A stretch of 64,000 nt of DNA from a virus. Below the pieces are notes generated by a model. It was not told the origin of the DNA. It ran no database searches and saw only the letters and a program-made list of their open reading frames with translations. Shown piece by piece: positions 1-64,000 of the stretch (the first letter of the stretch is position 1; each line of letters starts with the position of its first letter). Both the position numbers and the translations under genes were made by a program. The stretch spans positions 64,001-128,000 of the IMG/VR virus record IMGVR_UViG_3300008108_000016; one strand, 5' to 3'.

Positions 1-710
1 TCTCCTGACGGGGCTATTACTTCTTTTGTTAGGTCTAATCTAGGTTCATTTTCCGCAATGAAATTCTTTATGTGTTTTGAATCCATTATAGGCATTGTTT
101 CAATAAATTTGGAGATAAATCCTCTATCATCATTTCCATCAATTGACACAATCATTTTATTTAATCTAATAGTTTGAGTTGGTGGTATTCTACCTGACGG
201 ATATTGATCAATGATACTATCAATCTCAATTAAATCTCCAATTGTCAATAATTTTAATTTAACCAAATTTCCACCTCTAGGTGATGTTGTTGTTAAATAT
301 CCATTTTCATCTGGTTTGGCATCTGTTTTTCTTATATTAAGTTCGTCCAATAAAATTGATGATGAAAATTCTTTTCCTGTTGCAGGGTCTTTTAGAAGGA
401 CATTATATTCAGGACCAAACGATGTGTTTCTTAAAAAGATCATTAAAGCCTCAATATCACCATCCAACATTTCGTCAGGTCTAAGGTCTGGTTCATAAAC
501 CTTACCTCTCAATAAAGGTAAAACAATACTTTCTCTTATTGATTTATTAGGGTTAATATTTGATATGGTATTTTCATCAGTCGCAGTTAGATACCCAACT
601 TTAACACTTTTCTTTTTTGATTTGTAAAAAATCCCATTAGATGGTAGTTTCACCACATCATGAGGTAAGTTAAAATCCATTTGACCATATTGATTAACAT
701 CTTGTTCCAT
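1..710 (-). CDS. Baseplate hub assembly protein, T4 gp26-like (partial, runs off the window start)
   Basis: Not in the ORF track. Manual translation from the ATG at 710 gives MEQDVNQYGQMDFNLPHDVVKLPSNGIFYKSKKKSVKVGYLTATDE...DIEALMIFLRNTSFGPEY, open to base 1. The LPS...YLTxxDE and FLRxxSxG motifs and the position downstream of the tube gene fit gp26. Confidence 0.7.
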   Translation of the reverse strand, partial: MEQDVNQYGQMDFNLPHDVVKLPSNGIFYKSKKKSVKVGYLTATDENTISNINPNKSIRESIVLPLLRGKVYEPDLRPDEMLDGDIEALMIFLRNTSFGPEYNVLLKDPATGKEFSSSILLDELNIRKTDAKPDENGYLTTTSPRGGNLVKLKLLTIGDLIEIDSIIDQYPSGRIPPTQTIRLNKMIVSIDGNDDRGFISKFIETMPIMDSKHIKNFIAENEPRLDLTKEVIAPSG

Positions 711-735
711 AATATTTTTTATTTTAAATAATAAT

Positions 736-2331
736 TTAATTTGTTTTTTTATCAATACTTAATTCCCATCTCGTATTACCACAATCGTATATTCTATATA
801 TTTTACGTTCAAACATAATTTCTTTTTCAGTTTTATTAGAATCAAATCCTTCTTTTATTAAAGATGATTTTTTAAAATTAAACCTATAATGTCTTTTATT
901 TCCAATAACATACCAATAGTTTGGTTTTGATTGAGATATAAATTTGAAATTTAACTTTTCATATAAATCGCCCTTAAATAACCTAATATCAGAATATGAA
1001 ATTATTTTTTTAGGGTTATTTATTTTTATAAAATTTTTTAATAGTTTTGATGCCGACCCAATAACATTAGTATTTAATTTATTACAAAATCTATTTAATT
1101 CCCATTCATCTGTTTTACCTCCCATTATAATTCTCCCTTTTGAGAATGTCATAATAGAAACCATTTCGTCTTTAAAAAATAAACCTAATCTAACTCTTGA
1201 GTTAACGGATCCTTGAATATGGTTTTTCTCCAAAAAATCCTTACACTCTTTAAAACCAACTTCTCTTATTTCACATTTTCTAGCAAAAATTTTATTTTCA
1301 GATATTTTAATTTTATTTTTTATTATTGATTTTATAATTTCTTGATTGTATATCCATTCATCTTCAAAAATATGAATTAATTCAATATTCTCACCCTCAC
1401 ATTTTATTGTTTTTTCTAAATGATAAAATGGTGTTTTAAATAACTCATTATGCCAATATAAACCATTAAATTCTATACCTAAATTATAATCCGGAATAAA
1501 AACATCAACTTCAGTTTTTTTATTTTTTAATTTAAAATTTGTTAGATATTTAACACCTATAACATCTAAAAAATCACAAATCTCATTCTCATATCCACTC
1601 CTTTGTTTAAACCCTAAAGGATTACAATTTAAACAAACATCATAGTTTCTCTTATATCTTTCATATAATAATTGTTTTGTTAATTCAGACTTATTACCAC
1701 ATTTAGGACAATCAATTATAACAGATCCTTTTTTCACCTCATTAAAATATATTTCGGAATATAAATTCTTATATTCTTGAGTGATTCTATTGTGATAATT
1801 ATTTGATTTAGAATAATTATCTACACCATATTTTAATTCGCAAGTTTTTTTATATTTTTCAATATTATTGTAATTTTCATTACCATAATTAATTAACTTT
1901 GTGTATTTACTTTTCTCAATGTTATTATAATTTTCATCACCATAATTAATTAACTTTGTGTTTTTTTGTTTTTTAACAAATTCTTTGTGTTCTGGATAAA
2001 AGTCCACACCATATTTATCATTAAATGTCTTTTTTTGTCTTTTGATTAATTCTTCTTTTGAAGAATTGGCACAAGATAAAGAACAAAAATCACCATATGG
2101 TTTGTCAAATCTGTTTCTAAATTTAACTTCATTACCACACTTAAAGCATTTTGGTCTTTCTTTTAACTTATGAAAATAAAAATAAAGTTTCTCCTTGAAA
2201 GTTAGATCTTGATTTAAAGTTTTTGAGTATTCAATTATACTATTATATAATTCTAACTCATTTTTCATTAACCATTTTTCGTTGGTCTTATATCCTGATT
2301 TATTATTGATTGTGAAAAATGAAAAATCCAT
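736..2331 (-). mobile_element. Free-standing homing endonuclease-like gene (Zn fingers, K/N/Y-rich repeats, PD-(D/E)XK/Vsr-like domain, Hef-like C-terminus)
   Basis: CxxC pairs, a tandem 19-aa repeat KLINYGxENYNNIEK (57-nt DNA repeat near 1860-1960), EVDVFIP...GIEFNGLYWH and IYDCG; inserted between the tube and hub genes. Confidence 0.75.
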
Positions 2332-2390
2332 ACACTTATTTTTAAATAAATATATGGATTAATATTTTGGTTGTAAAGGGTATGTAAAAA

Positions 2391-2879
2391 CTAGTACACG
2401 AGTATACAACGATCCATACGAAGTGTTGCTGAAATATCCGCAAGAGCATCTTGACTATAAGATAATGAACCAAAGTTTACGTCAGTTAAAAAAGTTCCCT
2501 CCAATATCCATTTTTCAACAACAACTCCTGTTGGATCCAACATCTCAATATCAACATTTTTCTTATATCCCGCAGCATAACCCATACGACCTGTTACAGA
2601 TTCAGCACATAAACGAACCCATTCCATAAGAGCCTGTGATGCTGATGGTCCGATTGGGTCACGGAATTTAACCTGAATAGGATCCCAGTTAAATCTACCA
2701 GCAACAAATGTTGAGGTGTTTAAGAATTGTATTTCAGTTGAACCGATTTTTATTGATGGTCTTGCGGCACTTTCCACAAACCACTCATTAATACCCAAAC
2801 TAGATGGGAATCTTATAATAAATCGGTTTTGTCTTTTCGGTTCGTAAGGAACTGGCATTTTCATTAATAAATCAGCCAT
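2391..2879 (-). CDS. gp19: Tail tube protein, T4 gp19-like
   Basis: EPKRQNRF, AGRFNWDPI, YKKNVDIEMLDPTGVVVEKW; 162 aa; downstream of the sheath gene. Confidence 0.9.
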   Translation of the reverse strand: MADLLMKMPVPYEPKRQNRFIIRFPSSLGINEWFVESAARPSIKIGSTEIQFLNTSTFVAGRFNWDPIQVKFRDPIGPSASQALMEWVRLCAESVTGRMGYAAGYKKNVDIEMLDPTGVVVEKWILEGTFLTDVNFGSLSYSQDALADISATLRMDRCILVY

Positions 2880-2944
2880 GGTTTTTTAGTTTTAAATTTC
2901 TGTTTATTTTTATTATAAATATATCGTTATTAAAATTTTTCTAT

Positions 2945-3844
2945 TTACTTTGATTTAATTTTTGATATCATCCTTTTAACTAGTTGCTCATAAATATTTT
3001 TTTCATCTCCTTTTGTATGATAAGTTCTTAATATATTATCATCTTTCTTTTCAAAATGTTTTTTCATTGATTCAATATTTCTTATGTCATCATCTGAAAA
3101 ACCTACCATAGGGGTAAATGGAACAAAATTATTACTAACATCATTCACAAATTGATATTCTTTCTTTTGAAGTCTTAATGAAAGTTTCTTTACATAACTT
3201 ATAAATTCTTCCATTGCTCTTATTTTACCTTCTTCAGGATTGGTTGCGGATCCTGCACCATATGAAACAGGATAAAATCTACATCTATCAAGGTAATCTT
3301 TTATTAATGAATTTTCATCATCAATAAATTTTAACCCCATTTTTCTTCTATACTCCTTAAGACTCTCCACTAGTTTTGATCTATTAAGACCTCCTCTTCC
3401 CATCATTATTAATTTGTAAACACCTTTTTTAAGTGTATTAGGGTGGTGACCTCTTGCTGTGATGATTGAAAATATTGACCCGTTATTGATTGCCTCAACA
3501 AAATCAGACCAAGGCTCTCTCACTAAAGGGGCGGTCTCAATATCCTTCATAAACTTTTGATCCCCAAGAGTACTAAAATATCTAAATGGAGTTTCGGCAA
3601 AACCAACAATAGTACTACCATTATATTTAAATGGAGTTTTTCCAATTTCAGTTCTGTATTCCGCAAAGTCTTCGGTTGACATGCCAACCTCATCTCCGTT
3701 TTCATCTAAAAGAATAATCTCCGTTGGCATTTTCATAAGATTATCATCCCAATCAAACGCATAATATTTAAGACCATACTTTTTTGATTCAACCTCATTA
3801 ACCATTTCGGTCATAATCTGCCTAACTAATATTCTATGATTCAT
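2945..3844 (-). CDS. HAD-superfamily phosphatase-like protein
   Basis: FDWDDN (motif I), ITARGH (motif II), GK, FSDDD (motif IV). Start moved to the ATG at 3844 because a TATTTAT motif lies at 3849-3855. Confidence 0.6.
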   Translation of the reverse strand: MNHRILVRQIMTEMVNEVESKKYGLKYYAFDWDDNLMKMPTEIILLDENGDEVGMSTEDFAEYRTEIGKTPFKYNGSTIVGFAETPFRYFSTLGDQKFMKDIETAPLVREPWSDFVEAINNGSIFSIITARGHHPNTLKKGVYKLIMMGRGGLNRSKLVESLKEYRRKMGLKFIDDENSLIKDYLDRCRFYPVSYGAGSATNPEEGKIRAMEEFISYVKKLSLRLQKKEYQFVNDVSNNFVPFTPMVGFSDDDIRNIESMKKHFEKKDDNILRTYHTKGDEKNIYEQLVKRMISKIKSK

Positions 3845-3865
3845 AATAATAAATATCATATAAAT

Positions 3866-3893
3866 AAAAAAAGGGAGAATTAATCTCCCTTTC
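3866..3893 (-). terminator. Rho-independent terminator after the sheath gene
   Basis: AAAGGGAGA-attaa-TCTCCCTTT hairpin followed by a T-run on the minus strand. Confidence 0.75.
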
Positions 3894-3909
3894 CTTTTTC
3901 ATTTTATCA

Positions 3910-6900
3910 TTAGATATTCTCAAATGATGCTCCCGTAGGTGTTATATAGAATGTGATATCTATAAATTCTAACGAACGAGTTGGTTTGATGTAAATCTTA
4001 CCTGTCATTTGATTTCTATCAAGATCCGCAGTATCTGAAGAAACTGTTACTCGGAAATCATATAAACCTCTATCTCTTCTGATTGAATCCAAAATTGGGT
4101 TAACCGCATTTAGGAAGTCCTGTCTTACTTGTTCGTCATTTTGATCAAACAATAATCTTACAGAAACCGCAGATATTAATTTACGTGCCTGTAACAATAA
4201 TCTTCTTACGTTGATTCTGTCAAGTGCAGATTCTCTAACTTGTAGAGTTTTATTACCCCAAATTACTGTACCAACATCAGAGAAAGTTGCAATTGGGTTA
4301 ATTCTTCCGATATAAAGAGTATCTCTATCTTCTTGAGTTAACTTCTTACGTGCTTTAACTGAATTTACAATACCACGAGTATAACCCGCCGCTGCGAACC
4401 AAGGGAATGCAATATTATCAGTTAACGCCAAGTTTCTCGTTACTTCCGCGGTTGCTGGAATATAAATTTGAGTGTTGTTAACCGTATCACGAGTTAATAC
4501 CCAAGGGTAGTAAGTTGCGGTGTAATTAGAGTCAATTCCCGCCTCTTCTAGATTGTCAACCGCCTCTTGTGGGTAAATCAAATTATCTCCACTTGTGGTT
4601 GTTGGAACAAACAAATTGTAGTCAGGAGTTGTTGTAATATACAACGAATCCGCTCTTTCATTTTCAATCATATCAATTGTATCACCAACAAGGTCTGAAT
4701 TATTAACATAATCAATACCAGGAGTTACAAATAAATTGATGTTAACCGCTTCAGGGTTAGAGAATGATCTAATACCCAATAGGTATGCGTAGTAGTCAGT
4801 ATTTGCCCAACTTCTTGTACCATCCCCAAGAGATATTTGTTTAAACGCTCCCCATCCAGTAGCCGTAGGATATCTATCAGTTGCACACGCTCCGTTTAAG
4901 AATCCTGTTCTACCAAGAACATATCTATCTCCGTTTGTTCTATACTCTCTATAGATATCCCATCCATCAAATCCTCCTTGTACGAACAATGTGAACTTTC
5001 TTGAGAATAATCTATAGTATGGACTTGTTTCATTTGTAGGTTCTGAACTAAACGCCGCGTCACCAACATAGAATCTTGGAGTACCACTTGTTGAGAAAGC
5101 ACTTCCGATTGTTAGTCCACTAGCGTTTTTATCCATGTGATAACCTCTAGTTTTATATGACCATTCGGCACCTTCCAAATCACAAGGAGAAATAGGATTT
5201 CTCTTACCAACATAATCAAAGAAGTCAGAATCATAACCCCAGAAGTTTGACATACCAAGATAAGTTCTTCTTACATTATCACCTCCTGTTGTTGTTGTAT
5301 TGTCTCCTCCTGTAGGTAATCCAAATGGTGGGTTGTAAATAACTTCACCAGGGAAATCATATTTGGTTTTGAAAATAGGGAATGGAGATCTTGCTCCCGC
5401 ATATTCTCTAAATGTAAACCCTTCAAATCCACAAGGTAGAGCATCAACTGGTGCGTCCTCATTCATTTCAACCATAATGAATTTAGAATTCAATTGGTAT
5501 TCACCATCCAATGTACCTACTTTTTTCGCAATGAAGTTATTTTGACTTGGATCCATAGAACAGTTTGTGAATTTCTCAAGAACTGTTGGTGCTGAGTCTG
5601 TGTCAAAATAATCACGAACTAACACTGTAAATGTTTGGTTAGCAAATGAAATATCTGTAATTGAAAGTTTAACTTCAGTGTTTGCAGAATTACCATCAGC
5701 AATTGTGTAGAACTTAAATAAGTTGTAAACTTTATTACCTCTCAATTCCGAAACAACCCAAGGAGAACTTGGAGATTGGTATCTATCCAAGTACCATCCA
5801 ATGGATGTAGATGAAGCACTTTGTGCTGAGTCCAAAGAAATTAAAGAAGAACTTAAACCTCTAATATATCCTTTTCTATATGCATAATTCAATAGAGATT
5901 GGAATCTTTCTTCCAAGAAAACCGGAACCGTATTTCTTGGTTTACCAAAGTTACTAGTACCAAATACTTTAGTCATGTATTTTGCGTCAGAAGTTGACAT
6001 TGAAGTTTCAAAACTAAAGTTGGTTCCTTCATAATTTGTTACATTAACCAAGAATGGTAAGTATGGGTTTTTAGAAACTCCTGAATACGCTCCCGTCATA
6101 TCTAAAGTAACATCAGTAATTCCTGTTACTTCCCAAGTTGGATTTGTTCCGTCAGTATAATCTGCAATACCTCTTGATCTTAATGTTGCCACAACTAAAT
6201 TATCATAATCCGTAAATGTGTTTCCTGTGTAGTAGTAAAGTCTACCAATCACACTACCTGAATAACAAGTTGTTATTTCACCAAGGTCTTGTGTTCCACC
6301 GCTTGTGAAATTACAAGGATTACATGGATCATTTACAACAACATTAACCACCCAAGTTGTAGTTGTAGAACCATCTTCGGAAGTTAAAGTGTAGGTAACA
6401 GTTCCCGCAGAGAAATTAACAACAGTTGTATTACTTACTTGTGTTACACTTTCCGCAGTAACTCCTGTTGTACAAGCACTGAATGTCGGTGTTAAAGCCG
6501 ATAAATCACCTGTAAACCCTGAAGGTAAACAAACATTAATTACATTTGTATTGTAATTGATAACACCAGAAGTACCACTAATACTATAATCGTAGAATGA
6601 CGCACAATTTGTTGATGTAGTGGTTGCGGTCACACCAGTTACATAACTATAAAATGAAAAACCTGTATAATTTCCATTACCTGTATTATCAAACAATGCG
6701 TAATACCAAGAATCATTAAGAGGTGAAGTTAAATCAGTATCATCAAATGAAACTGAAGGAACATCAAATCTGTTATTACTTGTTCCTGCAGAAAAAATTG
6801 GATTTAATATATTATAATCATCAGTATCTATTGACCCAAAGTAGTCAATTATTGTTTGACCTGTAAGAGGATCATCTAATGTAATAATGTCAAAAATAGT

Positions 6901-7479
6901 TTCAGTGATATTATCATTAAGAGATGAGGTTCCCCCATTGAATTGAGTATAAGGTTCTGTTAATATTGATTGAATCTCATCAGGGAATGAATTCAAGAAT
7001 GAAATAGTTGTTTGTGAATTATTACACCCACTAAAATCAACTGTAAAATCCAAAGTGTTTGCGGATGTACAAACGAAATCACAATCTACCGTAACACCAC
7101 TAGCACAATTAAATCCTACGGTTGCGGGATCAACATTTGCTGTTGTTACAATAGACCAAGAAGGTCCTGCATCATAACCCGATAATCCTAATATTCTGGT
7201 TACAAATAATTGATTTGATTGTTGTAAATATGATTTAGCGATATATGCTGCCTCATATTTAGGAATTTGAGTATTCACAAATTTTTCAGGTGAAGTTCCT
7301 CCGAAATAAGTTGTAAACTCATCGTAGTTTCTAATGAAGATAGGTTCAAATGCAGGGCCTTTTAAAGTCTCTCCCGCAATACCTAAAGTTGTTACACCAA
7401 CACTTTGAGCCACAAAACTTAAATCTACTTCAGAAGTATAAACACCCGGTGATACAAATACTTTACTGTTAGTTGCCAT
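3910..7479 (-). CDS. gp18: Tail sheath protein, T4 gp18-like, with a large insertion
   Basis: N-terminal FVSPGVYTSEVDLS; C-terminal PWFAAAGYTRG, INPIATF, VIWGNKTLQ, RINVRRLLL, IYIKPTRSLEFI. Confidence 0.95.
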   Translation of the reverse strand: MATNSKVFVSPGVYTSEVDLSFVAQSVGVTTLGIAGETLKGPAFEPIFIRNYDEFTTYFGGTSPEKFVNTQIPKYEAAYIAKSYLQQSNQLFVTRILGLSGYDAGPSWSIVTTANVDPATVGFNCASGVTVDCDFVCTSANTLDFTVDFSGCNNSQTTISFLNSFPDEIQSILTEPYTQFNGGTSSLNDNITETIFDIITLDDPLTGQTIIDYFGSIDTDDYNILNPIFSAGTSNNRFDVPSVSFDDTDLTSPLNDSWYYALFDNTGNGNYTGFSFYSYVTGVTATTTSTNCASFYDYSISGTSGVINYNTNVINVCLPSGFTGDLSALTPTFSACTTGVTAESVTQVSNTTVVNFSAGTVTYTLTSEDGSTTTTWVVNVVVNDPCNPCNFTSGGTQDLGEITTCYSGSVIGRLYYYTGNTFTDYDNLVVATLRSRGIADYTDGTNPTWEVTGITDVTLDMTGAYSGVSKNPYLPFLVNVTNYEGTNFSFETSMSTSDAKYMTKVFGTSNFGKPRNTVPVFLEERFQSLLNYAYRKGYIRGLSSSLISLDSAQSASSTSIGWYLDRYQSPSSPWVVSELRGNKVYNLFKFYTIADGNSANTEVKLSITDISFANQTFTVLVRDYFDTDSAPTVLEKFTNCSMDPSQNNFIAKKVGTLDGEYQLNSKFIMVEMNEDAPVDALPCGFEGFTFREYAGARSPFPIFKTKYDFPGEVIYNPPFGLPTGGDNTTTTGGDNVRRTYLGMSNFWGYDSDFFDYVGKRNPISPCDLEGAEWSYKTRGYHMDKNASGLTIGSAFSTSGTPRFYVGDAAFSSEPTNETSPYYRLFSRKFTLFVQGGFDGWDIYREYRTNGDRYVLGRTGFLNGACATDRYPTATGWGAFKQISLGDGTRSWANTDYYAYLLGIRSFSNPEAVNINLFVTPGIDYVNNSDLVGDTIDMIENERADSLYITTTPDYNLFVPTTTSGDNLIYPQEAVDNLEEAGIDSNYTATYYPWVLTRDTVNNTQIYIPATAEVTRNLALTDNIAFPWFAAAGYTRGIVNSVKARKKLTQEDRDTLYIGRINPIATFSDVGTVIWGNKTLQVRESALDRINVRRLLLQARKLISAVSVRLLFDQNDEQVRQDFLNAVNPILDSIRRDRGLYDFRVTVSSDTADLDRNQMTGKIYIKPTRSLEFIDITFYITPTGASFENI

Positions 7480-7600
7480 TTTGTCTTTTTTAATTTATAG
7501 ATTTATTTTATTATATAAATATTGATGTTTTTGTCAAAAACTTTACTTATATAAAAGTATTTATATCTTGGTGAGATTTTATTCTGCCTTTTTTCTACCT

Positions 7601-7762
7601 ATGGAAAACGAAGAAAAAAAAATAAAGAATTTGAAGATATCAATTGATGTTCACAATGTTTTAAAAAAGTATTGTGATAAAAGAGGTATTAAAATGTATA
7701 AGTTTTTGGAAAATCTTATTCTTGAAAAATGTCAAGAAAAAAAAGATATCTATGGTGAGTAA
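7601..7762 (+). CDS. Small ribbon-helix-helix-like DNA-binding protein
   Basis: KNLKISIDVHNVLKKYCDKRGIKMYKFLENLILEKC has a strand-helix-helix pattern; the ATG at 7601 is preferred; TATTTAT at 7558-7564. Confidence 0.55.
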   Translation: MENEEKKIKNLKISIDVHNVLKKYCDKRGIKMYKFLENLILEKCQEKKDIYGE

Positions 7763-8800
7763 TTATAATAACTCTTGAGTAAAGATTAAAATTGCATCAT
7801 CAAACCCAACATTTTTTACCACATCAATTTGTAGTTGATCCCCATTATTAATTTGGATCTCCTCAACGTTATTACCATAATAATCCCCATTAATATAAAC
7901 ATCAAAATTATCCACATTCAAAGAATAGGATGGTTTAAGATTAACATTATAATTAAATGTCTTAATTGTTTGAGTTATACCTGACGGATAATTAACTTCA
8001 TAATTTGATGGTGGATTTGGTTCTTCTTTTTTTTGTTTTCTCTTTTTTGTTGAAGTATCTGTTTCATACATTTGAAATATTCTTGAGATTGCAGGAGAAA
8101 CCTCAAACTCCTCTTCATCAATTAAAAACCCTAAAAGAGTGAAGTTATATTTTTGAATGTAGACTTTTCTCTTCTCAAGATCAAAAGAAGATTCATCTTG
8201 TATATCATCATTTACTATTGGAATATAGTGTCCTTTAATAACTTGATATGCTTGTCTTGATGAGAATTTTTCTAAAACTATTTGATTGAATTTATTTAAT
8301 TCCCTCATTCTATTACAAACTATTATAACAGTATATTTTATATCAACAGGCACTGGTTGTGGAATTTTATATATATCCATACCATGTCTTTGTCCATCCC
8401 AAGTTGGGACTTGAGCATAATAATATTGTCTTCTATTGGGGATATTATATCGTAAAGCGGGATTAGTTCCGTATTTAGGAACAGGGTCTCTAACTACCGT
8501 AATAAATGGAGGTTCGGCATTTCTATCAATATTTTGGAAGTTCCAAGTCTCCACGAATTGAGACCAATTTTGTGTTGATATTAAGATATCCACCATTGGT
8601 ACTGTCTTACCCTCAACCACACAAGTTAATTCATCTCTAACGAAATCCAAAAATCCACGATCCAAATCTGCATGAAGTAATGATTTGGGAAGATATGTTC
8701 CATCTCTCTCAATTAGCTCTTTTAATTCCTCTCTTCTTGGGTATAATGTTTTTGGTTCAACAAGAGGTAAATATTTTTTTATTTTTTTTGGTAATGGCAT
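7763..8800 (-). CDS. Putative tail completion/sheath stabiliser (gp15-like)
   Basis: Lies between the neck gene and the sheath; PQPVPVDIKYTVII segment resembles gp15-like proteins. Confidence 0.5.
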   Translation of the reverse strand: MPLPKKIKKYLPLVEPKTLYPRREELKELIERDGTYLPKSLLHADLDRGFLDFVRDELTCVVEGKTVPMVDILISTQNWSQFVETWNFQNIDRNAEPPFITVVRDPVPKYGTNPALRYNIPNRRQYYYAQVPTWDGQRHGMDIYKIPQPVPVDIKYTVIIVCNRMRELNKFNQIVLEKFSSRQAYQVIKGHYIPIVNDDIQDESSFDLEKRKVYIQKYNFTLLGFLIDEEEFEVSPAISRIFQMYETDTSTKKRKQKKEEPNPPSNYEVNYPSGITQTIKTFNYNVNLKPSYSLNVDNFDVYINGDYYGNNVEEIQINNGDQLQIDVVKNVGFDDAILIFTQELL

Positions 8801-8802
8801 AA

Positions 8803-9320
8803 TTATAATCCTCTAAATTCGTTAGGACCAACGTAAGAAGCAACAATAGTTCTATAGAAAGGTCGGTAACCAGCGTAGGTATGTTTATTGTCGGACACAA
8901 CACGACCATCATTATTTACAGAATAATATCTAACATTTGTTTCGCTTTCATAATATCCAATGTAATCACCATAATTTATATCAATATCAAGATCTTCTAA
9001 TGTCTTTTGATATACCGATATTCTAATATTACCTGGTTCCATCTGTTCTATTTTTGAAGATCCCATATTTTTATTTTCAGGAGCCATAACTTGGACAAAC
9101 GCATTAAATTCTACGGGAGGTAAAAACTTAATTCCATCCTCAACTGTTTCACCATAAACATCATCAGTTTTTGTTTTTTGTCTATCAATACGATAAAGAA
9201 CACAAGTGAAATTCATATCACCGATCAACCATTCTTCACCAAGCGATATTTCTAAAAAAAAAAATCTTCTTCGGAGAAGAATTTACCAAGCCTTGTTATA
9301 GGTACTTTGTTATTTGACAT
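8803..9320 (-). CDS. Neck/head-completion protein (gp14-like), interrupted by a frameshift at a T11 run
   Basis: The ATG at 9320 reads MSNNKVPITRLGKFFSEEDFFF then TAG. The -1 frame continues LEISLGEEWLIGDMNFTCVLYRIDR...DDVYGE into ORF 8803-9228. Confidence 0.65.
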
Positions 9321-9539
9321 ATAAGTTATGTTTTTTTACAAATTTATGTATAATTTTATTATTACATCCGTAGATTTTACCAATCTGAACATAGTTTAAT
9401 CCATTTATTAAATGGTTTTTTATATCACTAACCACTAAATTATAAATATTAGATTTTGGTTTATATATCCCATATTGTCTTAATTTTTTATTTCATTAGT
9501 ATAAGGACAATATAAACCATATAATTCAAACTTATCCAT
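9310..9539 (-). pseudogene. Internally deleted GIY-YIG homing endonuclease remnant
   Basis: MDKFELYGLYCPYTNEIK (GIY-YIG-like start, broken just before the YIG) is joined out of frame to an HTH-like tail, LINGLNYVQIGKIYGCNNKIIHKFVKKHNLYVK*. TATTTAT at 9547-9553. Confidence 0.6.
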
Positions 9540-9590
9540 ATTATTGATAAATATCCAAATATTGATTATTATTAGTATAAATTAACTATT

Positions 9591-11357
9591 TTGGAGATTA
9601 CATCAAAAACAATAGAGCAAAAAGCTTTAGACGCACTTGATACATATTCAGGGGCGAATAACTATATTCTATACATTAAATCAAAAAAAGAAAAGAATAA
9701 AAAGTTTTATCCTACAAGAAGTCAATCTGATTATATATTAACTTATTTTGATGTTAAACCAAAAGTTGCTCGTAAATGGGTTGATCTTGATTCTTATTTT
9801 GCAAAGAAGTTTGCTGAAGAAAAATATCTATTAGAAACACCTGAAAAAGTATACGTTGAAAAACTTTTAGTTGAAAAGGAAAAGTCTTATCATATTTGGG
9901 GTAAATTTTTTGAGAAAGATCAGTTATCAGAATTTTGGGTTCCAAAATCGGCATTAATTAAAACACACACCATAGAAAAAGTTGACATTGATTATTTCAA
10001 ATATAATCATAGACCATTGTTATCCCACCAAGTTGAGGCGGTGGAAAAATTGGTTGGGTCAAAAAGATTCATTTTGGCGGATGATATGGGTTTAGGTAAA
10101 ACTACATCCACAATTGTTGCATCATTAGAAACAGGTGCAAAAAAAATATTAATTGTTTGTCCATCATCATTAAAAATAAATTGGCAAAGGGAAATTGCAA
10201 ATTATACCGACAGATCCGTTTATATTGCTGAAAGTAAGAATTTTTCATTGGATCATGATTTTGTTATTGTAAATTATGATATTTTAAAGAATTTTTATGA
10301 CACAGGAAAAGACAAGGAAAATAGTTTGATTTACAAATACAATCCTGATTTGGTTATTATTGATGAAGCTCATTATATACAAAATGCTCAAGCACAAAGA
10401 ACTAAATTGGTTAATAGTTTTAGTAAAAGTGCAAATCGTTTGTGGTTGTTAACAGGAACACCAATGACTTCAAGACCTATGAATTATTTCAATTTATTGA
10501 GTTTGATTGAGAGTCCCGTAGCACAAAATTGGATGGCATATGCTATTAGGTATTGTCAAGGATATCAGTTCAAAGCAGGAAAAAGAAAAGTATGGAACGT
10601 AACGGGAGCATCAAATCTTGAGGAATTAAGAGATAGAACGTCAAAACAAATTTTAAGAAGGTTAAAAGAAGAGGTGTTAGATCTACCTGAAAAAATAATC
10701 ACCCCAATCTATTTGAGAGTAAAATCAAAAGATTATGAAGAAATGATGGGTGAATATTATGAATGGTATGAAAACAAAAAAGAAGAATCCACATCTTTAA
10801 CAATTCAGTTCAGTAAATTAATGAAAGCAAGAAAAATAATTGCCAACGAAAAAATAAAACATACAATTGAGGTTGCCGAAAATATTATTGAGCAAGGTAA
10901 AAAAGTTATTATATTTACAAACTTTACCGACACATTACAAATGATACATAATCATTTTGGAAAACAATCTGTTTATTTAGATGGTAGTTGTACAAAACCT
11001 CAAAGACAATATGCTGTTGACCAATTCCAAGAAAACGATAAAATAAAAGTTTTTGTTGGTAATTTAAAAGCGGCTGGTGTTGGGTTAACTCTAACCGCAG
11101 CTGAAGTTGTAATAATGAATGATTTATCTTTTGTTCCTGCCGAACATTCACAAGCGGAAGATAGAGCTTATCGTTATGGTCAAAAGAATAATGTTTTAGT
11201 TTATTACCCTTTGTTTGAAAATACGATAGAGGGTGCAATCTATGATATCCTTAATAATAAGAAACAAATTATCAACACCGTAATGGGGGATGATTTATTA
11301 ATGAACGGTGGGGATGTTGTTGAGGAGATCTTAAATTCAATACATAGAAAACGTTAA
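9591..11357 (+). CDS. SNF2-family helicase/ATPase (SMARCAL1/HARP-like)
   Basis: LADDMGLGKT, DEAH, LTGTP, GVGLTL, QAEDRAYRYGQ. Confidence 0.9.
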   Translation: MEITSKTIEQKALDALDTYSGANNYILYIKSKKEKNKKFYPTRSQSDYILTYFDVKPKVARKWVDLDSYFAKKFAEEKYLLETPEKVYVEKLLVEKEKSYHIWGKFFEKDQLSEFWVPKSALIKTHTIEKVDIDYFKYNHRPLLSHQVEAVEKLVGSKRFILADDMGLGKTTSTIVASLETGAKKILIVCPSSLKINWQREIANYTDRSVYIAESKNFSLDHDFVIVNYDILKNFYDTGKDKENSLIYKYNPDLVIIDEAHYIQNAQAQRTKLVNSFSKSANRLWLLTGTPMTSRPMNYFNLLSLIESPVAQNWMAYAIRYCQGYQFKAGKRKVWNVTGASNLEELRDRTSKQILRRLKEEVLDLPEKIITPIYLRVKSKDYEEMMGEYYEWYENKKEESTSLTIQFSKLMKARKIIANEKIKHTIEVAENIIEQGKKVIIFTNFTDTLQMIHNHFGKQSVYLDGSCTKPQRQYAVDQFQENDKIKVFVGNLKAAGVGLTLTAAEVVIMNDLSFVPAEHSQAEDRAYRYGQKNNVLVYYPLFENTIEGAIYDILNNKKQIINTVMGDDLLMNGGDVVEEILNSIHRKR

Positions 11358-11385
11358 AACTTTAATTAACGGATATTTATCGTTA

Positions 11386-12816
11386 ATGAAAGTATCTATT
11401 AAACATATCAAATGCCCTATGACAAAGGAAAGTAGGGATCTTGCAAAAGTTTTTATTGAATTCTTACAAAAGAGATTTCCTCTTAATCACGATATTACAG
11501 TTTTATTTTTAGGCGAAAGAACTGGTACTATGACAACAGGTAGTAGAAATAATGATCACGTTTTAAAAGTATTAACAAAAAAAAGATTAAATAGAGATAT
11601 TTTAAAAACATTATCTCACGAGTGGGTTCACGAATACCAACATTCAATTTTAGGTAGAGAAAGAGGCCCAGATATTGGTGGTCAAAATGAAGATGAAGCT
11701 AACTCATATGCGGGAAGATTAATGAAGATTTTTGAGAAAGAACACCCTGAATTTACTGAATTAGTTTACGAAGGTTTTAAAAATACATTAAAAAGAATTG
11801 ATTTAATCTCTGAACAATTTGTTAAAAAAGATAAAGAATTAATACAAGAACAATTCCTATTAGAAATGAAAAAAATAGGAATAGATAAATTACCCTATTC
11901 TTATTCGGCATTAAAACAATTTGTGGATCCCGAAACAATGGATATTCACTATAACAAACATTACAAAGGATATGTAAAAAAACTTAACGATGCCTTGTCA
12001 AATAAGAAAGGTGAAATGGAACTTGAGGATATAATTAAAACCATAAGTAAGTTTGATACTAAAGTTAGAAATAATGCTGGTGGAGCATTTAATCATGCAT
12101 TATTTTGGAAAATGTTATCACCAAAAAAACAAACACCAAAGGGAGATATCTTGGAAAGAATATTAAAACAATTTGGTTCTTTTAAGAAATTCAAAGAAGA
12201 ATTTAACAAAGTCTCAATGGATAATTTTGGATCGGGTTGGTGTTGGTTAGTTCTAACGAAAACAAATAGATTAAAAATAATGTCAACACCAAATCAAGAC
12301 AATCCTTTAATGAATATAATTGATGGTGGTGGATATCCATTATTAGGTCTTGATTTGTGGGAACACGCATATTATTTGAAATATAGAAATAAAAGAGATC
12401 AATATATTAAAAATTTTTGGGATTGCGTGAATTGGGAATTCGTTAATAGTCTTTATGACTTGAAAACAAACAAAAAAGAAACAATTAATGAATCGGTTGA
12501 TCGTAGAGAAAAATCGGCATTAAAATGGTTAAACAAGAAATTTGGTGATCTTACACCGGTGGTTGTTGACAATAGAACATATTATATTGATGAGGACAGA
12601 AAACCATTATTTTACTATTCCCAGGATTCAAAATATAAGGATATTTATATAAATTACGAAAGAATTTGGTCGTTTTTTAATTCTATTTTTGGTCTGAATA
12701 CCTTGCAAACACAGGAGATTCTGAAGGTATGGTTGGAAGAGACCTATAATTTAAAGGGGGTCACACCTCCTAAAATTGTGTACCGCGGCTTTAAAATGGT
12801 TGGAAGAGACCTATAA
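11386..12816 (+). CDS. sod: Fusion: HExxH zincin-like domain + Mn/Fe superoxide dismutase + C-terminal domain ending in a repeat array
   Basis: HEWVHE...EDEAN; LPYSYSALKQ, HYNKHY, NNAGGAFNHALFW, FGSGW, NQDNP, DLWEHAYY; an extra domain of about 105 aa after KETINES. Confidence 0.88.
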   Translation: MKVSIKHIKCPMTKESRDLAKVFIEFLQKRFPLNHDITVLFLGERTGTMTTGSRNNDHVLKVLTKKRLNRDILKTLSHEWVHEYQHSILGRERGPDIGGQNEDEANSYAGRLMKIFEKEHPEFTELVYEGFKNTLKRIDLISEQFVKKDKELIQEQFLLEMKKIGIDKLPYSYSALKQFVDPETMDIHYNKHYKGYVKKLNDALSNKKGEMELEDIIKTISKFDTKVRNNAGGAFNHALFWKMLSPKKQTPKGDILERILKQFGSFKKFKEEFNKVSMDNFGSGWCWLVLTKTNRLKIMSTPNQDNPLMNIIDGGGYPLLGLDLWEHAYYLKYRNKRDQYIKNFWDCVNWEFVNSLYDLKTNKKETINESVDRREKSALKWLNKKFGDLTPVVVDNRTYYIDEDRKPLFYYSQDSKYKDIYINYERIWSFFNSIFGLNTLQTQEILKVWLEETYNLKGVTPPKIVYRGFKMVGRDL

Positions 12817-12890
12817 TTTAAAGGGGGGGGCACGCCAGTTGTGTCTCGTATGTTATAAAAATAACAGTCGGAGGAAACCTTATAATTTAA
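12732..12890 (+). CRISPR. CRISPR-like mini-array, type VI-B-like repeat: two full repeats, one degenerate repeat, two spacers
   Basis: R1 12732-12767 GTTGGAAGAGACCTATAATTTAAAGGGGGTCACACC (36 nt); spacer 31 nt; R2 12799-12836 (same, with a G8 run and CACGCC end); spacer 30 nt; R3 12867-12890 GTCGGAGGAAACCTTATAATTTAA. No cas genes in the window. Confidence 0.6.
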
Positions 12891-12943
12891 CCCACAAATA
12901 ATTAGTTTTTATTTAGTTGGATATTTATATAAAAACATTTATT

Positions 12944-14068
12944 ATGTCTATAATACCAGAACCAGAAAGATCTGACTTATATAAAAAAATCAGACATTTA
13001 TTAGGAGCACCATTGAGGGGTGTAGAATTGGAGGATGAACAAATGGATACATTATTGGAGTTTTCAATTGATCAGTATTCTCAATATGTTCACGATTGGT
13101 TGATTGAATCTCAATGGACAAGTTTATATAACTTAAACGTTGACACGCAATCTGTTGCAAGAGCGTTCGTATCTAAAAGTTTGGATTATGAAACAAGATA
13201 CACATATGCGTATTCCAAAATTGTTGGTTTACAGGCAGGTGGAGAATGGGAATTAAAGAAAGACTATATTCAGTTGGTTCCAAATCAACAAATATATGAG
13301 ATACCCGCAAACAGAGAAATTAATGAATTATTATGGTTTACACCGGCAGAGTTAAATAATATGTTATTTGATCCTTGGACATTTGGTGGTATTGCTGGAG
13401 GTGGTATTTCAGGCCCTGCGGGATACGCTCAACTTGGTAATATGTCAGGATCATATTTTATGATGCCAGCATTTGATATGTTATTAAGAATGCAAGAAAT
13501 TAATATTCAAAGAAGAATTATTGCGGGAGATTTAACATATAGAATCACTGCATTACCGGGAGGGAAGAAAGCAATACATTTAATGAACACACCGGGAGGT
13601 AAATTTGATTTTGGTAATTCAACTTTAGCAAAGGGTAAAGTTTGGTATTGGTATTATGACACAACTGAAGGAGGAAGAGATCAATGTTTAAAGGATAACC
13701 CTGATATTATCAAATTACCTTCCGATGTTCCAATTGATAAATTAAGTTGGGTTGATCTTAATCACCCTGCGCAGATATGGGTAAGAAACTGGTTTATTGC
13801 AAGTTGTAAAGAAACACTATCAAAAGTTAGAGGTAAATATAGTGGTAATCTTAAAACACCCGATAGTGAATTAACAATGGATTACCAATCATTAGCAACT
13901 GAAGGTAAAGATGAAAAAACCAAATTAATTGAGGAATTAATTGGTGCTGAAGGTAAATTAACAAGATTAAGACCTGATAAGGTATTAGAGCGTGAGGCGT
14001 TAATTGCAGAAAATTTAAATAAGCAATTAAAGTTCAGAGCCATGCCAAGACAAATTTATGTAATATGA
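12944..14068 (+). CDS. Neck protein, gp13-like
   Basis: IRHLLGAPLRGVELEDEQMD at the N-terminus and LSKVRGKYSG near the C-terminus; the ATG at 12944 follows TATTTAT at 12922-12928. Confidence 0.75.
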   Translation: MSIIPEPERSDLYKKIRHLLGAPLRGVELEDEQMDTLLEFSIDQYSQYVHDWLIESQWTSLYNLNVDTQSVARAFVSKSLDYETRYTYAYSKIVGLQAGGEWELKKDYIQLVPNQQIYEIPANREINELLWFTPAELNNMLFDPWTFGGIAGGGISGPAGYAQLGNMSGSYFMMPAFDMLLRMQEINIQRRIIAGDLTYRITALPGGKKAIHLMNTPGGKFDFGNSTLAKGKVWYWYYDTTEGGRDQCLKDNPDIIKLPSDVPIDKLSWVDLNHPAQIWVRNWFIASCKETLSKVRGKYSGNLKTPDSELTMDYQSLATEGKDEKTKLIEELIGAEGKLTRLRPDKVLEREALIAENLNKQLKFRAMPRQIYVI

Positions 14069-14424
14069 GTTTACGTATTGAAAACATTTCACCAAGAAAA
14101 AATGTGGTTAAGTATCAAACACATAGAGTTGTTGTACCACAAAATGTTATAACAGATAAAGTTGTAACAACCGAAAACTACACAATTAATGAGGAATTGT
14201 TAGTGATAGTTAAAGATGTAGAAAATTCTGAAATAACTTTAAATTCAGAAAAAAATAAAACGGTAACCATTAAATCTTTGACTACCGTTTTAATTAAACC
14301 TGATATTGGATCCATTGATGAAGAATGGGATGAACTTCTTTTAGAAAAAGGTTCTTGTGTTCATCTGTCTTTTGTTGAGGGTAATTGGTATATTATTTCA
14401 TCAGATGGGTTAAAGTTAAATTAA
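14065..14424 (+). CDS. Hypothetical beta-rich (possibly structural) protein
   Basis: 119-aa ORF overlapping the stop of the neck gene. Confidence 0.55.
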   Translation: MSLRIENISPRKNVVKYQTHRVVVPQNVITDKVVTTENYTINEELLVIVKDVENSEITLNSEKNKTVTIKSLTTVLIKPDIGSIDEEWDELLLEKGSCVHLSFVEGNWYIISSDGLKLN

Positions 14425-14433
14425 CCCATCTTT

Positions 14434-17361
14434 TTATACGTGTTGTTCCCAACCAGGTTCTGCCAATTCATACATATAGTTAGGATCAATACCAACCTTA
14501 TCCCAAAACTCAACTTCACCTTCTTCCATTTTCATTAAGTGTTCATCAAGATCATCCTGATCCCTTTCCTCAAATGGAACACCATTAATAAGTTCACATT
14601 GTTCCTTTGTGAAAAATCCTCTTTCTTCAGGATTCTTAACTAATAGTCCACTTCTTACCTCTTCCTTAAAAACAATAAGTAATGGTTCTACCCTTTTATT
14701 AAAAGTAACAATTGCTCTCGGTACGTTATATTCCCCTGTCATATCGGGATTATTTTCAATGTCAGAAGGATCTAACATATAGGAATTTAATTGAATTACC
14801 GAATCTGAAGTTGCAACTCTATATGCCATATCTGTTGGTATTCCCGTATTAGCCTCCTTATATTTACTATCACTACGAACCCAGTTATCATCCGACCAAG
14901 ATTTTTCCCAACCATTATTAAGTAGGTATTGTTCTTTATTTTTATAATCTGATTTTTTGTAGTTTGAAAAATACAAATTTATCTGTTCATCAGTCCATCC
15001 CTTTTTTGGTCTGTTAACTTTTTGAACATCTCCGTGTGATGCCTTTGTACCGTTATTAACATAATAGATAATATCACCCAAATTTACATTAAGACCATCT
15101 CTAATTGCAAGTTCCATGTGTGCTTGTCTTGACATCAAAGCACCTGCCTTTGTAGTTTGTTTACTTCTTTTAATGTAATCCTCAATACTCTGTTTAACTT
15201 TTGATTTAGAAGCAATTTGCATTAATGGAATTTTTTGATCAAATATAGTTTGTAAATAATCGTAATAGTAGTCAACAAATTCCTGACCCCTACCCTCAAG
15301 AAGTAGTCTAATTCCTTTATCCAAAAACACCTCAATGTATTTAGGCATTTTTTTAGATTTTATTGAGTTACCCGTTAATTTAATTTTTCCGTTGTGTTCT
15401 AAGGTTGCATAGTTTTTACGAGCAAGATTAATACATGAACTCCATGTTCCATCACAATCAAGACCCATTTCACCCCTCATAAACATATCGTTAAATTCCG
15501 CAACATCAGCATCATAACCTCTGTACTCTTTTCCTTCTTTAACCAACCAATTTAAACCTTTCCCAATATAAACACGATCATCTACACCACCTTCAGGTAA
15601 TGAGAAGTTCATACCATCGGTATCACATACGAGTGGGGTATAACCTCGTTTTATAAAGAACTTTAACATTTGACGAAGATACTGCCTACCCGTACAGGTA
15701 ATCTGTTCTCCCATGTCAATATCACCCCATGGGAATACTTGTGGTGCCGAAAGTGAACCAAAGAATGCGTTGATAAAGATCTTAATTGGTAATTGTTTTC
15801 TATCGTAAGACAATGACTTTTTCTTGTCAATACTTTTATATTCAGAAGCCAAATTCTTATACATGATACGAGTACTTCTAAAATAAGATAGTAATCCCTT
15901 CATCGCTCCCGTTATATCGCAATCAGGGAAAACATCATGAACCAACTGAATTGATGGATATAGTGATGAGTAGTCAAGTTTTAATACATCTTTAGAATAT
16001 CCCACCTTTAGTAGTCTTGATAGACCACCAACAAATCTTCTTTGTTCTTCTTTCTTTGGTATAGCAAGTCCATACTTATATGACCAAGCAAGCATTATCA
16101 TTTTCCATAATGTTGCAGTTCCCATTGTTGAAACCCTTTCATATGTTGTTGGTACTAATGATGCAAGAAGAAATGTCCCTTGATTGAACTCATCATCAAC
16201 AATTAGGGTTTCCTCAAGGTCATCGTCAAGATATCTCTCAACAATATCATCACCAGTTGTTTTTATGTATATATCTCCTCTTCTATAACATACCTCATCA
16301 ACCTTTGGGTCTGATCCGACTTTTTTATATTTACCATTTGTTGTATTTAACCAATACTCATTTTTTTCAGCATACATAGGGCCAATCTTAGTATGATCAA
16401 TATAAATACGATCTTTAGCCTCGGCATCAATATATTTTGTAATATACTTAAGACCCGCTTCTTTTATATTTGAATTGATTGCCTGAGCTCTACGAACAGA
16501 ATGGATAATATCAATTACGTTATACCCCCACATTTGTACTTGGTTATATCTCTCAACTTCGTTTGCCAATTTCAACATTGATTCCTTTTGTGAAATTGGT
16601 TTCAGATGATTTAAAGATGTTGGGATCTTTTTAAGGTCAATATGAAGGGCTTTACACCTTTCAAAGATCCAATACCAGTCAAAGTTTGCTGAGTTATACC
16701 CACCAATAATAGAAGGTTTTATTTCGTCTATAATTCTAAAGAACTCAACAAGTCCTTTTCTTTCTTGATCTTCATCTTTACATTCAATAACTTTTAAAAA
16801 CCCTTTATTAGTTTTCATACCTATCATGAATATACGACCGTCTTTAGGTTCCAATGCGGTCGTTTCCAAGTCAAATACAAACCTTGTAATGTCGTTGTAT
16901 TCCTCAAAACCTTTAAATAATCTTTTTTCTTTTGAGATGAGGTATTGTTCTACAGGAGGTAGAACCATTATTTTATCTTTAGTTTTTTCTCCCCAAGGAT
17001 CTATTCCACCATCTCTAAAAAATTGAATGAGTTCTCTATAACCTTTCAACGATTTAACCATAAACGTTAAACCATTCTCCAATCTTTTATTTCCATCGGT
17101 GCGTAATTTCTCAATGACAATACCATATTTTGTCATTGCTTCTTTTTGTTGATCTTTAGATGAGTTGTAAAAATTTAGACCTCGTAAATCACCAACCCAT
17201 GCAAATGCGGTTAGTTTGTCTTTTTGAATTGATTTACCCTTATCAGGTGTTTCTTTGATTTTATAAATGCAGTTTGAAACATAATCATATTCTATGGAAA
17301 CAATATGTTGTTCAGGATCCGATCCCTCAAGGAACGATTTAATTTCTTCGTGATTAATCAT
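14434..17361 (-). CDS. polB: DNA polymerase, family B
   Basis: ExoI FDLETT, ExoII GYNSANFDW, PolA LDYSSLYPS, PolB KIFINAFFG, PolC CDTDG, RKNY. Confidence 0.95.
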   Translation of the reverse strand: MINHEEIKSFLEGSDPEQHIVSIEYDYVSNCIYKIKETPDKGKSIQKDKLTAFAWVGDLRGLNFYNSSKDQQKEAMTKYGIVIEKLRTDGNKRLENGLTFMVKSLKGYRELIQFFRDGGIDPWGEKTKDKIMVLPPVEQYLISKEKRLFKGFEEYNDITRFVFDLETTALEPKDGRIFMIGMKTNKGFLKVIECKDEDQERKGLVEFFRIIDEIKPSIIGGYNSANFDWYWIFERCKALHIDLKKIPTSLNHLKPISQKESMLKLANEVERYNQVQMWGYNVIDIIHSVRRAQAINSNIKEAGLKYITKYIDAEAKDRIYIDHTKIGPMYAEKNEYWLNTTNGKYKKVGSDPKVDEVCYRRGDIYIKTTGDDIVERYLDDDLEETLIVDDEFNQGTFLLASLVPTTYERVSTMGTATLWKMIMLAWSYKYGLAIPKKEEQRRFVGGLSRLLKVGYSKDVLKLDYSSLYPSIQLVHDVFPDCDITGAMKGLLSYFRSTRIMYKNLASEYKSIDKKKSLSYDRKQLPIKIFINAFFGSLSAPQVFPWGDIDMGEQITCTGRQYLRQMLKFFIKRGYTPLVCDTDGMNFSLPEGGVDDRVYIGKGLNWLVKEGKEYRGYDADVAEFNDMFMRGEMGLDCDGTWSSCINLARKNYATLEHNGKIKLTGNSIKSKKMPKYIEVFLDKGIRLLLEGRGQEFVDYYYDYLQTIFDQKIPLMQIASKSKVKQSIEDYIKRSKQTTKAGALMSRQAHMELAIRDGLNVNLGDIIYYVNNGTKASHGDVQKVNRPKKGWTDEQINLYFSNYKKSDYKNKEQYLLNNGWEKSWSDDNWVRSDSKYKEANTGIPTDMAYRVATSDSVIQLNSYMLDPSDIENNPDMTGEYNVPRAIVTFNKRVEPLLIVFKEEVRSGLLVKNPEERGFFTKEQCELINGVPFEERDQDDLDEHLMKMEEGEVEFWDKVGIDPNYMYELAEPGWEQHV

Positions 17362-17424
17362 TAATAATATATTTAAATTGGTTCATTATCTGCTGGTCTA
17401 TGCCAACATTTACCTTCCTTTTTA

Positions 17425-17453
17425 AATATATTATAAAAACAAACTAATGTCAA
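17425..17453 (-). promoter_or_regulatory. Sigma70-consensus-like promoter upstream of polB
   Basis: Minus strand: TTGACA (17453-17448), a 17-nt spacer, then TATATT (17430-17425). Confidence 0.55.
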
Positions 17454-17481
17454 AATAAACCCCCAATTTTATTTTTGGGGG
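17452..17481 (-). terminator. Rho-independent terminator
   Basis: CCCCCAA-N8-TTGGGGG hairpin followed by TTTATTTT on the minus strand, just after ORF 17487-17723. Confidence 0.65.
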
Positions 17482-17486
17482 ATATA

Positions 17487-17723
17487 TTATGCTTGATAAA
17501 TTTCTTTTAGTCTTGCCTCAACATCGGCATTTGTCCAATCACCAATTGCATCGTAAGCATCGCCTTCCCATAAAGTAATCGGCTCACCAAATTGATCAGT
17601 GTGAATTACAACCATCTTTCTTTCAGGAAAATCAACCATTCTTTTAATGTTAATCTCATTAACGGTTTTTGTTTGTTCTGGTACAACTACCACAGTTTTA
17701 GGGTTTTCAATTGTTACTTTCAT
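17487..17723 (-). CDS. Hypothetical protein
   Basis: 78-aa ORF with typical phage composition (LWEGDAYDAIGDWT). Confidence 0.6.
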   Translation of the reverse strand: MKVTIENPKTVVVVPEQTKTVNEINIKRMVDFPERKMVVIHTDQFGEPITLWEGDAYDAIGDWTNADVEARLKEIYQA

Positions 17724-17744
17724 TTTTAATTTATTTTATGTTTA

Positions 17745-18161
17745 TTAATTACAACAAGGAAAATCAATTACATAACAACTTTCATAAGGCAAGTCTTCAG
17801 ATATGAAACTTTCTTGTATGTTTATAAAAAGTCGTTCACGTATTGGTAAAATTAATGTACCATCAGTATTTCTTAATAAGAATTGACCTTCATACCTACC
17901 CACTTTATTTGTATCTCTTGGGGTAAACTGATAGTATATATAATATTCTGGATCCGCATTTGGATCTATTTGTACTTTCTCAACAAATCCTGCGGGTCTT
18001 GTGGAAATTTTAGGAATTCCTGTCTCAACATTAACCATTGAAAAGAATATTGAAGACTCCTCTATCATAGACATAAAATTATTATAATCACTCCTCCCGT
18101 CTTTTACTACTTGTAGTTTTAAAATAGGTAAAGTCGCATTTTTCTTTATGTAGAATTCCAT
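17745..18161 (-). CDS. BppU-N-like baseplate/fibre attachment protein
   Basis: FYIKKNATLP...YQFTPRDTNKVGRYEGQF...LILP pattern; TATTTAT at 18175-18181. Confidence 0.5.
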   Translation of the reverse strand: MEFYIKKNATLPILKLQVVKDGRSDYNNFMSMIEESSIFFSMVNVETGIPKISTRPAGFVEKVQIDPNADPEYYIYYQFTPRDTNKVGRYEGQFLLRNTDGTLILPIRERLFINIQESFISEDLPYESCYVIDFPCCN

Positions 18162-18258
18162 TAGTGTTTTTACTATAAATACTTGATAGAAAGAAAATAT
18201 TTTTTATTTATTATTAATTATAGTGAAACTTTAATAATAAACAAGATATTTATATAAT

Positions 18259-18414
18259 ATGGCAAGACCAACAAAATTAGAAAAAGACAGAAAGATTAAA
18301 TTTGGAATAAGTTTAGATCGTGATTTGTTTGATAGAATGGTTAAAGAAAAAATTAAAAAGTCAACATTACTTAATAAATTATTAAGAGAATATTATGAAA
18401 ACAAAAATTTGTAG
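18259..18414 (+). CDS. Small ribbon-helix-helix protein (51 aa, not in the ORF track)
   Basis: MARPTKLEKDRKIKFGISLDRDLFDRMVKEKIKKSTLLNKLLREYYENKNL*; TATTTAT at 18247-18253; overlaps the HNH start. Confidence 0.7.
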   Translation: MARPTKLEKDRKIKFGISLDRDLFDRMVKEKIKKSTLLNKLLREYYENKNL

Positions 18415-19006
18415 TAAATGTAAGGAAGAAAAGGATGTTTGTGAGTTTTATAAAAACAACAAAAATCCTAACTTATATAGAGGAAGTTGTAAAATATGTA
18501 TGAATAAACAATCAAAAGAATATACTGAAAAAAATAAAATCTCTATCTCCGAAAAAAATAAAGAATATCGTAAAAAAAACAGAGAATTGATAAAAATTAA
18601 AAGAAAAAAATATTTAGAAAACAACCCAAATTTATTTAAAAATTGGTATAATAAAAACAAAGAAAGTAGGAAGGAGTATTTAAAAAAATATAATTCCAAC
18701 CCAATAGTAAAAGTAAAAAATTCATTAAGATCAAGAATAAACGAACTAATGAATAAAAAATACAATAACCCAAAAACAACAGATTTAGTTGGGTGTGATT
18801 ATAGTTTATTAATTGAGTATATTGAGAGTAAATTTACAATTGGAATGTCTTGGGAAAATTATGGTTATTATGGTTGGCATATTGATCATATAGTCCCATT
18901 ATCCTCGGCAAAAAATGAAAATGAATTAAAAAAATTATTCCATTATACAAACCTACAACCATTATGGGCTGAAGAAAATTTAAGTAAAGGAAATAAAATA
19001 TTTTAA
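18395..19006 (+). mobile_element. HNH homing endonuclease
   Basis: N-terminal CSKC...CKIC zinc finger; WHIDHIVPLS...HYTNLQPLWAEENLSKG; antisense to its neighbours. Confidence 0.85.
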
Positions 19007-20664
19007 CATTCTTTTCTTAATTCTTTTGCATAGTGGTCAAATCTCTCGTGATCAACTGGAGTTAATAATAATAAACCACCCCTTAATTGATTTTTCTTTG
19101 TTAATTGGTAATGATGACTCATCCAAGTGTTTTCAAAAGGATAAGTCCACTTTGTATCCAAAAACATTTTTTTATTACCTTCCTGACTTATAATATGAGT
19201 CCAATTACAATAGTATATTTCACCATCAACATATGGTAATCCTTTATGTGACATTATATTATTAAACTTAGTTTTTGGCGCATTTGGGTCTAATCCATTG
19301 ATTGGTAAATTTGGTTTTTCTGGAAAATACTCATTTCTTTTTTCTTGTGGAAGATTATACCACGGCCAACAAGTTCCGTTGTCACCGTAAAATTCAGTGT
19401 AATTTATTTTTAGAAATTCAAAATTTTCTTTATTCATTATTTCAGTACACTTGTTAAATAAATTTGGTGTGTATCTATTGAATCCATTTCTACAAGTCTC
19501 ATCTGGTTTATTTTGGAAAAACATATCGTCCTCTGACCACCACATATATTGTAAATCTGTATTAGCAAAATGTTCTGCAACAAACTGTCTTCCACCACAA
19601 ATACCCAAATTATTTTTCTTTATATGTAGAAAATTATACTCATCACATAGTTCTCTATACCTTGGTGTTGTTGAAAGGTCGGTTGAGTTATCAAGTAAAA
19701 ATTTTTTTGTTTTATGAATAAAGTTTGGATCATAATCCAACATTGATTTTATTAAAGTTTCAAATTGTTTTGGTGAATTAAATGTAATTACATATAAACC
19801 AACATCTCCATTATAATTTGTAACAACTTTTTTTCCTTCATTTTTTAATACAACCTTATTATTTTTCACATCCTCAAAAAATTTATATACAAGTCCATTG
19901 GATTCTATTTGACAATAATCAATTAATTTTGGGTATTGATATAGTAAGATTGTAAATAGACTTTCTTCTGTCCCCATAAATCCTCGTTTAAGTGTATCAA
20001 TTAATAACCCATAATACAATGTATTCATTTGTGATATAGTATCTTTGTTACCACCAAAGAATCCTCCACGAGCAACAACATTGGGTATAGAATTTGTCAG
20101 CTGTTTCATTTCATTATAATCAAATCCGTGAATTTCTAACTCGGCGTCATATGGAAAACTAACAAACAAAAACTTATCTGTTATAATGTTGATTTTTTCT
20201 AAAACATTATCGTGAGTGAAATATCCCGAATGAACCGTGTTTGTTAAACCAGCATCAATCCAGTATAATTTTTCTGAATTAAACTTATCTAAAATTTTGG
20301 CATCGTTAAGTAAAAACATTTTAGACATAACAAGGGGGTTATACATTTCTAACCTTGATTGTGTGGAATCTTTTAACCAACCAACTTGATTATACCATTT
20401 TGGGTTGTTCCTGATATTTTGAATTAAATCAAAGTATTCATTGGTTTTAAACCAACTTAAATCTCTTAAAATAAATTGAGTATTACTTTCGTCTCTCACA
20501 CTAAAAACGAATTCTTTTAATTCCGAATCCCCAAATATTATCATCTTGGAGTCCATCTTTAATAACTCCGAAAATTTATCAAGGTAGTGAGTATAAGATC
20601 TTGACCAACCATCATTGAGTTCTCCTCTACCAATATCCCATAAACCAGTTACTAATGTTATCAT
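19003..20664 (-). CDS. Two-domain glycosyltransferase-like protein (HtrL/WlaTC-like + GT-A)
   Basis: ITLVTGLWDIGR, WIDAG, GGFFGG, GTEE; second domain LDNS...GICGGRQ...WSEDD. Confidence 0.65.
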   Translation of the reverse strand: MITLVTGLWDIGRGELNDGWSRSYTHYLDKFSELLKMDSKMIIFGDSELKEFVFSVRDESNTQFILRDLSWFKTNEYFDLIQNIRNNPKWYNQVGWLKDSTQSRLEMYNPLVMSKMFLLNDAKILDKFNSEKLYWIDAGLTNTVHSGYFTHDNVLEKINIITDKFLFVSFPYDAELEIHGFDYNEMKQLTNSIPNVVARGGFFGGNKDTISQMNTLYYGLLIDTLKRGFMGTEESLFTILLYQYPKLIDYCQIESNGLVYKFFEDVKNNKVVLKNEGKKVVTNYNGDVGLYVITFNSPKQFETLIKSMLDYDPNFIHKTKKFLLDNSTDLSTTPRYRELCDEYNFLHIKKNNLGICGGRQFVAEHFANTDLQYMWWSEDDMFFQNKPDETCRNGFNRYTPNLFNKCTEIMNKENFEFLKINYTEFYGDNGTCWPWYNLPQEKRNEYFPEKPNLPINGLDPNAPKTKFNNIMSHKGLPYVDGEIYYCNWTHIISQEGNKKMFLDTKWTYPFENTWMSHHYQLTKKNQLRGGLLLLTPVDHERFDHYAKELRKEC

Positions 20665-21254
20665 TGTTCTTTAATTTTACATACCCATACAACTAAACGA
20701 AATTCATCCTCCATATATGGTTTAAGGTTATAAGTTAAACAACTTTCATTAATATCGGAATCTTGTATTTCTAACCAATTCCATATTTTATCTTTTATAT
20801 TTTTATTAAAGTAATCTTCATTTGGTGCATAATCGTGAGCCATAATAATATCACCAATTTTTAGAAATTGTGATAATAATCTAAATTCGTTTTTTTTACT
20901 ACCACCATCACAAAGAACTAAAGTACGTCCTTCAGATTGTATAAAATCTTTTATCTCGTCAGGATAATCCAAGTCAGAATATGGATAATTAAAAATATTT
21001 TTTGTTATTATTTCTATATTTTTATTTTTTAACTTTAGATTTTTCTGTTCGTTAAGATCATAAGTTCTAATAACATTAGATTCTAAATTATTATTGTCTA
21101 ATATATTTCTTAACATTAATGTTAGTCCTCCATCCGCAGTACCAATTTCTAATATTCTATTTGGTTTATAATTTTTAATTAACTCATTAAAAACATTATC
21201 AACATTTGGGTGTTGACTAATAATTAAATTTTCATATATAAAATGTCCATTCAT
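20661..21254 (-). CDS. SAM-dependent methyltransferase (CmcI-like)
   Basis: ILEIGTADGG, LCDGG, IMAHD. Confidence 0.7.
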   Translation of the reverse strand: MNGHFIYENLIISQHPNVDNVFNELIKNYKPNRILEIGTADGGLTLMLRNILDNNNLESNVIRTYDLNEQKNLKLKNKNIEIITKNIFNYPYSDLDYPDEIKDFIQSEGRTLVLCDGGSKKNEFRLLSQFLKIGDIIMAHDYAPNEDYFNKNIKDKIWNWLEIQDSDINESCLTYNLKPYMEDEFRLVVWVCKIKEQ

Positions 21255-21257
21255 ATT

Positions 21258-22505
21258 TTATAAATTTCCCGTTAATCTTTCACACCATCCTTTTGATAAG
21301 CTGTGAGGCCAAACAACCCAATATTTTGGTTTTTCGGTTGTATTAAATTCTCTCCATATTTTACAATATTTATCAGGATCGTTCATCATTCTGTTTATTT
21401 CATTAATGTCGGCATCTTGTCTATGTAGTGTCTCATCTTTTTCATTGTGAAACGCAACAACCCAAAAGTCATAATCCGTTTCTTTAACATAGTCATAAGA
21501 TATATCAATACAATGTTTAAACACTTGTGTAAAACTATTTAACCACTCTTCTTCATCATTAAAGTCATATGGATTTGGTGGATAATTCTTATCTAATGTA
21601 TATTTCTGAACAGATCTTTTTGAGAACAATATTCCCGCATATTTTTCATAATCTCTAATTGTTCTCTCAGAACCAAAACCGTATTTACCCAAATCACCCT
21701 CATATGATTCTCCATCAATACCTAATATTTGTCTATTTTTTCTATGACAAGATTCATTCTTCTTATACCATTCCTTATCATCATCCCATTGTTTGGTTCT
21801 ACCTTTTCTTGTGTATTCGTGCCAAATAACAACTTTATGAGGGTGGAATAAATCATATCCGTGTGTATATGCTCTCACGGCAATTGATATCTCTTCCCCG
21901 TGAAAGTAATATTCAGGGTCGTGTTGAACTTCCTTTGAAAATTCTCCCAAAGTGAAAGCAAAATGTGCGGAATAGAATCTTGTGGGAATTGGTTCTTTTA
22001 GATCTTTCCAATTAGGAATGACTTCAGGTAGAAAAAACACAACACCTTCAGGTGTGAATCTATCAAAAACCATTCGCCAAGGTTCGGTAACTCTCCCTTG
22101 TGGGTCATTTTCAGGGTCAAATGATGAAACATAACCAGTCAATAAAGGTTTCTTATATCCTTTCTTTTGTAATTGTTTAATCATTTTGATTAATGTATCA
22201 TCCCAATCTTGTTCAAATCTCATATGGGAATCTAACTGAAGTGTATATTTTTCACCTTTGTATAATTGTTGTACTTGGTTTCTTGCCCAACAAACTCCTG
22301 TTGATTCTTGGTATGGTATATTTAAAATACGAAATCTCTTATCATTTTCATATTCAGATAAATTATCAAATCCATCTTCAGGGTGAAATTGACGACAAAT
22401 ACCAAATACTAAATTTTCAGGTTTTTTTGCTTTATCAATACAATCTTTAATTGTTGGGATAAGTTGGGGATCCCTATAGGATGCAATTTGAATAAAAATT
22501 TTCAT
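21258..22505 (-). CDS. GT60-type polypeptide alpha-GlcNAc transferase (Skp1 Gnt1-like)
   Basis: IFIQIASYRDP, GVCWAR, LQLDSHMRF, FHGEEISIAVRAYTHGYD. Confidence 0.8.
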   Translation of the reverse strand: MKIFIQIASYRDPQLIPTIKDCIDKAKKPENLVFGICRQFHPEDGFDNLSEYENDKRFRILNIPYQESTGVCWARNQVQQLYKGEKYTLQLDSHMRFEQDWDDTLIKMIKQLQKKGYKKPLLTGYVSSFDPENDPQGRVTEPWRMVFDRFTPEGVVFFLPEVIPNWKDLKEPIPTRFYSAHFAFTLGEFSKEVQHDPEYYFHGEEISIAVRAYTHGYDLFHPHKVVIWHEYTRKGRTKQWDDDKEWYKKNESCHRKNRQILGIDGESYEGDLGKYGFGSERTIRDYEKYAGILFSKRSVQKYTLDKNYPPNPYDFNDEEEWLNSFTQVFKHCIDISYDYVKETDYDFWVVAFHNEKDETLHRQDADINEINRMMNDPDKYCKIWREFNTTEKPKYWVVWPHSLSKGWCERLTGNL

Positions 22506-22565
22506 TTTTTATTAAAAAAATAAATAAATGAGAATAAAAATAAATAATGTAATGTAATTATTCCC

Positions 22566-23591
22566 TTAATAATCACTTTCCAAGGAAAATCTTGATAAGT
22601 CCCACGCAACCGCACCAGCCGTAGCGTTGTTAGTTGCCCAACATACTCTTCCTAATGGTGTTGTGGTTGAGGGTAAGTTAGTGGATAATGTACCCGATGT
22701 TTGAGCTGTGGTTGATAAATTTGTTATTCTGTAGGTTATTACAGAATCGTTAGGTTTTGCAAATAAAACTATTTCATATAATGAAGTAGTATCTACTGGG
22801 TAACTACCTCCTAAAGGTATAACAGTTGGTGGTGTGCCTGTAATATTATGAACTAAGTTCCAGTTACCCGTACTTGCATTTATTGCCATGCCTATTTTAC
22901 CTGGTGTTGTGGATGTTGTCGGATCAATATTAGTTGGCGCCGCAGTGGCGTTATCGGTCAAACCAATAAACATTCTCATACCTGTTTGAGTTGTTGTTAA
23001 ACCAAATCTACCCACAATAAAGAAACCACCTAATCCCGCGGCGTTACCCCTCCAGCATTCTAATGATGCAATACGAGTTGATGCTAATGAACCGGCACCT
23101 GCTGCTGATGTATTTGTAATTCTTCTTGTTTGACTTTTTAAGTTAGTTGTGGTTATGTTTGGATTTGATATAGTACCAACACTAGTTACTGTACATCCTA
23201 TAGTACCAACTGTTGTACCACCACCAGGTCCTATTACCGATATTTGGTTAAACATCATATTTGGTTGGAACGGTGTATCAACCCCACTTGGCCCAATCCA
23301 TTTTGGCATCTGTCTTCCCGCAATATCTTTTGAATATAATAGTAGGTTACCCGCAGTTGGAGCTGATGGGTCAGCTGTTGATACTAATTGTAAATTACCT
23401 AATAATATCTCAACGTTGGACGCACCACTAAATGTTCCTCCGTTATTGAACTGAACCTCGTTTGTAGTACCTCCTGGTGATCCAGCACTTATTCCGGTTA
23501 AATTAGAACCATTACCAAATAATGTTCCACCACTTATGGTTGTTCCTGTAATTCCTCCTTCCGATAATATTTCGTCTGTTATAAATGTCAT
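22566..23591 (-). CDS. Tail fibre/virion protein
   Basis: GGTLFGNGSNLTGI and GGTTNEVQFNNGGTFSG fibre motifs; the first is shared with the large fibre. Confidence 0.65.
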   Translation of the reverse strand: MTFITDEILSEGGITGTTISGGTLFGNGSNLTGISAGSPGGTTNEVQFNNGGTFSGASNVEILLGNLQLVSTADPSAPTAGNLLLYSKDIAGRQMPKWIGPSGVDTPFQPNMMFNQISVIGPGGGTTVGTIGCTVTSVGTISNPNITTTNLKSQTRRITNTSAAGAGSLASTRIASLECWRGNAAGLGGFFIVGRFGLTTTQTGMRMFIGLTDNATAAPTNIDPTTSTTPGKIGMAINASTGNWNLVHNITGTPPTVIPLGGSYPVDTTSLYEIVLFAKPNDSVITYRITNLSTTAQTSGTLSTNLPSTTTPLGRVCWATNNATAGAVAWDLSRFSLESDY

Positions 23592-23603
23592 ATTTTTTTT
23601 ACA

Positions 23604-26600
23604 TTAAGATTCTCCCGTTGCAATTGTTTGCCAATCAACATTTCCTGTCAATGCGGCATTAGCATTAGTGTTTATTATAAAACCTGTAGTTGTTTTTGAT
23701 TCATAAGTAAATACTCTATTGTCCGAACCCGTAATCCCAATAGTGTAATTTGTGGTCGGGTAAGTATTTGTAAAGGTTACTGTATATTTTCTTGGTGTTC
23801 CTATAAAACTTGCGGCAGTAACAGTTCCTGATTTTATATTTAATCCTATGGTTGCCGTTAAATTTGATTGACCTTGATTTCTACTAATTGTTAATGTGTT
23901 GGCGGAATATGTTACTCCGGTAACAAAGGTATCCGCCGAAACAAATCCTGTTACATTAAACGTTCCTCCCGTATTATTTGTAAATGTTGCGGTTCCGTTT
24001 GAATATGTTCCACCTGTAACTCTTATATCAGTTGGTAAATTTTGGTAAGTTGTTGCCGATAATACAGACGAGCTTATCGTACCTGTTGATGTTAGTCCTG
24101 TCACAGTATTAAATAAAACATTGAAAGTCCCACCTGTGTTATTTGTAAATGTAAATGTATTATTAGAATAAGTGGATCCTGTTACAAATACATCAGTTCC
24201 TGATGTTCCTCCTGTTGTGAAACCTGTAACAGTAAATGTACCTCCAGTGTTGTTTGTAAAAGTTGCGATTCCACTTGAATATGTTCCTCCTGTTACAAAA
24301 ACATCAATTGGTAAATTCTGATATGTGGTTGCTGATACTGTGTTTGCAGTTAATCCATTTGTAAACACTGTTGGCCCTGTAACCGTACCTCCCGTAAATG
24401 TTGATCCTCCTGACGATGGTTGCCATGAAGCATTGCCATTAGCATCTGATGTTAAAACATAACCATTAGTTCCTCCTGATGTCATTTGGAAGTTTGTTGT
24501 TATCGTTTTACCTGAAATGTTTACTTGATTTCCTGCCGCAAATATTAAATTACTTCTGTTTGAGTTATTTGTGCCATTACCAACAATGAACGCACCTTGA
24601 GTGGTATCTCCTGTTGTATTCCACAAACCTTGAGCGTGTTGATAATCACCTGATGTAACAGTTCCAATCCCCTCAGAATGTGAATAATCACCAAAAGCAT
24701 TTGTGGATATACCTTCAGAATGAGAACCATTACCCCAAGAAATAGTTTCCTTACCTTCAGCATGTGACCATAAACCAATTGATCTTGTATCATTTCCTTC
24801 GGAGTGAGACCACAAACCATGTGTAATACCGCTTAATCCTTCTGAATGAGAAAAATGCCCTGTATTTATATCAGATTTAAAAGGTGTTCTTACATTTGGA
24901 AATGATAAAATAACAGTACTATTAAAACTAGTATCCATTAATTGTAAATCAGTCTCAGAACCATTAAATGTAACACCACTTACTTCATAATACCCATATA
25001 TACTATTGCTAATATAGTCATCTAATACAACATAGTTACCAAAATAACTTGTAATATCACCAATGGACGGATCAAACTGAGTGAATCCAGATAAAAATTT
25101 AACTAAGTACCCAAAAGCTCCTGATATCGTTGAGTCACCTTCCGAATGTGAATTTTTACCCGCGGAAATAGTTTCTGATCCCTCTGAATGAGACCAATTA
25201 CCTCTTGAAATTGTTTCTGATCCCTCTGAATGAGACCAATCACCAATTGAAATTGTTTGCTGACCTTCAGAGTGAGAATAAATACCACTTGAAATTGTTT
25301 GATTTCCTTCTGAATGAGACCAACCACCACTTGAATTTGTTTGTTTCCCTTCAGAGTGAGAATAAATACCACTTGAAGTTGTTTGCTGACCTTCAGAGTG
25401 AGAATAATTACCTGTTGAGGTTGTTTGGTAACCTTCAGAATGGGAGGATCTTCCAGATGATATCGTTGATTCACCCTCAGCATGAGAATAGTTACCTGAT
25501 GATAATGTTGCAATACCTTCAGAGTGTGACCCATATCCTGATGATGTTGTACCGTTACCTTCAGCGTGAGAATAGTTACCTGATGATGTGGTAGCCCCTC
25601 CTTCGGCATGAGAATAGCTACCTGACGAAGTAGTATAGTCCCCTTGCGCAAAACTATAATTTGTTGTTGCCGAAACGGCATTACCAAAAGCAAAAGATGT
25701 TATTCCTGACACGTAAGATGTTGGAGATTGTATTGAATCGTGAATTGTTATTGGTGAACAACCATATACGTTTGTAACATATAAATCTGTGATGCAATTA
25801 CCCGAACCCCCACTAAATGGTTCTGTTAGTCCTGTAACACTAAATGTTCCACCAGTATTATTGGTAAATGTTGCTGATCCTGACGAATATGTTCCTCCCG
25901 TTACAAAAACATCAACAGGTAGGTTTTGATAGGTTGTTGCTGAAATTGTTGTTGCGGATAACCCATTTGTAAATATTGTTGACCCTGTAACAGTACCTCC
26001 CGTAAACGAAGATTGTAACCCCCAATAAGAGTTTCCTAATGAATCTGAAGTTAAAACATAACCATTTGTTGCTCCAGATGTCATTTGGAAATTGGTTGTT
26101 TTTGTTTTTCCGTTAACCTCTAATCTTACTGAAGGTGTTGATGTGTTTATACCCACGTTACCCACGGCAGTAATTATCATCTTTTCACTAAATGATGATC
26201 CTGTTAATGTAAAAAATTGTAAATCTCCCGACTCTTGGGAAATAGTGTTGTTCGTATTACCAACTTTAATTGCAGCCCTTGCAATATATGTGGATCCATT
26301 ATTTGCAACAGCAAAAACTAAACCGTTTTGATTTACAGGGTCAAAAATGTATCTTTGATTAGTTGCTCCGACTGATTCCACCCCAAATGTTGCTCTTGGA
26401 GATATATTTGATCCCCCGAGAGAAGTTCTATATTGAGGATCCGTTACAGTTGTACCCCCAAGATTCACTAAACGACCACCTAAAACAGTATTACCCGTTA
26501 CGGTTAAATCACCATTATCTGTAAGACCTGTCACAGTATTAAATAATACATTGAAAGTCCCACCTGTGTTATTTGTAAATGTAAATGTATTATTAGAATA

Positions 26601-29600
26601 AGTGGATCCTGTTACAAATACATCTGTGTTGCCTGCAGAAAAACCTGTGATATTATATGATCCACCAGAAACGGTACTCAAAGATAATGTCCCACCTGAA
26701 TATGTTCCACCTGTAAATGAATTCAAAAATCTATTATCATTATCACTTACAACTGTTGTACTTGAACTTGATGTTTTTACTTTACCAAACGTGGTTGTTG
26801 ATGCGGTTGAAATCCAATCGTTTAATGTACCACTTACATCCGCATAAGGTATTGCATTTGCGGATGGTGTTGTAGAACCAACAGGATCTAAACCACCAAA
26901 TTGATGTCTTGTTGCGTGAGATTGTATTGTTACACCATTTATCGTTCCAGCACTTACAATATTATTAGTACCCATATCAAGGTTTCCGCTCATCGCACGA
27001 GCACCACTAACCAAAAGATATTGTGTATGATCGTCAGCCGTTAAACCAAGCAAGTTTCCATGAACCGAAGATGCGTTCACCCCACCCGCTCTAAATGCGA
27101 TTGTGGGTCTTATATCCTCAATTTGAGTAATACCACTTGTACCTTCTTGAACATATATGTTTGCAATTTGAACAACACCATCTGTAAAATATGTTGGTGG
27201 TGTTGGTAAAAGAGCGTTCTCCGTTTGTACTAATGTTGAGTATTCATTTTGACCTAACACCAAAAAGTAATTCTCGTAGGATCCTTCACCTACAGTGTAT
27301 AATGTGTGTTTTGTAAAATAACCTGTAGTTAACCCTGTTAAAGTACCATTAAAATCATATTGGGTATTGTTAACTAATGTTGTTGCGGTGGTAACCCAAG
27401 TTGATCCTGTTCCATTTCTATAATATTGTGTAAATGTTAATCCAGTACCACCTGTCGGTAAAAATTCATTTGACGAAAAATGATAATCACCTTGAGTTAC
27501 ATCTAATGTAAATGGTGTTGTTCCTTCTGTTACTATTGATCCATTTGCAAAAATTGGCCCTAACGCTTCTGTGAATAATGAATCAAAACGATTTGATGTG
27601 TGTTCCGCATTTAAAGGGGACAAATCAATGAACTCAACCCCTGTTGAATTTGTTACAACTCTACCCAATAATATATTATAAGACGTAATTGGTTTTGTTC
27701 CTGAACTTACAAGATTAGTATTTTCGTTAATATAAATGTAATTATCGGTATTTGCCGATAATGTGATTAAATTATTTACCCAATCTATTCTTCTAACGAT
27801 TCCACTATTATCGGATTTTTCTAAATAACCAAACCCACTATCAGCTTGAACTGTAAAACCACTTATAACACTTATGGAACCACCACTTAACAACCCCATA
27901 GTTGATCCTTCAAATATAAGAGTGGTAAAATCGGTATGTGAACCATCGGTAAATGTAACAGATGCTTTTCTTGTTATACCAAATTCACCATCCTCAATAT
28001 CCAAAAATGCCCAATATACATCATCAGAAACTGTAAATACTTTTTCGTGGTTTGAACTACCACCAAATGTACCAAACGTACCAATTCTTTCAACATATAA
28101 ATCCCATTCACCACTAACAAAACTTGCATTATCAACATCAAATCTAATAGGAAGACCAACATTTGGATTTCTAATCCCATAGGTAAATCCATCAACTGTA
28201 ATTGTACTACAATACAATCCAGCCCCATCTTGAACGTAATATGCGGTACTGCCTGATACTCCATTACTTTGATTATCACCAACAAAGATACTTAATGTTG
28301 CCCCACTACCTGTGGCATAATTACAATATGTGATATTACCACCAGTTGGGAAGTTAAAGTAGTTTTCCATATTTGCCAACGCCAAGTACCCATTGTTACC
28401 AATTACTTTGGTTCCATATGTGTATTCTCCGTTGTAATCTATATATTCACCATAAAATTTAGTATCCTGAGTATCAGACTCTATCCAAATATTAGTATCA
28501 CAATCATACATTGATATTTTATGTGCTTGGGCAAAATCACCAACATCGTAACAATAAATTCCAGCATAACCTGATGGTGCTCCACTTAAACTTAAAAATG
28601 ATATTTCATTATTAATACCAATTTTTATAATGTGCTGAGTGTTTGTATTCGGTAAAATTTGAGTTGTTTGAATGTTACTACCAACAATACTTACATATGG
28701 TGTTTGTGTTAAATCAATTTCATTTTCATAAAATTCTCCGGGATCAACTGAAATTACATATCTATTATTAATAGAAGTATTACCTGAACTAATTAAATAG
28801 TCAACCGCAGATTTAATTGACGAAAAGTCCCCACCTTTTTTTGCTACGGTTATTTCTTTCGGGTCTTGGTTTACCTCATAAAGTGGCGCATTTTGATTTA
28901 TAATTGTTTTTAAAAAGTTGTCAGTTCCTTGAACTTTTCCCGTTGCTCCTGAATGTGCAATATTTACATCTATTGTGTTGTTCTCAAAATTAAGAGCAAT
29001 CGCATCAATACTAGGAGCGGATCCAATTTGGGGTGCGTCAATACCTATTGCCCATCTTTGGAAGTTGACTGCGGTTAATCTTAAAAATCCTCCGTTTTCT
29101 ACGTAGAATCCTGTTCCCGCAGCAGCACCTGCCGCCTTTGTTAAAAGACATCCATTAACAATGAAACCACAACTTGGTGCGTCGGCTTTAGCAAAAACCA
29201 ATCCAGATGTTGTAACAATACCACCATTTGTGGATGTTACGTTTCTTAATTGCATTCTACCAATACCACTTCCACTATTTGTTGAGTAAAAACCTATTGT
29301 GAACGGATACCCACCATACTTAACATTTGAACATTGCATAATGATGTTAGCACCACCATAAGCAACTACTTTAGCGTGTGTGTAATTCGCACCAAACCTT
29401 ACGTTTTCTACGTAAGAAATTGCCGCAGATTGTGGTGTTGTTGAAGATGAATAAACAATTGCAGATACACCCGTTCCCGTACATCCTTGAATTTGAAAGT
29501 CAAATATACCTGATTGATCACTTAAATGTATTAATGTTTGTGATGGATCATTTGCTTGAATTACGGTTGATATTGATGTATCACCTTTAATTGCAGCATA

Positions 29601-31115
29601 AGATGGTATAGTAAAGGGGTCTTCATTATAAACACCACCTGCAACTCTTACGGTATATGTATTTGCCGATGTCGCTCCTGTAATACTATTTATCGCATCT
29701 TTTATTGAATTAAAATCAACTCCAGTACTCCCTGTTAACGCAACGGTAATCGTGTTATTAGTTATCAACAAAGAATTAATACTACTCAATTCAACATCAC
29801 CTGTTGTTGAATTTCTAACTAAAACAGATGTTTCATTATTATTTGTTGTCGGTGTTGTTGATATATTTAGAGTATTTGCGGTCAAGACATTTGTTAATGT
29901 TTGACCTGTAACACTAAAATCACCATTAACCGTAAGTCCTGTCACATCATTAATAGTTGCGGTTAAAGTATTCCCTGAATTATCAGTTAATGTAAAAGTA
30001 TTATCATTGTAGGTAAAACCAGTTGTGAATTTATCGTTATCTGTAATACCCGTTGTTGATATTGTGAAATTAGGATATGTTCCTGTAACTGAAATGTATT
30101 GTCCGTCATTTAATGTAACAATTTGATCTGGATCAGTATTTGTTATTGTAAAATTAGGATATGTCCCACCCGTTAATATTCCTGTTCCTCCTGATATTGT
30201 AACAACTTGATCAGGGTCAGTATTTATGATATTTATGTTTCCTGTGGTTGTGTTTGCTGATAATCCTGTTCCTGTTGTTAATGAATTAACATAACTTGTT
30301 TCACCTGTATAAAATCCTGTTACATTAAATGTTCCTCCTGTATTATTTGTAAACGTTGCAGATCCATTTGAATACGTACCTCCTGTAACAAAAACATCAA
30401 TCGGTAAATTTAAATAAGTTGATGCGGAAATTGTATTTGCGGTTAAATTATTAGTGGTTGTATTTCCGGTCACATTTAAATTACCATTAATTGTTAAACC
30501 ACTAAAATCATTAATTGTTACCGAAAAATTAGTATTATTATTATTATTAGATATTGTTAATACGTTATTTGAATATGTGTATGCGGTTATAAAGGTGTTT
30601 GCATCTCCGGTTAAAGACGTTAAGTCTAAAGTGTACGCCGATAAAATATCATTTCTATCAAAATATGCAAATCCATTTGAATACGTTGCTCCCGTTGTAA
30701 ATGTATTTGGTATCCCCGTTAAATTTGATCCATCACCATATAATGTTCCTCCACTAATTATTGGTGAATATATTGTATTTGCGGTAAGACCATTTAGAAA
30801 AATTGTTGATCCCGATACTGTTCCACCAGTAAAAGTTCCTCCACCACCTCCTGTATTGAAAATAGACCAATCGGATAATGTTCCGTTCCATGGAGAAGGG
30901 TTCAGTTTATAATAATCTGTTCCACCTGAAACACCAACAACCATTCCCGCTCTTCTACGAAGATCTGGTATGTTATTTAAATCGGAAAGTAAATCAACAT
31001 TTCGGAATCCATCAATACCATATAATGGATCAATAACGGGATACTGATCCGTAGGTTCTGATGGTGAAATAAAACCAAAAACCTCAACACCTCCTGATAA
31101 ACTAAAACTCATCAT
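23604..31115 (-). CDS. Giant tail fibre/adhesin, 2503 aa
   Basis: Repeated DVFVTGGTYS...FTNNTGGTF modules, two DFxSIKxA beta-helix-like starts, and about 20 YadA-head-like 14-aa repeats (SHSEGxxTxSxG). Confidence 0.8.
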   Translation of the reverse strand: MMSFSLSGGVEVFGFISPSEPTDQYPVIDPLYGIDGFRNVDLLSDLNNIPDLRRRAGMVVGVSGGTDYYKLNPSPWNGTLSDWSIFNTGGGGGTFTGGTVSGSTIFLNGLTANTIYSPIISGGTLYGDGSNLTGIPNTFTTGATYSNGFAYFDRNDILSAYTLDLTSLTGDANTFITAYTYSNNVLTISNNNNNTNFSVTINDFSGLTINGNLNVTGNTTTNNLTANTISASTYLNLPIDVFVTGGTYSNGSATFTNNTGGTFNVTGFYTGETSYVNSLTTGTGLSANTTTGNINIINTDPDQVVTISGGTGILTGGTYPNFTITNTDPDQIVTLNDGQYISVTGTYPNFTISTTGITDNDKFTTGFTYNDNTFTLTDNSGNTLTATINDVTGLTVNGDFSVTGQTLTNVLTANTLNISTTPTTNNNETSVLVRNSTTGDVELSSINSLLITNNTITVALTGSTGVDFNSIKDAINSITGATSANTYTVRVAGGVYNEDPFTIPSYAAIKGDTSISTVIQANDPSQTLIHLSDQSGIFDFQIQGCTGTGVSAIVYSSSTTPQSAAISYVENVRFGANYTHAKVVAYGGANIIMQCSNVKYGGYPFTIGFYSTNSGSGIGRMQLRNVTSTNGGIVTTSGLVFAKADAPSCGFIVNGCLLTKAAGAAAGTGFYVENGGFLRLTAVNFQRWAIGIDAPQIGSAPSIDAIALNFENNTIDVNIAHSGATGKVQGTDNFLKTIINQNAPLYEVNQDPKEITVAKKGGDFSSIKSAVDYLISSGNTSINNRYVISVDPGEFYENEIDLTQTPYVSIVGSNIQTTQILPNTNTQHIIKIGINNEISFLSLSGAPSGYAGIYCYDVGDFAQAHKISMYDCDTNIWIESDTQDTKFYGEYIDYNGEYTYGTKVIGNNGYLALANMENYFNFPTGGNITYCNYATGSGATLSIFVGDNQSNGVSGSTAYYVQDGAGLYCSTITVDGFTYGIRNPNVGLPIRFDVDNASFVSGEWDLYVERIGTFGTFGGSSNHEKVFTVSDDVYWAFLDIEDGEFGITRKASVTFTDGSHTDFTTLIFEGSTMGLLSGGSISVISGFTVQADSGFGYLEKSDNSGIVRRIDWVNNLITLSANTDNYIYINENTNLVSSGTKPITSYNILLGRVVTNSTGVEFIDLSPLNAEHTSNRFDSLFTEALGPIFANGSIVTEGTTPFTLDVTQGDYHFSSNEFLPTGGTGLTFTQYYRNGTGSTWVTTATTLVNNTQYDFNGTLTGLTTGYFTKHTLYTVGEGSYENYFLVLGQNEYSTLVQTENALLPTPPTYFTDGVVQIANIYVQEGTSGITQIEDIRPTIAFRAGGVNASSVHGNLLGLTADDHTQYLLVSGARAMSGNLDMGTNNIVSAGTINGVTIQSHATRHQFGGLDPVGSTTPSANAIPYADVSGTLNDWISTASTTTFGKVKTSSSSTTVVSDNDNRFLNSFTGGTYSGGTLSLSTVSGGSYNITGFSAGNTDVFVTGSTYSNNTFTFTNNTGGTFNVLFNTVTGLTDNGDLTVTGNTVLGGRLVNLGGTTVTDPQYRTSLGGSNISPRATFGVESVGATNQRYIFDPVNQNGLVFAVANNGSTYIARAAIKVGNTNNTISQESGDLQFFTLTGSSFSEKMIITAVGNVGINTSTPSVRLEVNGKTKTTNFQMTSGATNGYVLTSDSLGNSYWGLQSSFTGGTVTGSTIFTNGLSATTISATTYQNLPVDVFVTGGTYSSGSATFTNNTGGTFSVTGLTEPFSGGSGNCITDLYVTNVYGCSPITIHDSIQSPTSYVSGITSFAFGNAVSATTNYSFAQGDYTTSSGSYSHAEGGATTSSGNYSHAEGNGTTSSGYGSHSEGIATLSSGNYSHAEGESTISSGRSSHSEGYQTTSTGNYSHSEGQQTTSSGIYSHSEGKQTNSSGGWSHSEGNQTISSGIYSHSEGQQTISIGDWSHSEGSETISRGNWSHSEGSETISAGKNSHSEGDSTISGAFGYLVKFLSGFTQFDPSIGDITSYFGNYVVLDDYISNSIYGYYEVSGVTFNGSETDLQLMDTSFNSTVILSFPNVRTPFKSDINTGHFSHSEGLSGITHGLWSHSEGNDTRSIGLWSHAEGKETISWGNGSHSEGISTNAFGDYSHSEGIGTVTSGDYQHAQGLWNTTGDTTQGAFIVGNGTNNSNRSNLIFAAGNQVNISGKTITTNFQMTSGGTNGYVLTSDANGNASWQPSSGGSTFTGGTVTGPTVFTNGLTANTVSATTYQNLPIDVFVTGGTYSSGIATFTNNTGGTFTVTGFTTGGTSGTDVFVTGSTYSNNTFTFTNNTGGTFNVLFNTVTGLTSTGTISSSVLSATTYQNLPTDIRVTGGTYSNGTATFTNNTGGTFNVTGFVSADTFVTGVTYSANTLTISRNQGQSNLTATIGLNIKSGTVTAASFIGTPRKYTVTFTNTYPTTNYTIGITGSDNRVFTYESKTTTGFIINTNANAALTGNVDWQTIATGES
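24097..26624. repeat. Near-perfect 98-nt direct repeat pair (24097-24194 and 26527-26624)
   Basis: One mismatch in 98 nt; spacing 2430 nt (810 codons). Confidence 0.9.
24620..25660 (-). repeat. 42-nt (14-aa) YadA-head-like tandem repeats
   Basis: Units such as SHSEGQQTISIGDW, in two blocks split by a non-repeat insert. Confidence 0.85.
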
Positions 31116-31128
31116 AATTTATTAATAT

Positions 31129-31914
31129 TTATCCACACATCCAACAATATACTTGACCACTAAACGAGAAGAATGTTCTATATATATTGTATGTTATTGG
31201 GAATCCGTTTATATCTATAACTATCACAGTTCCGATTAAATTAATCGGAATATAATTACCTGAACAACCTGTTTCACTATCCCTAAATTCATTTGGTTGA
31301 GGAATTGTTTGAGGTATTAATATGTAACCATACCCACTTCCAAATTGGAAATCTACATAAGATTCTCTAGGGTCATTTGTGTTTACAAATGTTAATAATG
31401 ACACATCACCTGATGTTATTGTAGTACCACTAAACTTACCAAAATAAATTCCTGGCGGAGCCGGTAATGGAGTTTTTGTCGGTGTCGGAGTTGCGGTAAC
31501 AGTACATATGAACGTTGATGTTGGTGTAGGTGTCTGTGTTTTTGTTGGTGTAGGTGTTGCCGGAAGAGATTTTGTTGGTGTAGGTGTCGGCGTTAACTTA
31601 CAAGGATCAAAAGTTGGTGTAGGTGTTACAGTCGTTGTTGGCGTAGGTGTTTGAGTCCTTGTAGGAGTAACAGTCGGTGTTGGTGTGGGTGTCGGTCTTG
31701 GTACATTTAAAAAGTACGAACATTTTTGTGAAATAACATAAATTGTGTATGTACCAAAAATTTCAGTTGTTGGTGAAATTGATGAAGAATCAAACGTATA
31801 TGGCAATAGATGATCACCCAAATTATATACATTTTCTTCATTATCGGGCTTAAATATTATGTTGGCAATATTACCATCATAACTAGGGCTACTTATAGTT
31901 ATAAATTGTTCCAT
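31129..31914 (-). CDS. Virion protein with a mucin-like Pro-Thr repeat linker
   Basis: A tract of about 80 aa of [12 protein letters not shown]; TATTTAT at 31925-31931. Confidence 0.7.
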
Positions 31915-32008
31915 TGTGTCATTTATAAATACAATGGAATATCTATTTTTTTAATCTAATGTGTTTATACCAAACTCTTTCGTCTATAAATTAAAAAAAT
32001 AAATTTTA

Positions 32009-32815
32009 TCAAAAATAACCAAATTGATCAAACATCCATTTATATCTATTTTTTACCCAGTTGGATGCCTCAATACCTAATACTTCATTGTAATCTTTTT
32101 TAATTGGTTCAATCTTTTGTTTTATTGTATGATCACCATATATACCATATACACTATCATCTTCTGTTGTTATTTGTTCAACATGATCAAAATCGTGACC
32201 GTCATAATAAGGTAAACCCAAATAATTATATATTCTATCCATTTCAGTTTTTGGACTTGAGGTAAAGTCCTCAAATCTAACAAACAACATTTTATTGTTT
32301 AAACCTTCTTTAAAAATTTGATATAACCTTTCTAAAGCTAACCCAACAGGTTGACCTTGAGACCAAATATCAATTCTTTTTTCCGTTGTTGTGCCAGCCA
32401 TTTGAGAATGGTTTACAATTCCGGCATCCAAATGTTGATTTTTTCTGAAGTTTTTTTCCATTGATGCAAAAATTGCTCTTGGATCTCTAACCATACAAAT
32501 TATTTTTGGATTAGGATAAAATGAATTTAAGAAACCGTAATGAACTCCCCATCCTCTACTCTTATCTAAAACATATGGTTTGTCTGTAATCCCGTTATAA
32601 AAACCCTCAAGACCGTTACGACAAAAAGATAAAAAACCATCTTTCATTAAGTTTTGATCTTGGGCTTTAAATTCGGGTGAGTTAGAATAATTTGCTCTTG
32701 CGGCATAAACTAACTCTAATACACCTGAAGTTGGTGTAACATAAAAATCAGGATTTTGTCCCATTACATTTTGTAGTAATGTTGACCCTGCTCTTGGTAA
32801 AGAATGGACACTCAT
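32009..32815 (-). CDS. PAPS-dependent sulfotransferase (N-terminus apparently truncated)
   Basis: SLPRAGSTLL (5'-PSB loop), DKSRGW, MVRDPRAIFAS (3'-PB), VRFEDF. Confidence 0.8.
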   Translation of the reverse strand: MSVHSLPRAGSTLLQNVMGQNPDFYVTPTSGVLELVYAARANYSNSPEFKAQDQNLMKDGFLSFCRNGLEGFYNGITDKPYVLDKSRGWGVHYGFLNSFYPNPKIICMVRDPRAIFASMEKNFRKNQHLDAGIVNHSQMAGTTTEKRIDIWSQGQPVGLALERLYQIFKEGLNNKMLFVRFEDFTSSPKTEMDRIYNYLGLPYYDGHDFDHVEQITTEDDSVYGIYGDHTIKQKIEPIKKDYNEVLGIEASNWVKNRYKWMFDQFGYF

Positions 32816-33632
32816 GTGTCATTCCGTTGAAATTATAATCAAACAGATAACTGTCAGGTAATTTAACATCTGTAGGTAAATCGGCAATAATATTTTTATG
32901 AATATCATAACCAAATAACTTTGGTGATGTTCCCACCCATAAAACGACCGATGGGAGATTTAATGCTGCCGATGCGTGTTGTAAAGAAGAATCAATTAAA
33001 ATTCTTTTTTCTGACATCAACAATAAAGAAAACAATTCCATGTTTGACATTGGGTCTTTAATTACCTCTACATTTTCTAAAGCATTAAATTCATGTCTAC
33101 AAATTTGTATTATGTGATAATATTTTGAATAGTGATTAACCAAATGTTGTGATACAGAAATTGGCATATCTCTTGTCCATGAATAAGGATAAGGTTGGTC
33201 GTTTAAAGGTCCTCCGTTTGTTTGAATAACCATAATTGGTTTTTCTCTTTTCCATCTGTTAAACCCAACTTGTTTTTGCCTTAAATTGAATTTTAATTCA
33301 GGTTGTTCCCCGTTGTACTCCAATCCAAATAATTTACACCAATTTAAAATCAATGGTAATTTTTTATGAATGTGGTCATCCGTAAAATATGGTTCGTGTT
33401 TAAAAATCTTAATATCCTTATCTTTAATAAAATCATCATAAAAATATGGAGTATTACCGATTCTATAAACTCTATCCACAAAATCCAAATTCAAGAATAT
33501 TTCTGGATACGCACAAACAACAATAAGATCCCTATCGGGAAAATTGTTTTTAATACATTTAGCAACTGCGGTTGATGATACGTGTTTTCCTAATCCACCC
33601 TCAAGGTGAAATAATGAATATTTTTTTTCCAT
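32748..33632 (-). CDS. GT9-like glycosyltransferase (C-terminus apparently truncated)
   Basis: GGLGKH, IDSSLQHASAALNLPSVVLW...FGY. Confidence 0.7.
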   Translation of the reverse strand: MEKKYSLFHLEGGLGKHVSSTAVAKCIKNNFPDRDLIVVCAYPEIFLNLDFVDRVYRIGNTPYFYDDFIKDKDIKIFKHEPYFTDDHIHKKLPLILNWCKLFGLEYNGEQPELKFNLRQKQVGFNRWKREKPIMVIQTNGGPLNDQPYPYSWTRDMPISVSQHLVNHYSKYYHIIQICRHEFNALENVEVIKDPMSNMELFSLLLMSEKRILIDSSLQHASAALNLPSVVLWVGTSPKLFGYDIHKNIIADLPTDVKLPDSYLFDYNFNGMTHECPFFTKSRVNITTKCNGTKS

Positions 33633-33652
33633 GATTAAATTATAATTTGATT

Positions 33653-34558
33653 TTAACTATTAGTAAATGAGAGAGCTTTGTTAATTTGATCAATAACCAT
33701 TTGTGGTGTTATTGTCGTATGACATTCATTTTCTCTATTCGTATTTAAAAAAATTGGGCACTTTGATGATATATTTGGGATTATATTAAAACATCCATTA
33801 CAAACATTTTTATTTATAACTCTAAAACAATCAAACTCATTATGTTCTTTTGTAAATCCCGATATCATCACAACAGGAACATCGTACGCCCAAGCAAGCC
33901 AAGAAAGACCTGACGACAATCCAATAAATAATCTTGACTCCAATATATGATTTAATGAAACATTAATATCATCAAATCCGTGGTATCCTTTAACATTCTT
34001 AAGATTTAATGTATTTTCATACGAAACATTATATACCTCAAATCCTGATCTAATAAGTTCATCAACAATAATTTGCCATTTATCTTTATCCCAAGTAGCA
34101 ATTGATTTTAATGATTCCGGAGCAATTGTTATTTTATTATTAATAATTTTTCTTTCTTTTTTAATAAGAGAAGGTTTGATAGGTTTTGTTGATTGTGGGA
34201 TCATCATTGTATCTTTTGTTGCATACATCATGCCACCCAACGTATGAGAAACATCTTCCTTATCATATCCAACAGAAATATGTTTATCAACAATGATTCG
34301 TTTTTTTTGATTTGCATTTATAAATTCATACTTATCATTATTTGATTTTAATAAATGAGGAAAAAATGTTGAAACCAAAACTTTTTTTGGTTTATGATAA
34401 TCAACAAATTGATCCATAAATGATGCAAAACAAATTGTATCACCCAAACAAAAGGAATTGAAATGTAATAGAATTTCTTTATTTTCTAATGTTTTGGTAT
34501 TCTTATCATTTTCAACATAGTCTAACAATTCCGTATTGTCGTAATGTCTTTTAATCAT
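33653..34558 (-). CDS. Aah/TibC-like autotransporter O-heptosyltransferase homologue
   Basis: CLGDTI, FIGLSSGLSWLAW, VVMISGFT..HNEF, and the four-Cys motif VCNGC-x10-C-x11-C. Confidence 0.75.
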   Translation of the reverse strand: MIKRHYDNTELLDYVENDKNTKTLENKEILLHFNSFCLGDTICFASFMDQFVDYHKPKKVLVSTFFPHLLKSNNDKYEFINANQKKRIIVDKHISVGYDKEDVSHTLGGMMYATKDTMMIPQSTKPIKPSLIKKERKIINNKITIAPESLKSIATWDKDKWQIIVDELIRSGFEVYNVSYENTLNLKNVKGYHGFDDINVSLNHILESRLFIGLSSGLSWLAWAYDVPVVMISGFTKEHNEFDCFRVINKNVCNGCFNIIPNISSKCPIFLNTNRENECHTTITPQMVIDQINKALSFTNS

Positions 34559-35295
34559 ACTTTTAATTTTAATATTTTTGAGTAATACTCAAACCAATAT
34601 CTTTCAGTCCATATGGTTCCTTCTTCCAAAGAAACTAATGGTTTTTGTTGCCAAGGCTTTTTAACAATATAATGAAATATTTTAATATACTTTGGAAGTC
34701 CTGTATTATGAAAAACTTGTTTGTTATAAGTTTTTAGGAAATTATATTCTATTGGGAATGATGTTATAATATCTTGAAAATAGTAATTTATGATATCCTG
34801 ATCTAAATGTTCCGTGATACCATAAAGTTTTGTTAAATTGATTAGATCGTTTGTTATTTTTTGATTAAGGTATTTTTTACTTATTACCATAACTCCGGTA
34901 TTATATTGATCAATATATAATTCTCTAATGGCACCGAAAGAACATTGTGAATCAATTAATTTGTCAATATTACCCAATATTAAAGTATCACAATCTAAAA
35001 AAATTATTTTGTCCACATCCTCCATTGAAAAAATCTCATATTTGGTATAATCACCAAATGACATTTGTTTCTTTTTTAATTCCTCAATTTCATAATATTT
35101 TGACAAATCGTAAGTTTTTAACAAAACATTATTGTGTATTTTTCTTGAAGTAATCAAATCATCATGAGTCAAATCGTTACTAATTACAGTGAATGGAATA
35201 TCTTCTTTAATTATTCTTGGGTTATTCTCAATTAGAGATTTTAACATAACCTCAAACCCAATTAGATATTCTTTATTACATACGGTTACAAACAT
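34555..35295 (-). CDS. Glycosyltransferase family 8
   Basis: FLDCDTL, YNTGVMV, DQDIIN, FHYIVKKPW. Confidence 0.85.
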   Translation of the reverse strand: MFVTVCNKEYLIGFEVMLKSLIENNPRIIKEDIPFTVISNDLTHDDLITSRKIHNNVLLKTYDLSKYYEIEELKKKQMSFGDYTKYEIFSMEDVDKIIFLDCDTLILGNIDKLIDSQCSFGAIRELYIDQYNTGVMVISKKYLNQKITNDLINLTKLYGITEHLDQDIINYYFQDIITSFPIEYNFLKTYNKQVFHNTGLPKYIKIFHYIVKKPWQQKPLVSLEEGTIWTERYWFEYYSKILKLKV

Positions 35296-35308
35296 AGATT
35301 AAAGTTTT

Positions 35309-36127
35309 TTACAGGTAATTAAATTTTTCAAAAAACCACAAATAGTTTTGAATAATAATATTACAATTTTTTGAACCTAAAATATTCAAATAATCATCCT
35401 TTAATGGTTTTATTTCTCGTTGTATTTTATGATCACCAAATATTCCATGTATTATATCATTTTCGTGTGTTAGTTGATCAACATTTTTAAAATCATGTTT
35501 ATAGTAAGGGATTTCCAAATACTTGTAGATTTTTTGAATTTCTATTTCTGGGGTTTTACAAAAATCTTCATATCTTATAAATAAAACATTTGAATCTAAT
35601 CTTTGTTGTGTAATATCATACAACCACTCAAGAGCTGGCCCAACGGGAGGTGAAACAGAAAAATGAACCATTCTTGAATCTGTTGTCATGTTTTTTAATT
35701 CCGCACCATTAACAATTAATGGGTCTTTATGTGGATTTTTTCTGTAATTTTTTTCCATTGACGAAAAAATTGATCTTAAATCTCTAACCATAATTATTAC
35801 TTTTGGGTTGGACTCAAAAAAATCTAAAAAACTATAATGTCCTGACCACGCTCTACTTTTATCTAAAACATATGGTCTATCTGTTATTTCATTAAAGAAT
35901 CCCCATAAACCACCTTTACAAAATCCTCTAAAACCTTTTTTCATTGTTTCAGCATCTTGAGCCTTAAACGCATCTCCTGTTGAATATATTGTTCTTGCTT
36001 GTAATAGAAACTCAACCACTCCTGATGTTGGTGTTGAGTAAATGTCCGGATTTTGCATCATAACATTTTGTAATAATGTTGATCCTGCTCTTGGTAATGA
36101 TGCATTAAAGAATATATTTTTAACCAT
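35309..36127 (-). CDS. PAPS-dependent sulfotransferase
   Basis: IFFNASLPRAGSTLL, MVRDLRSIFSS, IRYEDF; paralogue of 32009-32815. Confidence 0.85.
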   Translation of the reverse strand: MVKNIFFNASLPRAGSTLLQNVMMQNPDIYSTPTSGVVEFLLQARTIYSTGDAFKAQDAETMKKGFRGFCKGGLWGFFNEITDRPYVLDKSRAWSGHYSFLDFFESNPKVIIMVRDLRSIFSSMEKNYRKNPHKDPLIVNGAELKNMTTDSRMVHFSVSPPVGPALEWLYDITQQRLDSNVLFIRYEDFCKTPEIEIQKIYKYLEIPYYKHDFKNVDQLTHENDIIHGIFGDHKIQREIKPLKDDYLNILGSKNCNIIIQNYLWFFEKFNYL

Positions 36128-36183
36128 AATGATATCTTTATATCAAAATACTAAAAAAATATTATAAATAAATTGTGTTTTTA

Positions 36184-37791
36184 TTAAACCAACAATATTT
36201 TATAATCAGCACCATTCAATCGGATTGTTAATGTTTTTGTTGACGTACAAGATTCTGTAGTCACCGGCCCAATAGGAGTTCCCGCAGACCCTAAAACAAA
36301 CTGAGAATTTGCCGTTGCTGTCGCTCCATTACCCAATATAACTGAATTTGAGAAATCCCCTGATTGTACATTGTACCCTAATGCCACGTTAGTGTTTCCT
36401 GTTGTATTATATCGTAAAGCGTTTGACCCTAAAGCAACGTTATTGTTTCCTTCTGTGTTTGAATATAATGAGTTTTGTCCTGCCGAAATATTATAATTCC
36501 CTATTGTGTTGTTATATAGAGAGCTATTACCTAATGAAATATTGTTTACACCTATAGTGTTTTGTACCATAACACTTTTACCTATTGCAACATTGTATTG
36601 TCCTGTTGTGTTAGAATATAAAACATCAAAACCTAAACCAATATTGAAAAATCCTGTTTGATTATTTTTTAAAGATCTATATCCTAAACCAATATTATTT
36701 TCACCTGTTGTGTTAGTTCCTAAAGAACACCTACCTAATGAAATGTTATTACATCCTTCTGTGTTTTTTTCTAAAGCACTGAGGCCTAAAGCAATGTTAT
36801 TTGAACCGGAGGTGTTATATATTAAAGCACTTTGACCTAAAGCAACATTATTGTTTCCTATTGTATTGTTAAGTAAAGCACTGTTACCTAAAGCAACATT
36901 ATTTGAACCGGAGGTATTATATTCTAAAGAGGATTCACCTAAAGCAATATTATTATCTCCTATTGAATTAGCTCGTAAAGCGTTTGGACCTAAAGCAATA
37001 TTGCGAAAACCTTCTGTATTATTTTGTAAAGCGTTTGGACCTAAAGCAATATTATAGGTTCCTGTTGTGTTATAAAATAATGATTTGTAACCTTGTGCAA
37101 TATTATTTGATCCTGTTGTATTTTGTTGTAAAGATCCATTACCTAAAGCAATGTTATGATTTCCATAACTATTAAGTGAAAGAGAACCGTCTCCCATACC
37201 TATATTATGAGACCCTGATATATTTGAACTAAGAGAGCTATTACCTAAGGCTATATTTGAATATCCTATGGTATTTAAAAGAAGAGACGATTGACCTATT
37301 GATATGTTATCTACTCCTGATATGTTACTTTGTAAAGCACTTATTCCTATGGCAACGTTACTGGATCCTGAGATATTTGAATATAAAGCAGCGTTACCTA
37401 TTGCAATGTTTTGATATCCTGTTGTATTTGAAAATAATGATTTGTAACCTTGTGCAATATTGTTTGATCCTGTTGTGTTGTTAGATAATGTATTATATCC
37501 AATACCAATATTTGTATTGATATTACCGGCACCAATACCCAACATTAAACTATTAACAGTATTTGCGGTTAATCCTTGCGTAAAAATAGTATCACCAGTA
37601 ACAGTACCACCACTTAATGGTAAAAAGTTATTATCCGATCCTGTAAAACCACTAAGAATATAACTTTGTAATTGGTTTATTTCTATTTTTTTAGTTTCAT
37701 CGGTCGCAATATCAACTATTGGTAATACATCGTTTGATGATACCTCGCCAGATAAAATTTGATTTAATTCGGTTATTTTTGTGATTCCCAT
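36184..37791 (-). CDS. Fibre-like protein with 17-aa Asn/Gly repeats
   Basis: More than 20 units of NTTGxxNIALGxxAL; N-terminal KITELNQ...LPIVD...ETKKI; TATTTAT at 37804-37810. Confidence 0.75.
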   Translation of the reverse strand: MGITKITELNQILSGEVSSNDVLPIVDIATDETKKIEINQLQSYILSGFTGSDNNFLPLSGGTVTGDTIFTQGLTANTVNSLMLGIGAGNINTNIGIGYNTLSNNTTGSNNIAQGYKSLFSNTTGYQNIAIGNAALYSNISGSSNVAIGISALQSNISGVDNISIGQSSLLLNTIGYSNIALGNSSLSSNISGSHNIGMGDGSLSLNSYGNHNIALGNGSLQQNTTGSNNIAQGYKSLFYNTTGTYNIALGPNALQNNTEGFRNIALGPNALRANSIGDNNIALGESSLEYNTSGSNNVALGNSALLNNTIGNNNVALGQSALIYNTSGSNNIALGLSALEKNTEGCNNISLGRCSLGTNTTGENNIGLGYRSLKNNQTGFFNIGLGFDVLYSNTTGQYNVAIGKSVMVQNTIGVNNISLGNSSLYNNTIGNYNISAGQNSLYSNTEGNNNVALGSNALRYNTTGNTNVALGYNVQSGDFSNSVILGNGATATANSQFVLGSAGTPIGPVTTESCTSTKTLTIRLNGADYKILLV

Positions 37792-37811
37792 TGTCTTTTA
37801 TGAATAAATAG

Positions 37812-40025
37812 TTATAAAATAATATAATTATTATTTTGTGTTGTAATATAAAATAAATTTTGTGTTACCAAATAATCAACATCAATCAAGACATATACGA
37901 AGTCATTAGGTTCACACACTATTGTATTGCAATTAGGGCAATCAGGATTTAACATATCAAATGTAGACTGAAGTAATAAAAAATTATGTTTTATTTCAGG
38001 GGCAGACAATGGAGTAACGTACATTCTAAATTGTGATACCCCACCCTCAAATGTTCCTGCAAAATTTTCTTCAAGTAAAATATTTGTTTGTAAACCTGAT
38101 AATGACGTTGTGTTTAATAAATCTGTTGAGAATGATTCAGGATCCTGAATATATTTTCCATCTAACGCAGTACATGCCGAGAACGTCAAGTTCTCTCTTA
38201 AACCTTGCGTACCTCCACCCCAAGATATGTTAAAAGGAACACCAAGTTGTTTTTCTTTGTCGGTATTTAACGCTCTTGGAATTATCTCTTCAAAATTTTC
38301 AATGGTGTAGAAGATTTTACCATTAACATAGATTTTTAATCTACCCATTCTAAAGTCGGTTTCATCAAGCCAAGTTTGTTCCAAATTAACAAGTTCAATT
38401 TGTTCGGCAACTTGTTGACCATTCGTATATGGTGGAGCGATTAATTTTGCGGTATCATTTGCCAAAGAATTTAAATACTCAAACTTTGTTATGTCTCCTA
38501 ATCCACCTCTCCATTTTAAATCACAAGTGTCCAACCAAGTATACCTTTCCCATACGATATCAACTTGGAACCAATGTTCTTGATCCAAATAATCAGGATT
38601 TTCATTTTCACAATAATCATATATCCCGTTTGGAGAACAATATTCATCAATCGTATATCCTGTAACATATGTTTGACCTGTAGTACAAGTCCCCGTTGTT
38701 TCACAATTACCCGTCCATCTTAAAACTTTAACACCAATTTTTGGATTTTCTTTTGACCCACATAACTTAACGGCTAAGGCGTTTGACATTGAATCAAATA
38801 ACGGATCCGTTTCACAAGTACTTTGAATTGAAGTGAATCCAGTTGGGGTACAATCAACACAATCTTTACATTCCTCACATTTTGTACAAGACGGAGTACA
38901 TACAGGAGTTGGAACATCACACGTTGGAGTTGGAGAAGGTGTTGGTGTTGGTGTGGGTTCAATAATAGTTGAGCAAGAATGTTCAAAACATTCCCAACCA
39001 CAAGTTTCACAAGGAGTATCATAACATCCGCACCCACAAGTTAATTTTTTATCTTTTATTCCATTACATAAATCACAACCATAATTTAGATGAGGATCAT
39101 GTTGATTGTTTTTTGATCGTGGAGGATAAACATAAACACATCTACTATTCGTTACCGTTCTATTACAACACGCACAAGTTTCAACACATTCTTCTAACCC
39201 ATTTGTAACTCTTGTATAACCTGTAAAACAATTTGGTGTCCCATCGGCGTGATGATAAAATTTATTTTCGGCTCTTGTACCAAAATAAAAGAAAATACCC
39301 GCATTGTCAGGATAAACCTCGTTTAATGTTGTTTCACCTGATGATGGAAAAAATTCATTTATTAATCTTGGTTTTAATAACATTTCTACCGCCCATCCTT
39401 TATTCATTCTTTCAGGTAGGATGTCGTAATCATAACCAAATAATTTATAAAATCCTTGATAAAACCCACCATATAATTCATGATATTTACCAACAGATCC
39501 TGTTTTACTTACAACCTCATATAATGTTGTTTTTGGTATACCGGAAAATCTTTCATTTTGTGATGTATACCCGGTAACTTGAAACATTTTAAATCTTCTA
39601 TCATAATATTCTCTATCAAATTTAAATGAATCAGAATATAAACCATTTGTGAAATTTATTGATTCTCCTGTCATTGATGTTACTAGACCATTATCAATTC
39701 CTGTTAGTCCAATATCACAAGCAGTTGATGATGAAAAACAAGAAAGATCTAATTCATCTGGATTATAATAATTTTGAGAAACAAAAACGTTGTTATAATT
39801 ATATTGTTTATATAATAAAGTTAAATTTTGAACACTTATTGGGTTATTTATGTCAATATTTATTGGTAATCTATTACCATATGTTTGAGCAATTAAATAT
39901 GGTGAGAATACAACCTCTTGATTAAAGTCAACCTCATCGGACGCCAAAGACATATCTTGACAATCATTTACGATGTTTAACTTTAGTTTTTGGTAAACAT
40001 ATTGATTAATATTCTGTTGAGCCAT
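37812..40025 (-). CDS. Cys-rich ConA/LamG-like virion protein with Pro-Thr repeat
   Basis: GRLKIYVNGK, FEGGVSQFRMYVTPLSAPEIKHNF (LamG-like); start MAQQ at 40025 follows TATTTAT at 40037-40043. Confidence 0.65.
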   Translation of the reverse strand: MAQQNINQYVYQKLKLNIVNDCQDMSLASDEVDFNQEVVFSPYLIAQTYGNRLPINIDINNPISVQNLTLLYKQYNYNNVFVSQNYYNPDELDLSCFSSSTACDIGLTGIDNGLVTSMTGESINFTNGLYSDSFKFDREYYDRRFKMFQVTGYTSQNERFSGIPKTTLYEVVSKTGSVGKYHELYGGFYQGFYKLFGYDYDILPERMNKGWAVEMLLKPRLINEFFPSSGETTLNEVYPDNAGIFFYFGTRAENKFYHHADGTPNCFTGYTRVTNGLEECVETCACCNRTVTNSRCVYVYPPRSKNNQHDPHLNYGCDLCNGIKDKKLTCGCGCYDTPCETCGWECFEHSCSTIIEPTPTPTPSPTPTCDVPTPVCTPSCTKCEECKDCVDCTPTGFTSIQSTCETDPLFDSMSNALAVKLCGSKENPKIGVKVLRWTGNCETTGTCTTGQTYVTGYTIDEYCSPNGIYDYCENENPDYLDQEHWFQVDIVWERYTWLDTCDLKWRGGLGDITKFEYLNSLANDTAKLIAPPYTNGQQVAEQIELVNLEQTWLDETDFRMGRLKIYVNGKIFYTIENFEEIIPRALNTDKEKQLGVPFNISWGGGTQGLRENLTFSACTALDGKYIQDPESFSTDLLNTTSLSGLQTNILLEENFAGTFEGGVSQFRMYVTPLSAPEIKHNFLLLQSTFDMLNPDCPNCNTIVCEPNDFVYVLIDVDYLVTQNLFYITTQNNNYIIL

Positions 40026-40101
40026 CTTTTTTTTAGATAAATACCACAAAACAAAGTATTTATTGTAAAAAATACGAACGATTAATATTAATCATTTTAC
40101 T

Positions 40102-41091
40102 ATGAGAAGCAAAAAAATATTGGATGAAATAAAAAAACCCTCTATTGAGGATATCACCAACAAATTAAAAAAGTATAAATCTATTGCCATAGATGAACTT
40201 AAACAAACTAGATTGTTGGTTAAGATTATTATGTCTTCAATTAAGCAATATTTAAAAGATAAAGATTTTGAACTTGACGCTGAAGATAAAAAATTTATAA
40301 AAGATCAATCTTCAGACGTATTAAAATTAATCCCGTTAGTAGTATTCCAAGTTGTTCCAGGGTCATCAATCGCAACACCATTTATAGTAAAGTTAGGTCA
40401 AAAATTAGGTATGAAACTTAATTCCGATATTCCCGAAAAATACAAAGAAAAAGAAAAGAAAGATGGTGAAATGAATGAACTTGTTGATTCTGATGGTAGT
40501 TTTGCGGGTTCTAACATTCCAATTTTAAATCAAGGATTACACCCAAGAAAAACTCAAGATCAAACAGTTATAACAACAAGACAAACTAATAATCCTGTTG
40601 TTAGAGGTTATCGTGTTTATTATGGGGAATCAATTGATAAGAATGATGAGAAACTTTTGGATGAGGTTGATATGTCAGATGCGTTTGGTTATGAGGAAAC
40701 AGAAGACGCTCAAACATACTCAAAGGCAAGTAAAATATTAAAGAAGATGGGGATTGAAGATCCTATTGAAAGAAACGATAGATTAGAGGTTATGGGATTT
40801 GACCCAAGGTTAGATAAAGAATTAAAAAGAGAAAAGAGAAGAGGTAAATGTAAAAATTGTTTTACCAAACGAAGATTGTCTGAAACCGAAAGAGAGATGA
40901 TGATAAAAATGATTGATGAAATTTTACTAAAGAAAAAAAATAAAGGGGATGATCTTGTAAAAAAAAATAATGAAGAAGAAACTCCTGTTAGTAGAATTTT
41001 AACAAGAAATTTACAATCAATTAAAAAAGTTGCAGAAAAAGAGGGAATAAGTATTAACCAATTAATTAAAATTCTTAAAAAAGGTGAATAA
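40102..41091 (+). CDS. Hypothetical (possibly head-internal) protein with a LETM1-like N-terminal segment
   Basis: EDKKFIKDQSSDVLKLIPLVVFQVVPGSSIATPFIVK; multiple L/I-x-E sites. Confidence 0.55.
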   Translation: MRSKKILDEIKKPSIEDITNKLKKYKSIAIDELKQTRLLVKIIMSSIKQYLKDKDFELDAEDKKFIKDQSSDVLKLIPLVVFQVVPGSSIATPFIVKLGQKLGMKLNSDIPEKYKEKEKKDGEMNELVDSDGSFAGSNIPILNQGLHPRKTQDQTVITTRQTNNPVVRGYRVYYGESIDKNDEKLLDEVDMSDAFGYEETEDAQTYSKASKILKKMGIEDPIERNDRLEVMGFDPRLDKELKREKRRGKCKNCFTKRRLSETEREMMIKMIDEILLKKKNKGDDLVKKNNEEETPVSRILTRNLQSIKKVAEKEGISINQLIKILKKGE

Positions 41092-41551
41092 GGAATTATA
41101 CGGACAAATTATTAAATTACCTGAAGAACTTGTTGAGTATCTTCAGAAGTGTTTTGAGCAAGTCCCTAACTCTGATTCTACAGTTGAGGGTCATAAGAGA
41201 AATATCTTTTTAAGAGATAAAGGACAAGTAACATTCCAACAACTTGAGAGAATACAAAATTGGTTCAAATATTTTGATGGTAAAAAGGAAGACGCACCAT
41301 ATGTATTAAATGGTGGTGATTATATGAATAATTGGGTATCAACAACTATTGATGGTTTAAGAAGAGGAACACAAACACCACAAATAACACAAGATGTTAT
41401 GCCCGATGATGTTAATGATGAATTAATTGATAACATGGGATGGTTATCAAATATGAATAGAGAATCAAAAAGTCATAAAGGTTATAATGATGATATCAAA
41501 ATAACCGAAAACCTGAAAAGGATAAACGATATTATGAAAAAAATAATTTAA
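41084..41551 (+). CDS. Hypothetical protein
   Basis: ORF within the operon, ending ITENLKRINDIMKKII. Confidence 0.6.
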   Translation: MNKELYGQIIKLPEELVEYLQKCFEQVPNSDSTVEGHKRNIFLRDKGQVTFQQLERIQNWFKYFDGKKEDAPYVLNGGDYMNNWVSTTIDGLRRGTQTPQITQDVMPDDVNDELIDNMGWLSNMNRESKSHKGYNDDIKITENLKRINDIMKKII

Positions 41552-41552
41552 A

Positions 41553-41840
41553 ATGGCGGTTACAGAAAGATTAAATTTTGATCAACCACAAAATGAGTTA
41601 GGTCAAATTGCGGAACAACAAAGACAGAGACTTATACCAAAGAATGATTATAAACCAACTAATCAATATTCACAAACAAATAAAGATGCAATATCCGATG
41701 GGGATGAATTAGGTAAAGGTACTGGAGGATTTTTGGATACAACTAATGGAGGATCTTCAATTGATATTCTTGAAAGAAAGAATGAAATAAAAATTAATGA
41801 ATATCAATCTAATAAACCGTATACAACTCCTTCGGTTTAA
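41553..41840 (+). CDS. Hypothetical protein
   Basis: ORF within the operon (DAISDGDELGKGTG). Confidence 0.6.
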   Translation: MAVTERLNFDQPQNELGQIAEQQRQRLIPKNDYKPTNQYSQTNKDAISDGDELGKGTGGFLDTTNGGSSIDILERKNEIKINEYQSNKPYTTPSV

Positions 41841-42244
41841 TGAAACTTTACAACTCTCTGAAAAGTCTTATTCTTGAGATAGCATCAATAGATTCAATTG
41901 TTGATGCAATTAAGAAAAAACAGAAAGTTGTAATTTATTACAAAGGAGATGAACCAGGTGGAAATGGACTAAGAACTATTGAACCCGTTTGTTTTGGGTA
42001 TAGTAAGGCAGGTAACCCTGTTTTACGAGCTTGGGATTTAGAAGGAGCTTCACATAGAGCATATTTAGGGAAGAAACCTTTACCAAGTTGGAGATTATTC
42101 AGGGTTGATAAAATAGTTTCGTTTAGACCAACCGCAGAAAAGTTTGATACACCAAGACCTGGTTATAACCCTAACGGAGATAAAAGTATGACTAATGTAA
42201 TTGTAAACGCTGTATTTGGTGGTACTGAAGAAACTATAACATAA
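41840..42244 (+). CDS. Stand-alone WYL-domain protein
   Basis: VIYY...RTIEPVCFG...LRAW...WRLFRVDKI. Confidence 0.75.
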   Translation: MKLYNSLKSLILEIASIDSIVDAIKKKQKVVIYYKGDEPGGNGLRTIEPVCFGYSKAGNPVLRAWDLEGASHRAYLGKKPLPSWRLFRVDKIVSFRPTAEKFDTPRPGYNPNGDKSMTNVIVNAVFGGTEETIT

Positions 42245-42263
42245 ACAATACAATATTTTTAAT

Positions 42264-42872
42264 ATGTCGGCAGATCAAGATTTAATTAACAAGTTGTTAA
42301 TATCAAAAAAAATAATGGAAAGACACGATAGTATGGGTCGTGGAAACCATGCAAATGTCTCAATACCAAACACACCTGTGGTTGAGGACTATAAACCCGT
42401 AAGTGGTAATTACAATATACCTCAAGATTTATTATCTGAAGTGGAAGTACCAACACAAAAGAATTATAATACTTCAGTACCAACGGCAGATAGAATTGCT
42501 AGTTCAAAACTACCTGATGAGATTAAAAGGTTAATGATGGAACACCCAATACAACAACCAAATAACCCATTAACCGCAGGATCATCATTATCACCAGATT
42601 TAATTGATAAAGCATCAAGACTAATGAATTCAAAAGCAAATGGGGAACCGATTGTAGAAAATGTTAGACCTAAACAACAACCAACTCAATCATCAATTTC
42701 TTTTAACCCAAACCAAATTAAAGATATTGTAAGAGAAACAGTTGAGGATGTGTTAAGAGAAAATGGTCTAATGGTTGAATCCACAAAAAAATCAAATGAA
42801 GTTTTTAGATTCAAAGTGGGTCAACATATTTTTGAGGGTAAGATTACAAAAATTAAAAAAGTTTCAGAATAA
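42264..42872 (+). CDS. Hypothetical protein
   Basis: SKLPDEIKRLMMEHPI, FKVGQHIFEGKITKIKK; ends the operon before a terminator. Confidence 0.6.
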   Translation: MSADQDLINKLLISKKIMERHDSMGRGNHANVSIPNTPVVEDYKPVSGNYNIPQDLLSEVEVPTQKNYNTSVPTADRIASSKLPDEIKRLMMEHPIQQPNNPLTAGSSLSPDLIDKASRLMNSKANGEPIVENVRPKQQPTQSSISFNPNQIKDIVRETVEDVLRENGLMVESTKKSNEVFRFKVGQHIFEGKITKIKKVSE

Positions 42873-42894
42873 CTTAAGTTATTTAAATTCATAT

Positions 42895-42930
42895 CCCCAT
42901 TCATAAAGAGTGGGGTTTTTTGTTTTTTTT
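42895..42930 (+). terminator. Rho-independent terminator
   Basis: CCCCATTC-ataaa-GAGTGGGG hairpin followed by TTTTTTGTTTTTTTT. Confidence 0.8.
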
Positions 42931-42979
42931 ATTTTACCTTTTGATACAACAGAACTATTTATAATAAAAACAACATATT

Positions 42980-43882
42980 ATGGCAAAAAAAATTGATTTA
43001 AATGAAACGTTAATTATTAAAGAATATTTGGGAGGTAAAAGTTCATTAATATTGTCAAAAGAATTTGGGGTGTCTAAACCCACTATTTTATCAGTACTAA
43101 AAAAACATAATGTAACTAGAAAAAGAAATAGATGTGATTCATTAAAAATAATTAAAAATGATAATAAATATGTTATTTTAAGAAAATGCCCTCAATGTGG
43201 TTCAGACGTTAAGACAACATCAAAAGATAGGATAATTGCCTGTAGAAATTATTTTAATTTGAGGAATTCATTATGTAAAAATTGTAGTATTATAAATCAA
43301 AAAGGAAATGGGAATCCATTTTACGGTAAAAAACACACTGGGGAGTCCAAACAAAAAATATCAAATAGTAGAAAAGGAAAAGCAACCGGTAAAGAAAATT
43401 CTATGGCAAACCCAAAACATAGGGATAAGGCTAGAAAAAATTTAAAAAAGAAATGGGATGAGGGTAATATGGAGCATGCCAGAAAAATAATGTCAGAAAA
43501 GATGAAAGAAACAAGAAGATTAGGTAAAATAAAATCTGTGATAAGATCTAAAGCTGAATATGAAATAATAAAAAAAATAAAAGAAATAGGATATAAAGTT
43601 AAATCATCATTTAGAGTTGACACTAAAATATGTGATATATTTATCCCTAAGTTAAATTTAATTATTGAGTATAATGGAGACTATTGGCATTGCAACCCAA
43701 AAAAATATCCATCGGATTATTTTCATTCCGTTAAAAATATGACAGCAAAAGAATTATGGGATTATGATAAAAACAAGATTGACTTAGTAAGGAATAAAGG
43801 TTATAATTTAGAAGTAATTTGGGAATCTGAATATAAGAAAAACCAAAACATAATAAATAAACTAATTAAAAAATATGAGTAA
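42980..43882 (+). mobile_element. Homing endonuclease (HTH, Zn ribbon, NUMOD3, Vsr/DUF559-like nuclease)
   Basis: LSKEFGVSKPTI; CPQC; GNPFYGKKHTGESKQKISNSRKG; CDIFIP...IIEYNGDYWH...LEVIWE. Confidence 0.85.
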
Positions 43883-45122
43883 AGAAAGCCCCATGAATGG
43901 TCGTGAGAGAATTAGAGTATTAGTTCTCCCAAGTGACCAATCTGGGGTTGGCTGAGGTAAATTCCGTTCAGTTGACCCCCATGTAATGTTACAAAACAAA
44001 TATCCTGATGAATTTCACGTTGATATTGATTACGAACCAAAAATAAATGATCAGAACTATTGGAAACAATATCAAATTGTTCATTTCCACAGAAATATCG
44101 GTCAAAATTATGAAGATTGCCCTGCACTTATTGAATGGTTAAAAAGTGTTGGTATCGTTGTTATTGCGGATGTTGACGATTATTGGTTACCAACAAAGGA
44201 ACATCCTATTCATCAGTTAATTATTAACAATAAAATTCACGAGAAGATTATTGCAAATCTTAAAGTATCATCATACGTTACAACAACAACAGATATTTTT
44301 GCGAATGAAATTAGAAAGTTCAATAAAAATGTTTATGTTTTACCAAACGCAATTGATCCAAGAGAAGAACAATTTAATCAACCAACTTTACCTTCCGAAA
44401 AAATCAGAGTAGGTTGGCTTGGTGGATCCTCACATTTACACGATTTGAAGTTATTGGATGGTATGGTAAATAAATTAAAACCTCAACAGGATAAATTACA
44501 ATTTTATCTTTGTGGTTTTGATACAAGAGGAACCGTAACAGAAATTAATAAAAATACGGGGGAAGAAGTAAGAAGACCAATTAAACCCGAAGAAACGGTT
44601 TGGGTTAAATATGAATCAATTTTTACTGACAACTATAAAATAATTTCACCAAATTATAAATTATTTTTGGATAGGTTTAATGATGAAGAGTTTCTTGGGT
44701 GGGAAAATGAAAACTACGTAAGAGTATGGACAAAACCTGCAACATCATACGCAAAGAATTATTCAAGGTTTGATATATCATTATCACCAATTGTTGATCA
44801 CGTTTTTAACAGGATGAAATCACAACTTAAAGTTATTGAGGCGGGATTCTATAAAAAAGCCTTAATCGCATCAAACGTTGGGCCTTATACCATAGATCTT
44901 AAACATTCGGTAAGTAATGGTAAATTTGTTGATGGTAATGCCCTATTGGTTGACAAACATAGAAACCATTCAGATTGGGTTAAAAACGTTAAATTGTTGG
45001 TAAACAACCCAAACATGGTTAAAGATATGGGTGAAAGATTATATGAAACCGTAAAAGACACATATGATCTTAATATTGTTACAAAAAATAGAAGTGAATT
45101 TTACAAATCTTTAATTAAATAA
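43875..45122 (+). CDS. GT-B (GT4-like) glycosyltransferase with an in-frame TGA at codon 27
   Basis: The ATG at 43875 reads MSKESPMNGRERIRVLVLPSDQSGVG*GKFRSVDPHV, in frame with ORF 43986-45122 (DVDDYW, RVGWLGGSSH, KSQLKVIEAG). Confidence 0.75.
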
Positions 45123-45124
45123 TT

Positions 45125-45826
45125 ATGATTAATATACCAATTACCAAAATTTTATTCCTTGACATTGAAACCGTTGGTGGATGCCCTGATTATGAATCCT
45201 GTGAGAAATTCAATCCAGATCTTGCCAATCAATTTAACAAATATTTTGATTGGTTTCAAAAAAGATTTCCCGAAGATGAAAGTCTGTTTAGAGAGGAAGT
45301 GTTTAAGAAACGAGCAGCTCTTGTTCCTGAATTTGCAAAAATTATCTGCGTATCAATGGCGTTTGTAATGGACAACGGAGAAGTAAAAAAACAGACATTT
45401 TCTGGTGATGATGAAAAAGAATTATTGATTCAAGTTAGAAATCTTCTTGATAGATGTAGTAAACTTGATTTCTATCTTTGTGGTCATAATCTAAAAAACT
45501 TTGACATTCCGATGCTTGCAAAACGTATGATCATAAATGGAATTATGCCATCAAAACTTTTACCATCATATGATACAAAGCCTTGGGAGGTAAAAGCAAT
45601 TGACACAAAAGAAATTTGGCAATACGGAGCGTATACATCAATTGGTTCTTTGGATCTTGTTTGTTCAACAATGGGAATACCAACACCAAAAGATGGGGAA
45701 ATTACTGGTGATAAAGTTCACGATGCTTATTGGATAGAACAAAAATTAAACTCAATATCTGAATATTGTGAAAAGGATGTTGAAGTTCTTATTGAATTTA
45801 TAAAAAAACTTAAAAACTTGGGATAA
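45125..45826 (+). CDS. DEDD 3'-5' exonuclease (PolB-related, stand-alone)
   Basis: FLDIET, GHNLKNFDIP, YCEKDV. Confidence 0.85.
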   Translation: MINIPITKILFLDIETVGGCPDYESCEKFNPDLANQFNKYFDWFQKRFPEDESLFREEVFKKRAALVPEFAKIICVSMAFVMDNGEVKKQTFSGDDEKELLIQVRNLLDRCSKLDFYLCGHNLKNFDIPMLAKRMIINGIMPSKLLPSYDTKPWEVKAIDTKEIWQYGAYTSIGSLDLVCSTMGIPTPKDGEITGDKVHDAYWIEQKLNSISEYCEKDVEVLIEFIKKLKNLG

Positions 45827-45827
45827 T

Positions 45828-46415
45828 ATGACTAAAGAAAATGATGATTTTTTTGAACAAATAAAAGATCTTGAAGAAACTTTTGATGGTGATGAACCTG
45901 ACTATAATGCTGTTATGGAACTATTTGGAATCGACATAAATGAAATTGATAGAGAAATGAAATCGTATAACACAAAAGTTGAGGTTAATTATACCACAAA
46001 ACATGAAAATTCTGTAGACCCTGTATACGCTTACCCAACAGATTCAGGATTTGACTTGCATTCAACAGAGGAAATAGATATTGATCCATTTGGTAGAACC
46101 TTGGTTCCAACAGGATTGTTTATTGACATTCCCGAACATTATGAAATTCAAGTTAGATCAAAAAGCGGTTTAGCATTAAAACAAGGTTTGATGGTATTAA
46201 ATTCACCAGGTACGGTAGATCAAGGGTATACAGGTGAAATAAAAGTAATTATTTTTAATACGAATAATCACAAAGTTAAAATTGATAAAGGTCAAAAAAT
46301 TGCTCAGGCGGTTTTTTCTCCTGTTGTTTGTGGTAAGTGGATCAATTTTAATAAAGTAATTAACATTAACGATAAAGACAGATCTGATAAAGGATTTGGT
46401 AGTACAGGGATATGA
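45828..46415 (+). CDS. dut: Trimeric dUTPase
   Basis: SGFDL, RSKSGLA, GTVDQGYTGE, IAQ, RSDKGFGSTG. Confidence 0.92.
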   Translation: MTKENDDFFEQIKDLEETFDGDEPDYNAVMELFGIDINEIDREMKSYNTKVEVNYTTKHENSVDPVYAYPTDSGFDLHSTEEIDIDPFGRTLVPTGLFIDIPEHYEIQVRSKSGLALKQGLMVLNSPGTVDQGYTGEIKVIIFNTNNHKVKIDKGQKIAQAVFSPVVCGKWINFNKVININDKDRSDKGFGSTGI

Positions 46416-47836
46416 TAACAATAGGATACTCAACAAGAAAACATAACCAAGAATACATTGATTATCTTCAAAAAACTTCAATGTACAAAGAAGTGGAAAT
46501 TATAGAAAAAATTAATAATGGTGAAAAATCATTGTCTCAAGTTTATAATGAAATTTTATCTGAATCAAAATACGATATAGTTGTTTTATGTCATGACGAC
46601 TTAGAATTTGACACAAAAAATTGGGCAGATAAAATACTTAAACATTTTAATAAAAATCCTGAATATGGTATTTTAGGTTTAGCTGGAACAAAATATTTGG
46701 ATAATAATGGAAAATGGTGGGAAGTTCAGAATACCATGTATGGTATTGTTAATCACAAACATGAAGGTAAAAAATGGACAAGTAATTACTCAAAAGATTT
46801 AGGTAATAAAATTGAGGACGTAATAATTGTTGATGGATTATTTATCGCAATAAATAAGAAAAAGATTAAACACAATTTTGATGAATCGTTTAATGGATTT
46901 CATTTTTATGACTTAGGGTTTTGTTTGCCTAATTATTTAGATGATGTTAAAATTGGAGTAATGTTTGATATAAGGGTTACTCATCTTTCCATAGGACAAA
47001 CTAACCAACAATGGGAAGATAATAGAATTCAGTTCGCAATTAAATATAAAGATAAATTACCTATAGACATTAATAATAAAGAATTATCCGAAACTTTCAT
47101 TTTTGTTCACGATCAAGATATAGTTCTTGAATTTGAATCGTCCAATAAACTATCTAATTTATATAAATATAAATACGTCTTTTTAGGTAATAGACCTATT
47201 GATAAGATAGGGTATTTATCTAATTTAATAATTGCAAGAAATTATGAAGACAATATAGAACAATATCCTTTATTTACTTCCTATACTGGTTGGTATTGTC
47301 TTTGGAAAAATAATTTAATTAATACTAAATACATTAATCTTTTTGAGTACGATACCATCTTAAATAAGAATATTGATCAATTTCATACAAAAATTTATGA
47401 GAATGACGTTGAAATGGTTGGATACGTTCCGTTTCCTGTAAGAAGTTATGAATTTATTTTAAACCCTTCTTGGAATGAAAATGTTATACCGGCAATTAAA
47501 GAAATACATAAATTTGATTTAATCTCACACTATAACAAAATTGTACAAAATTCACCAGATTCAGTGTGGTCTTCTACATCAAATACAACATTTAGAAAAG
47601 ATATTTTTGATGATTTTATGAAATGGTTTTCTCCTGTTGCCGATAGAATTAAAGATACAAAAACTTGTGGTCACGCGCATGAAAGATCCATAACCTACTA
47701 TTCTTACCATAAGAATAGAAAATTTATGATTACAAAAGGACTACTGCAACACTTACAATTAGACTCACATAAAACTCAAGGTCATTTTGTTGACTTACAA
47801 AGTAATTACGATAAATTATTAAAAAATAAACTATAA
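46412..47836 (+). CDS. Two-domain GT-A glycosyltransferase-like protein
   Basis: LCHDDL, VDGLF, GFHFYD; second domain ending GHAHER. Confidence 0.7.
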   Translation: MITIGYSTRKHNQEYIDYLQKTSMYKEVEIIEKINNGEKSLSQVYNEILSESKYDIVVLCHDDLEFDTKNWADKILKHFNKNPEYGILGLAGTKYLDNNGKWWEVQNTMYGIVNHKHEGKKWTSNYSKDLGNKIEDVIIVDGLFIAINKKKIKHNFDESFNGFHFYDLGFCLPNYLDDVKIGVMFDIRVTHLSIGQTNQQWEDNRIQFAIKYKDKLPIDINNKELSETFIFVHDQDIVLEFESSNKLSNLYKYKYVFLGNRPIDKIGYLSNLIIARNYEDNIEQYPLFTSYTGWYCLWKNNLINTKYINLFEYDTILNKNIDQFHTKIYENDVEMVGYVPFPVRSYEFILNPSWNENVIPAIKEIHKFDLISHYNKIVQNSPDSVWSSTSNTTFRKDIFDDFMKWFSPVADRIKDTKTCGHAHERSITYYSYHKNRKFMITKGLLQHLQLDSHKTQGHFVDLQSNYDKLLKNKL

Positions 47837-48492
47837 TGAATTATTTAAGTTTTAGTTTATGGGGTGACAATCTTCTTTATAATATAGGAGCCATAAGAAA
47901 TTCAGAACTGATAAAAACCATATACCCCGGATGGAAAATGATCGTTTATTATGATAACACCGTACCATCAGAAACAATTAAAGAATTGGAAAAAAATGAT
48001 GTTATATGTGTTGATAGTTCGGGAGTACCTTATGGGTGTTTTTGGCGTTTTTTCGCTTCTGACATAGAAGATGCCGAATATGTATGTTTTAGAGATTGCG
48101 ACTCAAGAATATCTGAAAGAGAATTTTTAGCTGTGCAAGAATGGATGAATAGTAAAAAACTAATACACGTAATGAGAGATCATCCCGCACATGGTGTCCC
48201 TTATGGTGCAAGTGGTTTAGGTATTTTAGCGGGTATGTGGGGTATTAAAGGTAAAATAATGGAAATGAGAAAAACTATAGAATCTTTTTTAAAGGATAAA
48301 ATAAATTATTACGGCATTGATCAAAATTTTTTACAACACATATATAAATTTTTTAAGGATAATAAATTCACACATGATGAATTTTTTGAGAAAAAACCAT
48401 TTCCAATAGGAAGAGTTAATGGTAGATTTGTTGGTGAACGAATTAGTATAAACGAAACCCCTGTAACGGAAGACTACAAAATATTATTATGA
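47836..48492 (+). CDS. Glycosyltransferase-like protein
   Basis: SFSLWG, FRDCDSR, MRDHPAH, ILAGMWG, DQNFL. Confidence 0.6.
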   Translation: MNYLSFSLWGDNLLYNIGAIRNSELIKTIYPGWKMIVYYDNTVPSETIKELEKNDVICVDSSGVPYGCFWRFFASDIEDAEYVCFRDCDSRISEREFLAVQEWMNSKKLIHVMRDHPAHGVPYGASGLGILAGMWGIKGKIMEMRKTIESFLKDKINYYGIDQNFLQHIYKFFKDNKFTHDEFFEKKPFPIGRVNGRFVGERISINETPVTEDYKILL

Positions 48493-49208
48493 AAATAGAT
48501 TACATAATTGTTAGTACCAATGATAATAATTTGTACAAAGATTTTTGGCCCGTAGTAAAAAAATTATGGTATGAATTGATTGGGATAAAACCTATTTTGG
48601 TTGAGATATGTGATACAAATGAAATAGTTGATTATGGTGATCATATCATACACAAAATAAAAAAAATAGAAGACATAGATACAGGATTTCAATCACAAAT
48701 AGCAAGAATGTACGTAACTAAGTTTTATCAAAATAGTGTCTGTTTGACATCAGATATTGATATGTTACCATTATGTAAGAATTATTTTGTTAATGATATA
48801 GAAGACATAGATAATGATAATTTAGTTATTTTTAGTTCTGATGCGTATCAAGGTGTTGTTAGATACCCAATATGTTACAACGCATCAAAAGGAAAGGTAT
48901 TCAATGACATTATGAAATTTGAAGACACTTTTGAGGAGTACTGTATAAAATTAAATGACATGGGGTTAGGTTGGGATACGGATGAGTTATATTTTGGAAA
49001 AATGGTTAACCTATATGAAAATCAATCAATAATTACTAAATTAAATCGTGGTTGGGAGTACGGAAGAGCAAAAAAAAGAATAGATAGAGTTTATTGGACA
49101 TATGATGAAAACGAATTAAAATCTCAAAATTATGTAGATTCTCACTCTTTACGCCCATATTCAAGATACAAAAATGAAATAGATAAATTAATAAACTTTT
49201 TAATATGA
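48489..49208 (+). CDS. Glycosyltransferase-like protein
   Basis: TSDIDM DxD motif and WDTDE; within the glycosylation operon. Confidence 0.5.
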   Translation: MKIDYIIVSTNDNNLYKDFWPVVKKLWYELIGIKPILVEICDTNEIVDYGDHIIHKIKKIEDIDTGFQSQIARMYVTKFYQNSVCLTSDIDMLPLCKNYFVNDIEDIDNDNLVIFSSDAYQGVVRYPICYNASKGKVFNDIMKFEDTFEEYCIKLNDMGLGWDTDELYFGKMVNLYENQSIITKLNRGWEYGRAKKRIDRVYWTYDENELKSQNYVDSHSLRPYSRYKNEIDKLINFLI

Positions 49209-49840
49209 AAATATTAATTTTAGTTCTTTCATATGACGATTCAGGAATATATACTGAATTTTATAAAACACAAAAACAAACGTGGGATAGTTTACCTGTT
49301 GAAGGTGTAGACACATATTACTATTTTGGTAATTCAGACGAGGAAAAAATAGACGGGAATAATATTTTTTTAGGGGTGAGGGAATCACTAATGAATTGTG
49401 CTCATAAAACAATAGACGCATTTAATTTAGTGAAGGATTTTGATTTTGACTTTATATTTAGAACAAATTCAAGCTCTTATGTTGACAAAAAACTTTTAAA
49501 AAAATACGTAGAAAATAAATCAAATCAGAATTTTTATTCAGGTATCATTGGGAATCACATGGGCATTCCTTTTTGCTCAGGATCTGGTTATTTTTTATCT
49601 AAGGACTTAGTTAAACTTATTATAAATAATAAGTCAGAAATAAACCATAATCTTATAGACGACGTTGCTTTTGGGAATTTTTTAAAAAATCAAAATATAG
49701 AATTTAAACAATCTGAAAGGTTTGATGTAATAAGTAATGATCACATACCTATGGATTATTTTCATTATAGATTAAAAACATCTCATAGACAAAATGATAT
49801 AAAAAATATGGAATTAATTTTTTTAAACAAATGCAAATAA
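49205..49840 (+). CDS. GT31-like glycosyltransferase
   Basis: FRTNSSSYV, FCSGSGYFLS, IDDVAFG. Confidence 0.65.
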   Translation: MKILILVLSYDDSGIYTEFYKTQKQTWDSLPVEGVDTYYYFGNSDEEKIDGNNIFLGVRESLMNCAHKTIDAFNLVKDFDFDFIFRTNSSSYVDKKLLKKYVENKSNQNFYSGIIGNHMGIPFCSGSGYFLSKDLVKLIINNKSEINHNLIDDVAFGNFLKNQNIEFKQSERFDVISNDHIPMDYFHYRLKTSHRQNDIKNMELIFLNKCK

Positions 49841-50595
49841 TTACAGGAAATAAATTTAAAAAAATATGTGACTATATCTTGGATGAAAAAGGATTCAATA
49901 AAACAGAAGTCACTAATGAAATACCTATTTATTTTGTAAAAACTGATTACTTACATTCATTTTTTACCACATATAAGCCCAACCATAAATATAAAATTAT
50001 TACACATAATAGTGACTATCCTATTGATATAAAATTTATGAATATATTAGAGGATGTAAATTTAGTGTACTGGTTCGGTCAAAATATTAATTTTGAACAC
50101 AAAAAATTAAAATCTATACCAATAGGGATTGCAAATGAAATGTGGGATCACGGTAATGAAGAGGTTTTATTAAAAATTATTAATCAAGATAATAAAAAAA
50201 GTAAAATAATTCATTGCTCGTTTGATATAAACACAAATAGATACGAAAGAACCCAATGTGTTAACTCAATGAATAGGAACAATTTAGTTATGAACCAAAG
50301 GGAAAAGTTTGAAGATTATTTAACATCTTTAAGTAATAGTTTTTTTACTTTAAGTCCTAATGGTAATGGTGTTGATTGTCATAAACTATGGGAATCATTA
50401 TATTTAAAAACTGTTCCTGTGGTTACTAAAAGTATTAATATTGATTTTTATAGACATTTACCTATCTATGTTATAGACTCATGGAGTCATTTCAATATTA
50501 ATGATTTAACAGAAGATTTGTATTATGATATAATAAAAAAACATAATATAGAAAAAATAAGTTTAGATTATTTTCTAAATAAAATAATTAAATAA
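49831..50595 (+). CDS. Exostosin/GT47-like protein
   Basis: THNSD, IPIGI, LSPNGNGVDCHKLWESLYLKTVPVV. Confidence 0.65.
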   Translation: MQIITGNKFKKICDYILDEKGFNKTEVTNEIPIYFVKTDYLHSFFTTYKPNHKYKIITHNSDYPIDIKFMNILEDVNLVYWFGQNINFEHKKLKSIPIGIANEMWDHGNEEVLLKIINQDNKKSKIIHCSFDINTNRYERTQCVNSMNRNNLVMNQREKFEDYLTSLSNSFFTLSPNGNGVDCHKLWESLYLKTVPVVTKSINIDFYRHLPIYVIDSWSHFNINDLTEDLYYDIIKKHNIEKISLDYFLNKIIK

Positions 50596-50602
50596 AATAT
50601 AA

Positions 50603-51184
50603 ATGGAAAAAATAAAGTTAATCTATGAAAATGAGTGTGTAATACCTTCTGATATTAATGAACATTTACCCACCTTACTAAAATACGCCAATGAATGCGA
50701 TCACATAACAGAAATGGGTGTTAGATGGGTTTCATCTACTTGGCCACTATTACTGTCTAACCCCAAAAAAATGATTAGTTATGATATAGTAAAACACCCT
50801 AAAATTGATGAGGTAATTGAGTTATCAAATGAATATAATTTAAATTATCAATTTATTGAGGATGACGTTCTAAAAACTAATATAGAAGAAACTGATTTAC
50901 TTTTTATAGATACCTTACATACATATAACCAATTAATTTGTGAATTAGAATTACACTCTGACAAATCTAAAAAATATATAATTTTACACGATACTACGTC
51001 ATTTGGTAGTGTTGACGAGGTAATATATAACCATGCTAGTTCAGATATTAAAAATTTAGAAACTAAAAAACAAGGACTGTGGACTGCAGTAATTGATTTT
51101 TTAGAGTCGGATAAAGGTAAAAATTGGCAGATTCACGAAAGACATATGAATAACAATGGATTAACAATTCTTAAAAGAAAATGA
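50603..51184 (+). CDS. Class I SAM methyltransferase
   Basis: TEMGVRWVSST, LFIDTLHTY, ILHDT, NNNGLTIL. Confidence 0.75.
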   Translation: MEKIKLIYENECVIPSDINEHLPTLLKYANECDHITEMGVRWVSSTWPLLLSNPKKMISYDIVKHPKIDEVIELSNEYNLNYQFIEDDVLKTNIEETDLLFIDTLHTYNQLICELELHSDKSKKYIILHDTTSFGSVDEVIYNHASSDIKNLETKKQGLWTAVIDFLESDKGKNWQIHERHMNNNGLTILKRK

Positions 51185-52002
51185 AAATTTTATTTATAAC
51201 AAAAGGAGATAGTCCAGATTATATGTCTGATATGGTTTTCCATGGGGGTAAGTCTATTTACGGTAATGATTTTTACGAATCAAATAAAGTTTGGTATATG
51301 TATGACGACTTAAAAAATAAACAAAATCTTTATGGAAGAGGGTTTACCATGTACGGTAAAGTACCATTTAAATTATTTAATGATATTTCTCAAAAAATTA
51401 CAGAAATGATTAGTGATAAATATTTTGACAAAATAATTTATGGTTCTGTTTGGAGGTGTATGGACTATTTTGATTTGGTAAAAAAAGTTTACAATAAAAA
51501 AGACGTATTACTTATTGATGGAGAAGATACTCCAGTCATCAAAGAAGACATTAAAAATTTTGGAAAATATTTTAAAAGAGAACTTTATCGTGATGACAAT
51601 GAACTTTACCCAATTAACTTTGGTGTACCTGAAGAACTCATATTAAATAATGTCGGAGAAAAAGTAAAAAAAATATCGGACATAGTACCAAATACTAATA
51701 GAAAGTATGTTTTTGATAATGAAAATGATTATTATAAAGAATATTCTAATTCGTGGTTTGCACACACAAGAAAAAAGGGGGGGTGGGATTGTTTAAGACA
51801 TTATGAAATTATGATGAATGGGTGTATTCCATTGTTTGAAAATTTAGATGCCTGCCCAAAAAACACTATGACGGACTTTCCTAAAAAAGAAGTTTTAAAA
51901 TTTATGAAAGAAGGGGAAAATATAGAAAATAACCAATATATTTTAGACTATACAAAAAATAGATTAACAACAAAAAAAATAATAAAAAAAATATTAGTAT
52001 GA
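51181..52002 (+). CDS. Glycosyltransferase-like protein (GT-B C-terminal type)
   Basis: IDGED, YFKRE, KKGGWDCLRHYEIMMNGCIP. Confidence 0.55.
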   Translation: MKILFITKGDSPDYMSDMVFHGGKSIYGNDFYESNKVWYMYDDLKNKQNLYGRGFTMYGKVPFKLFNDISQKITEMISDKYFDKIIYGSVWRCMDYFDLVKKVYNKKDVLLIDGEDTPVIKEDIKNFGKYFKRELYRDDNELYPINFGVPEELILNNVGEKVKKISDIVPNTNRKYVFDNENDYYKEYSNSWFAHTRKKGGWDCLRHYEIMMNGCIPLFENLDACPKNTMTDFPKKEVLKFMKEGENIENNQYILDYTKNRLTTKKIIKKILV

Positions 52003-52571
52003 AAAAAATAGTACAAATAGGAGCAAACAAAGGTAACGATGATTTAAGTCAAATTATAAAAAATGATCAACCTGAGATTTTAATACTTGTCGAACCAATG
52101 TTTCTACATAATGATAATTTAAAAAGCCACTATTCTTGGGTTAATAATTTATATATAGAAAATTTAATAATAAGTGACGTAAAATCCAATAATGTTGATT
52201 TTTATTACCATTTGGATGATGGTCCAGGGTTTGAGGTTGCTAGTGTTGATATTAATCACATAACTAAACATTACCCAAATACGGTGGATAAGATTGTTAA
52301 AACAAGTTTAGAATCTATAACTATAAATGAGTTATTTGAAAAACACAATTTATCAAAAATTGATATCCTTTTTATTGATGCAGAAGGTATTGATGATATC
52401 ATTATAAGATCTATAAATTTTTCTAAAGTAGAAGTTAATCAAATTTATTTTGAAAATTTACACATAAAAGATTTTGGAGTGTATGATTACTTAAAAAGTA
52501 TTGGTTACAAATTAACTATGAAAACTGGAAGTCATGGTTGGTGTTCATTAGCAGAAAAAATAAATAATTAA
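51999..52571 (+). CDS. FkbM-family methyltransferase
   Basis: VQIGANKG, LVEP, FIDAEGID. Confidence 0.8.
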   Translation: MKKIVQIGANKGNDDLSQIIKNDQPEILILVEPMFLHNDNLKSHYSWVNNLYIENLIISDVKSNNVDFYYHLDDGPGFEVASVDINHITKHYPNTVDKIVKTSLESITINELFEKHNLSKIDILFIDAEGIDDIIIRSINFSKVEVNQIYFENLHIKDFGVYDYLKSIGYKLTMKTGSHGWCSLAEKINN

Positions 52572-52581
52572 AATATAAAAT

Positions 52582-53193
52582 ATGTCAGCTCAAAATAACA
52601 TAGATAAAATAGTTTTAGAAATATTTGGTATTGATAAAACTTTTGTAGAAGCGGGTGGATCACACCCACAAGATCAAAACAACACACATCTTTTAGAAAA
52701 TCATGGATGGGTTGGATTGGTCGTTGAACCAAAAACGGATTTTAATATGATGTATAAAACATATAGATCTAAAACTATATTAGAAAATTATGTCTTAGTG
52801 AGTAATAAATATGAATATGATGAAATTGATGGTGACTTTTCTCACTATATGGTAGGTGGAGTTTTTAATAATCATTTATCTGGTACATGGAACCCAACTA
52901 AATATAAGTGTACAACATTAGATACGTTATTGTCTAAACATAATATTAATGAGGTACATTTTCTAAGTTTGGATGTTGAGGGGTATGAAAATGAAGTAAT
53001 TGAGGGAATAAACTTTGATAATACTTTCATACATCTTATAGTTGTTGAAATCCATAATTTTAATGGTGTGCCTACTAATTTTGATTACCTTACTAACTAT
53101 GGTTTTGAAAAGGTTAAATCTGTTGGTAACAACCATCATGATTTCTATATGAATATTAAAAGTGAATTTTACGAAAAATCAAAAACAATTTAA
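52582..53193 (+). CDS. FkbM-family methyltransferase
   Basis: FVEAGG, GWVGLVVEP, SLDVEGYE. Confidence 0.8.
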   Translation: MSAQNNIDKIVLEIFGIDKTFVEAGGSHPQDQNNTHLLENHGWVGLVVEPKTDFNMMYKTYRSKTILENYVLVSNKYEYDEIDGDFSHYMVGGVFNNHLSGTWNPTKYKCTTLDTLLSKHNINEVHFLSLDVEGYENEVIEGINFDNTFIHLIVVEIHNFNGVPTNFDYLTNYGFEKVKSVGNNHHDFYMNIKSEFYEKSKTI

Positions 53194-53195
53194 AA

Positions 53196-54233
53196 ATGAA
53201 AAAAATTTTAATTTTAGGTGGGGGTGGATTTATTGGAGGACACCTCTCCAAAAAGTTGAGTAACGAAGGAAATTTTGTAAGAGTAGTTGACATTAAAAAA
53301 CACGAATACTTTAATGAAAAAGAATTTTGTTCTGAATTTATACTGGGAGATTTAAGGGATCCACATTTTGTATCAACAATAATGTTTGCGCCAAATCAAA
53401 TATCCGTTGACGATAAAAAAAATTCATTTGATGAAGTTTACCAATTAGCAGCAGATATGGGGGGTGCGGGATATATTTTTACAGGAGAAAATGATGCAAA
53501 TGTTATGCACAATTCATCATTAATTAATTTAAATGTTGCTTACTATGCATCTAAATTTAATGTTAAGAAAGTTTTTTATTCTTCATCCGCTTGTATGTAT
53601 CCTGAACATAATCAGTTAGATACTGAAAACCCAAATTGTGAGGAATCATCCGCATATCCAGCAAATCCAGATAGTGAGTACGGATGGGAAAAATTATTTA
53701 GTGAAAGATTATATTTTGCCTTCATGAGAAATTATAAATTAGATGTTAGAGTTGCAAGATTTCATAATATCTTTGGACCTTACGGAACTTGGGGTGGGGG
53801 TAAGGAAAAGGCACCAGCCGCTATGTGTAGAAAAGTTGCAGAAACAGAAGATGGTGGTGAAATAGAAGTTTGGGGTGATGGCAATCAAACAAGATCATTT
53901 TTGTATATTGATGATTGTATTTCGTCAATTTTAAAAATGATGAACAGTGATTTTGTTGGACCAGTAAATATCGGATCAGAGGAAATGGTAACAATAAATG
54001 AATTGGCACAAATGACAATCTCAATATCAGGAAAAAATATAAAAATTAAAAATATTGATGGAAAAGATTTTTTTAATAAATATGGGTTTAAATGCCCTGT
54101 AGGGGTTAAAGGTAGAAATTCAGATAATAGATTATTTACCGAAAAAATAGGAGACCCTAATTATAATGATTTAATTGTTGGGTTAGAGAAAACATATAAA
54201 TGGATTAATAATGAAATATCTTCATTATCATAA
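53196..54233 (+). CDS. GDP-mannose 3,5-epimerase-like NAD-dependent epimerase
   Basis: GGGGFIG, QLAADMGGAG, SSACMYP, YGWEK, GKEKAPAA. Confidence 0.85.
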   Translation: MKKILILGGGGFIGGHLSKKLSNEGNFVRVVDIKKHEYFNEKEFCSEFILGDLRDPHFVSTIMFAPNQISVDDKKNSFDEVYQLAADMGGAGYIFTGENDANVMHNSSLINLNVAYYASKFNVKKVFYSSSACMYPEHNQLDTENPNCEESSAYPANPDSEYGWEKLFSERLYFAFMRNYKLDVRVARFHNIFGPYGTWGGGKEKAPAAMCRKVAETEDGGEIEVWGDGNQTRSFLYIDDCISSILKMMNSDFVGPVNIGSEEMVTINELAQMTISISGKNIKIKNIDGKDFFNKYGFKCPVGVKGRNSDNRLFTEKIGDPNYNDLIVGLEKTYKWINNEISSLS

Positions 54234-54237
54234 TACT

Positions 54238-55071
54238 ATGATAGAAAAAATAATAAATTTCACCCCAACAGGAACTCAAACAACCAGAACAAATTCATTT
54301 GCACCATTAACTCCTAATGAAATTATTGATGAGGTTCATGAGGCTTATGAGTTAGGTATAACTTTAACTCATATTCATGCTAGAGATCCATTAACTTTAG
54401 AAAACACATACAAAAAAAATGTGTATGAGGAAATTATAAATGGTATAAAAAAGTATTGTCCCGAGTTAAGTGTTTGTGTTTCTTTATCCGGAAGACGTTT
54501 TCCTGAATTTGAGAAAAGGTCGGAAGTACTTGAATTATACCCCGATATGGGATCACTTTCAATGTCGTCTTTAAATTTCCCGAAATCAGCATCTATTAAT
54601 GAACCTGATATGATTATTAAATTAATTAATAAAATGGAAGAATATGGTGTTATTCCTGAAATAGAATGTTTTGATTCAGGAATGTTAAATTATACAAATT
54701 ATTTAATAAAAAAAGAACTATTAAAACCACCATACTATATTAACACAATATTTGGTAATTTATTTAACTCACAATTAGAACCATCAACAATATCAACAAT
54801 TATTAATAACAAACCACAAAATTCACATATGTGTTTTGGTGGGATTGGTGATCATCAATTAAATTCAAATATTATGGGATTAATTTATGCGGATGGAATT
54901 AGGATAGGTCTTGAGGATAATCTATATTTTAAAAACAAAGAAAAAACAACAAACATTGATTTATTAAAAAGAATACATAGAATTATTAATGAAATGGGAT
55001 TATCTATCTTAACCCCATCAAATTTCAGAAAAAATGGATTTAAAAACAAATACAATAACAGTCTTAGGTAA
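54238..55071 (+). CDS. kce: Beta-keto acid cleavage enzyme (Kce/DUF849 family)
   Basis: INFTPTG, PLTPNEI, THIHAR, PEIECFD, IRIGLEDN; the ATG at 54238 is preferred. Confidence 0.8.
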   Translation: MIEKIINFTPTGTQTTRTNSFAPLTPNEIIDEVHEAYELGITLTHIHARDPLTLENTYKKNVYEEIINGIKKYCPELSVCVSLSGRRFPEFEKRSEVLELYPDMGSLSMSSLNFPKSASINEPDMIIKLINKMEEYGVIPEIECFDSGMLNYTNYLIKKELLKPPYYINTIFGNLFNSQLEPSTISTIINNKPQNSHMCFGGIGDHQLNSNIMGLIYADGIRIGLEDNLYFKNKEKTTNIDLLKRIHRIINEMGLSILTPSNFRKNGFKNKYNNSLR

Positions 55072-55684
55072 AAGTGATGCAACAATATCACTAATTTTGA
55101 ATAATTTAGAATCAAACAATCTTTTTCCAAAAATTGAAATTATAAATAATTTAAACCTTGAAGTTATCTATGATTTTAATAACCCAAATTTTCAAATAGA
55201 GATTAAAAATTACTTACAAAATACTCCATTGAATTACTGTTTAGGTGGTTATACCCCAAAAGTAAAAAAAACTCTATTTAATTATTTTAATTTACCTATT
55301 GATGGTTATGTAAATATTATACATAAATCATCTGAGATTGCATCAACAGTATCTTTAGGTTATGGAATTTTAATGAACGCATTGATATCAATTGCTCCTC
55401 ATACTAATATTGGTAATTTTGTCTCTATAAACGGACAAGTATTACTAGGACATCATGTTACTATAGATAATTTTGCAACATTAAACCCTAAAGTGTGTGT
55501 TGCGGGTCATTGTGAAATTGGAGAGGGATCAACAATTGGTATGGGGTCAAATGTGTTAAATGGTGTGAAAATAGGTAAAAATGTTGTGATCGGTGCGGGG
55601 TCTGTTGTTACTAAAGATATACCTGACAATGTTGTTGCCTACGGATCGCCTTGTAAAATAATAAGAGAAAATACTATCACATGA
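55034..55684 (+). CDS. Hexapeptide-repeat sugar acyltransferase (PglD/NeuD-like)
   Basis: NIIH, GHH, IGAGSVVTKDIP...AYGSPCK. Confidence 0.85.
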   Translation: MDLKTNTITVLGKSDATISLILNNLESNNLFPKIEIINNLNLEVIYDFNNPNFQIEIKNYLQNTPLNYCLGGYTPKVKKTLFNYFNLPIDGYVNIIHKSSEIASTVSLGYGILMNALISIAPHTNIGNFVSINGQVLLGHHVTIDNFATLNPKVCVAGHCEIGEGSTIGMGSNVLNGVKIGKNVVIGAGSVVTKDIPDNVVAYGSPCKIIRENTIT

Positions 55685-56787
55685 TTTCAGTATTTGGTTC
55701 AAAATATACTCAAGAAGATATTGACGGAGTAATAGAATGTTTAAAGAATGGTTGGACGGGAATTGGGTCAAATGTTAAAAAGTTTGAGTCAGAATTTAAA
55801 CAAAGATTAAATGTTGATAATTTTCTAATGGTAGACTCAGGATCTAACGCTTTATATTTGGCGTTAAAAAATTTAAACCTCCCTAAAGGATCTGAAGTTA
55901 TTTTACCATCATTTACTTGGGTTAGTTGTGCTCAATCAATTTTATTAAACGATTTAATTCCCGTTTTTTGTGATGTTGATCTATATACACAAAATGTAAC
56001 AGTTGATTTAATACAAGAAAAAATAACAGATAAAACATCAGCAATAATGATTGTTCATTATGCGGGATTACCTGTTGATATTAAACCTATTATTGAATTA
56101 GGTTATCCTGTAATAGAAGATACTGCCCATGCGGTTGACTCTAAAATAGATGATAAATATTGTGGAACATTTGGTGATGTTGGTATATGGAGTTTTGATT
56201 CCGTTAAAAATATTGCCGTTGGCGAAGGTGGGGGGATATATTTTAGAGATAAAAAAATGTCAGAAAAATCATTACAAATGAGGTATTGTGGTATTGGTTT
56301 CTCGGGATTCAATAATGCGCAAAATGATCCAAATAAAATATGGTGGGAATATAATATAACCACCCCAAATGTTAAAATGTTACCATCTGACATTGAGGGG
56401 TCATTAGCGTTAACACAATTAAAAAACTTACATTTAAATCAAAAAAGAAGAAAAGAAATTTGGGATTACTATCAAGAAAGTTTTAAAAATATAAATTTAA
56501 TAACTCCGACAGAGTGTAAAAAAAATGAAACCCATTCATATTTTACTTACTTCATACAAATGAATGAAAATATTAGAAATGAGGTTGCCAAAAATTTATT
56601 TGACCTTGGGATATACACAACTTTAAGATATCATCCTTTACATTTAAATCCAATTTATAAAACAAATGTTAGATTACATAATTCAGAAAAATTAAATAAA
56701 ACAGGTTTAAACATACCTTTACATCAAAACTTATCTGATGAGGATGTAAATTATGTATGTGATAAATTAAAAAAAATAATAAAATAA
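55681..56787 (+). CDS. DegT/DnrJ/EryC1/StrS PLP aminotransferase
   Basis: SGSNAL, VHYAG, IEDTAHA, SFDSVKNIAVGEGG. Confidence 0.9.
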   Translation: MISVFGSKYTQEDIDGVIECLKNGWTGIGSNVKKFESEFKQRLNVDNFLMVDSGSNALYLALKNLNLPKGSEVILPSFTWVSCAQSILLNDLIPVFCDVDLYTQNVTVDLIQEKITDKTSAIMIVHYAGLPVDIKPIIELGYPVIEDTAHAVDSKIDDKYCGTFGDVGIWSFDSVKNIAVGEGGGIYFRDKKMSEKSLQMRYCGIGFSGFNNAQNDPNKIWWEYNITTPNVKMLPSDIEGSLALTQLKNLHLNQKRRKEIWDYYQESFKNINLITPTECKKNETHSYFTYFIQMNENIRNEVAKNLFDLGIYTTLRYHPLHLNPIYKTNVRLHNSEKLNKTGLNIPLHQNLSDEDVNYVCDKLKKIIK

Positions 56788-57395
56788 TGCTACACATAAT
56801 TACACCTCTTTATAGATACGAAAATCTAACTCAACTATTTAGTTCAATTTATGCGAATGATGATATAACTTGGCATATCGCACATTCAAATAAAAAACCC
56901 TTACCTGAATTGGAATTTTTAAAAAGTAAAAATATAAAAATATATAGTGTGGATTGTTTAGATACAGATGCAACCAGTAAAAGAAATGAAGTATTAAAAA
57001 ATATCAAAAATGGATATTTTTGTTTTCTTGATGATGATACAATTTTCCACGAAAATATGTATATGAAATACCGTGAATGTGTTGATCACAATTTTGTTGG
57101 GATGATAATCGGAGAACAAATAGATAATGATGGGAAATTAAGATTGGTTGCAAGTAAACCTGTATTCCGTAGGATAGACACTGGAAATGTATTATGTCAT
57201 CATTCTTGTTTATCTGAATGTGAATGGCCAAGTGAATACATACCCGAAGTTAATCAGAAAGATTTTCTTTTTTGGGATTCTGTCTATAATTATTACAATA
57301 AAAAATGTGGTATTTGGAATCAACCAATAAGTTACTACAATAAATTATCAAAAATAGAAAATGACAACAAGAAAAAAACCAAGTCAAACAAATGA
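56787..57395 (+). CDS. GT-A glycosyltransferase
   Basis: IITP, KRN, FLDDD, IDTGN. Confidence 0.65.
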   Translation: MLHIITPLYRYENLTQLFSSIYANDDITWHIAHSNKKPLPELEFLKSKNIKIYSVDCLDTDATSKRNEVLKNIKNGYFCFLDDDTIFHENMYMKYRECVDHNFVGMIIGEQIDNDGKLRLVASKPVFRRIDTGNVLCHHSCLSECEWPSEYIPEVNQKDFLFWDSVYNYYNKKCGIWNQPISYYNKLSKIENDNKKKTKSNK

Positions 57396-58101
57396 ACAGG
57401 TTGAATCTAAACCCTTCTCAAGAAAAGATTTCATAAACTCAGTCATTAAGAAAAAACAAAAAAACAAATTTTTATCCACAAATCAAGAAGAATATTATAA
57501 CATTCTAAAAGACAATCAAATCACAATTTGTTCAGGACCTGCTGGTGTAGGTAAAAGTTATATATCAATGAAAGCCGCGGTAGATCTTTTATTAGATCCA
57601 AATAACGCATATGAAAAGATAATAATTGTAAGACCTGCAGTTGAGGCCGAAGAGAAATTAGGATCATTACCTGGTAACTTGGAGGAAAAATTGGATCCAT
57701 ATATTTTCCCATCTTATTATCTTTTAAATAAAATTATTGGTAAAGAAGCAAGAGAAGAATTAAAAAAGGCTGAAATAATTGAGGTGTTTGCATTGGCCTA
57801 TATGAGAGGTATGAACATTGATAATTCAATTTTAATATTTGAGGAAGCGCAAAATTCAACACCAAATCAAATGAAATTATTGTTAACAAGAATAGGATTC
57901 AACAGTAAGTTTTTCATATCAGGAGACTTAGAACAAACAGATAGATATAAAGATAAAAAACAATCGGGTCTATATGATGCATTACAAAGATTTAAAAATG
58001 TTAATGACATTGGAGTATATGATTTTAGAAACGCCAAAAACGTTAGAAATCCATTAATTGGTAAAATACTTGACAAATATGATGAAGAGAATAGGGATTG
58101 A
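57361..58101 (+). CDS. phoH: PhoH-family ATPase
   Basis: GPAGVGKS, RPAVE, LGSLPG, YMRG, EEAQN, GDLEQTD, VRNPLI. Confidence 0.93.
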   Translation: MTTRKKPSQTNEQVESKPFSRKDFINSVIKKKQKNKFLSTNQEEYYNILKDNQITICSGPAGVGKSYISMKAAVDLLLDPNNAYEKIIIVRPAVEAEEKLGSLPGNLEEKLDPYIFPSYYLLNKIIGKEAREELKKAEIIEVFALAYMRGMNIDNSILIFEEAQNSTPNQMKLLLTRIGFNSKFFISGDLEQTDRYKDKKQSGLYDALQRFKNVNDIGVYDFRNAKNVRNPLIGKILDKYDEENRD

Positions 58102-58765
58102 GATTAACGGAGTATTGAGGGATACAATTGGGAAATTTAAACATTTGTATGAAAAACATTTAATTGAAAATAATGGATTTGATGTAGAATCTATTGACAA
58201 AACGTATGAGTTAACTTTTTCAGGCGATACTGACGAGTTAGTTGAGATGAATGAGAGTACCAATGTTAATTGGTTTAAATATGAGATACTAAGTGAAGTT
58301 GATTCTCTTGAACTTGATAAACATTTCTCTTTTCAGTCAAAAGAGGAGTTATATTCATTTATGTACGAAGATTATACAATGGAATTATTTGGTCATGCAC
58401 CATCAACGGAAACTCTAACATTTAATTACTTGAATGATTTTTACCTTAATTTAAGAGATGAAAATGATATTATAATATTGTCAGATGAGATTGGTAGATC
58501 AAAACCATCCTCACTTTTCTTCTTATCTAAGTTTGGATGTTTGGTTGAAAAGATAATTTTTTACTCAAATCAAACAAAAAATACAATTTGGGATAATGTA
58601 GACATTTTACTTACCTCAAACCCTGACTTATTATTAAATCATCCACCAAATAAAATAGTGGTTAAATTTATAACAGATTACAATAAACAAACACCCTCAA
58701 AATATCAGATTGAATCATTGTCTGAATTTGAGAATTTAATTAAAGAATTAAAAGAATATGCTTAA
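58082..58765 (+). CDS. 5'(3')-nucleotidase-like HAD protein with a degenerate motif I
   Basis: MKRIGIEINGVLRD versus the canonical IxIDxDGVL; FFLSKFG; YN near the C-terminus. Confidence 0.5.
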   Translation: MKRIGIEINGVLRDTIGKFKHLYEKHLIENNGFDVESIDKTYELTFSGDTDELVEMNESTNVNWFKYEILSEVDSLELDKHFSFQSKEELYSFMYEDYTMELFGHAPSTETLTFNYLNDFYLNLRDENDIIILSDEIGRSKPSSLFFLSKFGCLVEKIIFYSNQTKNTIWDNVDILLTSNPDLLLNHPPNKIVVKFITDYNKQTPSKYQIESLSEFENLIKELKEYA

Positions 58766-59033
58766 GATCCTTGGTGAATATTATTATGTTGATATGGACA
58801 TGATTGATACATTTACAAAAATTGAAGATACGAGTGAACCAACTGAAGAAAATGAAATGGATGGTACAAAAGTACATATTGTAAAATACGAAACCGTAAA
58901 ATTTATGTTGGAAATTGTAATGGATCAACAATCAGAAGTTGATGAAAAATTATTAGGTAGTTCAGAACTTTCTATTCCATTTAAATTGGCATTTAACACT
59001 CTTTTAAATAAAAAAATAATTAATAAACTTTAA
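58758..59033 (+). CDS. Hypothetical protein
   Basis: Translationally coupled ORF. Confidence 0.6.
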   Translation: MLKILGEYYYVDMDMIDTFTKIEDTSEPTEENEMDGTKVHIVKYETVKFMLEIVMDQQSEVDEKLLGSSELSIPFKLAFNTLLNKKIINKL

Positions 59034-59037
59034 AATT

Positions 59038-60099
59038 ATGAATCAAGAACAACTATCAAAACTTGAAAAGTCTATTCAAACAATGAAAGATAAACAGTGT
59101 AGAATTTATCTTGTTGTACAGGACACAAAAGGAAACGCCAAAGCCTCAATAAGATATATATATCAAGTTGGAATGGCTCTTAAAAATAACGGATTTAATC
59201 CAATCATTCTACACGAAAAACCAGATTACTTTGGTGTGGGTAATTGGTTAGGGGAAGAATATATGACTGAATTACCTCACATGGCAATTGAGGGGACTAA
59301 TCTTGAGGTTTCCCCTGAAGATCTAATTATTATTCCCGAAATTTATGGATTTGTTATGGATCAAATCACAAAACTTCCTTGTGGTAAAGTGGTGTTATGT
59401 CAGGCGTATGATCATATTTTTGAAACATTAAACCCCGGAGACACTTGGTCAAGGTTAGGTTTCTACAAATGTATCACAACATCAGAAAAACAAAAGGAGG
59501 TTATTGAAACGTTAATGAGAGGAGTATCTATTGATGTCTTACCACCTGTAATTTCGGAATGTTTTGAAAAACAAACATTACCACCTAAAACTATAATTTC
59601 TGTACATACCAGAGATCAAAGAGAAACTGTTAATCTTATCAAGGCATTTTATGCTAGGTTTCCACAATATAGATGGATAACATTTAGAGATATGAGAGGG
59701 TTATCTGAAAAAGAATTTGCAAACGCAATGAAAGAAAGTTTCTGTTCTGTTTGGATGGATCAAACAAGTGGTTTTGGAACATTCCCTCTTGAATCATTCA
59801 AAATGGGAATCCCTATTATTGGTTTAGTCCCTAATCTAGTACCTGAATGGATGAATGAGGATAATGGTATATGGATTAACAACCCAAATATGATGGTAGA
59901 CGTTATTGCGGATTTTACTCAAAACTGGCTTGAGGATAATATTAGTCCTGTTATTTTTGAGGGTATGGAAAAAACAATATCAGAGTATTCTGACATGAAT
60001 AGATTTGAATCAAACGTTGTAGAACTTTTTAGTAAAATGATTGACACTCGTTTAGAATCATTTGAAGAACAATTAAATAAATTTGAAACAATAGAATAA
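59038..60099 (+). CDS. GT-B glycosyltransferase-like protein
   Basis: IIIPEI, SGFGTFPLES, GIPIIG. Confidence 0.65.
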   Translation: MNQEQLSKLEKSIQTMKDKQCRIYLVVQDTKGNAKASIRYIYQVGMALKNNGFNPIILHEKPDYFGVGNWLGEEYMTELPHMAIEGTNLEVSPEDLIIIPEIYGFVMDQITKLPCGKVVLCQAYDHIFETLNPGDTWSRLGFYKCITTSEKQKEVIETLMRGVSIDVLPPVISECFEKQTLPPKTIISVHTRDQRETVNLIKAFYARFPQYRWITFRDMRGLSEKEFANAMKESFCSVWMDQTSGFGTFPLESFKMGIPIIGLVPNLVPEWMNEDNGIWINNPNMMVDVIADFTQNWLEDNISPVIFEGMEKTISEYSDMNRFESNVVELFSKMIDTRLESFEEQLNKFETIE

Positions 60100-60100
60100 T

Positions 60101-60904
60101 ATGGAAAACAATACTATTTCGGTAATTTTACCAATTAGAAGCGGAAAAACAGGATTTTTTGAGGAGTATTTTGATAAAGCGATTACTTCATTAAAACAAC
60201 AATCAACACCAATTGATGAATTAATTATTGTTCATTGTAATGAGACTTATCTAAAGAATCATTTAGATAGTTATGATTTTGGTGATCTAAATGTAAAATT
60301 TGAGGAATGGACTAAAGATCCTAATTTTGCAGGACAAATTAATCAAGGAGTTAGAGTCTCAGCATCAAAATGGGTTTCTATTTTTGAATTTGATGATGAG
60401 TATTCAAATATATGGATTAAGAATTTTAAAAAATATGCGGAAATATATCCTGAAGTTGATGCATTCTTACCTATAGTTGTTGATGTAGATGAAAAAGGTG
60501 TTTTTGTTGGTTTCACTAATGAAGCAACATTTGCGGCGAATTTTTCACCTGAAATGGGTATCCTAACAAATGACACTCTATTGAACTATCAGAATTTCCA
60601 ATTATCAGGATTGGTTATTAAAAAGGATTCATATGTTGATTATGGAATGTTAAAAACATCATTCAAATTAACATTTGGTTATGAATTCTTATTAAGAATG
60701 ACTCGTAATTCAGTTCGTTTTATGACAATCCCTAAAATCGGTTATAAACACACTAATTTAAGAGAAGGATCCATATTTTGGAATTACAAAAATGGTGATG
60801 ATAGATTAAGTGAGGATGAGGTTAGATTTTGGATTGATTCGGCGAAGAAAGAATATTTATATATTAATCAACGAGAAATAAAATATGAACCTCAAGAAGT
60901 TTAA
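60101..60904 (+). CDS. GT2 glycosyltransferase
   Basis: ISVILP, INQG, FEFDD. Confidence 0.7.
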   Translation: MENNTISVILPIRSGKTGFFEEYFDKAITSLKQQSTPIDELIIVHCNETYLKNHLDSYDFGDLNVKFEEWTKDPNFAGQINQGVRVSASKWVSIFEFDDEYSNIWIKNFKKYAEIYPEVDAFLPIVVDVDEKGVFVGFTNEATFAANFSPEMGILTNDTLLNYQNFQLSGLVIKKDSYVDYGMLKTSFKLTFGYEFLLRMTRNSVRFMTIPKIGYKHTNLREGSIFWNYKNGDDRLSEDEVRFWIDSAKKEYLYINQREIKYEPQEV

Positions 60905-61650
60905 TGACTGAAAGTGAAAACATTTTAAACGACACGAATGAAGGTAAAAGAAAAGGAAGAAAAGCAAAGTTAAATAATTATTTTGATGAAAGAGAGGAAA
61001 ACGCGGTTAGGATGTACCTAACCGCAACCACTTTTGAAGAAAAAAACAAAATATATAATGATTATTTAAAACATCCTTTAGATAAAATGATATCGTCAAT
61101 TATAAGACGGTATAAATTATACAGAAAAGATATGAACTACGATGAGGTTCATATAGATACCCATTCATTTTTAATGACCAAAATTGATAAGTTTAAACCA
61201 TCAAAAGAAAAAAAGGCTTATTCATATTTTGGTACAATTTGTAAAAATTATTTGATGGGTCAAATAATGAAAGATCAAAAAGAAATGAATAGAAAAATAT
61301 CCTATGAGGATATTTCTAGTGATCTACAACATAGTCCAGATATGATTTATCATATTGATGATGATACTCTTACAACCGAAGAAATTATAAATAAATTTTT
61401 AGGGAGATTGAGTGAATCAATGAATGATAAACAAATAACTGAACAAGAAATAAAATTAGGTAAGGCTCTTTATGATATTTTTGAAAATTACAATGAAATT
61501 TTTATTGATATATCAAATAATAAATTTCATAAGAATGTGATCTTATTTGAACTTCGTGAAATGACAAACCTAACGACTAAAGAAATAAGAAACTCAATAA
61601 AGAGGTATAAAAAAATATATTTCCAACTAGTACAGGAAATGTTAAAATAA
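60904..61650 (+). CDS. Phage sigma factor, T4 gp55-like (late transcription)
   Basis: Region-2-like KIDKFKPSKEKKAYSYFGTICKNYL; C-terminal HTH-like LREMTNLTTKEIRNSI. Confidence 0.65.
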   Translation: MTESENILNDTNEGKRKGRKAKLNNYFDEREENAVRMYLTATTFEEKNKIYNDYLKHPLDKMISSIIRRYKLYRKDMNYDEVHIDTHSFLMTKIDKFKPSKEKKAYSYFGTICKNYLMGQIMKDQKEMNRKISYEDISSDLQHSPDMIYHIDDDTLTTEEIINKFLGRLSESMNDKQITEQEIKLGKALYDIFENYNEIFIDISNNKFHKNVILFELREMTNLTTKEIRNSIKRYKKIYFQLVQEMLK

Positions 61651-61670
61651 ATAATTTAATATTTATTGTT

Positions 61671-62039
61671 ATGGCAAGACCTCAAAAAAAACAAATTAAT
61701 TTAACAAAAGAATCAATGTTGTCTCTAATGCAAGAGATCTACAATGAACTTGTTGAGCAAAGAAATACCGCTATCAGGATCCAAAATAAAATGCTCACAA
61801 TGATGAAGGAACCTGAAGATATGCAATTAATAGGACCGGTTATTGAAAAACAACAAAAAATAATTAATGATTGTGTTGAAAAGAAACTAACTCTATCTAA
61901 ATTACAATCTCAAATGTGGCAAAAATCAAACGAAAAACAAGAAGAATTTACATTGTCTGATATTGATCTTGATGATGATATTATCAAAACTTTAATAGAT
62001 AAAGACACATCCGATGATAAAAATTATAGATTAAAGTAA
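61671..62039 (+). CDS. Hypothetical coiled-coil protein
   Basis: 122-aa ORF; TATTTAT at 61660-61666. Confidence 0.6.
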   Translation: MARPQKKQINLTKESMLSLMQEIYNELVEQRNTAIRIQNKMLTMMKEPEDMQLIGPVIEKQQKIINDCVEKKLTLSKLQSQMWQKSNEKQEEFTLSDIDLDDDIIKTLIDKDTSDDKNYRLK

Positions 62040-63964
62040 TGGCATTAGATATAAGAGATGGATATGGTTTTATAAAAAAAAAGGTCTCAACAACTCAAAC
62101 TTATGCTCAAGTTAGTTCTGATATTGAAGATCTAAAAAAAAGGTCTGGTGATTCTTTAGAATTGGCAAATAAAACTTTGTCCGAACAATTATCAAGTCTA
62201 AAAACAAAAACCGATAATTTCCAAAAAGGAACTGAAAATGTTAAATCCCAATTTGAGGAATTATTAGACTTAAGTAAACTAATATCAAGTGATAGTACCA
62301 CTAAAGGTAATTCAAAGACTACTAGGTATTTAAAAAAAATATTTGTTAAATCCTTACAAGAGTTGACATCCCAACTCCCAAATCTTATTAATGAACTTGG
62401 GGTAAAGGCAATAGGATGTTCAGAAGATCAAACATATTTACCAAACCAATCAATTTATATTAAAGTTAAGTCTATTGATTTTATGGGTCTACTTAAAGAC
62501 GATCCACAAAGTGTGGTTGGTAAAATTACCTATGAAAAAAATGATATACAATACAATATATTTCCATTTTCAATGAATAGGGAATTATACGGTAGAACAC
62601 AAGATATAAACCAACCATATTCTGTTCCATCAGGATCTGACTATCTTGGGGTCTCAACTCAAAATTTATTTGACATTACTTATGTAGAGTCATATGTGGA
62701 TCCGGTAACATTACAAACAATAACAGGAAACTTCTTCAAGGTTGATTTAAAACCAAGACAAAATAATCTTGTTACTGAATTTTTAAAAGATTATTACGAA
62801 ACTATTGAAGTACTTGATTATAAAAATGTTTTCTCCCATTTGATGGATCAACTTACAGGTGCAATATCAATTGAGAAGGGATATGGTGATGCGGATCTAT
62901 TGGATATCAATAAAGTATTACTAATATTTAAAAGATTAATAGGTTTGTGTTTTGACTCAAATAAAGAAATTGATGTCAGTGGGGTTGCCAAAGTTTCTGA
63001 AAACGACAATATTGATGAATCATTTTTTGAATTTAATGAAATTGATTTAAGAACATTAGATCAAAAAATTTCAGATATAAAACTGGGAGTCGTTGAGTTT
63101 GAGGAATGTCAATCGGTCAAATTATCCGTTGATAGTTTATCTATTGTTAATTCAATTAACAATCTAAATTTTATTGATGGTGGAAATAATAATAATCAAA
63201 TTAATGACGCATCTAATTTAACCGATGTTGCAACAAATGGTTTCTTTCCTATCTCAGTAAATATTGATTTTAGTTTTTTAAAGGAATTCCCAAAGTCAAT
63301 TGCAATGGCGGTTCTTTCACCGAAAACAGTTTTACCAATTATGGTACTTTCAAAATCAATTGGTAATAATGTTGCAGATGAAATAAATTCATTTGTTGAT
63401 TTTGTAAAAAAATTAAAAACATATGTAAGTGAACTAATTACAAAAATTACAGAAGTTTTTGTTAAAATTCTTTTTGATATAATTAAAAAAGATATTAAAG
63501 CATTGATTAGTAGAATTATCAATAATGTAGCAAAGGAGAAAACAAAAAAATATACCGATATGGTATTATCACTTACCGCATTATTAGTTCAGATTGCAAA
63601 TATAATTAAAGATTTTAGAGAGTGTAAAAGTATTATTAATCAATTACAGTCTTTATTGAATAACATACAAACAAGAACAAGCTCACTACCATTACCTTTA
63701 TTATTGGCATCAAAATTAAGAAAAGGTTATTCAAAAACGGGAGCATTTTTGAGAGTAATAAAAGAATTTGAGGAACTTGGATTACCAACCGGCCCTATGC
63801 CTGATGGTAGCCCTAATTTAATGTTAGCCGCAGCAAAGGCAATAATCAATGGTATTGATGATGAAATGACTGAAAACGGAAGGGTGGATATTGCAATCCC
63901 TCCTCTTAGCATAACACCAGTTTTCATTACAGTACCAAATGTAGGATCAGGAGTCGTAATGTAA
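62039..63964 (+). CDS. Hypothetical large (probably structural) protein
   Basis: 641-aa ORF coupled to the upstream gene; GLPTGPMPDGSPN near the C-terminus. Confidence 0.6.
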   Translation: MALDIRDGYGFIKKKVSTTQTYAQVSSDIEDLKKRSGDSLELANKTLSEQLSSLKTKTDNFQKGTENVKSQFEELLDLSKLISSDSTTKGNSKTTRYLKKIFVKSLQELTSQLPNLINELGVKAIGCSEDQTYLPNQSIYIKVKSIDFMGLLKDDPQSVVGKITYEKNDIQYNIFPFSMNRELYGRTQDINQPYSVPSGSDYLGVSTQNLFDITYVESYVDPVTLQTITGNFFKVDLKPRQNNLVTEFLKDYYETIEVLDYKNVFSHLMDQLTGAISIEKGYGDADLLDINKVLLIFKRLIGLCFDSNKEIDVSGVAKVSENDNIDESFFEFNEIDLRTLDQKISDIKLGVVEFEECQSVKLSVDSLSIVNSINNLNFIDGGNNNNQINDASNLTDVATNGFFPISVNIDFSFLKEFPKSIAMAVLSPKTVLPIMVLSKSIGNNVADEINSFVDFVKKLKTYVSELITKITEVFVKILFDIIKKDIKALISRIINNVAKEKTKKYTDMVLSLTALLVQIANIIKDFRECKSIINQLQSLLNNIQTRTSSLPLPLLLASKLRKGYSKTGAFLRVIKEFEELGLPTGPMPDGSPNLMLAAAKAIINGIDDEMTENGRVDIAIPPLSITPVFITVPNVGSGVVM

Positions 63965-63966
63965 TT

Positions 63967-64000
63967 ATGGAAAAAATAGAATCATCAAAAATAGTGGAAA
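63967..64000 (+). CDS. Start of the next gene (partial)
   Basis: ATG GAA AAA ATA GAA... two bases after the previous stop, open to the window end. Confidence 0.45.
   Translation, partial: MEKIESSKIVE

Follow-up and report, generated by a model that had tools for sequence, protein, structure and literature searches.

A CRISPR-type repeat-spacer array at the end of a phage gene, with spacers constrained as peptide

In the 64,000-nucleotide stretch of phage DNA analyzed here (the window), the last coding bases of a small protein domain are also the first repeat of a CRISPR-type array, and among related phages the spacers of such arrays are constrained as peptide. We put at roughly 0.5 the probability of the whole reading, in which the type II-C Cas1-Cas2 of the host, as the inferred enzyme, would write variable protein tails, and the variety of those tails would be the presumed benefit. 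The window comes from the record of a freshwater T4-like giant phage (157.8 kb, 31% GC) that has a completeness of 51%, about half of the genome, and in which the array is the sole copy. The array and its surroundings consist of the following features.

11374 to 11380, plus strand: TATTTAT, putative late promoter motif of the clade, recognized by its sequence upstream of the polyprotein gene
11386 to 12816, plus strand: 476-aa polyprotein ORF, comprising an HExxH zincin-like N-terminal part, an Fe/Mn SOD and the array-bearing domain
12484 to 12495, plus strand: INE/S linker, putative prohead-protease cut site (slash, predicted cleavage)
12493 to 12767, plus strand: unnamed alpha/beta domain of about 92 aa, with its last helix and loop encoded by repeat 1
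12732 to 12767, plus strand: repeat 1 (R1), 36 nt, protein-coding; the inferred integration site, at the gene-proximal end
12768 to 12798, plus strand: spacer 1 (S1), 31 nt, the newest unit, encoding the 10 variable residues of the tail
12799 to 12836, plus strand: repeat 2 (R2), 38 nt, with a degenerate 3' part, read in a shifted frame and containing the stop codon at 12814 to 12816
12837 to 12866, plus strand: spacer 2 (S2), 30 nt, the old trailer spacer
12867 to about 12889, plus strand: terminal half-repeat (R3), 5' part only
12944 to 14068, plus strand: downstream neck-like gene, given for context, with its own TATTTAT at 12922 to 12928

The initial annotation had recognized a repeat-spacer mini-array at this site, and all of its positions hold. 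The first base of R1 is the third of codon Trp449 in the polyprotein ORF. R1 encodes the next 12 residues, which are the last 12 of the domain, and the proposal that R1 is dual-coding, that the 31-nt S1 shifts the frame and that the gene stops inside R2 was correct. R1 and R2 have 32 identical nucleotides, including 3 flanking bases, a match equaled in 0/100 shuffles. R2 contains an apparent G-run and looks like a junction at which an R1-type repeat was joined to an older trailer repeat, and S2 is common to four related phage records with 1-2 mismatches, always in the array just 5' of the neck-like gene. The likeness to type VI-B repeats that the annotation had pointed out is supported by a 21/36 identity to the Bergeyella repeat that lies beside a confirmed Cas13b. 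Two details fared less well: the 3' end of R1 is CACC and not the expected CAAC, and the GACC/GGTC stem does exist as an internal stem of 5 bp but is no stronger than in shuffles (z 0.15).

Upstream of the array, the polyprotein matches the Pfam families Sod_Fe_N (aa 166-245) and Sod_Fe_C (aa 251-355); its N-terminal part (11386-11850, plus strand) has the HExxH zincin-like motif at aa 78 and gave no match in the Pfam search. The INE/S linker is equivalent to the MKIIITE/S leader of stand-alone homologs, INE sites bound modules in the polyproteins of loci L005 and L019, and a Peptidase_S77 (gp21-type protease) is encoded in the record. The SOD ORFs of L005 and L019 are 821 and 962 aa long, and their frame stays open through the repeat, a 30-nt spacer and the half-repeat into the INE-bounded modules. 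TATTTAT stands ahead of 40/124 genes in the record, many of which look structural by inspection. The neck-like gene matches the head-tail adaptor PHROG 211 over a short stretch only (E 5e-10), and the interval between SOD and the neck-like gene ranges among relatives from a single cassette to >1 kb. Elsewhere in the window, distant from the array, a small stand-alone WYL-domain protein is encoded at 41840-42244 on the plus strand (PF13280, E 7e-5); WYL proteins are frequent regulators of defense loci. Big blocks of ORFs at 19003-22505, 32009-36127 and 43986-57395 resemble, by eye, glycosyltransferases, sulfotransferases and sugar-nucleotide enzymes, and a 203-aa ORF at 18395-19006 (plus strand) has Cys pairs and an HNH-like C terminus by eye, with no Pfam match at 1e-3.

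The domain that carries the array belongs to an abundant family. It has 77 close homologs, mostly stand-alone genes of about 100 aa, in all of which the motif encoded by the repeat precedes a terminal tail of unrelated sequence, and a profile search at E<=0.001 collected 684 cluster representatives (50% identity clusters), many of them with other N-terminal fusions. The initial annotation had described the domain as fused to phage SOD; this link is incidental, most family members being stand-alone or fused to other partners. Searches of Pfam, PDB sequences and PHROG with the domain and with a 120-member alignment returned no family and no significant PHROG match, no homolog of the domain was found in GenBank phages, and nothing in an Rfam search came close to the gathering threshold. 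The AlphaFold model of the domain has a pLDDT of 86.5 and places residue 99, the fifth spacer codon, in a beta-bridge within a region of moderate confidence. Against solved structures the fold search gave no clear match (best Z 4.6), a result that does not in itself establish a new fold, and the fold matches were limited to uncharacterized phage proteins.

We surveyed 119 related loci with 151 distinct cassettes; the search motifs came from the domain body and the repeat, so that the sampling is blind to spacer content. The first repeat follows the same Trp in frame in 147/151 cassettes, and the other 4 are cut by contig ends. Spacers are present in 126/151 cassettes, the rest having none; arrays contain 0-7 spacers with lengths of 29-33 nt and a mode of 30, and more than half of the spacers have a length not divisible by 3. 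The annotation had asked whether other copies carry different spacers of fixed length, and the related phages have approximately 210 unique, mutually unrelated spacers, located at the gene end, within that narrow length range. Cassettes are often tandem, with the half-repeat running directly into the next start codon, and a half-repeat is the terminus of 94/115 related arrays. Distant subfamilies have their own repeat cores with the same 36-plus-30 geometry. At L136:8001-10283 a 760-aa protein (P0085) contains a distant variant of the domain five times; the copies are linked by arrays that stay in frame and in which nearly all spacers are 30 nt.

Growth of the arrays is polarized. Five pairs of arrays share a trailer spacer alone and no pair shares a first spacer alone; L138 has a trailer spacer in common with L137 and new units at the gene end. 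The annotation's view that the array is polarized, with decay away from the gene as at a CRISPR trailer end, is borne out by this sharing of trailer spacers. Neighboring cassettes also have a common trailer spacer, as in the L116 arrays at 3417 and 3882 and again in L137/L138, a sign that a cassette was duplicated and that the copies then gained spacers separately. Some spacers in the L085 arrays at 4 and 770 and in the L036 array at 5234 are palindromic, and two of the L085 spacers overlap one palindromic element, suggesting repeated capture from a multi-copy host hairpin. The ends of the repeat are fixed at synonymous sites: Leu is always encoded by TTG/CTG although the genome uses TTA at 58%, and the repeat-end Thr codon is ACA in 85/87, a fixation against genome codon bias that points to constraint at the level of nucleic acid. 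A scan of GTDB genomes with a degenerate repeat pattern matched only Bergeyella and Capnocytophaga arrays of type VI-B, together with a single phage-like contig from a Flavobacterium bin; no repeat closer than the Bergeyella type was detected. The contig in question, L121, is 1.8 kb long, encodes the domain with a two-spacer array and was binned in an uncultured Flavobacterium MAG, either a hint of the host or a case of mis-binning. We consider it very probable that the array grows by CRISPR-type integration.

The spacers are constrained as peptide. Across 210 distinct spacers, the numbers of stops at spacer codons 1-9 in the gene frame are 0, 1, 1, 4, 3, 10, 9, 12 and 11, compared with about 15 each in shuffles; codons 1-5 together hold 9 stops where about 69 would be expected. 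The same five codons contain 9/1050 stops in the gene frame and 347/5250 in the other five frames (p 4e-18); at codons 6-9 the difference from the other frames has a p value of 0.12, and the other five frames are flat. The depletion is present in three repeat subfamilies and in four length classes. It is also seen in later spacers, now outside the translated part, as would be expected if each spacer had once occupied the first position. None of 122 homologous proteins has a tail of under 4 residues. Among the residues encoded by spacers in the gene frame, Cys is depleted, Trp and Asp are enriched and aromatics are favored at codon 2, these tail preferences being modest. Two other causes for the missing stops were examined and rejected: an in-frame native origin of the spacers, because the depletion varies gradually with position and codon usage does not resemble that of coding sequence, and a bias in 5' nucleotides, because at that end stops are as frequent as normal in frames 0 and 2.

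The purge of early stops implies that the tail belongs to the working protein. What it establishes is that the protein needs a tail, rather than that it benefits from new ones, and the purge would equally follow if the array had another purpose and overlapped a needed gene. Diversification of a protein C terminus was one of the functions suggested in the initial annotation, and the gene-frame depletion of stops in spacers gives it direct statistical support.

For some of the spacers a source can be identified. Searches of 1.6 Mb of one Flavobacteriaceae genome returned three peptide matches of 9/9 and one of 8/9, to PurA, aconitase, DPP-IV and a class II (Gly-type) tRNA synthetase, where shuffled sets give 0.35 matches (Poisson p 5e-4) and random Bacteroidota fragments match the genome at 0-6%. 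A fifth spacer has a DNA match with 3 mismatches to acyl-CoA synthetase in three genomes. The matches to host genes are in both orientations, 3 of the 4 best peptide matches being sense; all are to orthologous, inexact targets and involve spacers of related arrays, not the two spacers of the window. By similarity to such orthologs, a Bacteroidota chromosome is shown to be the identifiable source of some spacers. The GC dinucleotide is strongly avoided in clade records G000-G004, at 13 per kb versus 44 in low-GC Bacteroidota, and its frequency in spacers, 22 per kb, lies between the two. This intermediate content counts against the reading that we prefer below.

The approximately 210 spacers have no match in their own records or in 1.8 Mb of clade DNA, and their peptides gave 0/210 matches outside arrays in 412,000 aa of clade proteins, a set in which unrelated phages are barely sampled; as a calibration, 13-50% of random fragments from one clade genome match the other four. 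The suggestion that the array is directed against competing phages is disfavored by this comparison. The window's own spacers have no source in their genome, the 1.8 Mb of clade DNA, GenBank phages or 301 Bacteroidota and 251 Flavobacteriaceae genomes, the best hits having 7-9 mismatches. An exact 21-nt core of S1 has no match in IMG/VR and S1 was seen nowhere else; S2 matches only sister arrays. The spacers of two long arrays gave no match in plasmids, phages, 201 Flavobacterium genomes or 251 Bacteroidota genomes.

In the reading that we prefer, the last 36 coding bases of the small phage domain would at the same time be a site of CRISPR-type integration. While the phage infects, a complex that integrates spacers would work there in trans; the type II-C Cas1-Cas2 of the Bacteroidota host is the most likely candidate. 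It would insert 29-33 nt of the host chromosome at the gene-proximal end of the array and duplicate the repeat. The ribosome would read the new spacer as a C-terminal tail, older spacers would move downstream, and variants in which one of the first 4-5 spacer codons is a stop would be purged. In F. columnare, type VI-B arrays are filled in trans by type II-C Cas1-Cas2, and newly acquired spacers are 28-32 nt long, mostly 30, with no antisense excess before selection (Hoikkala et al., PMC8092290). Cas1, Cas2 and reverse transcriptase (PF00078) were not found in five clade records, four of them incomplete, nor was Cas13b (model NF038190) in the same five records, in a search without a positive control. 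A phage-encoded integrase is a possible alternative: the record of the window is 51% complete, and in the sole complete record, G003, the gene is present and a clear array is absent.

Upstream motifs bear on the timing of expression. TATTTAT precedes 15/33 genes with an MKIIITE-like leader versus 1/33 leaderless genes, and TAnnTTTG, which we take to be the Bacteroidota sigma-70 box, precedes 8/33 leaderless genes versus 0/33 genes with a leader, counts that are not independent because the paralogs are related. Synthesis of the protein would fall either early, under host-type promoters, or late, in which case it would have a capsid-targeting-like leader or form part of a cleavable polyprotein, here behind SOD. 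Both modes of expression, with packaging and cleavage as predicted steps, suggest that the protein acts as infection begins. Its delivery or expression at that stage, probably for counter-defense, would parallel the internal proteins of T4. That Cas1-Cas2 adds random host-derived decapeptides to a virion-delivered or early counter-defense protein, and that the identity of the tail sets which defenses or partners are engaged or escaped, has in our estimate slightly less than an even chance.

Other explanations account for part of the evidence. The array could supply DNA-targeting guides to a host Cas9 (type II-C), transcribed from the minus strand toward the gene and helping to destroy the host chromosome, with the stop constraint as a by-product of overlap with a needed gene. 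Spacers from host genes in both orientations and, on the minus strand, an intact repeat after every spacer would suit such guides, and arrays of huge phages with host-targeting spacers are known (PMC7162821); however, the 101 distinct first repeats vary at positions 28-31, where a tracrRNA would need pairing, no matching host repeat was found in the GTDB scan, a minus-strand -7 box lies downstream of 8/115 arrays only, and the constant coding location of the repeat is left unaccounted for. We regard Cas9 guides as unlikely. The odds are similarly low for a decoy against adaptation, in which the sites would soak up host Cas1-Cas2 and prespacers and block immunization of the host, the tails being merely tolerated. 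A decoy would explain multi-copy sites and the conservation of repeat ends at the DNA level, and has no need of RNA structure or orientation, but a useful sink should take phage DNA and no spacer matches its own record or the clade; moreover, integration in the phage's own gene costs early-stop variants where a non-coding decoy would be free. Unbiased orientation, lengths as in unselected acquisition and the existence of members without a spacer would also be compatible with a neutral neo-array, a gene end that resembles a repeat by chance and receives off-target integration, with purifying selection alone. Synonymous changes could erase such a site, yet divergent subfamilies, whose repeat cores differ, have retained the terminal motif, and arrays have up to 7 spacers, which leaves neutral growth a rather poor candidate.

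The initial annotation had also proposed guides for host Cas13b and an RNA anti-CRISPR decoy, both of which we now consider highly improbable. The 36-nt repeat, the 30-nt spacers, the orientation and 21/36 identity shared with the Bergeyella VI-B array and a partial pairing of positions 12-14 with 23-25 all recall Cas13b. The hairpin, however, is not conserved: mean folding z is +0.14 with an MFE of -4.2 kcal/mol, versus -2.7 and -11.2 for Bergeyella, and pairing between positions 2 and 35 occurs in 5% of repeats. Nor are the spacers biased toward antisense, those that look antisense numbering 96/211 (implied fraction 0.42-0.44) versus 29/45 in native VI-B arrays, and the repeat 3' of the spacer is a half in 50/60 single-spacer arrays, whereas Cas13b requires a whole repeat there. 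The cut last repeat of Bergeyella was considered as a parallel to the phage half-repeat and rejected, as it is a known split long repeat and the phage half-repeats are without a downstream 3' half. Hardly any weight falls on ordinary tandem duplication of the gene end, on a protein repeat or on a diversity-generating retroelement. The period of 66 nt corresponds to 22 codons and some members, such as P0085, stay in frame, but the spacers are mutually unrelated, with bacterial sources and more than half of their lengths out of frame, there is no adenine-specific variation against a template, and no reverse transcriptase was found in the five clade records, four of them incomplete. The unrelated spacers already refute this group of readings.

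To our knowledge, every use of CRISPR spacers described so far works at the level of RNA. In the present arrays, selection acts on the spacer as protein. We found no description of a translated CRISPR-type array in searches of full-text papers, in which subscription journals are largely absent. If tail variety is the benefit, the array would represent a third natural route to targeted protein hypervariation, beside diversity-generating retroelements and recombinase shuffling, and the immune-memory machinery of the host would become the phage's mutator. A further use would be peptide display in vivo, for which the 36-nt repeat would provide a natural coding site of in-frame integration, and the spacers would record the hosts of an abundant uncultured phage clade, as judged from the 684 cluster representatives.

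The related arrays display the features of CRISPR adaptation, namely near-identical repeats, unique spacers of narrow length, growth at one end and foreign spacer DNA, and the array departs in defining features from every known family with which we compared it. Type VI-B repeats have paired GUUG/CAAC ends and a conserved structure (bioRxiv 10.1101/092577, Smargon et al.). Like type VI-B arrays, the phage arrays have a 36-nt repeat starting with GTTG and spacers of approximately 30 nt, add new units at the same end of the repeat and have no cas1/cas2 of their own. In the window, however, the neighbors are SOD and a neck-like gene instead of Cas13b, Csx27 or Csx28. The phage arrays also differ in having a protein gene in the place of the leader with a coding R1, repeats that mostly end in CACC with a weak hairpin, and spacers that are selected as peptide without antisense bias. 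The cas-less arrays and mini-arrays of huge phages, some of whose spacers are against bacteria (Al-Shayeb et al., PMC7162821), are likewise compact, but their action is assumed to be through RNA, and they often have the same repeat as the host or target other phages, whereas the repeat here is embedded in a gene in 147/151 cassettes, varies with the protein and accompanies spacers for which a phage target was not found. Racrs are small non-coding solitary repeats, none of which has been reported for type VI (Camara-Wilpert et al., PMC10651486). They too are phage-borne repeat mimics without cas genes, in contrast to which the present arrays are translated, bear spacers and grow. Diversity-generating retroelements achieve targeted hypervariation of a phage protein C terminus by adenine mutagenesis from a template. 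The C terminus of a phage protein is hypervaried here also, but by the insertion of foreign 30-mers, with no spacer template in the phages' own records and no reverse transcriptase found in five clade records, four of them incomplete. T4 has the internal head proteins IPI-III and Alt, and IPI inhibits GmrSD (PMC9958956). The T4 proteins are without a repeat-spacer tail and show no relation in sequence or fold to the array-bearing domain, for which packaging is a prediction; what the two have in common is a short N-terminal leader with a Glu site ((I/L)-x-E), a gp21-type protease and small, possibly injected proteins.
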